A program made the translations under genes and the position numbers. A stretch of DNA of 64,000 nucleotides from Paraphysomonas bandaiensis (taxonomy: Eukaryota > Protista > Chrysophyceae). Positions 1 to 64,000 of the stretch are shown one piece after another. The stretch lies in NCBI GenBank assembly GCA_965644295.1, contig CBFFRP010000136.1, positions 1 through 64,000 on the forward strand, in the 5' to 3' direction. The notes beneath the pieces were generated by a model. The model worked only from the letters and a program-made list of their open reading frames with translations, had not been told where the DNA came from and made no database searches. Numbering within the stretch: position 1 is the stretch's first letter; every line of letters begins with the position of its first letter.

Positions 1-272
1 AAGTTTGGTAAAGTCAATCGCTAGTAGTTATCCTGTATTCTATGTAGCAATGAAATACAGAATATACATGACTACAGTATAGGAGTAGCTATTACAAGTA
101 TACAAAGAAACTGAAAATATAGTAGCTGTTAAAGATATGATTTGTAGAACAGAATGTTGATGTTGGTGAATGACGTGGTTCCTAACTCACAGGGCTACAA
201 CATCATAAACTTACTATATCTCCTATAATATCAATCAGTCAATATTGCACTAACTAAAAGCGTAAATTAATA
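1..272 (+). repeat. 5' LTR (partial)
   Basis: Matches 4873-5144 with no difference seen by eye. Ends ...AATTAATA immediately before the TGG of the PBS. Confidence 0.95.
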
Positions 273-3200
273 TGGTAGCGGATGGTAGTTTCACGAATGT
301 CGCCTCAGGCTCAAAGGTACCTCCCTTCGAGGAACTGAACTTCAAGAAATTCAAGAAGTTCTTCACCTCATTCCTCATGAGACACAATCGAGCTCATCTT
401 GTCCTCTCAAAGGATAAACCAAGGCACATTCATGATCTAGACTCTACAGTCCCAGCGGGAGCTCATATGACTGATGCACAGAAGAAGCGACTACGCAAAG
501 CGAAGAAACTCTGGAACACCCGGAACGAGACCGCGTACTCCTTCCTGATGGAAGTGTGCAATGCTCACCCAAAAGCAGGCACAACAGCGGCTCTCTACGA
601 AGGAAGTACAGCAAAAGGGTTACTACAGGCACTGGAAGAGAGATTTCTCAATGTTGAAAAGAATACAGTACAGGCAGAGGTCACAAAGTTCAATTCAATG
701 AAGATTACCTCAAGTCAGTCAGGAGCAGAGTTCGTCGACAGCGTTGAAGCCCAGGCCAAGATTCTCGAGAATCTAGGTCGTGAAGTCACGGAAGACGACA
801 AGCTCACTCGACTAAAGGAAGGTCTCACAGACAAGAGATATTCCCAACTAGCACACAGCCTGTATACAGCAAACGATGTGACATACGCAAGAGCAAGCAG
901 CCTAATCAAAGGGTATGAAAACACATCATTCGGCAAGCATGCGTTGCAAAATTCAGGGGAAGACAGTGTCAATCAAGCAGTGGATGACAGTAAATGGAAA
1001 GAGCACAAGAGAAAGGGCAGATGCAATAAGTGCAAGAAACTTGGCCACTTTGCTAGGGAGTGCAAGACTCCAGAGCATGTCATAAAGAGGATGAAGGGGA
1101 CAAGATCACAGAGAAAAGATAGAGATCACAGAAACAGGGGTGATAACAAAACAAAGCTACCTGTGTGTGAGATATGTGACATCCCAGGCCATCAGACTAA
1201 AGACTGCTTCCACTTGAAGACTGCTAAAGCTGCAGTGGTCAGTTCTAAACGGGGGCGAGACTCTAGAAGGGAAACGGCACCCTACAAGAACAAGAAGAAA
1301 CCGCGAGTGTCTGTACATGATTCAGAAGATGAAGCGGGATACGAATCGATGATATGTGTGGAAGAAGAGGTGAATCTAGCACAGAGCATGTCAGATGTTA
1401 TTTATTTAGACAGCGGGTGCAACAAGATGATCCTTACCTCCAAAAACCACATGACCAACCTTCAGCGCGCTGATAGGCAGATGTCCACAGCGAACAAAGG
1501 TAAACTGTCAATACACAGTGTTGGCGATGTAGGAAGCTTTAAAAAGGTGTACTACGCACCTGAAGCAAGTAAGAACCTCGTAGATATGAAGAGCATCACA
1601 GATAGGGGTTGTGTTGTGACGTTCGATAATGATGAAGTCGTCATTCGAAATAAGACTACGAACAAGACACTCATTAGACAGAGAAGTGTTAATGGATTAT
1701 ATCCAGTTCGACTCGAAGACTTACTTCAGCTTGGAGAAGAATCCTCAGCAGCACTTGAGGAGCAGGGGTTTGATGACCAGCGAATTCTATGGCACAAAAG
1801 ACTTGGCCATGTCAACTATGATAAACTGACTGAGTCCGACCGCCGAGGCCTAGTTGATGGAATAAATCTGGACAAGAAATATTTCAGAAAAAAACACAAA
1901 AAAACGATATGCAAATGTAATACCTGCATGCGATCGAAACTCACGAGAAAGAACTTCAGGACTCCACGCCAGTTGATGAACTTAGACAACAACCCAAAGG
2001 AGAGAGGGGTGCTCAGTGCAGATACGATGGAAGTCCTAAACACGCCATCGATGGAAGGCTACAAACATGTGTTACTATTCAAGCACAGTGATGCAAAACA
2101 TGTATGGGCTTATGGGTTGAAAAACAAGACTGGGAGTGAAGTGTTAAAGTGTATGAAGGACATGGTAGAGACCCAACTTGTCAAAGAAGGATTGCAACTA
2201 CGACGATATCATGCAGATGGCGCAGGAGAACTAGTAGGGCAACATGTCAGGCAGTACTTACGTGAAACCACCAGCACAAGGACTGTACAGGTTACTTGGA
2301 CTCCACGTGACACACCCGAAATGAATTCGCTATCGGAACGCACTAATCGTACAGTGAAGGAGATGGCCCTTGCTATATTGCTCGATAGTGGCATGCCATC
2401 AGTATTTTGGTTCAAAGCAGTCTTGCATGCTGTATATCTGATCAACAGGTTACCTACGAAGACAACGAAAGGATACATCTCACCTTTTGAGTATATTACT
2501 GGAACCGCACCAGATGTGAGTGACTTGAAGATCTGGGGCTGCAAGGCATGGGCTATTGTGCCGAAGGAGCAGCGCCGCAAAGAGTGGAAAGAAAAGGGAA
2601 AACCTGGATACTATATGGGACAATGTCAACAACCTGTTGGACACCAAATATATATTCCAGACCTGAATGCTATTATTGTTGCAGTCAATGCACAGTTTGA
2701 TGAGTCAATTCCAGAGCGTTCACAGGAGTATTTCGACGAAATAGATAATCTACAAATCGACACCTCAGAAACAGCAGAGAGTGTAAATGACTATCAGTAC
2801 CTGGTGGGCCTCAGACATCTTGATGGACACCTGTGTTATGTTACCACCAGAGTGATAGAGAGAAGAGGAGTCATTGTTGCATATAGGAGATTAGATATGA
2901 AAGGAAATACTACCGAGGAGCAAACTCCAATTCATATCAAAGATGTAGTAAAGATGACTCACTCTACAAAGTGTCAGACCGACAAGTTTAATAGTTTGCG
3001 AAATGAGTTGGATCAGACTTGTAATGACAGTGACAATGAACAGAGGACTCCTGACCGCTCAAATCGGGGCGCATCTTCAACAGGTGGGGCAGATCGAAAT
3101 CCCAGAACTGAAAAACGACCTCGAAAAAAACGGCACATTGTTAACGTTGGTGTCCTCGGCGATGTCTCATTGTTTCTTGATTCCTCCAACAGCACAATTA

Positions 3201-4789
3201 AAGAGCCACAGACGCTGGCAGAAGCAAAGAAGACTCCACAGAGAACATACTGGATTGAAGCTACCAGGAAGGAGGTGCACAAGCTTGAACGAAGGACATG
3301 CTGGAAGATTGTCCGAAGGCCGAAACACCGAAAAATCATAAAATCTAAATTGGTCTTTAAAGTAAAGCGCGACCATCTTGGAAAAATTAAGAAGTTCAAA
3401 GTTCGACTTGTGGCGAAAGGGTTTACTCAAGAACAAGGAGTCGACTATAATGAGACATTCTCCCCAGTAGCTAAAGGTGTATCATTTAGGCTAGCACTGG
3501 CACTGGCTCTGCGATACAATCTGCAACTCCGTCAACTCGATGTAGAAACGGCATTTCCGTATGCAGATCTGGACGAAGACGTGTTTATGTCTCCACCTGC
3601 AGGAATAGATATTCCACAAGGCTGTTGTTTGAAGATTCTGAAGAGTTTGTATGGCCTAAAACAAGCGCCTCGAAATTGGCATTCAATGCTGAAGGACAGT
3701 ATAAAGGCGATGGGGTATAAACAATGTGTTCTTGACCCATGTTTATTTGTACTCAAGGGTACTGATGATAACCTACATATGATACTTGTGTATGTAGATG
3801 ATATCATTGTGCTCAGCTCTGACAGCCGTCATATTGAAGAAGTCATCAGCGCCTTTAAGACTCAATATGCCATGCAAGATATGGGGGACCTTAAGCATTA
3901 TTTAGGTCTTACCATTGAGCGTCATAATGGCCAGATTAAGTTACATCAGTCTGCATATGCTAAAGATGTTGTGGCCAGATTCAATCACTTGTTGTCAGAA
4001 AAGAAGAGACGGTGCAAGGCAACCACACCTCTACCACCTGGCCTAAAGTTGTCCAAGGATGCAAAAGAGGAAGAAACTCGAAAACAGAGAGAATACGTTG
4101 ATGCATTTCCCTATCAATCTGTTATTGGTGCCTTAATGTATTTGGCAGTGCATACTAGACCAGACATGGCATATACAGTAAATCTTCTCTCCCGGTTCAC
4201 CACAAGACCCACGTACGCTGCATGTCAAGCTGCTCTGCATACTTTATTGTATTTAGAAAATACAGTTGATCAAGGTATCATATTTCCTAATTTCACAGAT
4301 GAAGACCCTCTATGTGTGTACTCTGATGCAGATTGGGCCGGAGATCTGGATACATGCAGATCCACTACAGGGTATATCGTATATCTGTGGGGTGCTCCAA
4401 TTGCATGGCAGTCCAGACTGCAGCCAACAGTGGCTACGTCGACTATGGAAGCTGAATATATGGCTGCATATGCTGCAATTCAGGAGATTGTATGGATACG
4501 AGGGGTGATGACAGAGCTCGGAATTCGTGGATTTGAGCTCAGTAAGAATGCGTCTCCAACAATCTTGAATATGGACAGCAAGAGTGCGATTGATCTAGCT
4601 CAGAACCCGGTAAATCATAAACGTTCCAAGCATATTCGGATCAAGTATCATTGGATTCGAGAGCAAGTGGGAGGCTGTATCGTCAGGCTGAATCATGTGC
4701 CAACGGCAGAGATGACAGCAGACGTGATGACTAAAGCCTTGTCCGAGAAGCTGCACTATCAGCATGTGCACACTATGGTATCGCACTAA
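272..4789 (+). CDS. Copia Gag-Pol polyprotein (1505 aa)
   Basis: Two CCHC knuckles (CNKCKKLGHFAREC, CEICDIPGHQTKDC); protease YLDSG; HHCC (WHKRLGH...CNTC); integrase D-D-E (SADT / HADGAGE / SERTNR); RT YGLKQAPRNW and YVDD; RNase H YSDADWAG, EAEY, ADVMTK. Confidence 0.97.
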   Translation: MVADGSFTNVASGSKVPPFEELNFKKFKKFFTSFLMRHNRAHLVLSKDKPRHIHDLDSTVPAGAHMTDAQKKRLRKAKKLWNTRNETAYSFLMEVCNAHPKAGTTAALYEGSTAKGLLQALEERFLNVEKNTVQAEVTKFNSMKITSSQSGAEFVDSVEAQAKILENLGREVTEDDKLTRLKEGLTDKRYSQLAHSLYTANDVTYARASSLIKGYENTSFGKHALQNSGEDSVNQAVDDSKWKEHKRKGRCNKCKKLGHFARECKTPEHVIKRMKGTRSQRKDRDHRNRGDNKTKLPVCEICDIPGHQTKDCFHLKTAKAAVVSSKRGRDSRRETAPYKNKKKPRVSVHDSEDEAGYESMICVEEEVNLAQSMSDVIYLDSGCNKMILTSKNHMTNLQRADRQMSTANKGKLSIHSVGDVGSFKKVYYAPEASKNLVDMKSITDRGCVVTFDNDEVVIRNKTTNKTLIRQRSVNGLYPVRLEDLLQLGEESSAALEEQGFDDQRILWHKRLGHVNYDKLTESDRRGLVDGINLDKKYFRKKHKKTICKCNTCMRSKLTRKNFRTPRQLMNLDNNPKERGVLSADTMEVLNTPSMEGYKHVLLFKHSDAKHVWAYGLKNKTGSEVLKCMKDMVETQLVKEGLQLRRYHADGAGELVGQHVRQYLRETTSTRTVQVTWTPRDTPEMNSLSERTNRTVKEMALAILLDSGMPSVFWFKAVLHAVYLINRLPTKTTKGYISPFEYITGTAPDVSDLKIWGCKAWAIVPKEQRRKEWKEKGKPGYYMGQCQQPVGHQIYIPDLNAIIVAVNAQFDESIPERSQEYFDEIDNLQIDTSETAESVNDYQYLVGLRHLDGHLCYVTTRVIERRGVIVAYRRLDMKGNTTEEQTPIHIKDVVKMTHSTKCQTDKFNSLRNELDQTCNDSDNEQRTPDRSNRGASSTGGADRNPRTEKRPRKKRHIVNVGVLGDVSLFLDSSNSTIKEPQTLAEAKKTPQRTYWIEATRKEVHKLERRTCWKIVRRPKHRKIIKSKLVFKVKRDHLGKIKKFKVRLVAKGFTQEQGVDYNETFSPVAKGVSFRLALALALRYNLQLRQLDVETAFPYADLDEDVFMSPPAGIDIPQGCCLKILKSLYGLKQAPRNWHSMLKDSIKAMGYKQCVLDPCLFVLKGTDDNLHMILVYVDDIIVLSSDSRHIEEVISAFKTQYAMQDMGDLKHYLGLTIERHNGQIKLHQSAYAKDVVARFNHLLSEKKRRCKATTPLPPGLKLSKDAKEEETRKQREYVDAFPYQSVIGALMYLAVHTRPDMAYTVNLLSRFTTRPTYAACQAALHTLLYLENTVDQGIIFPNFTDEDPLCVYSDADWAGDLDTCRSTTGYIVYLWGAPIAWQSRLQPTVATSTMEAEYMAAYAAIQEIVWIRGVMTELGIRGFELSKNASPTILNMDSKSAIDLAQNPVNHKRSKHIRIKYHWIREQVGGCIVRLNHVPTAEMTADVMTKALSEKLHYQHVHTMVSH
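273..292 (+). promoter_or_regulatory. Primer-binding site, initiator tRNA-Met-like
   Basis: TGGTAGCGGATGGTAGTTTC. It starts with TGG (complement of CCA) and has the spacing of the known eukaryotic iMet PBS TGGTAGCAGAGGATGGTTTC. Confidence 0.75.
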
Positions 4790-4828
4790 GTAGACTTGCT
4801 CATCACAGTATATTCTGATATGTTCATT

Positions 4829-4837
4829 GAGTGGGAG
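4829..4837 (+). promoter_or_regulatory. Polypurine tract
   Basis: GAGTGGGAG directly before the 3' LTR start TATTG. Confidence 0.75.
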
Positions 4838-5144
4838 TATTGAACTACAACCAACTCCTACGTGCGTACTTGAAGTTTGGTAAAGTCAATCGCTAGTAGT
4901 TATCCTGTATTCTATGTAGCAATGAAATACAGAATATACATGACTACAGTATAGGAGTAGCTATTACAAGTATACAAAGAAACTGAAAATATAGTAGCTG
5001 TTAAAGATATGATTTGTAGAACAGAATGTTGATGTTGGTGAATGACGTGGTTCCTAACTCACAGGGCTACAACATCATAAACTTACTATATCTCCTATAA
5101 TATCAATCAGTCAATATTGCACTAACTAAAAGCGTAAATTAATA
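4838..5144 (+). repeat. 3' LTR (307 bp, TATT...AATA termini)
   Basis: Starts after the PPT and ends where identity with 1-272 stops. Has a 4-bp terminal inverted repeat. Confidence 0.9.
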
Positions 5145-5312
5145 GATTTATTTGGTCAGGAAAATTACGACAAGTTTCACCCCAAAGAGAAAGCCTCTAA
5201 GAAATACATAAGCAGTATATATGACGCAATGAGTGCACGAAGGGACAGTGATGGTAACATTATCCCTAGGACAAAGAAAAGAAAAGTTCAGTCTGATGTT
5301 AGTAATCTGTAA
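5145..5312 (+). pseudogene. C-terminal end of an ORF interrupted by the Copia insertion
   Basis: 55 open codons start at the first base after the LTR (DLFGQENYDKFHPKEKASKKYISSIYDAMSARRDSDGNIIPRTKKRKVQSDVSNL*) in AT-rich DNA. Contains NLS-like KKRK. Confidence 0.55.
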
Positions 5313-6635
5313 AATGCCTATATGTATTCATTTATAACCACTCCATCAACTTTTATACTGTACTCTTATAATTAATGACTTATTAATACTTGGAACACAT
5401 CGTACCATTATTAACAGAGCATACAACAGCATAAACAACCACCACAGCGTTCAACATGTTATCATATACAGCTATTCTTTCGTACAGCTTAGCATTATAC
5501 AATATTATATTACACACCGTTCAGGTATCATGGTACACAACATGGTACATCTTCACAACTTCACTGCAAGAAGGAACTGGGACAGCCGGGTGCTTGTGCC
5601 GCTTAGACATCCCTCTTGCACCGGTAAGTATAAACATCACGGCATCTACAACAACATAATAAACCATCACACAATTCAGCATCTCATATCAAGTACAATA
5701 AAATCATATATCATCATACAACACAGTGCATCCATCATACTTTATGACATCCAGTCCATATCATGATATGCAGCCTTCTATTCCTTCACCTGCACCACTG
5801 GTCATCTGTTTATATCTCTGACATTAAATAAGATGAAAGGGAGCATGCAATTACCTGGCATTCAAGCATTCATTCATGTGTGCTTTACTGCATAGTGTTG
5901 TCCGTCATAAGTATCGCTCCAGTGTATGACATTCCTGCTTTAGGTATTGAGCCTATCATATAAAAATCAAAACAAGCAATTGGATGAATCCAGACAAAGT
6001 GAGGCCCAACAGTGATACATAATAATAATAGTAATCCACCACATCGTGCAGCACCTCGTATATCAACAGTGCAAATCATTATTATATACAATCATGTCGT
6101 ATAAATCATGCATACATCATCCCACAACATCATACAGCACCATACTGTACACCACCACATCCATATCATATCACTTCATACCATAATATAGTGCCCTTTA
6201 CCGTTACTCCATATACAGCCTTATATATAGTGAACCTCGTCCACTAACTGCATATCTCACAGATCATGAAATAAGATGATAGGAAGATGTTATCACCTGG
6301 AATTCAAGCACTCATTAATGTTTAACTGCTGCATATGGCTGTCTCCTCATATTAGTATACATGCATATACTCTATGCATGTTATGATCACTCCATGGGCG
6401 CACCTATACAGTATACGAATATACACTTTCAGTAGTCCAAATAACGTACGTACATACGTACGTAGATCGAATTCTAAATTTATGTATAGAAATTCACGTA
6501 CGATTTCTGGATATGTTCTGCATTTGAAGAAAGATACCCTCAAATGTTCTTTTCTGTGATTGTTATATTCACATGTCAGTGATTTCATAATAACGCCTCA
6601 CAAGATATAAGATATCTAGATATCAATGTAAGCAA

Positions 6636-7407
6636 ATGGAACTCGAGATCAAAGATTTCACTATTTATCAAGATGGAAAACGTGTGACAGTAGGCGATAA
6701 CAAATATGTTTTCTACAAAGACATGGGAGGGAAGAAATCATATGTCAAGTTCAACGTTATACTCAAGCACAGGGAGGGTAATCAGATCCATATTCGTGAA
6801 AATGAGCCAGCGGTAAACATAATACATCATCACAGTGTGCGCCCATTACCTGAATATATTATAGGTTACAGTTCACGTCTGCTGTAAGGAAGAACGTGAA
6901 ACTAACTCCAAAATAATTCATCTTGAAATATCCGATTCCAAACAATTCATTGATGACAGGGGTGTCGCGTATTTTAAGATAAGATTCGAAGGTGTCTCCA
7001 AGGGTTATCCAAGAAATGCATTTACATTAGGAGCTTACTGTCCTGACCATCCTGATATCTGGTGTGCAAAGACGAAGAAGATTGAAGTTCGCTCAAAGAT
7101 TCCCAAAAAGAGAGATACTACTCTCTCAGATATACTTGAGCCATCTCATCCCACTGACTCCTCAGCAAAGAGGCCAAAGTATAAACAAGACATAGGTCCA
7201 GACTTTTGGATTCAGGAGCGGTCTAAAATTGCCAGACGTATGCAAGTTCGGTTGGATCAGTTAAAGTGGCAACATTCAAAAGTGCAAACCAAAAACGGAC
7301 CTATGAGGCGCACCGATGTTCCAGAAAACAGCAAGATTTACGGTGATGAGATTATCCGCTATTTCGTCAAACTTAAAGAGTATACATCTAAACTTCAATC
7401 CCCTTAA
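6636..7407 (+). CDS. Two-exon gene, 239 aa, putative Ig-fold DNA-binding protein
   Basis: Exon 6636-6812, 52-bp GT-AG intron 6813-6864, exon 6865-7407 in frame. Motifs FYKDMGG, GVAYFKIRFEGVSK, IEVRSK, FW...LDQLKW recall an uncharacterised stramenopile family (from memory). Confidence 0.7.
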
Positions 7408-7479
7408 TATCATATTGTGAACAAAGAAGCACTTGACACTTTGGACATCTGTACTATACTACCTACTGGCTTACATATT

Positions 7480-8730
7480 ATATTAATTTGTAATATTTTG
7501 TGTACTCTGTACTCACACTGTTTATATCGCTGTCTGATGATGTTGAGGTTTTAGAAGTTCTACACATTGAAATTCTATGCTGTTTTTCATATAAAGGGGG
7601 CATTCTGTGTTGCAGTAATAAAATATAATTATATCTAGTTACATTTCTCTTTATTCGATGGTGATATATAGTACGACATAGCATTTACTATTGTTGATCG
7701 AGTGTAAAATGACTAGCGCGACTTTCATGTGAAGAACATTTACACATTTACTGTACTTCGACTACCTTGGTATGATACTTTCAACCGTAGCAAAATATCC
7801 TTGTCATGTCGTAGCTTTAGAGAAGTAAAAAAAGTAATACTAGCTAATTTAGTTGTACCCTAATGTTTGTGCTTATTTGAATGAGCATTTGTGTGGCTTT
7901 GATTCTAAAGAATCAGCAACCAAGAATTTGCAAATACTTTTGTCTACCAATTGATAATTTTCTAATTTCAAAACCTTAATATATCAAGTTCATTCATTGG
8001 TGCCACGGATGACTTCTAAGAAGTTCTCCGAGTAAATAATAGCTGTGTGTAAATATACAGTGCAACATGTCACCATACAGCAGATATCTGAAACTCTCTT
8101 TCCTTCTATCAAGAAAGGTTAATATCGACAAAAATAACAGACCCAGTATCGATAATAGAAACAATAATACCATTTCTAATATATAATTTGTTGCTTAGTA
8201 CAAGTATCTGAATCCAAAAGTTTCCCATCAGATTTCCAATATGGCCGATGAACTGATACCGGGGTTTAACTCACTTTTCTGTAGCAAATGCCCTCTCCGA
8301 CAGACCACTGTCCAGATAAACAAAAGAGATTATCGCCAATGTGAGAACTCTCTCGTTATTATGTTATGTTTTAAATACATACGACTGCTTGTATTGCCCT
8401 TCGGCTACTCTTTTACCATATTCTGTTAACTTCTTGGACTATCACACTTAGTCTGTGGTATTTGGACTTGTGTGACACATTGTGCTCTCCAGTGACTTCT
8501 TGTACACAAGATTTCTCTTCCAGAAGATCTCAGGAACATAGCATCGATTCTATCCTATTAAGGTAGCTATGTTTGCAGCTGTTTGTATATACTCCTGTAT
8601 CGTCAATGAGGTATGGTAATATCTTTACAGTGTCTTCAAGTTCTTTTATGCGCATTGATTGCCTAAAGTGCTCTCTCAACAAGATTAACATTTCATCATC
8701 CTGTTGTTTCTGTTCCATGTTAAACGACAA
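7480..8730 (-). pseudogene. Decayed coding sequence of unknown family
   Basis: Stop-interrupted coding-like frames on - (MEQKQQDDEMLILLREHFRQSMRIKELE...). Synonymous-biased differences from the inverted copy indicate former coding constraint. Confidence 0.45.
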
Positions 8731-8853
8731 TATAACAATAAATTAATGACTGAATAAATGAACAGAAACAACAGGATGATGAAATGTTAATTTTATTGCG
8801 AGAGCACTTCAGGCAGTCAATGCGCATAAAAGAACTGGAAGAAACTGTAAAGA
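8622..8853. repeat. Imperfect inverted repeat (~95-bp arms, ~45-bp spacer)
   Basis: 8622-8715 is the reverse complement of 8760-8853 with 7 mismatches. An extra 25-bp copy follows at 8852-8876. Confidence 0.9.
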
Positions 8854-9301
8854 GAGCACTTTAGGCAATCAATGCGGGTAAGGGAACTATGTCATACAGC
8901 TATTCTGTGTAGTTAAGAGCTGACAACGCATTCCAATCATGTAATAACAAGGATTTCCACATAATTAATCTGTCATAGTAAGTTTTCCAGCCTTAGGCCA
9001 CTAATTATAGTGGAGACAAAAGACAAAACGACAAAAGACATTTTTTTTCATCAGAATTGTTTTTGTCGGGTGCAAACGAAGCCGTAATTATAGTGCACAC
9101 AGAAAGACAAAAGACAAAACAGTGTTTTTGTGTTTAAATTCAAATTTCTTTTCATTCTCTGTTCGCTTGATCTCACTGAATATATTGCGAAGCAAAGCAT
9201 TAAGCATTGACAGTGACTGTGTAAAGTTGATAGCATGATATTTCGCGTGTGTGCATTGTCCCGGAAGTTGTCTGTGCAGGACATCCTTGATCAAACAGCT
9301 C

Positions 9302-9553
9302 ATGAAGCAATCTCCAGCGTCCAGTTAGGATCGTATCTTTGCAAGAAGAAATGTCTACGAACGGATTGGCTACGATAACACACCATGGGGACTCCTGCTG
9401 AGGAATACAAGGATAAGAGATCCCACAACTTGTGAAGGTATGACTTTTGGTATTGTATTATATACCATGTCACACTGCATCAGGCAAGCAATTCAGAACG
9501 CGTTTTCGAATTACGTATCAAATGTTTCAAGCACGATGCTTTTTATTGCCTTG
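9302..9553 (+). pseudogene. Truncated PIF/Harbinger transposase N-terminus (left arm)
   Basis: With intron 9438-9483 removed it reads ...YDNTPWGLLLRNTRIRDPTTCEGKQFRTRFRITYQMFQ, resembling the FRxRFR N-terminal motif of Harbinger transposases. In-frame stop at 9326; no DDE core seen. Confidence 0.7.
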
Positions 9554-11289
9554 ATTAGCATCATCATCACATTTATATAAACACGCTCAATCTCTGCGAG
9601 TGCACCTGATTTGAATGATAGTAAGATGAGGCGCACAATCCTGATACGCACGACGTAGTGACGGACACCTTGAAAGAGCTGGGTTGAAAGAGCTGGGTGT
9701 TACTGCCCTTAACTTCCTATATAGCATCAGATATGGCACTTAAACTCTCCTGCAATATTCTTGAACTTGTTTCGAAGTCCAGGTTATGAAGATAGATCGC
9801 ATGCACTGACATCATTATTATCTTCCACATCAGACGAAAGATGGATGATGACTTGAAGTGTTTGATGAACTCCTTTTGATAGTTGACTCATCATTGTGGT
9901 TTCTCTATAATTGTGTAATATAACGATATCTATACATATGACTGCCAATATCATAATTGATAACTAAGATAGAAGTGAGTTTATGTTAACAGTTAACCCA
10001 ATATTGAAGTTGAATGTGTATATTTAGTTTATTACAATATGTTGCCAATATGTTATATGTACAACACACACTACATTTCAGTTGTTTGTGTAGTTAGATC
10101 CCATTCAATATATCTGTGATTACATGCAAGATTAAATGCATCTTACAATTAGATCATGTGATAATTATTAGTCAATGTAATAAACAAAGTTGTGAATTTA
10201 AAACTGACACTGGCAAACGTCATTATAACTAACGTGTATAATATAGTAACAACATATGTATATAACAAATAGAACTTGCATGGATAATAGAAAATCAATC
10301 GGACCAAGATAATTACCATTGGTTGGCGTTGCTGTTAGTGTCATTGTTTCGAGAGTTGTGCCAGCTCTCTTCTTATCCTTTCAGCTTCTTTACGATTCCA
10401 GGAGAGCTCCACCGTCTTGACGAGCAACTCTCTCATCTGCACGCCTGGCGGTATTGTTTCGTCCTGCATCAACAAATATTACTATTGAATAACATTATAA
10501 GATATATATACCTTATTCAAAAGGATAACAAAATCTGGAGTGAACTCATTAATGACTGATTTCCTTCTTTATTTCCAGTGTTGTTTATTTCTTCCAAATA
10601 GTTTCAGAGTTGATTCCAAAGAGTCCTTTGGATGTATGTATGTATGTATGTAAGTTTAAATCAACACACACTCTTCACCTTCCACAATCTGATAATAGTT
10701 ATGGTTCCTGCCGGAATATACTCGGTCAGGGATACGGTTTCACTGATGTAGATGTCAGTGCTTTCATTGTTGTCAGGAGTGCGGCGTGTCGTAAGAAGTT
10801 TCACAGACATATTTCTCCAAGCTCTGTTATCGTCGTGGTCTTGACACCATGGGTCTCCATGCCTGCCAAAGCAATGGCAAGCTTCTGCCAATGCTTGAGA
10901 CTATAAATCATTGCGCCTGGTGCTGTTCATCAGTGTGTATGACTATTAATGAAGCTCCATTGTGTAAAAATGTCTTCCACTCTCGATTTCTGTCCTTGAA
11001 GACAAAAAGACATAAATTTGCTCATATTTATGTCTTTCTGTCGTCGGAAAAATGTCTTCTGTCTTTGAAAAGCTGTAGTTATAGGAGGACAAAAGACAGA
11101 AATCCGTCGAAAGACAAAATGTCTTTCTGTCTTCGGCCGACAGAAAGACATAAATATGAGCAAATTTATGTCTTTTTGTCTTCAAGGACAGAAATCGAGA
11201 GTGGAAGACATTTTTACACAATGGAGCTTCATTAATAGTTATACACACTGATGAACAGCACCAGGCGCAATGATTTATAGTCTCAAGCA

Positions 11290-11526
11290 TTGGCAGAAGC
11301 TTGCCATTGCTTTGGCAGGCATGGAGACCCATGGTGTCAAGACCACGACGATAACAGAGCTTGGAGAAATATGTCTGTGAAACTTCTTACGACACGCCGC
11401 ACTCCTGACAACAATGAAAGCACTGACATCTACATCAGTGAAACCGTATCCCTGACCGAGTATATTCCGGCAGGAACCATAACTATTATCAGATTGTGGA
11501 AGGTGAAGATGTGTGTTGATTTAAAC

Positions 11527-11557
<31 letters not shown>

Positions 11558-11875
11558 CATACATACATACATACATACATACATCCAAAGGACTCTTTGG
11601 AATCAACTCTGAAACTATTTGGAAGAAATAAACAACACTGGAAATAAAGAAGGAAATCAGTCATTAATGAGTTCACTCCAGATTTTGTTATCCTTTTGAA
11701 TAAGGTATATATATCTTATAATGTTATTCAATAGTAATATTTGTTGATGCAGGACGAAACAATACCGCCAGGCGTGCAGATGAGAGAGTTGCTCGTCAAG
11801 ACGGTGGAGCTCTCCTGGAATCGTAAAGAAGCTGAAAGGATAAGAAGAGAGCTGGCACAACTCTCGAAACAATGA
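11290..11875 (+). pseudogene. Decayed spliced second ORF of the Harbinger element (mirror on - at ~10341-10891)
   Basis: Coding-like pieces (ETIWKK; RRKSVINEFTPDFVILLNK | DETIPPGVQMRELLVKTVELSWNRKEAERIRRE) joined by a GT-AG intron at ~11706-11752. Stops and frameshifts are present. Confidence 0.5.
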
Positions 11876-12655
11876 CACTAACAGCAACGCCAACCAATGG
11901 TAATTATCTTGGTCCGATTGATTTTCTATTATCCATGCAAGTTCTATTTGTTATATACATATGTTGTTACTATATTATACACGTTAGTTATAATGACGTT
12001 TGCCAGTGTCAGTTTTAAATTCACAACTTTGTTTATTACATTGACTAATAATTATCACATGATCTAATTGTAAGATGCATTTAATCTTGCATGTAATCAC
12101 AGATATATTGAATGGGATCTAACTACACAAACAACTGAAATGTAATGTGTGTTGTACATATAACATATTGGCAACATATTGTAATAAACTAAATATACAC
12201 ATTCAACTTCAATATTGGGTTAACATAAACTCACTTCTATCTTAGTTATCAATTATGATATTGGCAGTCATATGTATAGATATCGTTATATTACACAATT
12301 ATAGAGAAACCACAATGATGAGTCAACTATCAAAAGGAGTTCATCAAACACTTCAAGTCATCATCCATCTTTCGTCTGATGTGGAAGATAATAATGATGT
12401 CAGTGCATGCGATCTATCTTCATAACCTGGACTTCGAAACAAGTTCAAGAATATTGCAGGAGAGTTTAAGTGCCATATCTGATGCTATATAGGAAGTTAA
12501 GGGCAGTAACACCCAGCTCTTTCAACCCAGCTCTTTCAAGGTGTCCGTCACTACGTCGTGCGTATCAGGATTGTGCGCCTCATCTTACTATCATTCAAAT
12601 CAGGTGCACTCGCAGAGATTGAGCGTGTTTATATAAATGTGATGATGATGCTAAT

Positions 12656-12907
12656 CAAGGCAATAAAAAGCATCGTGCTTGAAACATTTGATACGTAATT
12701 CGAAAACGCGTTCTGAATTGCTTGCCTGATGCAGTGTGACATGGTATATAATACAATACCAAAAGTCATACCTTCACAAGTTGTGGGATCTCTTATCCTT
12801 GTATTCCTCAGCAGGAGTCCCCATGGTGTGTTATCGTAGCCAATCCGTTCGTAGACATTTCTTCTTGCAAAGATACGATCCTAACTGGACGCTGGAGATT
12901 GCTTCAT
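12656..12907 (-). pseudogene. Mirror copy of truncated Harbinger transposase (right arm)
   Basis: Reverse complement of 9302-9553. Confidence 0.7.
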
Positions 12908-13669
12908 GAGCTGTTTGATCAAGGATGTCCTGCACAGACAACTTCCGGGACAATGCACACACGCGAAATATCATGCTATCAACTTTACACAGTCACTGTC
13001 AATGCTTAATGCTTTGCTTCGCAATATATTCAGTGAGATCAAGCGAACAGAGAATGAAAAGAAATTTGAATTTAAACACAAAAACACTGTTTTGTCTTTT
13101 GTCTTTCTGTGTGCACTATAATTACGGCTTCGTTTGCACCCGACAAAAACAATTCTGATGAAAAAAAATGTCTTTTGTCGTTTTGTCTTTTGTCTCCACT
13201 ATAATTAGTGGCCTTACGCACATTACCCTGCCAAATTGAAGTGCGAGATGCGGAATTTTAAACAAAGACTTAGGGGTTTTGAGTATAAAACCGCGGTTTT
13301 AATATCAAAAAACTGAGTTTTACGAAAAATATCTGTTTTTTCACAAACACTGGGCTTTTTACAAGTAAACCTGTTTTTTTTAGGAGTGAGTATAAAATCT
13401 ACAGTATATGCATGACATATTGTCAAAAAATCCAGTATATATATCTGTAAAATTCCCTTTTTCGGCTTTCTAGATACCTGTATTCCAACATACTACGCAA
13501 ACTACCTACTACACTCCACTCACAGAGCAGAACCACACTCTGCCCTCCTTCATATAAATAATACAAGTACACACGAGCTTGCAGGAACGAAGTGTGCAAG
13601 TTTTAAGTAAAGTGTAGCGTATCAAGTACTGGTGTATGTGTATGGTGTACTGTATATGGTATAGTCCCT

Positions 13670-15024
13670 ATGGATGCACTGAACCCCCTGTATAGATTTT
13701 CTACCCGATAGCTTCATTGTCAATTGCAAAATAATTTGTTTTAATAGAAGTAGAAAGAGGCATTGCCTCAAACCCCATTGCGGGGGAACTCTTTGCTGTT
13801 GCTGCCTGTATAAATGGAGAAGCAAGATAGACCGAGCTCTCTTGATTTCATGGTTATTGAAAGATTTAGGATGGATGACCACGAATGTTTACCTGGGATG
13901 GATATTCGGCGGTGTGGCGGTGCTGCTGCACTTGGCAGTCCTCTTCATTGACTGGCCTCATAGTGTGCCATTCCGTTTTTATCATTCTTCATTAGTTCTT
14001 TGGATTGTGGGAAACTTCTTGTGGATGTCTGTAGAGTTCATGGTATACAGGGAGTCCTCTGATGTTCACTTCGGCCCGCATACTCCAGTGGGAGGAATGA
14101 CAGTGAAGGTCGGTGATCAACTTACGGAAGCAAAATCCTGGTTGTTTCTTACGGCGATAGCTATACAGTTTTTATTGTTTATTCTCATTCGTATGAATAT
14201 TTTGGCGATGCCGCTGGATGTATTTGACGATGATAGTATAGATGGCGGAAGTGTGGATATGGATATGGATATCGATGGCTCGCAACAGTCCGCCTCAGCC
14301 CCCCTGACCTCCACACAGGAAGGCCAACCGCTTGTTGAGGACATGGAGTCTAACGACAATCGCATGACCCCCAGCAACCTTTACGTAGCTGACAAGTATC
14401 CGTTTGGGTTTACTCTGACCTTCATTGAGAATAGCTACATTGTTCTCTGGATAGCCAAGGACTATTTCTGGTCATGGGCGACCGGAGACTTTGAAGTACA
14501 ACAGCGTGTGGGTTACTTCACAGGTGCGTACACTTTGCAATTCTTGTCCTGTTTTAGTTATCGTGTCCTGCAGAGGTAGTTTCAATGTTTTTTGGCATAT
14601 TGAGCGTATGCTTATATACGTATATTGCTTATGCCTGGAGAAAACATTTTGTAAATATGATGGACTCACTTACCTCTTGGTGTTGGTTGTTCGCAAACTT
14701 TGTTTGGATGGCTGGTGAAGTATTTATCAGGTACATTTTGTAGTCATGTTATGTATGTTATATAACCGTTTGGAGTACAGATATGACAACTTACAGCTGG
14801 ACGATGCCGAGCAAGCAGATGACGCTGTCACCCGGCTTGTGTCTGGAATATTTTTTCTTATTGGAATGCAGATTCAGTTTATCGTTATATTTCATGAAAT
14901 GATTGATGCTCTGAAGTCAAGGGAACGTGCAAAGCTATACAGTAAATCTCGTCTGGAAATGATGCCTGTCACCAACATTGACGTAGATTATGACCATATA
15001 GTAAGCCTGGAAATGATAGACTAA
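13670..15024 (+). CDS. Multi-pass membrane protein of unknown function (spliced)
   Basis: Hydrophobic segments in ORF 13842-14579 and later exons. Internal duplication ISWLLKDLGW / VLWIAKDYFW. The start is inferred from an in-frame splice of ATG 13670 via an intron at ~13690-13747. Confidence 0.75.
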
Positions 15025-16263
15025 ACAGATAATATTGTTCTGTATATTTGGTTTTTATAGTATTTGTTGCATCTATATTAATTACATTAGTTATTATTAA
15101 ATCACTATTATTACCATCAGATATAAAGATGTTTGTACTTCACCAACCTCAGTTTTAAGGGACAGAATATGGCTAGATTTATCTGTTATTCAATTCACCT
15201 CTTTTCGGTATCTTCTAGATTGGCATTATAATTTCCCGACATACTCAACGAATTTCGTTTTACAACTCTACTGACACAATATACACCAATACCACTTTCA
15301 CAAAAAAAAGTATACATTATATATTACACTTCTGTACGCTAGTGTTCATGAAATTATAGAGAACAAGATTTAGGAAATCCGCTTCATGCGGAATAATATT
15401 CTTCCAATGATTTTCGACAGTTATGTGCATGATCTAATGAAAAAAATGTAATGTGCTATTTATCAAAACATGCCTCTACGAGTTGGTTAAACCTCTTCAT
15501 TGTTTACCTACATATTACGCAGAAGCTACAGACATATAAAAGATATTAGCCAGAGACCCATACTTACACCATTTACTTCTCGATATGGTGTGACTTCGAA
15601 GTCATTGTTGTACATAATATTTCTCAACCATTAATATCCGTTAAACACAGCGTTTAAAGGATGATATAATGTTGTCCAGTCCTGCTGTAATATACTGAGT
15701 ACTGTTGTATTACAGCATTTCAAGACGAGTTCTTTAACATGTAGTCATTTCATGTGGTTGACAACTATAAAGCGAATTGATAAAACAATAATTTGTTATA
15801 GTTCATTTGAAAGATCTTGTGTACACATGTCACCTCGGCTCATAGCAATCGGCAACAGATACGCACGACTTCGTAGATACCATCATACTCTACTGTGTAC
15901 ATGAATAGACAAGTCCCTAACAGTAGTCCGTGTTATACGGCACTGTATTTTAGCATGTTGCAAATGAATAGACACTGTCATCATTTTGTTGGATTCTTCG
16001 AAATCCAGTTCAGCGTTTGATGCTTCTTCATATACGACAAAACTCATATAGATCACCCAATCCTTCTGATCTAATTGACTTACACTGAATAAAGTGACTT
16101 CGTAGTGACTTCATAGGAAGGGAACCAATCATGTACATACATATTTGCCGGTACGTACAAACCGAATATACATATATATGCGCATATGTGTATATGAAAG
16201 TGTTCGTAAATTGTTGACTTAAGTATCGCACAAACTCATTATCTCTCCATTCATTTCCAGACG

Positions 16264-20729
<4,466 letters not shown>

Positions 20730-21378
20730 TTCCTTTTTGCCAATTTGTTGTTAGCTATGTTATGAACGAGAACTTGGTCAGTGCGCTTGTCATACCCACT
20801 TTGGTCACAACTTTGTTTCCTTCGTAGTTATGAAAATTTTCATGTGCGACTTCCTACTGTACTTGATTGTGCTAATTCGTTTTTTATGATGCCCTATTTC
20901 TCTGTTTAAGAGCTATCGCTTCGATTATGATAATGAATATATAATGTATTATATTCAGTATGCTAGCAGAGAAGCAGAACATATTCTAAAATATTTCATA
21001 GGTATTATACACTTATATTTCACCACTGGTTATAAGGAGGCTACATAGCCCTGAGCTCAAAATTAAAATTCGTACAAGCTAAGTAAGATGCCCCTTATCC
21101 CTTGGTTGAATTGCAGCTTATCCTCAAAATGTTGAAAACGTAAATATATCTAAAATGTATAGCTATTTGTACTTGCTTGTTGCTGGAAGAAATAGGTGTC
21201 CCTGATAAACATGAAGAAACAATTGAAAAATCAAAGTATTGCCATATGTATTGCGTATTACTAGAACTGAATTAATTACCTCCATAAATCGCCTAAAGCG
21301 CATCAGTTGCAAAAAAGAATCACAATATCATGTATGAATCTTAGGGTTGGTATAGTAGAAAATCACCACAGTAGTAAC

Positions 21379-22950
21379 CTAATTGCATCCATATACCTTT
21401 CCACCACCATGCGTCTTTGACCACTCGTTGTTAGAGAATGGAGCCCCAGACCATGACGCCTGAAAATATCGGTTAGGGTCATAACTGCTCGCATTCTCGA
21501 TGCGGTCATCGATAACGTGCTTGAAGCGCCTAATGAGACCTTGCACGGGCCAGGCTGCTGCGTCACCGAGGGCACATATTGTGTGACCCTCGATACCACG
21601 GGAGATCTCTTCAAGCATGGGCACCTCTCGTTTGTCCGCTGTCCCATCCTCCAGTTTCTCCATAATAGCTTCCATCCAAGGGGTGCCTTCGCGACATGGT
21701 GTGCACTGCCCACACGACTCGTGACTGTAAAAGTGAGAGAGCCTGCGAATAGCAGCGATCATATCTACAGACTTGTCAAATACGGTCACAGCTGCCGTCC
21801 CGAGGCCTGACCCCTTGGCACGTAAGTCGTCGAAGTCCATCATCACATTCTGACAATCTGCCTCGTCCAGCACTGGGACAGATGATCCGCCAGGAATGAC
21901 TGCCTGTAAATTACTCCATCCACCCCTGACTCCGCCACAGTGCTTTTCCAGCAAATCGCGAAGAGTTATGGACATCTCATCCTCCACCACAATAGGGTTG
22001 TTAACGTGTCCGGATATCGCAAACAGTTTTGTGCCCCTATTGTTCGGCCGCCCAAAACCTGCAAACCAAGACCCCCCACGACGAAATATAGTTGGCGTAA
22101 CCGCAATAGTTTCTACATTAGTCACAGTGCTCGGGCATCCAAATAATCCTATGTTGGCGGGGAATGGCGGCTTGAGTCTCGGTTTTCCCTGCTTGCCCTC
22201 CAAACTTTCGATCAGCGCTGTTTCCTCCCCGCAAATATAAGCACCGGCACCACGGTGCAGGTATAAGTCGTAATCATAGCCCGATCCGCAGGCATTCTTG
22301 CCGAGAAATCCAGCCTGATAGGCCTCGTGAATCGCCTCCTGTAGTACAACCGCTTCGTTGAAATATTCACCTCTTATGTATATGTAGCCTGCACGAGCGC
22401 GCATGGCAAATCCAGCCAAAAGGCAACCCTCGATTAGCTTGTGGGGGTCCTTACGCATAATCTCTCTGTCTTTGCATGTGCCGGGCTCCGATTCATCCGC
22501 ATTAACGACCAAAAAAGAGGGACGACCGTCTGACGCCTTTGGCATAAATGACCACTTAAGTCCGGATGGAAACCCAGCACCGCCTCGACCTCTCAAGCCA
22601 GAGTCTTTGACCTCCTGCACCAGCCAGTCTGGTCCCATGCACATGAGATCCTTCGTTCGATACCAATCTCCACGTTTCATCGCTGCTTTAAGTCTCCAGT
22701 CCTGCAACACACACCCATTATCATCATCATCACCACCAGCAGCATGGTCGGACCTTCTCTCCGTAGAGATTAGTAAATATGCGGTCCTGATCCTTCAGCC
22801 CTCCATACACCTGCACACCATCCTCATTATACCATACATGTATGTGTGTGTGTTATGTACCTGAGTTAGTGCTGGTTCAGATGCAGCTGATGATAACAAC
22901 CGCTGCTGTGCACATGATGCGGCACCACTCACGCGTGCAATTCTACGCAT
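21379..22950 (-). CDS. NDUFV1: Mitochondrial complex I 51-kDa FMN subunit
   Basis: [68 protein letters not shown]. 5' exons give an Arg-rich transit peptide MRRIARVSG... and [16 protein letters not shown]. Confidence 0.98.
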
Positions 22951-23044
22951 GTTGTAGATAGTCTACCCTTGAATATGTTGAGATGTGGCGCCCAAAACCC
23001 TCCCAATATAACTAACTACACAGACAACAATGTGCCAATCATAC

Positions 23045-23355
23045 ACATACATACATACATACATACATACATACATACATACATACATACATACATACAT
23101 ACATACATACATACATACATACATACATACATACATACATACATACATACATACATACATACATACATACATACATACATACATACATACATACATACAT
23201 ACATACATACATACATACATACATACATACATACATACATACATACATACATACATACATACATACATACATACATACATACATACATACATACATACAT
23301 ACATACATACATACATACATACATACATACATACATACATACATACATACATACA
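23045..23355. repeat. (TACA)n microsatellite, ~77 units
   Basis: Perfect tetranucleotide run read directly. Confidence 0.99.
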
Positions 23356-23638
23356 GCAGTACATAGAGGTGTAGATGTCGTCCGTTTAATACGGGCGGTC
23401 CAGTCCCAACGAACGGTACGTTAGGAGAAACCTCTCGGAATTCGTGTGAAGTGTGATGTGTGCGGCTGTAGAGACACAGTCATACAGAGTCCCACTGCTG
23501 TACATCTCTGTCTGTACAAATACATACACATACATACATACATACATAGATGGGTGCATGGAGCCCATAGGATGACAATTCACTGGGATTAAGATTGCAG
23601 ACCCTCCATCCTTAAGATTAATCGATAAGACTTCCCTC

Positions 23639-24229
23639 ATGAGTGATAACGAGCAGAAGTGGGATCACTTATACACCGTTAAAGGTATGTATGTGTGTAT
23701 GTATGTATGTATGTATGGAGAGAGTTACGTGTATTGCTTCCTAGAGTTTCATGATCCAGTAGTGCTGGGCGCTGAAGTTGTTCATGGGTTCAAAAGAGGC
23801 TCCAAAGAACTCGGTATTCCTACTGCTAATTTAGCTATGGAGGAGTTGGGCGATCACGGAGAGAGCCTCGATACAGGCATATATTATGGATGGGCTAAGC
23901 TCAGAGAGAGTTACTATGAAGCTGTGGTGTCTGTGGGCTGGAATCCTTTCTATAATAATACTAAAAAAACAGTGGAAGCGCATTTGTTGGAGTCTTTAGA
24001 TGACTTTTATGGGGAGCATTTGGATATTGCACTCTGTGGCTACTTGAGGGAAGAGTGTAACTTCACATCGCTAGGTTGGGTATTTGCTACTGATTGTACT
24101 GTAACCCGATAATGTTAATTTGCAGATGATTTAATATCATGTATTCAGTCTGATATATCCAGAAGCAAGGGTTATCTCAGCAAAACAGCATCAATCTATT
24201 CTCAACCATCGTTTTGGAAATCTACCTGA
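23639..24229 (+). CDS. RFK: Riboflavin kinase (3 exons)
   Basis: VVHGFKRGSKELGIPTAN, GIYYGWA, VVSVGWNPFYNN, TVEAHLL, DFYGE, GYLREE. Last exon DDLISCIQSDI... Confidence 0.96.
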
Positions 24230-25623
24230 CTGTATAAGAAAATTGCTTTACTTGACCCTTGATATGTACTGTTACCATATTTGAGTTGAATTTATGGCTA
24301 ATACTACACTTCTACCTCAATGCACGACTGTGGCATCGGCTCCACAAGTAGCAAGCTAATTGCTATATGATATATTTCTATGTTGTTGTCTAAGTTTTCC
24401 TTTGTTGCTTAGTCAACCACACATAAATATGATACTAATACATAATTCCATACTACGAACATTGCCAACGTCTGTTTCGGAAAACCAATAATATAACCTA
24501 ATCATAGCGACCAGTGTGAGTTGTTAAGGGGAGTCTACTATCTGCAAGCAACGTTTCATACCTGCTTTTGATATACATACCTAATTCCTAGCTGTTGTAA
24601 GATTTTCTATTAAAAAAGTAAGTTTTGTCTGTTTTGAGTTTTGAGAGCTAGAGAGCTAGTAGTAGCGAATGTCTCATTATTAGCGATAGGCGTTTGAGAG
24701 TCTGTGCTTAACTCTGATATCCTACTGTTTAACGCTACGAAAGCTGCTTGTACGTCACCAGTCACCACAAGCACCAAGGTGCAACCTGTTTCGTTCTATT
24801 ACTCAGAGCAAACGCAGTGAGCAAGCAGAATGTTGATATAACTGACATCTGCTGCCTTCAGGATTTTAGAGTCCTTAAGGTGCACACATCCCGGTGCTCG
24901 ACTTCATCAGGCAGCCTAGTACCCCGGTTACCCGTCAGATAGGCCCATTCCCAGATGCCTGTTTATTTGTCAGGCCCAAAAACGTCTACACAAGTGACAC
25001 TTCTATTCTTGTACTAGTGTCTGAGCATCACTGCTATAAGTTTCTCATAGCTAATTATAGAAGCGGGTTTCTAGCCACAAATAGCTTGTTTTCTACTTTT
25101 AGTAATCATATTCATATAAAACTCGTATCATTCTATCACCTACTCCCATTTCATCCTACAGAATTCCTATGTATACTACCACAAAAGACCGTTAATGAAC
25201 ATTTCTGGTCTTAATGCTCTATCTCTGGCCTTAATAGTCATATCTTCTGATCTGATCATAATATTATCATGACCACTACATAATTATTTTAATAATTCTT
25301 GCAGACAAACTGTCTTTAATATTTTAATTTAGGTGCAGTACATTCAACTAACAGTTAAGCAAACTGTTTTTATCTAATTGTTGTCAGCGCATACAATTCA
25401 ACTTTTTTGCTGCAGTGCGGTATCAATCGAAAAAGGTCTTGCCTTGAAATGAATACGTAATGTTGCACAGCTTCGATTATGAGTTGTAATATCAATATTG
25501 ATAAGTTATGTGGGGGTAATTATAGGAACATCCAAGGTTGCTAAGTTCTATTTCAAGCATATCACTTATGCACACTGCACCTGTGTAAAAACATATACTC
25601 TACATGCGACAAACTTCACTACG

Positions 25624-28600
25624 TCACGCCCATGACGTTTCTCCAGTTACGGTATTGTACCAATATTCTTGGCCAGTCGCATCATCTATATAAGATACCC
25701 AATCTTCATTGCCACTGATTGCACTTCCACCAGCTTGGCTCATGTACTCGTCAGGCATGGTCCAAGTGGCCTCACCTGTGTCATTATTGTACCAATATTT
25801 GGCTTGAGCCTGCTCATCCCAAAACTCTTGCCACGGACCGTACATTTCAGCCGAGGACATGTAGTCTCCACCACTCTCGTAGTTATCCGTGGAGTAGTCT
25901 GTAAGAGCACCAGCACTGTCATACCCACTGTGTTCAGTTGGTTGATCCCATTGGGCCGCTCCAGTAGACTCACAATACCAATACCAGGCACTCTCAGCAG
26001 GATCCCATAATTGAATCCATTCCACACCACTCACAACAACTTTAATAACATCTTTAGGGCGAGGTGTCCCATCTCGTGCAGACCGAGCTGTCGGAGGTGG
26101 TCTGCTACTTACAATACGTCCACTTGAAGGTCCACGCCCACTTCGAGCCGGCCCACTACTTGACATAGTGCTCCTATAAGACATAGGTCCGGCTGCCATA
26201 TCCAGCATGTTCCTTCTAGCCGCGCGTTCTGCTTCTTCCTCTTTTGCTTTCTTCTCCATCATTTCTAGTGCTCGCTCCATCGCAGCAGCTTTTTCTTCTG
26301 CGCGCCGCGTGGCCTCAAGCATGCGCTGCTCTTTTTCTTGCATGCTTTTCTCTAAATCTTCTAATCGTTTCATCCGGTCATCCAAATCTTCACTAGAATT
26401 CTCCTGTGTGGTGTCAACCGCATCTTCAGGGGCAGGAGATTGAACATCCGGCTGAATTTCAGTTGTCTCTTTCTCTGGAGCTGGAACATCATCCACGTTT
26501 TTACGAGATTGCTTTCCTTTCTTTTTCGACTTCTTAGATTTACTTTTCTCAGGAGTAGGCTTTTCCTCCGGAACTTTCTTTACGTCAGTAATTTGTCCGT
26601 AAGACTTCCATTTGGAAATAGCTCTGGCTTCCTCCTCTTCTTCCAACTGAGCATTCTCCTCCTCACGCTTTTTCGCTTTTTCTTCTTCTTGTGCTCTTAC
26701 AGCTTCCTGATTCTCCTAAAGCAATATGTTAGCAATGCCAAGCAATAACTATGAAATACTACCGTTTGAAGAGCCCTACTCCTATTCCACTTTATTCTAC
26801 CAAGCTTGCCTCGGATAACGCGTTGAATAGTTACCGCAGCCCATAAAATCCACCGACCAGCAATTAATTGCTGATGTTTGATAACGGCTCTCCTATCATT
26901 CGCCCTGATGGTGGCCAACTTAATACGAACAGCCCCTTGGATCACCAACGCAGCAGCATCATCGCTGTCTGGAATTTTTACAGGTTTGTGGACAACAGGT
27001 GGCGGGGAACTCGATGATTTGTCATCACCAAATATTCTCGAACTTAAGGTTCTTAGAAGAGACGGGGATTTCGACAGACGGCCACTTTTCTTTACATCGC
27101 CATCTCCGCTATTTCCATCATCTTTAAATACTCTGGAGCTCAGACTACGGAATAATGAAGGTGATTTCGAAGTACTGCGCGGACCATCATCACCCTCGTT
27201 TTCTTCATCAAGGCCGAATAACTTTGTGCTGATACTTTTCATCAGCGAAGGGGATTTGCCCAAAGATGGGGATTTTCCCAACGATGGGGATTTGCTCTGG
27301 AGAGCGGGCTTAGGGGAAGCTGAGTTACTTTCATCACTTGGTTGTTGTGCGCGATCAGGGATATCTTTCGATAAAATCTCAAGTTCCGGGTCAACAGCGA
27401 GGTCATCATCATCGTGCCCAACCGGTTCATTATTCGCCTCCACAGACGCATCAACTCCTTCGACTTTGTCTAAACCATTTGCTGCATGTTCTCCCACTGC
27501 ATTCTGTTCCATGTAGCCTTCATCTCCATCGACAAAATGTTTACTTTCTCGAATATTCTCGTTTACCGAACCGAGAATGTCCTGGTCTACGACATTCGTC
27601 GCTGTTCCACCCAGAGACGCTCCCGGTATGTCATCATTTATTCTGCCGTCTCCATTGCTTTCCGCACACACATTTTCTTCAGTAGGGCCCGCATTCGACT
27701 CTTCAATATTGCCATCCCGAGATGACGAGCGCATGAAACTTCTCAGACGTGAAGATGACTTTGGCCTATCTTCCTTCTTTGCGGATGGCGGACGATCTGT
27801 GGTGTCAATACTGTCATCATTTTCATCCCGAGATGACGAGCGCATGAAACTTCTCAGACGTGAAGATGACTTTGGCCTATCTTCCTTCTTTGCGGATGGC
27901 GGACGATCTGTGGTGTCAATACTGTCATCATTTTCATCCCGAGATGATGAGCGCATGAAACTTCTCAGACGTGAAGATGACTTTGGCCTATCTTCCTTCT
28001 TTGCGGATGGCGGACGATCTGTGGTGTCAATACTTTCATCATTTTCATCCCGTGATGACGAGCGCATGAAACTTCTCAGACGTGAAGATGACTTTGGCCT
28101 ATCTTCCTTCTTTGCGGATTGCGGACGATCAGTGGTGTCAATACTTTCATCATTTTCATCCCGTGATGACGAGCGCATGAAACTCCTCAGTCGAGATGAC
28201 GATTTAGGTCTCTCAATATTTTCCGTTGCATTTGCCTTATCGGACTGCAGGGAGCTCGATTGAGCATTCCTTCTGCTATCTACATCAGTGGTTGCACTTC
28301 TATTGAAAAGCCTGCGAGATGACTTCTTTTTTTCTTCCTTCACTACTGATGCCCGCCGCCTTCCGGCATCACCACGAACTAAGCTTTGAAGTCTAGTTGC
28401 AGCCTTTTCCATATCTTCTGTCTGGCTACTCTGCTTTTTGATACCCCTCTCATTTCGAATCTGTTGAACTCGCTTCCTATCACGACGTCCACGTAACACG
28501 CTTTGCATGCCAATTGCACCCTTCTTTTCTGCTCGTTTGCGCCTCAGCAACTCCCTGTCACGTTTGGTATCACGCCTTCTGGCAAAATAGCGTTGTAAAA

Positions 28601-30875
28601 TGCTAGCACTATCATTACGTATTTTATTTTGTTTCTTTTCAGCTAGCACTCTTCTAGCGATTGTTGTTCGCACGAAGCATTGAATTGTAATAGCGGCCGT
28701 ATTTCTTAGGTTCTCGAGTTTCTCGCGTGCTATTCTTTCTTCTTCTAACACTTTTTTCCGCTCCTGCACTTTGTAATGGGCTTGTATTTTCGCCCTATAT
28801 ATTTTTTGAATAAGAATTGCGCAGCTCTTTATCTTTTTGTTCCACTCCCGCAAGCGACGAACCCTCAGTCGTCCCATGATTCCACGTTGTAACGCCTGTA
28901 TCTTGGTCGCAGCTCTAGCTTCGCGTTTCGCTTGTACAACAGCTTTAGCCTTCGACACTGCTACTATTCCTCGGAACCACACTAACAAAACGCCAGCAGC
29001 ACGCTTTATCCTCAGCATCATGCGGCGATGGAAAACTCGACATTTAGCGAGAAATACCCGTACAAGACACTGGATCACAATACTGTTTCTATGGCGAATA
29101 ATATTTCTGACTTTCACCTTGGCGACGAATCCTCTTCCAGCGCGCTGAATCTCCACACTGGCTGCTTCCTGCTCCCACCGATTTTGCCATTTTACTCGAA
29201 GGAGCCAGGGCTGGAACATACGCTGGTACTGACGGCGTAGTGCACCAGACAAAGTATTCGTAAAAATTTCAATACTTTTAGCTTTACAGTACTCCTTCGA
29301 CGTTTGTGCAATTACTGTCAGCTTTACGGCTTGCTTCAACCGAGTAAACGCCTTCAAGAGAGCAGCCTGCCGGAAGCTATCAAGCAATTCGTAAAACCTT
29401 TCAGCAGACATTCGTTGGCACTGTTTAATAGCGCGCTGCGACAGTGTTTTATCCTTGCCAAGAACTTCCCGAACATCACAGTTCGCATGCACCCACTTTA
29501 TGTTTTCAGCCATTACATCATCTATATGTGCCAATCCTTCTTGCGCAAGACGCAGCTCACGGCGCAAATCCTCTATTGCAGAAGCCTTATCGGTGTCCAT
29601 GTTAATACCCTCTCCAGGTCGCAAACACCGTGGGGTGTCCCGACCAAATGATCCATCGAAACCACCTTCATGCCTTAAAGTGGATGCTGCTTCCATTCGC
29701 TGAATCTTCTTCAACCGTAATGGAGCTAATCTCGAGGACTCATACAGTCCTAGAGCGGCAGTGGAGCTCTGCGGCTGGGACTTAGTCCGCAGTGACGCTG
29801 CAGTCGGGTTACAGAGCATGGACCCGCTTAGGTCAATCAGGGTGCGGGAGTGACCTGATGCACTCCTCCCAAAAGAGTTACCCGCCGCTATATCAGGGGA
29901 AAACAGATCACTGTTGCTGTGGCTTCTCAGCATGGCACTACTTTGGGACGGCTTGGAATACGCCGGTGTTGAATGCAAGGGTTCTACAAGCCCTTTTCGA
30001 GCCGACAGGGCATCTTGCATTAGCCGCAGTCGAACACTGTTTGATACAAAAGTCACCCACTTCTTCATATCCAACACACCACCATCCTCTTCCGTGGCAT
30101 GAGCCGCAGTAGTGGCTCCATTCTCCGAACCGGGAATGGTAGGCTCCTCAACGGCAGCCGCACTATCTGTCGAACTATTTGAATCCTCCACCCAAGCTCT
30201 TCGTATGCTCTTCTCAAGTGCATCACTATCAAGGTCGAGTTCACAGAAAGATATTAGCATTAGAGCATCACCGACTGTTAACAAGCCATCATCTCGAGTC
30301 ACAAGTTTCTATAAGTAACAAAATGAAAAAGTCTAGTCTAGAATAATATCTATACCTCATATCCTCGATGAAGATTAGAAACTGTAGAGCGCGTTTGAAA
30401 ACGAATATTAGAGTATTGAATATCGAGAACATCAATATCAGCTCCCGGACAGCCCCAAGTTCTACCCAAATTTTGAACCGTCTCTCTCGGAATCGCTTGC
30501 ACAACAGACTGCTCGTTGTGACGCAGAGAGTTAGATTTTGATGCTGCATTTTTTGCACCTCTTCGAGCTCTTCTGAATCTGAATAATTGAATGGACGCAT
30601 ATGATGAGAGACAGTCACAGTCATATTCTAGTATTCATCATACCGTTTCGGATTAAATCCCGTCTCTTCCTTCACTATTGACTGAATGACTTCATTGAGA
30701 TCACAGGAAGCAGATCGATTCCCTTTGCGCTATATAATATCACCCATATAAGGCTATCTATAGGATAGATGTGTATGTACAGTACCTTCCCATCTGCCAG
30801 CAGACTCTTAAGTGAACTCGAGTCAAATAACAATTTCCCACCACCATTTTTTTTATTGCTGCGATCAAGCGGCAT
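25624..30875 (-). CDS. Large IQ-motif and WW-domain protein (spliced)
   Basis: Many IQxxxRGxxxR motifs (EIQRAGRGFVAK, KIQALQRGIMGR, TIQRVIRGKLGR). Three C-terminal WW domains (e.g. WQEFWDEQAQAKYWYNNDTGEATWTMP). GT-AG introns join ORFs 30875, 30302 and 26646. Confidence 0.88.
27715..28212 (-). repeat. Coding tandem repeat, 111 bp / 37 aa x ~4.5
   Basis: Unit RPKSSSRLRSFMRSSSRDENDESIDTTDRPPSAKKED recurs at 27721, 27832, 27943, 28054, 28165. Confidence 0.95.
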
Positions 30876-31472
30876 GGTGTGTGTGAAGGTATTAATAACT
30901 ATGTTTCATGAGCTCTTATATAGGCTCTATGCTACTACCAGCATATTAGTATGTAATGATACAGTGATATATGCATGTATGTATGTATGTAAGTATGTGT
31001 AGGATCACGTAGCAGTGAAGTGTATAGAAAAGAAGTGGAAGTGAAGTGAAGTGGTATAACGACTGTGTGATCTACTCTTTATATGGACTCTGTATTTCTC
31101 TGTACTTCAGCGGTATTTAACGGTAGTATATAGTGTACAATATACGTTAATGTATTTCGAACAAAATGACTGGAATGTACTGTTGTTGTTGTACACTTCT
31201 ACAGCAGTACCAGAGTAGAGGTACGATTGTATTCCATTCATATACACTGTAGAGCAGTAAGCAGCAGTATGGTATATACCATCCATACATATACATACAT
31301 ACCTTACACAGCCTCTGGAATACTCTCATACAGTGATGTATCCGTACAGCATCCTCCATAGCATTGCAATGCATATAATTAACCACAAACACACGTTCAT
31401 CTTAATTCCAGACACTTTGAATTGCTCTGCATTTATCATAGTGATATTCTCGTTATCTGGCTCGTATCTGGA

Positions 31473-34400
31473 ATGGAAACGAAAAAGAAAACTTACGATT
31501 TAGATGCTCTGTTAGCTCAGAGTCAGAGTTTAAACACTCATCGAGATGGCTCCAAACGCATGCGACGAGGGGTAACTAGATAACACCATAACCCCTTTAG
31601 ATATAATGTTCAATCTACTCGTAACAGGTATCTGAGTTGGCGGATGCATCACGGCAGTTGGAGTCATCAGAGTCTCGTCGAAAGGGTGCATACGATGCAG
31701 GCTCTGATCAGAAAGCGTTTCGACTGTTATCTCAACAGGCATTTGATGCTGAAAGTCTTATGAACGAAGTCAACACAATGGAAATAAAGGTACTTTCTGG
31801 AGTGTGTGCTGCTCTAATGTATGCAAATTATAACTTTTCTATTTTCCTTCTAGGCACAGTTCGATCCTGTGGAACCACTGGAGGGAACAGACATTGAAGG
31901 CTATTTGGCGCACCATCACGACATGATTATAATAAAGGCTATTGATGATGCCAGACGAGTAGCAGATGAGGATGTAGCTGATATTCAGAAGAGGTGAGCT
32001 ATTTTTCGGCGTGGATGATGTGTTGATGTTTCTCCCAGGTGGGCAACAGAGGAGTGGGTATCGTCCAGGCGTAATATGATGGAGAGTCTTGGTCACCGTT
32101 CGCACATGTGGAAAAAAATGGGTTTAACTGCTTCACACCGAGATCAAACACCTGCAACTCATGGACGCCATTCCATGACTCCCTCTGGCCGAGATGCTCA
32201 TGAAACCTCCTCTCTCTACTTGCACTCGCGAGCACTTACAGACAGATCCCAGACGCCTGCTGCTGCCCCTGCTCATTCTGACTCGTCCAGTAAACAATAT
32301 CAGACAGCGCTTTTGAAGGATCATGCTGCAGTTGTCCGTGTCCTTCATCAGTCAGACCAGCAGGGCCATTCCCCTGGTGGTGGAGCTCTCGTGCTGTCAG
32401 AGACGGGAGAGGGAAGTAGAGCAACAGCGGCGCTTCAGCCTGCAACAGTCCTCGCGAATCAGTTAGACCCTTTCTCTGGTGGGGTGTCCGCATCTACAGC
32501 CGCCGCCCATGGAATGAATGAGTTGGATGTGATTGCTTATAGAAACCTTCTTGAGTTAGTGGCTGCCATGACAGGTATTGAACGTTGCACATATACACTT
32601 TCGTTGTCAATATTATTTGATAGGTGAAGGTGGAGACAGGGCACGCCCAGCAGGATTCTTTTCGCCCGTTGCTGTAGATCACCCCGATTTATCGCAGGAG
32701 GTGATTGGAGAGTGTAGGAGTGTACTTAGTACAGGGGCTCGCGGATTTCTTGAGCGCAAGTTTGAGGAGATGGTCTGTGCTGAGGTAGACGCCCGGTTAC
32801 CCTCCTCCAGTGCAAAGACACCAGACAGGTATGCTCTCGAATAGCGCGGCGAAATACCTTTTATGTTACTTGATGATGTTTAGTGCGGCCCGGTGGTCTT
32901 CTGGTCACGGACAGGGTGCGACCAAAAGTCGTCGGGAGAGAATGCGCGATTTCACCAAGCTACAATCTCTCCCGTCAGTATGCTTTAATGTAAAGGTTAA
33001 TTCATCAGTGTATGGCATGGAGGCGGACAGAGGAGTTGAGGTCCCAGTGTGGCCCCAGGTGTATTTCTGCCTGCGTGCTGGTGCTCTTCAAGAGGCACGC
33101 GCGATTCTTAAGTTCTGCATAGACGAAAACATAAGCGGGGTTGATGTCGACGCGTTCAGTGCCTTGGATGGCCTGTTAAAAATATCCGAGTGGGGGCAGG
33201 ATAGGGCGAGTGGCCATCTGCGTGCCGTACTTGCGTCGCTATCGCGGTGCGCCGGGCTGTACAAAGAAGCAGCTGCTCCGCAGTCCGGCAGGGCCTTAGG
33301 GGAGGGTGATTTTGAAGGGGATGATATGGACATGAGCTTGGCTTATAAGGATCCCTCAGACCCGTATCGTACACAGGTAGAGGGCAGTTTCCAGATGGTA
33401 TTTTTTTCTGACCGCAACTTGGCTTTTAGGTTCTTAATTTGCTTGGACTTGCGGATCTCGACGCTATTTGCACTGGAATGCATCTTGCTGATACGACTAT
33501 TGAGGACTTTTTGTGGGCATCTCTGTGGTTTGTTCATTGGTCGAAGCTGCTCGCGTCGTGCGCAAATTGTGCCGAAGCTCTAGGTGAGGTCGGTGGCGAA
33601 CATCTTCCTGTTCCGCCTTCCCTGCATAAGTCTGCGTCGCACACTATGGGAAAGCTCTCTGGTGGTGCCCATTCTCCCGCTGCCTTCCATTCAATGCTAG
33701 ATGCCCCACAATCCTCGCCAGGATTCCAAAAGCAGATGTCCAGCATGCCTACCTTCGGGCGACAGCATATGGATCAGACTGGTCCAACCACTCCTGTACG
33801 TCGCGACGTACTCAATACTATCAGACGACGCAAGTACGAGCATCTACCTCGAGAATACAGGTATGAAGTTGAGTTTATATAAAATTAATCAGCGTCATTG
33901 ATGCTTAGTGAGGGTGATATATGGATGCGCGCAAAGGATGCTGGAGGTGCCGAGTACTTCGACCCTTCAAAGACGGCCCCATTTACCTATGCCACAATTC
34001 TTTGCTGTTGTCACCGATTTGGGGATGCTATAGTTCATTTGTGGCAGGCGAATCGATCATTTCCTGCTGTCCACATCCTTGTCCTGGCCATGCATTATGG
34101 GCTCGTTCTTCCTCACCAACCACTGTTGTCTCCACGGGAAGGATGGTTTCGACAGGAAAGTGGACATGACGATGCAACAGGCTCCGATCTCTATCCGTCT
34201 TCGATTCTTTCTGTCTGGATATCCTCTTCCCGCATTGCACCGCTTGATATATGCCAGAAGGCGGACTACTTGGTGGCACTGAACTCGTCGTGGCTGAAAC
34301 ATGTAAAAGGATTAGGAAAGGACTTGACTGAAGTGTCGCGGTGAGCTTTGTGAGCATTGCAATACATAACCCCATTTCATCTGTTTTTACTACAGGTTCA

Positions 34401-35363
34401 AGACAAACGAAGAGATGATGAGGTCACTTGCAGAATTATTGTGCACTTTGAATCCTCATGATATGTCACTCCTTGTTGGTGATGAGAGCGAGAGCACGGG
34501 CACACGCTTATCTGGGCATCTTGATATTTACCTCGGCAGGGAAATGGTGGATACTCTGCTCGCGCGCACTGCACATACACTTCTCTCTGTGAAACGAGAT
34601 ATTGCTATGGGAATTAAACTATATGAACTTGTCGGGATGTATGTGGAGGTCCTTGAGGAGCTCTGCAATCAGTTATCACTTACCATGATCCTTCCCGCAG
34701 CCACTGCAGGGGGGCTTCTATCACTTCCTGGCGGTGGTGCTCAACAGAAAGCTACTCGAAAATACTGGAAGGATAGGTGTGAAGAGTTTTATAACCGACT
34801 TCTGAATACTTCTAGTAATGGCACTGGCGGAATTGTTACTGAAAGACTCCAACAGGCTGGAAGACTTGGACTAAGAGACACTTTTAAAGTGTTGCTGAAT
34901 TTGTCATTGTTTGTGGATAAGTGTTATGATGAAAGGTATGTCCGTATCTTCACATGAAGTATATATTAATTTGTGTGTGACAGATACAAAGAGGCACTTG
35001 AATATTTAGACGAATTGGGAGTTCTTCCTTCTCCTGGTTGCGACTCTGGTCAGGCAATGTCAGCAATGGCACATCGATTCAGTCAATTTGAAACCCCTGT
35101 AAAACGAGTCATGGACGATATTATGGTATTGTGTATGGAGTGTATCGGGAACATCTATCAACAAGTAAGTTTCTACTTTTTAAGTAGTGTTTTGTAGTTT
35201 ACCCATCTATTGCTAGGCGAAAAGGGAGGGCGATTCAAGATTGCAGGCAATGAGCTCTCGAGCCTCTGCCTTAGTCACATTTGCAGGATATGTTCAGCGA
35301 GGATTGTTTCGGCCAACTGATACTATGAATAAACTATCTGCTTTGGAAGTAAAGATAATGTGA
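31473..35363 (+). CDS. NUP93: Nucleoporin Nup93/Nic96 (multi-exon)
   Basis: EPLEGTDIEGYLAHHHDMIII, PVWPQVYFCLRAG, DPYR, TIEDFLW, AVHILVLAMHYGL, and C-terminal RASALVTFAG. Confidence 0.9.
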
Positions 35364-35708
35364 ACGTTTAGTGAATAGTATTCATTCAGCTTGTAGCTGT
35401 CCATAGATAATAGTATATTCACACGAATGAAAAGAGTATATCATATTCCCCATGGCAGTGGATAAAATTAAGAAGAGTAGCTGATATGCTATTTTATGGC
35501 TACGTATAGCCACGATTTCTTCGACTATGACTTTTCACTCATGCGTTAGAATATATAATATATTACGCAATCGTATATATTCAACGTCTATATATAAGGT
35601 TCTTGTCTTGAAACTACCAAATTTAATGTATATGTAAGACATGCCAATACTTTTTAAACCCTATTTTCCTAAAGATTGAGTAAATGAGCCTCCGTTAAGT
35701 GTTTTAAA

Positions 35709-35879
35709 CAGGGCCGCGTAACAAATTAATTGTAACAACCTGCTTCAATTAATAATTAATTGAAATTAATAGGAATATTTTAACACCATCAATATCAGTG
35801 TCTGCATTAGTTATTGAAATTATAATAATTGAAATTGGGACATCAAATCATAATTGCAATTATTATTGACCCCAGCTTG
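35709..35879. mobile_element. Possible old hAT-type MITE remnant
   Basis: Begins CAGGGCC like the 36627 element. AT-rich internal AATTAATT motifs, a degenerate right end and no clean TSD. Confidence 0.3.
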
Positions 35880-36626
35880 CTTCAAACACTACAATATCCA
35901 TAGGAATATATCTCACATAATAGTTCATTTAACGAATTGGCAATAAACTGCTACCAGAAGTCATTGCACGAGTGTTATTGGGAAAATAGCGATAATAACG
36001 AAGAGGTTGTAATAGAAACTTGGCAATGCCGAGAGAATAATGTAGAAAAGGTGTCCTGAAGCGAAACAAGGGTTATGGGTGGAACAACCTGTCGCAGCGT
36101 GCCATCAAACACGATGGATGGAAAATAAAGTTTTAGCTGCCCGGCGAGTTGGTGGTGCGATGGATAAATATGTCGAGCGCGAATTACCACCTGAAGCTCG
36201 TCCTGCACGACGTTCGCATATTGTTTGACGAACTCATCATAAGGCACCTGATTGCTGGGCGACAATTGGTGTGCACGGTGCAATGGCGCTTAAACTCTGT
36301 TGTTAAGAGACAGCTTTTTTTCTTTGAAAATCCAACGTTTATAAAATAAAACCGTCTACACGAGAGACGCTTATTTGTGTCCCTTGTACTACATAGACTA
36401 CATAGGTGTATTTGGCTAGAAGTAGGCAGAACAATATCTGCTGACTATATATGTGGATCACGTTAGTCCGACTTTGTTGATGGAGTGTAAGGTATATCTG
36501 AAAATTTAGTAGCAGGCAAATATTGCAAACTAAAAATCTTTATGACACTTCATGTTATGAACTAAAAAAAGCTATTTAGTGTTTAGTATTGCAGACTTCA
36601 AGATATTGTCAAGTGTTGCTCTGCAT

Positions 36627-36715
36627 CAGGGCCTGATAACCATTAATGGCCCATTAATGGTAGTCCGATTCCCGGCAATTATAATGGCATTACCATTAAT
36701 GGTTACCAGGCCCTG
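36627..36715. mobile_element. 89-bp hAT-type MITE
   Basis: TIR CAGGGCCTG(A/G)TAACCATTAATGG and a perfect 8-bp TSD CTCTGCAT (36619-36626, 36716-36723). Confidence 0.9.
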
Positions 36716-36743
36716 CTCTGCATGTAGTACACAGCAATGTTAG

Positions 36744-37021
36744 TTTCCCCGCAATATTAGCAGGCATAGTGCTTGCGTCATCTTCAATAACCTCGAGACA
36801 CACAGCACAAATTGGTGCACTTCCATCCACACTCTCCGCATTTCTACAGGTGCGAGAGTAATTTAATTACTCGACACAAGGAGTGTGACAAGTGGGTTCA
36901 CATGACCTGTAGAAATGCGGAGAGTGTGGATGGAAGTGCACCAATTTGTGCTGTGTGTCTCGAGGTTATTGAAGATGACGCAAGCACTATAGCACTATGC
37001 CTGTTAATATTGGAGGGAAAC
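36744..37021. repeat. Inverted repeat containing a PHD-finger-like fragment
   Basis: 36766-36851 is the exact reverse complement of 36905-36990; the outer extension is imperfect. The + strand reads ECDKWVHMTC...PICAVC. Confidence 0.88.
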
Positions 37022-37029
37022 GTGGAGTA

Positions 37030-37560
37030 AAGCATTTGAACTGCGCAGTGAAAGTTCAGTCCGAGTACGTCGTTGATTTATGTGTATATATATATTCAGC
37101 GCTATATTCATCTGTGGCTCTGATATCTAGGGTTCCGAAAGAATATAAAAACTCTTCGATGAGCCCTTGTGCCACCATGGCTTCTACACTGACCTTGAGA
37201 AGTATGATCTTGAAGGTTCCATTGACATTCCCGCTCACATTGTAGAAGTTTTCGTCTACATATTAGATACATATTAGAAAAGATAGTACGCCATTGCAAA
37301 GGAACTCACAAAACATAATTATAGAGCCAAAACCGATGATGAACATGACAACAGTGCATATGTTGAAAATCATATAGCCTGCCTTGTTTCCATTATACGC
37401 AAATAACGCCGCGAGAGTTACAAAAACAGGTCGAATAGTTAAAAACTGAAATAATCCGAATTTCACTCGATTATAAAACTTGAGGGGGTCAGAGGGACAG
37501 CAGAAGCATAGCTTACGGTCCTTGAGATTTCATGATCTTGAGACACATATCTGGTCCGCC
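37030..37560 (-). pseudogene. OST-alpha/TMEM184-like transporter fragment
   Basis: LFQFLTIRPVF and FKIILLKVSVEAMVAQGLI joined by a GT-AG intron (~37256-37308). Frameshifted 5' part, early stop and no clear start. Confidence 0.55.
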
Positions 37561-37827
37561 TAAGTTTGCAGTAATCATAGCAAAGAAACCACAGAAGGAT
37601 AATCCTGTTATATATATCAGTTAACAGGGAATTGATTGAAAGCAATAATAAAATCTGCGATAAAAATCAGTTAAACCTCCTTACAATGTTCTTCTTGGCT
37701 ACAAAAGAAATTAAACACAATACTCCTTTAATTAAAATTACATAGAGGGCACGAAAATTATTAACCTTGTTAACACTCATTCAAATGTATAACTGCACAT
37801 GTACTTTGCGTTTGTCATTTGTAATAT

Positions 37828-38193
37828 CTACTTCCTTCTCATTTTATTTTTCATCTTGTTGAATGATGCTTCTTTCATTTTGATACGGTTTTTAGTCGCC
37901 CTGACGTTGTCTTTCCGCCTTGGCTGATTGTGTCCAGTCACTGCGTTTGACAAGACAATAATGTCATTAATTTCGTGGGCAGCTTTGTTTGGAAAATGTC
38001 TCTGAATATTACTTTGTATATCATCTCTCTGAAGACCGGAAGACGTCAATCCTCGTATGGCTTTCTGCATTGATTGAGACACACCATGTTTCTCCAGTTT
38101 CTTCTCTGTTCTTGATGACTTCGATGCAGCATCCGTTAATAATAAACAAAACAAAAAGATCCAAAACATACGCATTGCATTGTGTAACCTCAT
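37828..38193 (-). CDS. Small basic protein with predicted signal peptide
   Basis: 121-aa ORF with MRMFWIFLFCLLLTDA hydrophobic N-terminus and a Lys/Arg-rich tail. Confidence 0.6.
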   Translation of the reverse strand: MRLHNAMRMFWIFLFCLLLTDAASKSSRTEKKLEKHGVSQSMQKAIRGLTSSGLQRDDIQSNIQRHFPNKAAHEINDIIVLSNAVTGHNQPRRKDNVRATKNRIKMKEASFNKMKNKMRRK

Positions 38194-39361
38194 CTTTACA
38201 ACTATAAGATTATCTTGCTTCGGATAGAGTCTATCCCACTTAACTGTACCTGCCTGTGTCTTATATATGTATATGTACGTACATACATGGTTGTTGGTAT
38301 ATTGAGGTGGTGGGATGGTTATTTCCGTTGCATACTTTTACTTGTCGTTTTTTTTGGTATATATGTGAAAATAGGGGATTAATCCGACTGTAGTCACGAA
38401 AATTTAGGATTTATAATAAAAAATTGATGTTGACCAGTTAAAATGCTCTATTGATGATCGAGAGCGATATATTGGTCCAGCTTGTTGCAGTAATTCAATT
38501 AAGACAAATTCGATCCTGCAGGTGGATACATACATACATAGAACACAATAAACACCAGTGTGTATGCATGTAACTGATACGATGAAGGTACTATTATTAC
38601 CCTCATAGTACGGTTTAATTTTAAGTTATATTCTGGTGTTGTAGAGACTGACGATCGTGCTTTCACGTGCATTTATCAAGCGGAACACAGAGAGAGGCAC
38701 TAGCATCAATGTATAGATATCTGATGACATGTTATTTTGTCGATCGGTGAAATTTAAATAGACATGTTTGGACAGTATTTTCTACTTAACTAGTATTCCG
38801 ACTAGTAGGGAGAAATGTGGTGTATCTTGTGACAATAAAGATCTAATTTAAACATTTATCATAGCAACTTTCGAGCCTATTAAACCCAGTGTAAAGTAAC
38901 TACTGACTAGTTCATTCAACAACTACCAAGCAAACAGCGCACTATATATCTAAATATTTTGTATCACTCCATGTCCAGCATAATATGATAAGATATAGTT
39001 ACTTCATATTTACAACATGAACCACATCAGACTGTGTGCTAAAGAACATAACTACAACTGCAACAGGCCATGGATGTTCGCATCAAATATTTCATATACA
39101 GTGCATAGTACCACTATGTTATTATGTTTTGTTTGCTCATACTAATCAATCTATATATCTAGTTATCAGTCTATTCATCTGACTAGAGCTATATTAACTA
39201 CTCCTACATCGAATACATAGAACATTAAACAGCTATGTTTGAAGAATATTCAAACTAATTCATCTCAAATTGCCTCCGTCGGGCGGGGCGAATCGATTAA
39301 TGCACTTCGATGAGTTGCAGTGTTGCGTATGTATATAGCAGACCGTGATCGTATAGCACAT

Positions 39362-40753
39362 CTATGATGTAGCTTCACTGCTGGGAGGTGAGATATATTC
39401 TGACAATAATGCGATGAAGTCGTCGGTCTCCTGTATATCACAAAGATTTAGAGCGACAGAGATATCAAGGTGGGAAGCACCTGTATGTTCTTCGTTTTAA
39501 ATAGGTAAGACACTGGAACGAGCTCACCCTCCTGTTCCGTATTTTCTGTGTTTTCTGTGTTTTCTGTCTTTTCAGCTTTATCGTTGTCCACTGAGAAAGA
39601 ATCTGAGCTAGGCAATGGAGTAGGAGTCTTCTTCGTAAAGCATGTCAACCTAGTCGCTTTTTCGCCCTGTTTGGCAACCGTAACATGGGAGTCTATGAGA
39701 GTGTTAAGCAGTAGTTTGGTTCCTAAATATACAGTGATAAGTGTTGATATCCCCAGAGCATTTTACAGCACTCACCGACGCCCCCCGGGGTTCCTTCCCG
39801 TCGCATCACCAAGCGAGCTACCATTTTCGTGTCATTACTTTCACCAGCAGTATTGCTATCTTTACTAGGTCGAAGGATCCGAACAGGGCCTGTTCCCATC
39901 TCGACCCACTCACTTCTTCCTGAATCAGTTGACCCATCTGACCGACGGGTGAGGCGGAATAGCTTTACACGCAGCTGTAATACGCATTCCTCTCCTGCCT
40001 CGCCGTTGTCAACCTTGCTCGGGGCAAGGAGGACGGGAGAAGAAGCACCCGACCGACATCCTTCTCCCCCAAAGACAGATTGCGGTTCTTCTTCCCCACT
40101 GTCTTCCTCGTCCTTTTCCTCCTTCGCAGTATCACCACTGGCATCAACCTTCCCTGTATCAGATGAAGTTGCCGATTCCGTTGTGGCTGTTTTATCTCCA
40201 TCTTGAGCATTGGATGCATCCGTGTTTCCACTGTCCTTCACAGAGACACCACTGGCCATTTTGTCCCAAAAATTATTCTTACCGCTTACGTAGGACATAA
40301 ACGGGTTGTGTGCAGGGTTAGGTGTCGAAAAAGGATTAGGTTTGGGAGACTTCGGAGATGATCGAAGCGCTGGCGGGCCCATTTTGCCAATAGCCTCGAA
40401 CGGGTTCACTTTAGCATAGGCAGAAAATCCTAGATATTAGAATTACAATGGTCCACATTTTCAAATACTAGCATTACCACTTGATTTATTGTCTTTATTG
40501 GTGGTGTCCGCACTAGTATTTGTGCTGGTAGAAAATGCACCAGACGCTTTGACAATCCTATGAGCATCATCAGTTAGACTATCCGCTGCATATAAAAAAA
40601 TACTCCAGTACACCTTCGCTTTTCAAGAACTTCGGCTGGGGCTCTATCCCAAGTTGATTTATTATTTTCATGTGTACCGACACCACCATCACCCTCAGCG
40701 TTTTCTACATCCTCTTTCACTAGTTGAGACTCAGCTACACGTTTATTGGACAT
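39362..40753 (-). CDS. NUP50: Nup50/Nup2-like nucleoporin with C-terminal Ran-binding domain (spliced)
   Basis: N-terminal MSNKRVAESQLVKED...RAPAEVLEKRRIVKA. RanBD: NGEAGEECVLQLRVKLFRL, EWVEMGTGPVRIL, ARLVMRRE, TKLLLN. Confidence 0.85.
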
Positions 40754-41000
40754 GGAGATATACAAATCACTGATCCAGTGACAATGAAAACAATGAACTA
40801 CAGCAAATTGATATGTTGATATTGACCAGCTATGTGCTATCTGACTATGCAACATGCACTGCACAATCCGCCATATATTATACCTGTATATAATATCCGC
40901 CTGTAGTATGAGTATGACTGTATGCTCATCCATAGATACATACGAAGGAGTATACTGCAGTAGGGTATATGTATACCGCAGTATATCATACCACACCAAA

Positions 41001-41425
41001 GCTGCATTCGTAAGCAGGCGAGAGTCAAGTAGGGACAGAGAGGATCAGAACACAGCGATGCCATGCTGGGATGTACCACAAAGACAGCAGAGACGAGGAC
41101 TGGGATCGAACAGACAGAGAGACATTAACAGAAAACCACTCAAACAGTAAACCACTCATATGCTGGGGATGTGGCGAGCCGGGTCATCGGTTGAATGAAT
41201 GGCTCACACCCAGAAGTGAGTGCATTCTTCAGAGTCACTGTGCACTGCTTTTCCTCGGTTTCCTGGCTGTCTGGAAATTCATTCAACCGATGACCCGGCT
41301 CGCCACATCCCCAGCGTATTAATGTCTCTCTATCTGTTCCTCGTCTCTGCTGTCTTTGTGGTACGTCGCTGTGTTCTGATCCTCTCTTGTCCTTACTCGA
41401 CTCTTGTCTGCTTACGAATGCAGCT
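41001..41425. repeat. Inverted duplication of the gag zinc-knuckle region
   Basis: The + copy at 41001-41200 is inverted relative to 41277-41425. The + copy carries three extra blocks. Confidence 0.85.
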
Positions 41426-42140
41426 CCGCCTCCCTCTCTCATCGCTCTCTTAGGCGTCAGATATTTTGATGTCTTCGTGTATATTTCGTTGACATGCTTA
41501 GGTACTTCTTGTGTTCTCATTGTGAGATCATAGAGGTAGCTAGTCTTGAAGTCTCCGTATCTTGTGTCATCTAACCCTCCAAAGAAGTCCGTCGCAATAT
41601 CCTCTTCACTCATTTCTGCGTTGTTCATATTTTTGTATGCTTCTAGGAGACGGTCGAATCTTTCTTTGTAAGTAACTATGCTTTCATATGCGCCTTGTTT
41701 GACCTGGTACTTTTTTCTTGCTTCCGCACGTTCCACTGTACTTACGCTGGAGTTAGTAGACACCTTGTGTGTTTGTTTGATAACTAGGCATAGTAATAGT
41801 GGATCCTTGGTCCTGTTCATAAGCTCGTACTCATCTAACAGCTTGACTGCGTCTATTGATTCTTGGCTCAGATGGTCTACCATAAACGAGTAGAATGCCG
41901 ATCTGTCATACAGCATCCTGTCCATCAATCTCCCTCTAGTCTTGATCTTGTCCTTCATCAAGTCGAGGTTGACTTCATAAGGGTCATTGTCCAAGTCAAA
42001 ATTCTCTTGGTTTATTGTATTGGGCTCATAATATTTGCCCAGCTCTACTAGGCGTGCAAGGCACCGTACTTTTGCATACTACCAGCCTCTGTTTGAATGT
42101 GGCGAGTTCGAGTTGGCACCGTATCTTTGTATCGGGTGTA
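41140..42140 (-). pseudogene. LTR-retrotransposon gag remnant
   Basis: VKQGAYESIVTYKERF, DIATDFFGGLDDTRY, degenerate knuckle (C/R)WGCGEPGH. Frameshifted upstream part; no pol. Confidence 0.75.
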
Positions 42141-42638
42141 TGAGGACAAGCTAGTACTTATCAGTATCATGATATGTATTAGCTTGAATATCTTATAGTG
42201 CGATACATACTATTTACCAGTGTTATCTTACTACTTAAAAGGAAAGTTGAATAGCTCTACAGCTCTCGAGAGTAACGCCTGACATCTCTGAGTGTGAGAC
42301 TGCTGTTTATTTCATATTATGAGTGTTGTAATTCCGTGTGCTTTGGCGCGTATGCGACTACTTTAAGAGTACTAATACGGACTTGGCCTTGTACAGGTAG
42401 TAGTATCTTAAAGAATTAATATCTCGTTCTACATCGTGTGTGTGCTATACCAACTTCACTAAAATATAAGGTTACAGTTTCAGATTTCAGACTATACGTC
42501 GTATTTATTTATCACATATATAAATATAATTCAAAAGCTATATACTCTACTGTCTACTGTGCTCTTTGGATGAACTTTCTCGAGTAGTAAGTACAGTAGG
42601 GCTAGAAAACAATATATTGCAATACTCTTTGATGTTTC

Positions 42639-43204
42639 CTAGCCCTGAAGTATAGTGCTCGTTATTTAAAAAGTACGTAGTTTGTTTGTTTGCTTCAATC
42701 ATCGCTGTATACCTGCGAGGGCCATACCAAGCAGTATTATATGGCATTTCGTAATGCAGAATGTTGAGTTCTGCAATATGATGTGATATATATTGTGCAA
42801 TTGAAGTGAGTTAACTGTGTACAATAGGTAAAGTCAACTCATAGGTGTAACGGGTGATTATAGTTACAAAGGAATTAAATTCAGTTACTGATGTGTGACT
42901 ATACAAGATATAGAGCTGACTGAAGAACATATGAGAAACAGATGTTGCTGAGGACAGATGTTTCAACATATGTTAGACGAATATGTAGTGAAGTGTTCAG
43001 AATAATAATTATAATTATTATTCTGAACACTTCACTACATATTCGTCTAACATATGTTGAAACATCTGTCCTCAGCAACATCTAGCCCTGAAGTATAGTG
43101 CTCGTTATTTAAAAAGTACGTAGTTTGTTTGTTTGCTTCAATCATCGCTGTATACCTGCGAGGGCCATACCAAGCAGTATTATATGGCATTTCGTAATGC
43201 AGAA
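42639..43204. repeat. 123-bp direct repeat (42639-42761 and 43082-43204)
   Basis: Identical text CTAGCCCTGAAG...GTAATGCAGAA at both sites. Confidence 0.93.
42940..43083. repeat. Perfect 144-bp spacerless palindrome
   Basis: 72-bp arms centred on AATAATAATTA|TAATTATTATT (43011/43012). Confidence 0.95.
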
Positions 43205-43485
43205 GTAGTTAAGGATCTATACATACATATCAATCTAATAATAGAAGGAAGTAATGAGCTTTGTAATTGCATGTTATAATAGTAAAAGGACTCGAAATAG
43301 CATGTGAAAGAGTTCATGTGAAAAAGTGGATTGGAGAAACAAAAGAGGTCATAGATTAAAAATATCTGTACAACAACGCAGATTATAGTTCGTGTATTGT
43401 TCGTGAAAATTCTTCATCGACAGTAGCAGTGCATGAATAACAAAAATTTCAAAACTTCTAGAGAAATATGCCCGACTTCCGTATA

Positions 43486-44605
43486 TCATAATTCATTAAT
43501 ATTGTATTCTGTCCAGTGTGGTTCGTACGATGCGCCGTTTTCGTCTTCCTTGTATTCTGCACTAACAGGAACAAAAGTCTTATCCAGATATACATTATCC
43601 CCTTTCAAAATTGATGACTTCGCCTGCATTTCCGATTCTTGCTTTAGCCATGTGGTTGCCTGTGTAGAGAAAAAGTCGGTCAGTATGCGTACAGTATACA
43701 TCAATGGCAACTACGCACTTCCACTAATATGGACTTCACAATAAAATTGATGGCAAACTTCGGCAGCCACTTTGGAAGGACAGCAGCTGTAGAATACAAG
43801 ACTCGGCTCCACTGCCTGCACACATAGTCAAACCAGTGAGTCATATTCATGTAAGGCATGATGTTGCAACTTTACCTTTTGGTAGGATGGGCCATAACCT
43901 GCCAGTGGCCAACACTGTCTTCTGCACAGAACAACATCAGTTTCATAAAACCCATATAAAGGTAACTTACCAAAATCACTCTTTCGGTCATAATCTAATG
44001 TCCAGGTTAAAGTGTTCATATCAGGTCTGTGTACTAGGCGTAAGAAGTAACCTACTTTTATGGCCAGAACGCCAGCTTCAAAAAGAGCAAATGTTACTTC
44101 GGAACCCTGTGAATTAAGATTGAGACGCGCATTTAAAAAAGCAATAGCAAATACATCTTCAAGTGTTTCCTGGCGGTAAACGGAGAGATGTTTAAGTGAA
44201 GGAACCATCGATGGGTACTTTTCAAATTCTAAGAGTTTCTTCATGCATACATGTGGAGGCGCATCAATATCCTGAATTACAGATGCACCACCTTTTCGGT
44301 CTGATATTTCATCACCTCGAATAATGACCTAGAAAACAGAGATTACCTTTGCTACTAATGTAAGACATAAGATTACCGGTTTACTGCTGTCCAGTAGTGC
44401 AAGCTGGTCTGCGTCGAGGCGGTAGGGCAAATGATAGCCAGTGTACTTCTTTAGATAGATATGAGTTACATAAATACTTGATAGTCATAAAAACCTTCAG
44501 TATTGCTTTATTGGGATGTTTTTGGTCGGCAGAATAGCACGATCCAGGGACGAAACATAACACCAACGCAATGCACGCTATGTACATGAAATGATGTATT
44601 ATCAT
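43486..44605 (-). CDS. Signal-peptide START/SRPBCC (polyketide-cyclase-like) protein (spliced)
   Basis: Hydrophobic N-terminus. Motifs QDIDAPPHVCMKKLLEFEKYPSMVP, LTWTLDYDRKSDF|DDSVGHWQV, TRVLYS, ATTWLKQESE. Confidence 0.75.
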
Positions 44606-45176
44606 TGCAGCAGATTCTCAGGTGAACTAAAACAAAGCACAAGAAGGCCCAATTATAGTCACTTGTCACTAGATCTTAACAGGGCCCAGTGATGAAGGCA
44701 GTATAACATACAAGTCAAATGCATGTGCTTGTTCTTCCTTCACGCCTCTGAGTAGACGTACAGCCCTATATACGATGTATTCCAGTACTGTATACCAATT
44801 GTATATTACTGTATACCAGTACCACAGGAGGCCGTTAATATATTATGAATACGCTCTGTAGTATGCCGTATATATACCCCTACACAACTGTGGACTGAAT
44901 CAACGGTTCAATACACCCCCATATTCTCTATATAGACCTAAACAGTTCATATGTATACGTATAGTATGTGTGTATGCCTATGGTTCCATCTGTATGTACA
45001 CATACATATACATATATACATACATACATATCCGTTCAATTCAACTCTTCACAGAATTGAATTATTATACAACGACAATATATCACATACAGCACTGTAA
45101 TAAGCCTACAGGGTCAAGTCGGTAATTGTTTCTCAGTCTCTATTGTTTATGTGTGTTACCTGATTCATTCGTCATT

Positions 45177-48100
45177 ATGAGTAGCGACGATTTGCTGTCA
45201 CAATCATTTTCTGCGTGTAAATTATCTCCCAGTGACAATAAAAGCACTACATTCGATAGCTCACATGTGTTTCAGAAGATGTATACAGATGAAACTAAGA
45301 TCAATATGTCCACACTTGAGGATGCCATTGAAATGATGAAAGAAAAAGCGATGACGAGTATTTCATTTCCAGAATTAATGATGTTTTTAGCAGGAAATAC
45401 TCATAAAGAAAATGAGCCTGATCAATCCAGTGCTCCCGAAGATCCTGTTCATACCCCGAAGGTTAGTACACCCGAAGACAGTGATGGGGCCAGTATATCA
45501 TCTTCCGTTGACTCATCGTGGTCGAAAGCATCATTGGATTCGCCGGTTCATAAGTTTAGTTTTAAAACCCCGCAGAAACTATTTACCTTTGAGGAACCAA
45601 GAGCAAAAAATAAGTCTTCCCAACCAGAAAAAGAACTCTCTACTGACCAAACAAGTAGATCACTGTTTGGATCATTTAATGACACTAAAGGTCCGGGTCA
45701 TGTGAAGAAGGAGTGCTCGATCGACCAAACAAATAAAACACCGTTTGGACCATTTACTGACACTAAAGGTTCAGATCCTGTGAATAAGGAGCCCTCGACT
45801 GAACAAACGAATAGAACACTGTTTGGATCATTTAATGATACTAAAGGTTCAGATCCTGTGAATAAGGAACCCTCGACTGAACAAACGAATAGAACACTGT
45901 TTGGATCATTTAATGATACTAAAGGTTCAGATCCTGCGAATAAAGAACCCTCGACTGACCAAACGAATAGAACACTGTTTGGATCATTTAATGATACTAA
46001 TGGCCAGGGTCCTGCGTCCTGGAGAGGTGTCCCTTATACTGGAAAGTCCCCCTTCTCTGAGGGCAATGATAATGCTCCCAGTAATCCTCCTATACCTTCG
46101 TTTGCCTTGGGATCCTCCTCCCAGACAAATAGTGGAAAGAACCGAGGAAAAGCTTCACGACGGCGACAACACCAGCCAAAGGAAAACAAACAGAATCATG
46201 AATCGAAACCTGCGAATACTTTGCCAGCTCAATCATTTGCATTCGGCAGCGGCTCTGGAGAAAAGAAATTTTCTTTTGGTGGTAGTCCTGCATCCTTCTC
46301 ACAAGAAGGGGAAGAAATGGATATCGGAACGACTGAAACTCAACCAGATCCTCCCGTAAACCCAACTACTCCTTTCAGAAAGAAAATACCAGCTAGTTCA
46401 AAAAAGAAGAAAAGTGCAGTAGGGACTGCGACTGGAAGCAAATCGCACCGTAAAAACTCGGCCCAAAGCAGCCATGCTATGCAAGAGCTCGATAACATGT
46501 TTGCTCGGATTCAAGTTGATGGCCTGTCGAGTGGTGATGATGTGGGGGCTGGTGTTGAAGGAAGAGACCAGCAGGCACAAAGGCCATTTTTCTATTTCCC
46601 GGCTGATAGCAACGACGAGCGCAGAGATGCTGAGGTAAATACAAAGAAATGCATTTAGTTCCGTGCCTCATTATTTTGTGTGGGCTATAATGCAGTCCGA
46701 GGCTAGTAGAGCGACGAATCAAGAGAGAAATGATATGGGAAAAAGTAGGAATAATACGAAGTAACTTAATACTTATCTAATATTTACTCGTGACAGATGA
46801 TCCTAACGACAGGATCGATGAGGTGACGATGAAGATGTCTGAACTTGCGGAATCCTACAAAATTCAAGGGAAAAAAGACTATAGCTCCCAGCACTACGAT
46901 TTGTGAGTCTGCTTATATATTTAGTTTTATATATCTTACCACATTTGTTGTTAGGGCGTATGATTCTTTCACGAAGGCTTTGGATGCCGCACCTCCTCAA
47001 TGGCGAGAGAAAGCCAATGTGTTATCAAATCGGGCTGCTGCCTTAATTATGATGGAACGGTAATCATGAGCGTCATTCGACGTAATTGATCAGCGTCTAA
47101 TATTACTATTGCAGATTGGTAGAAGCAATACAGGACTGCGAAGCAGCTACAGTAGTGGATCCGGAATTCGTAAAAGTGCACAGCAGACGCGGTCGAGCAT
47201 ATTTAAAACTTGGCAAAATAGAAGAGGCAACTGATGCCTTCATGCTGGTTTTGGGTTGGACAGTATCCACGGAAGAATCTAATGCGAATGACAAATTTGG
47301 TAGAGAAATAGCCCGACAAGCAATGAAACAAGTCGTTTTGGCGAAAACTCTTCGTGATAGACTGGTGAACGCCTCCAAGAGTAATGTAAAACAAAACTTA
47401 CAAACCGCTGAAGAACTGCTGGCGCTGTGTCCGTATATGAGAGAGGCTCAAACTCATAAGGCTCGAGCTTTATGTCAGCAGCATAAGTGGGACGAAGCGA
47501 AGCATTTCATGGAGTATTGTGTGTGTGCGATACACCCCTCCATGCAGAAGCTACACGCGCACTCATGCACAGAACTTTCCCTTGTGAAATTGGAGAATTT
47601 ATCGTGGCATGTGGATTCGAGTGGTGTTCTGAGAGTAAGAACAGATGCAGTGTGTATGGCTCTTTTGAGCATGGGCTCTTCAATGGCCCAGTGTTATTTA
47701 ACAACTCTAAAGAATCAAGCTATATGTAGAACGAGTTGTTCAGCAGATGTGATGCTGAGATTAACAGAAGTCTTGAATGCTGCGATTGATAGAACTTTTC
47801 AGCCACATACTACTTCAACTGTTGATATTGGTTGGGATTGGGTCGTATCAGAGCTAAGCAAGATACAACTCATAATATCCATTAAGAATGATGCGGATAG
47901 TAAATTTCGGAGTGGAATGTTTGTCGAGGCGATACAGCGCTATGGAGATGTCCTTCAGGTAACGTTTTCAGCATTGTATGTGGATATGATAGCCGATTTA
48001 ATGTTCACACACTGCATACAGGTTGATCCTGATGCTCATGTGTGGAATGCAATTATGTTCGGGAATAAGGCTGCCTCAGCAATGCGGCTCGGGCTATTTA

Positions 48101-48983
48101 GTGAGGCTGTGTCAGATTGTCACCAAAGTTTAGCTAGAGACCCAGAGTATTCGAGGGCCTATTTGCGTCGCGCGCGCGCTCAGAGAGTAGGTCTATTTAT
48201 ATGTAAACATCTCACTCTAACTTGGAAGAAAGGCTCTAGGTAATCACTCTGCCAGCGTTAGAGATTACAGAAAGTACCTCAAATCTGTGCCCAAGCCTCC
48301 TGATGCGACGTCTGTAGAAGAGGAACTTTTGGAAGTGTTACGTGCTAAATCCGATGAGGAGCGATGCCGCCGCGGAGCTCCTAATTGGAACAGCAATGGA
48401 AGAGGCCCGACGTATGAGAGCCGGGAAAATTACGACACGAGGGGTAATGCGAGATCTCAACAGGAAAAACCGTCGAGCTCATATTATGTATGTTTTTACA
48501 CTTTGCTTTTTCATGATCTTACTGAAAGTGTAGGCTTATCGTGAATCTGGGGCACATAAGAACCGCAAAAAGACCACACCACAAAAGAATGAGCGACAAG
48601 AAAAAGGTCATAGTCAAGGAAAGCAAATAGAACCCGAGGTCACATCAGCCAATTATTACCGTCGTTTGGGTTTACATGTAACTGCTACCGATCAAGAAAT
48701 CAAAGCTGCGTATCGCAAAATGGTAAGATGATATAAGAATGCTAGTTTAAAAAGTTGACATACGGATAGGCTTTAAAGTTTCACCCTGATAAAAACAAGG
48801 ATGAAGGAGCAGCTGAAATATTTAAAAGCGTGACAGAGGCATATTCCGTGTTGACTGACAAGGTACTTTCACTTCCATTCACTTTTAATACAATTTTATC
48901 ACATAGCTTTTGTGTAGTCAAATCGGAGAATGTATGATGACGCCAATACATATGGTAGAGAAAGCCGTAGAAGTCGTAGGTAG
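45177..48983 (+). CDS. TPR-containing J-domain co-chaperone (DNAJC7-like) with long low-complexity N-terminus
   Basis: TPR motifs ([36 protein letters not shown]). C-terminal J domain NYYRRLG...[17 protein letters not shown]. Confidence 0.92.
45630..46000 (+). repeat. Coding tandem repeat, 78 bp / 26 aa x ~5
   Basis: Unit [26 protein letters not shown]. Confidence 0.93.
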
Positions 48984-49505
48984 AATCGCCCCGACTGAGT
49001 TTGTTGTTGCAATGTTGGCTGAATTTCTACCATACTGGGGTCTAGTATGGTGGCTGTTAAATTTATACTAAACGAACTTTCTAGAATCATCTAGTATATA
49101 CTATATATTGACAGCAAATCAGTGATTATTTACTCTAATCTTTCCTATAAAGAGTTAAAATTAATTACTCATTATTAGTTTATAGTTACTCTACGTGCTC
49201 CGAAAACTACATACGTACTTTCAGTCAACTCTACTTTTACTTACTACCTGGAGAAGGTAAAAATATGTAAGATATATATGGTGCTATATCAATATAGATC
49301 GGCTCAACAAATATCTCTTGTATGATCTTCAGGTAAATGGAAAATACATTTCACTTCAATTTTCTAGTAGGTAAAGCTTAGGTGACTAGTTAATATGACT
49401 ATTCTAGCGAAGCCTACAAGAAAACAGTGCTAGGGGCAGCAGGAATTTAACTCTATTATTACCAAAAATTCGAGAGCACGAGGAAATCGATATCAGACAA
49501 GAAAC

Positions 49506-50569
<1,064 letters not shown>

Positions 50570-50869
50570 TCAGTTGTTAAGGTGAGAAAGTATCTTAGAC
50601 ACTGATGGGTGTTGGTAGAGTGTGTTGAGAGATATCTGAGATGTAAGTCATATCATGCACAGTGATCGAGAGCTGCTCTATATGGTACTCGTACAGGTGC
50701 TCTGCTGTGCATAATTGCTGTCATCTAAAAACTGCAGTAATTCCTAGAAACCTGTAATTTATTACCAATAAAGTAAAATATAGTGACTTTTATGATTTTC
50801 AGATTGCGGAGCACTAAAAAAACAATACTCCAATCAAAAAAATCGCAGCATAAGTCTAGAAGTCGGTGC

Positions 50870-50875
50870 AAAAAA
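50870..50875 (-). terminator. Pol III oligo-T terminator of 5S gene
   Basis: T6 on the - strand at the 3' end of helix I. Confidence 0.85.
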
Positions 50876-50993
50876 CGGACAGTACCCGGACTTCGCACGT
50901 GGTCACCCACCGTACTACTAACCGGGCCAGATGCAACTTAACTTCCGCGAGCGGAACGAGAGCGGGTGCGGTTTGCATTGTATGACCGTCCAT
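50874..50993 (-). rRNA. 5S rRNA gene
   Basis: ~120 nt, ATGGACGGTCATAC...GAAGTTAAG...GGTTAGTAGTACGGTGGGTGACCACGTGCGAAGTCCGGGTACTGTCCGT. 5' ATGGACGGT pairs with 3' ACTGTCCGT (helix I). Box A and box C-like elements are present. Confidence 0.95.
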
Positions 50994-51015
50994 GCCAGAC
51001 ACCATCAAATTACGG

Positions 51016-51025
51016 TATATATATA
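51016..51025 (-). promoter_or_regulatory. TATA-like element upstream of 5S
   Basis: TATATATATA at about -23 to -32 from the 5S start. Confidence 0.6.
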
Positions 51026-51477
51026 AAATGTGTATACATCCCCATCTCAAGAAGAAAAATCTACACCCCAAAACTATAATAAAAGTACGGGTAGTTTATC
51101 GCAACGGATCTTCCTTCCGGGATTAAAAAAAAAACAACTTTCAATTTTTTTCCATAACGGTCTCCTCATACAGTAATGTATTACTATGTATGTACAGCTC
51201 CAGTGCTGTACTCTGTACACATCTGGCCTCTCACTAGCTAAATAGTTACAGCAGTGTGGAGCACTGAGACCACAATATGTAACAATTTTATGTGGACTAG
51301 GTCGGGAATTATAGACCGATATGTCGTGTATCATTTAATGTAATGTATTGTGTACCTAGTGCACTGCAGTGATGATGTTAGTCTATAGATGTGAGACTTT
51401 TTGTTGCAACCATATTCAGATATTATAATATACTCGTGAGTTTCCAAGTACAACTGAGTTTTAGCGAAACATAAATC

Positions 51478-54400
51478 ATGAAACTGCTCGCTTACTTATT
51501 TCTCTGTGTATTCATATCAGTACAGATCACAATAGTGGATACCACGAATCATCCAACTAGTTTACCAAGTTGTAATCCCAGTGGGGTCCCTTCTCGCATG
51601 CCATCAGGTGTACCAACCGGTGAACCAAGTGGAGTTCCAACGCATATACCATCAATTTCTCCAAGCGGTGAGCCTAGTAGTATTCCAAGTGGTGAGCCTA
51701 CATCGGTTCCAAGCGGGGAACCATCGAGCATTCCCAGTGACGAGCCTACATCTCTTCCAAGTGGGGAACCGTCAAGTGTACCTAGTGGAGAACCATCAGG
51801 TCAGCCAAGCGGTGAACCGAGCAGTATTCCTAGTGGTGAGCCAAGTGGAATGCCAAGTGGTGACCCAACGTCGGTTCCCAGTGGTGAACCTTCAGGTGTT
51901 CCCAGTGGCGAACCAACATCAGTTCCCAGCAGGGTGCCATCGTGCATTCCCAGTAGTGAGCCGTCAGCTCTTCCAAGCGTTGATCCTAGCAGTATTCCTA
52001 GTGGGGAACCTTCAGGTATACCAACTGGCGAACCTAGCAGTATTCCAAGTGGAGACCCTACATCTAAACCTAGTGGTGAACCTAGTAGTATTCCGAGTGG
52101 AGAGCCCACATCACTTCCAAGTGGTGAGCCAACATCTCTTCCAAGTGGGGAACCATCGAATGTACCTAGTGGTGAGCCAAGTGCTGTTCCAAGTGGTGAA
52201 CCTAGCAGTGTTCCCAGTGGTGAGCCAAGTGGTATACCAACGGGCGAACCCAGTAGTATTCCAAGTGGTGAACCAACGTCTATTCCTAGCAGGGAACCTA
52301 GTAGTATGCCCAGTGGTGAGCCAACATCTCTTCCAAGTGGGGTACCGTCTAGTGTACCTAGCGGTGGGCCAAGCGCAGTTCCAAGTGGTGAACCCAGCGG
52401 TATTCCAAGTGGAGTACCATCAAGTATTCCAAGTGGAGAGCCGTCAGCTCTTCCGAGCGGTGAACCTAGCAGTATTCCTAGTGGTGAGCCAAGTGCTGTT
52501 CCAAGTGGTGAGCCAAGTGGTATACCAACGGGGGAACCAAGTAGTATTCCTAGTGGTGAACCAACGTCGATTCCCAGCGGGGAACCTTCAAGTGTTCCAA
52601 GTGGAGAGCCCACATCACTTCCGAGTGGGGAACCTAGTAGTATACCCAGTGGTGAGCCAACATCTCTTCCAAGTGGGGAACCGTCTAGTGTACCTAGCGG
52701 TGAGCCAAGTGCTGTTCCAAGTGGTGAACCTAGCAGTGTTCCTAGTGGTGAGCCAAGTAGTGTTCCGACGGGCGAACCTAGCAGTGTACCAAGTGGGGAG
52801 CCTACATCTATTCCCAGTGGTGAACCTAGTAGTATTCCCAGCGGTGAGCCAAGCGAAGTTCCAAGTGGAGAACCTAGCAGTATTCCTAGCGGTGAGCCAA
52901 GTGCAGTTCCAAGTGGTGAACCTAGCAGTATTCCTAGCGGAGAGCCAAGTGCTGTTCCTAGCGGTGAGCCAAGCAGTATTCCGAGTGGTGAGCCAACTCC
53001 TGTTCCGAGTGGAGAGCCTACATCTAATCCCAGTGTTGTACCTAGTAATATTCCGAGTGGTGAACCTAGTAGTATTCCCAGCGGGGAGCCTTCAAGTATT
53101 CCAAGTGGAGAGCCCACATCACTTCCAAGTGGGGAACCGTCTAGTGTACCTAGCGGTGAGCCAAGTGCTGTTCCAAGTGGTGAACCTAGCAGTGTTCCTA
53201 GTGGTGAGCCGAGTAGTGTTCCGACGGGCGAACCTAGCAGTGTACCAAGTGGAGAGCCTACATCTATTCCCAGTGGTGAACCTAGTAGTATTCCTAGCGG
53301 TGAGCCAAGCGCAGTTCCAAGTGGAGAACCTAGCAGTATTCCAAGTGGTGTGCCAAGCAGTATTCCGAGTGGTGAGCCAACTCCTGTTCCGAGTGGAGAG
53401 CCTACATCTTATCCCAGTGGTGTACCTAGTAGTATTCCTAGTGGTGAACCAACGTCGATTCCCAGCGGGGAACCTTCAAGTGTTCCAAGTGGAGAGCCAA
53501 CATCTCTTCCAAGTGGGGAACCGTCTAGTGTACCTAGCGGTGAGCCAAGTGCTGTTCCAAGTGGTGAACCTAGCAGTGTTCCTAGTGGTGAGCCAAGTAG
53601 TGTTCCGACGGGCGAACCTAGCAGTGTACCAAGTGGAGAGCCTACATCTATTCCCAGTGGTGAACCTAGTAGTATTCCCAGCGGTGAGCCAACATCTCTT
53701 CCAAGTGGGGAACCGTCTAGTGTACCTAGCGGTGAGCCAAGCGCAGTTCCAAGTGGTGAACCCAGCGGTATTCCAAGTGGAGAGCCGTCAGCTCTTCCGA
53801 GCCGTGAACCTAGCAGTATTCCTAGTGGTGAGCCAAGTGGTATACCAACGAGGGAACCAAGCAGTATTCCGAGTGGTGAACCAACGTCGATTCCCAGCGG
53901 GGAACCTAGCAGTTTTCCTAGCGGTGAGCCAAGCGCAGTTCCAAGTGGTGAGCCCAGCGGTATTCCAAGTGGAGAGCCGTCAGCTCTTCCGAGCGGTGAA
54001 CCTAGCAGTATTCCTAGTGGTGAGCCAAGTGCTGTTCCAAGTGGTGAGCCAAGTGGTATACCAACGGGGGAACCAAGTAGTGTTCCAAGTGGAGAGCCCA
54101 CATCACTTCCGAGTGGGGAACCTAGTAGTATACCCAGTGGTGAGCCCACATCACTTCCAAGTGGGGAACCGTCTAGTGTACCTAGCGGTGAGCCAAGTGC
54201 TGTTCCAAGTGGTGAACCTAGCAGTGTTCCTAGTGGTGAGCCAAGTAGTGTTCCGACGGGCGAACCTAGCAGTGTACCAAGTGGAGAGCCTACATCTATT
54301 CCCAGTGGTGAACCTAGTAGTATTCCCAGCGGTGAGCCAACATCGCTTCCAAGTGGGGAACCTAGCAGTATTCCTAGCGGTGAGCCAAGCGCAGTTCCAA

Positions 54401-57400
54401 GTGGTGAACCCAGCGGTATTCCAAGTGGAGAACCATCAAGTATTCCAAGTGGTGAGCCAAGTGGTACACCAACGGGGGAACCTAGTAGTATTCCTAGTGG
54501 TGAACCAACGTCGATTCCCAGTGGTGAACCTTCAAGTGTTCCAAGTGGAGAGCCCACATCACTTCCGAGTGGGGAACCTAGTAGTATACCTAGCGGTGAG
54601 CCAAGTGCTGTTCCAAGTAGTGAACCTAGCAGTGTTCCTAGTGGTGAGCCAAGTAGTATTCCGACGGGTGAACCTAGCCGTATTCCTAGTGGTGAGCCAA
54701 GTGCTGTTCCCAGTGGTGAGCCAAGTGGTACACCAACGGGGGAACCTAGTAGTATTCCGAGTGGTGAACCAACGTCGATTCCCAGCGGGGAACCTTCAAG
54801 TGTTCCAAGTGGAGAGCCCACATCATTTCCGAGTGGGGAACCTAGTAGTATACCCAGTGGTGAGCCAACATCTCTTCCAAGTGGGGAACCGTCTAGTGTA
54901 CCTAGCGGTGAGCCAAGTGCTGTTCCAAGTGGTGAACCTAGCAGTGTTCCTAGTGGTGAGCCAAGTAGTGTTCCGACGGGCGAACCTAGCAGTGTACCAA
55001 GTGGAGAGCCTACATCTATTCCCAGTGGTGAACCTAGTAGTATTCCCAGCGGTGAGCCAACATCTCTTCCAAGTGGGGAACCTAGCAGTATTCCTAGCGG
55101 TGAGCCAAGCGCAGTTCCAAGTGGTGAACCCAGCGGTATTCCAAGTGGAGAACCATCAAGTATTCCAAGTGGAGAGCCGTCAGCTCTTCCGAGCGGTGAA
55201 CCTAGCAGTATTCCTAGTGGTGAGCCAACGTCGATTCCCAGCGGGGAACCTTCAAGTGTTCCAAGTGGAGAGCCCACATCACTTCCAAGTATTGAACCTA
55301 GTAGTATACCCAGTGGTGAGCCAACATCTCTTCCAAGTGGGGAACCGTCTAGTGTACCTAGCGGTGAGCCAAGTGCTGTTCCTAGTGGTGAACCTAGCAG
55401 TGTTCCTAGTGGTGAGCCAAGTAGTGTTCCGACGGGCGAACCCAGCAGTGTACCAAGTGGAGAGCCTACATCTATTCCCAGTGGTGAACCTAGTAGTATT
55501 CCTAGCGGTGAGCCAACATCTCTTCCAAGTGGGGAACCCAGCGGTATTCCAAGTGGAGAGCCGTCAGCCCTTCCGAGCGGTGAACCTAGCAGTATTCCTA
55601 GTGGTGAGCCAAGTGCTGTTCCAAGTGGTGAGCCAAGTGGTACACCAACGGGGAAACCAAGTAGTATTCCTAGTGGTGAACCAACGTCGATTCCCAGCGG
55701 GGAACCTTCAAGTGTTCCAAGTGGAGAGCCCACATCACTTCCAAGTATTGAACCTAGTAGTATACCCAGTGGCGAGCCAACATCACTTCCAAGTGGGGAA
55801 CCGTCTAGTGTACCTAGCGGTGAGCCAAGTGCTGTTCCTAGTGGTGAACCTAGCAGTATACCAAGTGGTGAGCCAAGTACTGTTCCGACAGGCGAACCTA
55901 GCAGTGTACCAAGTGGAGAGCCTACATCTATTCCCAGTGGGGAACCGTCTAGTGTACCTAGCGGTGAGCCAAGCGCAGTTCCAAGTGGTGAACCCAGCGG
56001 TATTCCAAGTGGAGAGCCGTCAGCTGTTCCGAGCGGTGAACCTAGCAGTATTCCTAGTGGTGAGCCAAGTGGTACACCAACGGGGAAACCAAGTAGTATA
56101 CCCAGTGGTGAGCCAACATCTCTTCCAAGTGGGGAACCGTCTAGTGTACCTAGCGGTGAGCCAAGTGCTGTACCAAGTGGTGAACCTAGCAGTGTTCCTA
56201 GTGGTGAGCCAAGTGCTGTTCCAAGTGGTGAACCTAGCAGTGTACCAAGTGGTGAGCCAAGTACTGTTCCGACAGGCGAGCCTAGTAGTATTCCTAGCGG
56301 TGAGCCAAGCGCAGTTCCAAGTGGTGAACCCAGCGGTATTCCAAGTGGAGAACCATCAAGTATTCCAAGTGGAGAGCCGTCAGCTCTTCCGAGCGGTGAA
56401 CCTAGCAGTATTCCTAGTGGTGAGCCAAGTGCTGTACCAAGTGGTGAACCTAGCAGTGTTCCTAGTGGTGAGCCAAGTGCTGTTCCAAGTGGTGAACCTA
56501 GCAGTGTACCAAGTGGTGACCCAAGTACTGTTCCGACAGGCGAGCCTAGTAGTATACCCAGCGGAGAGCCTACATCTATTCCAAGCGGTGAGCCAAGCGC
56601 AGTTCCAAGTGGTGAACCCAGCGGTATTCCAAGTGGAGAGCCGTCAGCTTCTCCGAGCGGTAAACCTAGCAGTATTCCTAGTGGTGAGCCAAGTGCTGTT
56701 CCAAGTGGTGAGCCAAGTGGTATACCAACGGGGGAACCAAGTAGTATTCCTAGTGGTGAACCAACGTCGATTCCCAGCGGGGAACCTTCAAGTGTACCAA
56801 GTGGAGAGCCCACATCACTTCCGAGTGGGGAACCTAGTAGTATACCCAGTGGTGAGCCAACATCTCTTCCAAGTGGGGAACCGTCTAGTGTACCTAGCGG
56901 TGAGCCAAGTGCTGTTCCAAGTGGTGAACCTAGCAGAGTTCCTAGTGGTGAGCCAAGTAGTGTTCCGACGGGCGAACCTAGCAGTGTACCAAGTGGAGAG
57001 CCTACATCTATTCCCAGTGGTGAACCTAGTAGTATTCCCAGCGGTGAGCCAAGCGCAGTTCCAAGTGGGGAACCCAGCGGTATTCCAAGTGGAGAACCAT
57101 CAAGTATTCCGAGCGGTGAACCTAGCAGTATTCCTAGTCGTGAGCCAAGTGCTGTTCCAAGTGGTGAGCCAAGTGGTACACCAACGGGGGAACCAAGTAG
57201 TATTCCTAGTGGTGAACCAACGTCGATTCCCAGCGGGGAACCTTCAAGTGTTCCAAGTGGAGAGCCCACATCACTTCCGAGTGGGGAACCTAGTAGTATA
57301 CCCAGTGGCGAGCCAACATCTCTTCCAAGTGGGGAACCGTCTAGTGTACCTAGCGGTGAGCCAAGTGCTGTTCCAAGTGGGGAACCTAGCAGTGTTCCTA

Positions 57401-60400
57401 GTGGTGAGCCAAGTAGTGTTCCGACGGGCGAACCTAGCAGTGTACCAAGTGGAGAGCCTACATCTATTCCAAGTGGTGAACCTAGTAGTATTCCCAGCGG
57501 TGAGCCAACATCTCTTCCAAGTGGGGAACCTAGCAGTATTCCTAGCGGTGAGCCAAGCGCAGTTCCAAGTGGTGAACCCAGCGGTATTCCAAGTGGAGAA
57601 CCATCAAGTATTCCGAGCGGTGAACCTAGCAGTATTCCTAGTGGTGAACCTAGCAGTATTCCTAGTGGTGAGCCAAGTAGTATACCAACGGGGGAACCAA
57701 GTAGTATTCCTAGTGGTGAACCAACGTCGATTCCCAGCGGGGAACCTTCAAGTGTTCCAAGTGGAGAGCCCACATCACTTCCGAGTGGGGAACCTAGTAG
57801 TATACCCAGTGGTGAGCCAACATCTCTTCCAAGTGGGGAACCGTCTAGTGTACCTAGCGGTGAGCCAAGTGCTGTTCCAAGTGGTGAACCTAGCAGTGTT
57901 CCTAGTGGTGAGCCAAGTAGTGTTCCGACGGGCGAACCTAGCAGTGTACCAAGTGGAGAGCCTACATCTATTCCCAGTGGTGAACCTAGTAGTATTCCAA
58001 GCGGTGAGCCAAGCGCAGTTCCAAGTGGAGAACCATCAAGTATTCCAAGTGGAGAGCCGTCAGCTCTTCCGAGCGGTGAACCTAGCAGTATTCCTAGTGG
58101 TGAGCCAAGTGCTGTTCCAAGTGGTGAGCCAAGTGGTATACCAACGGGGGAACCAAGTGGTATTCCTAGTGGTGAACCAACGTCGATTCCCAGCGGGGAA
58201 CCTTCAAGTGTTCCAAGTGGAGAGCCCACATCACTTCCGAGTGGGGAACCTAGTAGTATACCCAGTGGCGAGCCAACATCTCTTCCAAGTGGGGAACCGT
58301 CTAGTGTACCTAGCGCTGAGCCAAGTGCTGTTCCAAGTGGGGAACCTAGCAGTGTTCCTAGTGGTGAGCCAAGTAGTGTTCCGACGGGCGTACCTAGCAG
58401 TGTACCAAGTGGAGAGCCTACATCTATTCCCAGTGGTGAACCTAGTAGTATTCCCAGTGGTGAGCCAACATCTCTTCCAAGTGGGGAACCGTATAGTGTA
58501 CCTAGCGGTGAGCCCAGCGGTATTCCAAGTGGTGAGCCGTCAGCTTCTCCGAGCGGTGAGCCTAGCAGTATTCCTAGTGGTGAGCCAAGTGCTGTTCCAA
58601 GTGGTGAGCCAAGTGGTATACCAACGGGGGAACCAAGTAGTATACCTAGTGGTGAACCAACGTCGATTCCCAGCGGGGAACCTTCAGGTGTTCCAAGTGG
58701 AGAGCCCACATCACTTCCGAGTGGGGAACCTAGTAGTATACCCAGTGGCGAGCCAACATCTCTTCCAAGTGGGGAACCGTCTAGTGTACCTAGCGGTGAG
58801 CCAAGTGCTGTTCCAAGTGGTGAACCTAGCAGTGTTCCTAGTGGTGAGCCAAGTAGTGTTCCGACGGGCGAACCTAGCAGTGTACCAAGTGGAGAGCCTA
58901 CATCTATTCCCAGTGGTGAACCTAGTAGTATTCCCAGCGGTGAGCCAACATCTCTTCCAAGTGGGGAACCGTCTAGTGTACCTAGCGGTGAGCCAAGCGC
59001 AGTTCCAAGTGGTGAACCCAGCGGTATTCCAAGTGGAGAGCCGTCAGCTTCTCCGAGCGGTAAACCTAGCAGTATTCCTAGTGGTGAGCCAAGTGCTGTT
59101 CCAAGTGGTGAGCCAAGTGGTACACCAACGGGGGAACCTAGTAGTATTCCTAGTGGTGAACCAACGTCGATTCCCAGCGGGGAACCTTCAAGTGTTCCAA
59201 GTGGAGAGCCCACATCACTTCCGAGTGGGGAACCTAGTAGTATACCCAGTGGTGAGCCAACATCTCTTCCAAGTGGGGAACCGTCTAGTGTACCTAGCGG
59301 TGAGCCAAGTGCTGTTCCAAGTGGTGAACCTAGCAGTGTTCCTAGTGGTGAGCCAAGTAGTGTTCCGACGGGCGAACCTAGCAGTGTACCAAGTGGAGAG
59401 CCTACATCTATTCCCAGTGGTGAACCTAGTAGTATTCCCAGCGGTGAGCCAACATCTCTTCCAAGTGGGGAACCTAGCAGTATTCCTAGCGGTGAGCCAA
59501 GCGCAGTTCCAAGTGGTGAACCCAGCGGTATTCCAAGTGGAGAACCATCAAGTATTCCGAGCGGTGAACCTAGCAGTATTCCTAGTGGTGAACCTAGCAG
59601 TATTCCTAGTGGTGAGCCAAGTGCTGTTCCAAGTGGTGAGCCAAGTGGTATACCAACGGGGGAACCAAGTAGTATTCCTAGTGGTGAACCAACGTCGATT
59701 CCCAGCGGGGAACCTTCAAGTGTTCCAAGTGGAGAGCCCACATCACTTCCGAGTGGGGAACCTAGTAGTATACCCAGTGGTGAGCCAACATCTCTTCCAA
59801 GTGGGGAACCGTCTAGTGTACCTAGCGGTGAGCCAAGTGCTGTTCCAAGTGGTGAACCTAGCAGAGTTCCTAGTGGTGAGCCAAGTAGTGTTCCGACGGG
59901 CGAACCTAGCAGTGTACCAAGTGGAGAGCCTACATCTATTCCCAGTGGTGAACCTAGTAGTATTCCCAGCGGTGAGCCAACATCTCTTCCAAGTGGGGAA
60001 CCTAGCAGTATTCCTAGCGGTGAGCCAAGCGCAGTTCCAAGTGGTGAACCCAGCGGTATTCCAAGTGGAGAACCATCAAGTATTCCAAGTGGAGAGCCGT
60101 CAGCTCTTCCGAGCGGTGAACCTAGCAGTATTCCTAGTGGAGAGCCAAGTGCTGTTCCAAGTGGTGAGCCAAGTGGTATACCAACGGGGGAACCAAGTAG
60201 TATTCCTAGTGGTGAACCAACGTCGATTCCCAGCGGGGAACCTTCAAGTGTTCCAAGTGGAGAGCCCACATCACTTCCGAGTGGGGAACCTAGTAGTATA
60301 CCCAGTGGTGAGCCAACATCTCTTCCAAGTGGGGAACCGTCTAATGTACCTAGCGGTGAGCCAAGTGCTGTTCCAAGTGGTGAACCTAGCAGTGCACCAA

Positions 60401-63400
60401 GTGGAGAGCCTACATCTATTCCCAGTGGTGAACCTAGTAGTATTCCCAGCGGTGAGCCAACATCTCTTCCAAGTGGTGAACCTAGCAGTGTTCCTAGCGG
60501 TGAGCCAAGCGCAGTTCCAAGTGGTGAACCCAGCGGTATTCCAAGTGGAGAACCATCAAGTATTCCAAGTGGAGAGCCGTCAGCTCTTCCGAGCGGTGAA
60601 CCTAGCAGTATTCCTAGTGGTGAGCCAAGTGCTGTTCCAAGTGGTGAGCCAAGTGGTATACCAACGGGGGAACCAAGTAGTATTCCTAGTGGTGAACCAA
60701 CGTCGATTCCCAGCGGGGAACCTTCAAGTGTTCCAAGTGGAGAGCCCACATCACTTCCGAGTGGGGAACCTAGTAGTATACCCAGTGGTGAGCCAACATC
60801 TCTTCCAAGTGGGGAACCGTCTAGTGTACCTAGCGGTGAGCCAAGTGCTGTTCCAAGTGGTGAACCTAGCAGAGTTCCTAGTGGTGAGCCAAGTAGTGTT
60901 CCGACGGGCGAACCTAGCAGTGTACCAAGTGGAGAGCCTACATCTATTCCCAGTGGTGAACCTAGTAGTATTCCTAGCGGTGAGCCAACATCTCTTCCAA
61001 GTGGGGAACCGTCTAGTGTACCTAGCGGTGAGCCAAGCGCAGTTCCAAGTGGTGAACCCAGCGGTATTCCAAGTGGAGAGCCGTCAGCTTCTCCGAGCGG
61101 TAAACCTAGCAGTGTACCAAGTGGTGAGCCAAGTGGTATACCAACGGGAGAACCTAGTAGTATTCCGAGTGGTGAACCAACGTCGATTCCCAGCGGGGAA
61201 CCTTCAAGTGTTCCAAGTGGAGAGCCCACATCACTTCCGAGTGGGGAACCTAGTAGTATACCCAGTGGTGAGCCAACATCTCTTCCAAGTGGGGAACCGT
61301 CTAGTGTACCTAGCGGTGAGCCAAGTGCTATTCCAAGTGGTGAACCTAGCAGTGTTCCTAGTGGTGAGCCAAGTAGTGTTCCGACGGGCGAACCTAGCAG
61401 TGTACCAAGTGGAGAGCCTACATCTATTCCCAGTGGTGAACCTAGTAGTATTCCCAGCGGTGAGCCAACATCTCTTCCAAGTGGGGAACCTAGCAGTATT
61501 CCTAGCGGTGAGCCAAGCGCAGTTCCAAGTGGTGAACCCAGCGGTATTCCAAGTGGAGAACCATCAAGTATTCCAAGTGGAGAGCCGTCAGCTCTTCCGA
61601 GCGGTGAACCTAGCAGTATTCCTAGTGGAGAGCCAAGTGCTGTTCCAAGTGGTGAGCCAAGTGGTACACCAACGGGGGAACCAAGTAGTATTCCTAGTGG
61701 TGAACCAACGTCGATTCCCAGCGGGGAACCTTCAAGTGTTCCAAGTGGAGAGCCCACATCACTTCCGAGTGGGGAACCTAGTAGTATACCCAGTGGTGAG
61801 CCAACATCTCTTCCAAGTGGGGAACCGTCTAGTGTACCTAGCGGTGAGCCAAGCGCAGTCCCAAGTGGTGAACCCAGCGGTATTCCAAGTGGAGAGCCGT
61901 CAGCTCTTCCGAGCGGTGAACCTAGCAGTATTCCTAGTGGTGAGCCAAGTGCTGTTCCAAGTGGTGAGCCAAGTGGTACACCAACGGGGGAACCAAGTAG
62001 TATTCCTAGTGGTGAACCAACGTCGATTCCCAGCGGGGAACCTTCAAGTGTTCCAAGTGGAGAGCCCACATCATTTCCGAGTGGGGAACCTAGTAGTATA
62101 CCCAGTGGTGAGCCAACATCTCTTCCAAGTGGGGAACCGTCTAGTGTACCTAGCGGTGAGCCAAGTGCTGTTCCAAGTGGTGAACCTAGCAGTGTTCCTA
62201 GTGGTGAGCCAAGTAGTGTTCCGACGGGCGAACCTAGCAGTGTACCAAGTGGAGAGCCTACATCTATTCCCAGTGGTGAACCTAGTAGTATTCCCAGCGG
62301 TGAGCCAACATCTCTTCCAAGTGGGGAACCTAGCAGTATTCCTAGCGGTGAGCCAAGCGCAGTTCCAAGTGGTGAACCCAGCGGTATTCCAAGTGGAGAA
62401 CCATCAAGTATTCCAAGTGGAGAGCCGTCAGCTCTTCCGAGCGGTGAACCTAGCAGTATTCCTAGTGGAGAGCCAAGTGCTGTTCCAAGTGGTGAGCCAA
62501 GTGGTACACCAACGGGGGAACCAAGTAGTATTCCTAGTGGTGAACCAACGTCGATTCCCAGCGGGGAACCTTCAAGTGTTCCAAGTGGAGAGCCCACATC
62601 ACTTCCGAGTGGGGAACCTAGTAGTATACCCAGTGGTGAGCCAACATCTCTTCCAAGTGGGGAACCGTCTAGTGTACCTAGCGGTGAGCCAAGTGCTGTT
62701 CCAAGTGGTGAACCTAGCAGTGTTCCTAGTGGTGAGCCGAGTAGTGTACCTAGCGGTGAGCCAAGTGCTGTTCCAAGTGGAGAGCCTACATCTCTTCCAA
62801 GTGGTGAACCTAGTAGTATTCCCAGCGGTGAGCCAACATCTCTTCCAAGTGGAGAACCTAGCAGTATTCCTAGCGGTGAGCCAAGCGCAGTTCCAAGTGG
62901 TGAACCCAGCGGTATTCCAAGTGGAGAACCATCAAGTATTCCAAGTGGAGAGCCGTCAGCTCTTCCGAGCGGTGAACCTAGCAGTATTCCTAGTGGTGAG
63001 CCAAGTGCTGTTCCAAGTGGTGAGCCAAGTGGTACACCAACGGGGGAACCAAGTAGTATTCCTAGTGGTGAACCAACGTCGATTCCCAGCGGGGAACCTT
63101 CAAGTGTTCCAAGTGGAGAGCCCACATCACTTCCGAGTGGGGAACCTAGTAGTATACCCAGTGGCGAGCCAACATCTCTTCCAAGTGGGGAACCGTCTAG
63201 TGTACCTAGCGGTGAGCCAAGTGCTGTTCCAAGTGGTGAACCTAGCAGTGTTCCTAGTGGTGAGCCAAGTAGTGTACCTAGCGGTGAGCCAAGTGCTGTT
63301 CCAAGTGGAGAGCCTACATCTATTCCCAGTGGTGAACCTAGTAGTATTCCCAGCGGTGAGCCAACATCTCTTCCAAGTGGGGAACCTAGCAGTATTCCTA

Positions 63401-64000
63401 GCGGTGAGCCAAGCGCAGTTCCAAGTGGTGAACCCAGCGGTATTCCAAGTGGAGTACCATCAAGTATTCCAAGTGGAGAGCCGTCAGCTCTTCCTAGTGG
63501 TGAGCCAAGTGCTGTTCCAAGTGGTGAGCCAAGTGGTACACCAACGGGGGAACCAAGTAGTATTCCTAGTGGTGAACCAACGTCGATTCCCAGCGGGGAA
63601 CCTTCAAGTGTTCCAAGTGGAGAGCCCACATCACTTCCGAGTGGGGAACCTAGTAGTATACCCAGTGGCGAGCCAACATCTCTTCCAAGTGGGGAACCGT
63701 CTAGTGTACCTAGCGGTGAGCCAAGTGCTGTTCCAAGTGGTGAACCTAGCAGTGTTCCTAGTGGTGAGCCGAGTAGTGTACCTAGCGGTGAGCCAAGTGC
63801 TGTTCCAAGTGGAGAGCCTACATCTATTCCCAGTGGTGAACCTAGTAGTATTCCCAGCGGTGAGCCAACATCTCTTCCAAGTGGGGAACCTAGCAGTATT
63901 CCTAGCGGTGAGCCAAGCGCAGTTCCAAGTGGTGAACCCAGCGGTATTCCAAGTGGAGTACCATCAAGTATTCCAAGTGGAGAGCCGTCAGCTCTTCCGA
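51478..64000 (+). CDS. Giant secreted/surface Pro-Ser-rich (mucin-like) repeat protein, >4100 aa, runs off window
   Basis: ATG 51478 with signal peptide [20 protein letters not shown], then [16 protein letters not shown]-type repeats. No in-frame stop seen to 64000. Proline every 4th codon with wobble variation supports this frame. Confidence 0.92.
51550..64000 (+). repeat. Coding minisatellite (12/24-bp unit) with ~480-528-bp higher-order repeat
   Basis: The marker CCAACGGG(G/A)GAACC recurs at 60181, 60661, 61141, 61669, 61981, 62509, 63037, 63541. Confidence 0.95.

Follow-up and report, generated by a model that had tools for sequence, protein, structure and literature searches.

A 4.2-kb palindrome of two head-to-head PIF/Harbinger-type elements is a polymorphic insertion in the genome of Paraphysomonas bandaiensis

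The first recognition and shutdown of active DNA transposons are still poorly understood. To our knowledge, such silencing has been worked out in few cases (Mu killer, Ac killer and Stabiliser); in each, the element itself is duplicated in inverted orientation, and each comes from plants or flies. Inverted copies of a cut-and-paste element also make up non-autonomous elements such as Double Ds of maize, in which one element is inserted within another and all four ends are kept, and the palindromic Tc1-related elements of C. elegans, such as Tc6. Under the re-replication model for maize, Ac/Ds composite insertions additionally include re-replicated sequence adjacent to the donor.

Mu killer (Muk) of maize is an inverted duplication of part of a DNA transposon, and its predicted product is a kilobase-scale hairpin RNA (PMC3440606). 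Ac killer 1 and the composite insertions arising by alternative transposition of Ac/Ds, also in maize, are described as giving dsRNA and siRNAs (10.1101/2020.01.07.897926, PMC13635294). New Stabiliser (NSt) of Antirrhinum and Lk-P(1A) of Drosophila are presented as family-specific repressors that act via a hairpin transcript or small RNAs (10.1101/2024.06.24.600476).

Here, we describe such an architecture for a PIF/Harbinger-type family in a small marine eukaryote, the chrysophyte Paraphysomonas bandaiensis. The window, i.e., the whole stretch of 64,000 nucleotides that was analysed (assembly GCA_965644295.1, contig CBFFRP010000136.1), contains at positions 8996–13213 a 4,218-bp palindrome with arms of 2,048 and 2,076 bp and a centre of 94 bp. 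This transposon rearrangement is of a known kind, and the example is well documented. Like Muk (PMC3440606), the palindrome keeps two copies of one terminal repeat and a (here putative) 5' part of the transposase gene. Muk, however, derives from Mutator and its silencing was shown genetically, whereas the present palindrome is PIF/Harbinger-type, is a putative silencer, and has a clean target duplication, an exact empty site and arms from two sources. With Ac killer 1 and the Ac/Ds composites it has in common that broken transposon pieces are duplicated in inverted orientation between transposon termini, through an aberrant use of ends, but it holds no donor-flank DNA. NSt and Lk-P(1A) likewise pair two copies of a single DNA transposon head to head; both keep two intact elements, with 1.9 kb between the Tam3 ends of NSt, whereas here the inner ends are deleted, the copies are fused, and just the outer end pair remains. 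Double Ds and Tc6 belong to superfamilies other than that of the present palindrome.

Inverted-repeat analysis divided the palindrome into self-complementary blocks I1 (1001 nt), I2 (664 nt) and I3 (378 nt), which are 99–100% complementary, and global alignment delimited the arms as 8996–11043 and 11138–13213, with 11044–11137 as the centre. The palindrome ends in GGCC and is flanked by TTA at 8993–8995 and 13214–13216, outside of which the symmetry is absent. The inverted arms of ~2.05 kb, the 94-bp spacer, the GGCC termini and the TTA on both sides that a preliminary description of the locus had reported were confirmed. The features of the locus are the following:

8993–8995 (no strand): left TTA of the target-site duplication; in run X5, the empty allele shows GCCTTA just once
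8996–9045 (+): outer terminal inverted repeat (TIR) of B type (GGCCACTAATTATAGTGGAGAC...), equal to the right terminus and carrying the diagnostic bases of the B end
8996–11043 (+): left arm, an inverted monomer copy from the B end inward to small palindrome P, defined by arm alignment and monomer homology
9329–9577 (+): 83-aa open frame, possible 5' remnant of a transposase gene, resembling the frame upstream of DDE in G-type relatives
9985–9991 (no strand): 7-bp tandem duplication GTTAACA, in the left arm only (arm alignment)
~10632–10651 (no strand): (ATGT)5 microsatellite, short allele (arm alignment)
10998–11043 (no strand): inverted copy of small palindrome P at the inner edge of the left arm (repeat analysis)
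11044–11045 (no strand): TC filler at the junction of the left arm with the native A-side region (monomers ...CTGGAAAAATG, window ...CGTCGGAAAAATG)
11046–11137 (+): native subterminal region of the A end, forming the palindrome centre; every monomer matches from 11046
11138–13213 (+): right arm (arm alignment), with 0/2082 mismatches to the copy on contig C111
11139–11180 (no strand): native copy of small palindrome P (repeat analysis)
~11529–11584 (no strand): (ACAT)14 microsatellite, long allele (arm alignment)
12632–12880 (−): mirror copy of the 83-aa open frame, with the same resemblance
13164–13213 (−): outer TIR of B type; a contig of run X1 (13189–13667) reaches from it into the flank
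13214–13216 (no strand): right copy of the TTA target-site duplication, as judged from the X5 empty allele

The motif AGACA[AG]AA occurs 14 times in the element, always less than about 200 bp from the outer ends or in the centre, and five times in the remaining ~60 kb of the window, which bears out the earlier remark that the centre is rich in subterminal motifs. The internal junction reads ...CTGTCGTCGGAAAAATG...; the inner breakpoints lie at the loop of a 13-bp hairpin on one side and at the edge of the 45-bp small palindrome on the other, with the 2-bp filler between them, and the native centre segment begins at the loop of that hairpin (GAAGACATTTTTC-TG-GAAAAATGTCTTC). Tandem subrepeat arrays were not found in the arms, which consist of unique monomer sequence and one tetranucleotide microsatellite. 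Classification as a Foldback (FB-type) element was rejected, since the arms lack long termini built of tandem subrepeats.

The parent element is ~2.2 kb long, non-autonomous and PIF/Harbinger-type, and a genome-wide search for monomeric parents, as proposed earlier, revealed many monomer copies in the 62.5-Mb genome, including the copy on C111 that equals the right arm. The ends have 17 identical terminal nt and an imperfect TIR of ~50 bp, with AGACA[AG]AA restricted to ~200 bp at each end, but the two ends of a monomer, A and B, differ. The A-type TIR reads GGCCACTAATTATAGTGAGAC..., and the B end in relatives adjoins the 5' side of the transposase gene. Both outer ends of the palindrome are of B type and identical. 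Homology of the monomers to the window ends at 11046, where the 50-bp A-end TIR would be next, in agreement with the earlier reading of the locus as an inverted dimer without the native other end, and the right arm together with 11046–11137 represents a monomer lacking only its A-end TIR. The nesting of one element in another was rejected because there is no internal TIR and both outer ends are of B type.

Relatives of the G type (e.g., C99:10146–12639) have the 17-nt terminus in common with these monomers, are 80–89% identical to them in both end regions, and encode just the C-terminal half of a transposase, which matches the Pfam domains Plant_tran (E = 3.8e-15) and DDE_Tnp_4 (E = 8.5e-11). 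On contig C198, a B end with 97% identity is followed by positions 40–158 of DDE_Tnp_4. Matching 3-bp duplications were found in 12 complete end pairs of the family, counting those of the window and of contig C78, with TTA, TAA and TGA as full pairs; over 39 family ends, the flanking triplet is TTA or TAA in 28 and TGA or TCA in five. Many family flanks have CC before the TTA, and the arrangement GGCC-TTA-GGCC is present at C218 and L030. Judged by its 3-bp TTA/TAA target duplication, its short TIRs with subterminal motifs, and the transposase domains of relatives with the same termini, the element is a non-autonomous member of PIF/Harbinger, the superfamily that had been suggested in the preliminary description.

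No Pfam domain was found in any arm ORF, and searches with Pfam and the Atlas detected neither a catalytic domain nor a recognisable second-gene domain in the arms. The 83-aa frame resembles (75.8% over 62 aa) the frame that precedes the DDE domain in a related element, and it may belong to the transposase gene. The opposite-strand frames of the G-type copies (100, 166 and 84 aa) matched no Pfam family at E ≤ 1, the Atlas gave no usable match for the 166-aa frame, and a 45-aa piece of one of these frames is retained in the window. The truncated transposase and second ORF described earlier for each arm thus could not be confirmed in that form.

Global alignment of the arms revealed mismatches at 10071/12145 and 10941/11240, a 1-bp indel at 10671, the 7-bp duplication, and a left-arm microsatellite nine units shorter than that of the right arm; together, the length changes (36 − 7 − 1 = 28 bp) equal the arm-length difference, exactly reproducing the set of differences and the 28-bp sum noted previously. 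The one-ended monomer on C111 shows 0/2,082 differences from the right arm, and both carry two derived states, while the left arm is ancestral at the two sites. It follows that the arms come from two source copies rather than from one self-copy, and an interpretation as two copies of one parent is not supported. Self-copy models (fold-back, a hairpin-capped intermediate, or use of the C111 copy on a sister chromatid) had been considered because the breakpoints are at hairpins and the C111 copy is one-ended and identical to the right arm; they were dropped because the two derived states common to the right arm and C111 are missing from the left arm.

An empty site CCTTA|CGCAC with a single TTA had been predicted, and it was found in another strain. 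A 3,323-bp DNA contig of run X5 joins position 8989 to 13211, skipping 4,221 bp (4,218 + 3); six letters (GCCTTA) are shared at the joint and a single TTA remains. The depth of this contig is 107 versus 110 in the flanks, corresponding to a single copy. The filled right junction with the B-type end is present in the independent X1 contig (13189–13667), and the flanks of the site are intergenic and TE-rich, with even single-copy depth. The 4.2-kb palindrome is one clean, recent, polymorphic insertion of two head-to-head copies, and the exact empty-site allele in the sister strain offers a natural comparison with and without it. Removal of an intron is an unlikely explanation of the X5 joint, since cutting at any of the seven conceivable positions fails to yield GT..AG or CT..AC and the flanks have the properties just described, and two insertions at separate nearby sites followed by a deletion were rejected because the empty allele misses no flank DNA. 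A second haplotype contig with the right flank was not found.

A second composite with two B ends, 4,679 bp long and flanked by TTA on both sides, is located at C78:279818–284496, where a G-type copy is joined to one of the A-type subfamily and the arms are 82% identical. The junction of the window palindrome has a single copy in the genome. The same junction was absent from JGI metagenome contigs, as was the left flank, and the organism is perhaps missing from that collection, which makes these absences uninformative. The near-identical one-ended relative on C111 and the older composite on C78 suggest that the element has a recurrent weak spot at one of its ends.

The likeliest account, which we hold tentatively, is that the composite moved into its present site as a unit. 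Each of two copies would have lost its inner A end, one by a break at the loop of the 13-bp subterminal hairpin and the other by a break at the edge of the 45-bp small palindrome, and the broken inner ends would then have been rejoined by end joining with the 2-bp filler, giving a product with two identical B ends pointing outward. Since the B ends share the TIR and the AGACA[AG]AA motifs, the family transposase acting in trans could treat such a composite as one element. Having formed elsewhere, the composite would have been cut and pasted into the TTA at 8993–8995, duplicating it. Against this account, the genome holds just one copy of its junction. The preliminary proposal that the hairpin transposed as such is likely, but for two independent ends, matching TTA flanks by themselves are expected by chance in ~27% of cases, and a second insertion followed by a central deletion fits every observation as well.

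The latter course of events, which we consider possible but somewhat unlikely, would have built the palindrome on the spot: a monomer resided at the TTA, a second, closely related copy inserted in inverted orientation into the TTA beside the A end of the first, and the resulting near-perfect 4.4-kb palindrome lost a centre of ~200 bp, including both A-end TIRs and the middle TTA, and was rejoined, so that the composite never moved. A second hit into the TTA of the first copy is plausible because the CC-TTA-GGCC junction of that element mimics the preferred target of the family, the CC-TTA-GG junction of element and flank matching the preference seen in the family flanks, and it would leave the same flanks and the same empty site. 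Construction in place also agrees with the two-source arms and the end-joining junction, takes fewer steps than formation elsewhere plus an extra hop, and would draw on the proneness of long palindromes to breaks at hairpin and cruciform structures described in PMC8053094. It demands, however, that one particular 3-bp site be struck, and twice if the C78 composite had the same origin. Moreover, no undeleted neighbouring pair (TIR, 0–30 bp, TIR) was found anywhere in the genome, and no lone-monomer allele was seen among the assembled contigs that constitute the run evidence at the site, from two runs with usable depth there.

It is very unlikely that the palindrome was made in place from a single monomer, by a break at the A-end hairpin repaired through reverse copying of the element; here, fold-back priming, or a template switch from the 50-bp TIR homology, would start synthesis that halts at the small palindrome, and the new strand would join the other side of the break. 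Hairpin-forming sequence is indeed present at both breakpoints, and the junction is explicable by a 2-bp CC/GG microhomology and a 3-bp GTC repeat. Fold-back inversions at double-strand breaks, established in yeast as primed from single-stranded hairpins, resemble the locus in being inverted duplications whose short asymmetric centre is determined by a small hairpin, with little or no homology at the junctions (PMC7467729, PMC10622511). Such an inversion, however, copies one molecule, so that the arms should be identical at birth and two reversions would be needed to give the left arm its ancestral bases; in the present palindrome the arms differ at ancestral/derived sites and the duplication ends at transposon termini. 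The left terminus is of B type from nt 18 on, so that no more than 17 bp of the initial A-end TIR would be available for priming, and the C78 composite joins two subfamilies with arms merely 82% identical.

An assembly artefact, in which a fold-back chimeric long read or a misjoin disguises a plain monomer, is highly improbable: fold-back artefacts of long reads are a known problem (10.1101/2025.07.15.664946) and the run evidence consists of short-word contigs, none covering the whole structure, but the palindrome halts exactly at transposon termini within a contig of at least 64 kb with non-palindromic flanks, its arms are distinguished by 36 bp of microsatellite, the 7-bp duplication and positions at which one arm is ancestral, unlike read errors, its 94-bp centre is asymmetric and contains a native segment, the B-type end at the right flank is seen in an independent contig, and the C78 composite with its diverged arms cannot be a fold-back read.

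The outer ends of the palindrome are intact, and the mobility of an element with two ends of the same kind is therefore directly testable. Any transcript across the palindrome would fold into ~2 kb of dsRNA, which would correspond in sequence to the ends of the element and to ~250 nt at the start of the transposase gene, not to its catalytic part; the earlier statement that such dsRNA would be directed against both family genes was overstated, since the arms lack a catalytic domain and a recognisable second-gene domain. Through the 83-aa frame, the locus appears to share with Mu killer the inverted duplication of a transposon end and a transposase 5' part. One could hypothesise that the composite acts as a mobile, self-propagating silencer, with the family transposase spreading a locus whose read-through hairpin would target the family, because the composite would keep two working ends; we regard this as quite unlikely. 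If true, the transposon family would carry its own trigger of RNAi shutdown round the genome of a marine protist with Argonaute and Dicer, and if the palindrome does give rise to small RNAs, silencing could be tested simply by comparing the two strains. The RNA of the central 801 nt has a predicted fold of −722.7 kcal/mol (z = −96), and the genome contains two Argonaute loci and a Dicer-like ORF, which carries two RNase III domains.

The element at 8996–13213 is a palindrome of two head-to-head Harbinger-type copies, with a gap of 94 bp between its perfect arms:

8996–11043, left perfect arm, 2,048 bp
11138–13213, right perfect arm, 2,076 bp

A repeat finder resolved it into three collinear inverted-repeat blocks (8990–9990/12219–13219, 9992–10655/11561–12224, and 10672–11049/11132–11509) with 99–100% complementarity. 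Each terminus reads GGCCACTAATTATAGTGGAGAC..., the two being identical over at least 55 nt, and TTA is present just outside both, beyond which the flanks have no mutual complementarity. The complete set of differences between the arms, as obtained by their global alignment, comprises a 7-bp tandem duplication (GTTAACA at 9985–9991) confined to the left arm, a microsatellite of (ATGT)5 in the left arm versus (ACAT)14 in the right, i.e., nine ACAT units more on the right, a 1-bp indel at 10671, and substitutions at 10071/12145 and 10941/11240. The repeat finder, the arm alignment, and the reading of termini and flanks bear out everything that the preliminary description had stated about the structure, namely the inverted arms and their differences, the spacer, the termini, and the TTA duplication.

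A search with one arm against its own genome (62.5 Mb, 669 contigs) revealed 87 matching stretches, and the full-length copies, found on contigs C218, C159, C241, C565, and C5, are monomers of about 2.2 kb. The monomer comprises, in order, a 50-bp terminal repeat (the A end), TG, a subterminal stretch of 86–92 bp, a 45-bp near-perfect small palindrome (P), a body of about 1.9 kb, and the terminal repeat of the opposite (B) end. The first 17 nt are common to the A and B ends, while diagnostic positions differ further in. All monomers match the window throughout 11046–13213, but to the left of the position equivalent to 11046 they diverge, continuing with TG and the A-end repeat; 11046–13213 is therefore a monomer lacking only the A-end repeat. 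The break lies at the exact loop of a 13-bp hairpin, GAAGACATTTTTC-TG-GAAAAATGTCTTC (monomer positions 38–65), which straddles the inner edge of this repeat. The left arm, an inverted copy, begins at the B end, extends inward past P, and stops at 11043, with two filler bases, TC, linking it to 11046. Both outer ends of the palindrome are of the B type, which in relatives adjoins the 5' side of the transposase gene. The centre of the palindrome is the native A-side subterminal region, which explains why the spacer had appeared rich in subterminal motifs. Eight copies of the motif AGACA[AG]AA lie in the 200 bp next to the A end and four in the 200 bp next to the B end; the 1.4-kb monomer middle has none, and the remaining ~60 kb of the window has only five. 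These motifs are likely binding sites, by prediction, for the proteins of the family.

The family is of the PIF/Harbinger type, with the window element as a non-autonomous member. Complete end pairs are flanked by matching 3-bp duplications (TTA, TAA, or TGA), and short derivatives with deletions, 78 to 760 bp in length, are also present in the genome. A sister subfamily (G-type), represented by five copies of about 2.5 kb (e.g., C99:10146–12639), has a terminus in common with the window element, and both end regions are 80–89% identical; in an open frame of 215 aa, this subfamily has matches to Plant_tran (E = 3.8e-15) and DDE_Tnp_4 (E = 8.5e-11), limited to the C-terminal half. The best candidate for the transposase source of the family is the locus C198:57874–59968, where a B end 97% identical to that of the window element is followed inward by DDE_Tnp_4 positions 40–158 within a 268-aa open frame. 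A second-gene domain (Myb/SANT/MADF) was not recognised in domain searches of the open frames. At C435:29851–35899 (extract L075, 552–6600), a G-type element with TTA on both flanks is split by a 3.6-kb nested element with inverted ends of its own (about 100 bp); this nested element encodes a complete DDE_Tnp_4/Plant_tran domain in a 528-aa ORF and thus represents a different, possibly autonomous, Harbinger family. At C587:452–4280 (extract L023), an internally deleted family element (L023 1041–2478) lies in the middle of a larger inverted repeat, the arms of which are 947 bp long and 98.9% identical and themselves contain the ends of another family copy; the sequences flanking the inner element are in inverted, not direct, orientation, so this palindrome reaches past the transposon ends.

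In the monomer at C111:180650–182821 (extract L074, 3151–5322), the first ~40 nt of the A-end repeat are gone, and in its present form this one-ended copy cannot move on its own. It differs from 11046–13213 only in a 4-bp cluster at 11062–11065 and one microsatellite unit, and the family alignment revealed no mismatches with the right arm over 2,082 aligned positions. Two derived states are common to C111 and the right arm, T at the position equivalent to 10071 and a 1-bp deletion at that equivalent to 10671, while at both sites the left arm has the state of most or all other copies; the 7-bp duplication, G at 10941, and the short microsatellite are its own changes. Judging from these shared states, the arms go back to two source copies that differ slightly, barring ectopic conversion between C111 and the right arm. 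Fold-back or hairpin self-copying is disfavoured, as the left arm lacks the derived states of the right arm and C111, and the state differences between the arms also disfavour the use of the two sister copies of C111.

A second composite was found at C78:279818–284496 (extract L073, 1319–5997), where a G-type element (positions 2494 down to 122) is joined head-to-head, with about 10 bp at the fusion, to an A-type monomer (positions 72 to 2215). Both A ends are gone, two B ends face outward with TTA on either side, and the G-type part carries a DDE_Tnp_4 fragment. The inverted parts are only 82% identical and the breakpoints are unlike those of the window element, so this composite arose independently. 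The window element, C78, and C111 were broken separately, in all three cases no more than about 140 bp from the A end; this end, rich in hairpins, is a weak spot that breaks recurrently.

Of the 24 public sequencing runs listed, 20 contain the window stretch, whole or in part, and contigs of four runs were placed on 8300–13900. In run X5 (organism B), a single 3,323-bp contig connects 8989 straight to 13211, at a depth of 107 versus 110 in the flanking contigs. The joint omits 4,221 bp and six letters, GCCTTA, fit both sides; the sequence of the X5 allele is thus ...TTTTCCAGCCTTACGCACATT...; it has one TTA, no other bases are lost or gained, and it is exactly the empty site that had been predicted. 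Splicing was rejected as a source of the joint, since the borders are not intron-like at any of the seven possible cut positions. The flank stretches covered by X5 contigs differ from the window at one position (8944 A>G), which indicates that organism B belongs to the same species or to one very close to it. A contig of run X1 (organism A, probably the source sample) covers 13189–13667, from the B-type terminus into the right flank. In run X11 (organism D), sequenced at a low depth of ~3.7, a contig starts exactly at 13211, the divergence point of the filled and empty alleles, which weakly hints that both are present in that sample. Given the exact empty allele in X5, the insertion is polymorphic and young.

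The palindrome is real and clearly explained as a head-to-head fusion of two copies that lost both inner ends, with a junction of the end-joining type, two B ends, a TTA duplication, and an exact empty allele. As for the order of events, we infer, tentatively, that the composite formed elsewhere and was then mobilised as a single element: it would have been assembled at another site before its arrival at 8996–13213, and a transposase acting on the two B ends may have moved it as one unit. Construction on the spot is somewhat less likely: another copy would have inserted into the TTA that adjoins the A end of the first, and the unstable palindrome would then have lost its central part. In favour of this reading, the element junction CC-TTA-GGCC resembles the preferred target; against it, one particular 3-bp site must be struck, and no undeleted neighbouring pairs were found in the genome. 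Judging from the 39 ends surveyed, two independent ends are expected to match in about 27% of cases, and the matching TTA flanks alone do not discriminate between mobilisation of a ready composite and construction on the spot. Reverse copying of a single monomer in place is improbable, because the arms trace to two different source copies. An assembly artefact is the least credible explanation, since a fold-back read would have given the left arm the derived states of the right arm and C111.

The RNA of the central 801 nt is predicted to fold into one continuous stem (−722.7 kcal/mol, z = −96). The genome encodes a 1,695-aa Dicer-like ORF with two RNase III domains, as well as Piwi-domain proteins at two loci, indicating that machinery for dsRNA processing is present:

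C377:216520–217656; C119:289883–290803; C212:91577–92526, Dicer-like ORF and two Piwi-domain loci

The arms contain no catalytic transposase sequence, only an 83-aa frame; over 62 aa, this frame is 75.8% identical to the one that precedes the DDE domain in G-type copies, and domain searches gave no match for it. The palindrome lies in intergenic DNA rich in TEs, with a copia-type polyprotein ORF (272–4789) on one side and a gene starting near 13842 on the other. Considering the site and the missing catalytic sequence, the hairpin silencing proposed in the preliminary description would be comparable with Mu killer in architecture only. Mu killer has this same architecture, consisting of two TIRA copies and a partial inverted mudrA (PMC3440606); the palindrome also resembles the composite insertions of Ac killer (10.1101/2020.01.07.897926) as well as NSt and Lk-P(1A), two loci with head-to-head copies (10.1101/2024.06.24.600476). 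Unlike these four, the palindrome belongs to another superfamily and another host, has its inner ends deleted, leaving a single usable end pair, and shows a clean target duplication and a matching empty allele. No description of a palindromic PIF/Harbinger dimer was found in the literature searched; its coverage was incomplete, and this negative result does not establish novelty.

Other features of the window are as follows:

272–4789, + strand, 1,505-aa uninterrupted ORF, ~4 kb upstream of the palindrome
50874–50993, − strand, 5S rRNA gene (Rfam RF00001, 100.7 bits)
53409–63629, − strand, 3,406-aa ORF near the 5S rRNA gene, in a uniformly 53% G+C stretch

The 272–4789 ORF has a copia-type look, with a zinc knuckle, protease, integrase, reverse transcriptase, and RNase H, as judged by eye. 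Just left of the insertion, two short inverted repeats overlap at 8622–8888 (94 nt, 93%, and 43 nt, 86%). On the right, a dispersed repeat of about 165 bp (13218–13381), with 24 other copies of 72–89% identity, ends beside a TTA at 13380–13382 and starts 2–3 bp from the TTA of the insertion, so the palindrome was inserted at the edge of another repeat.
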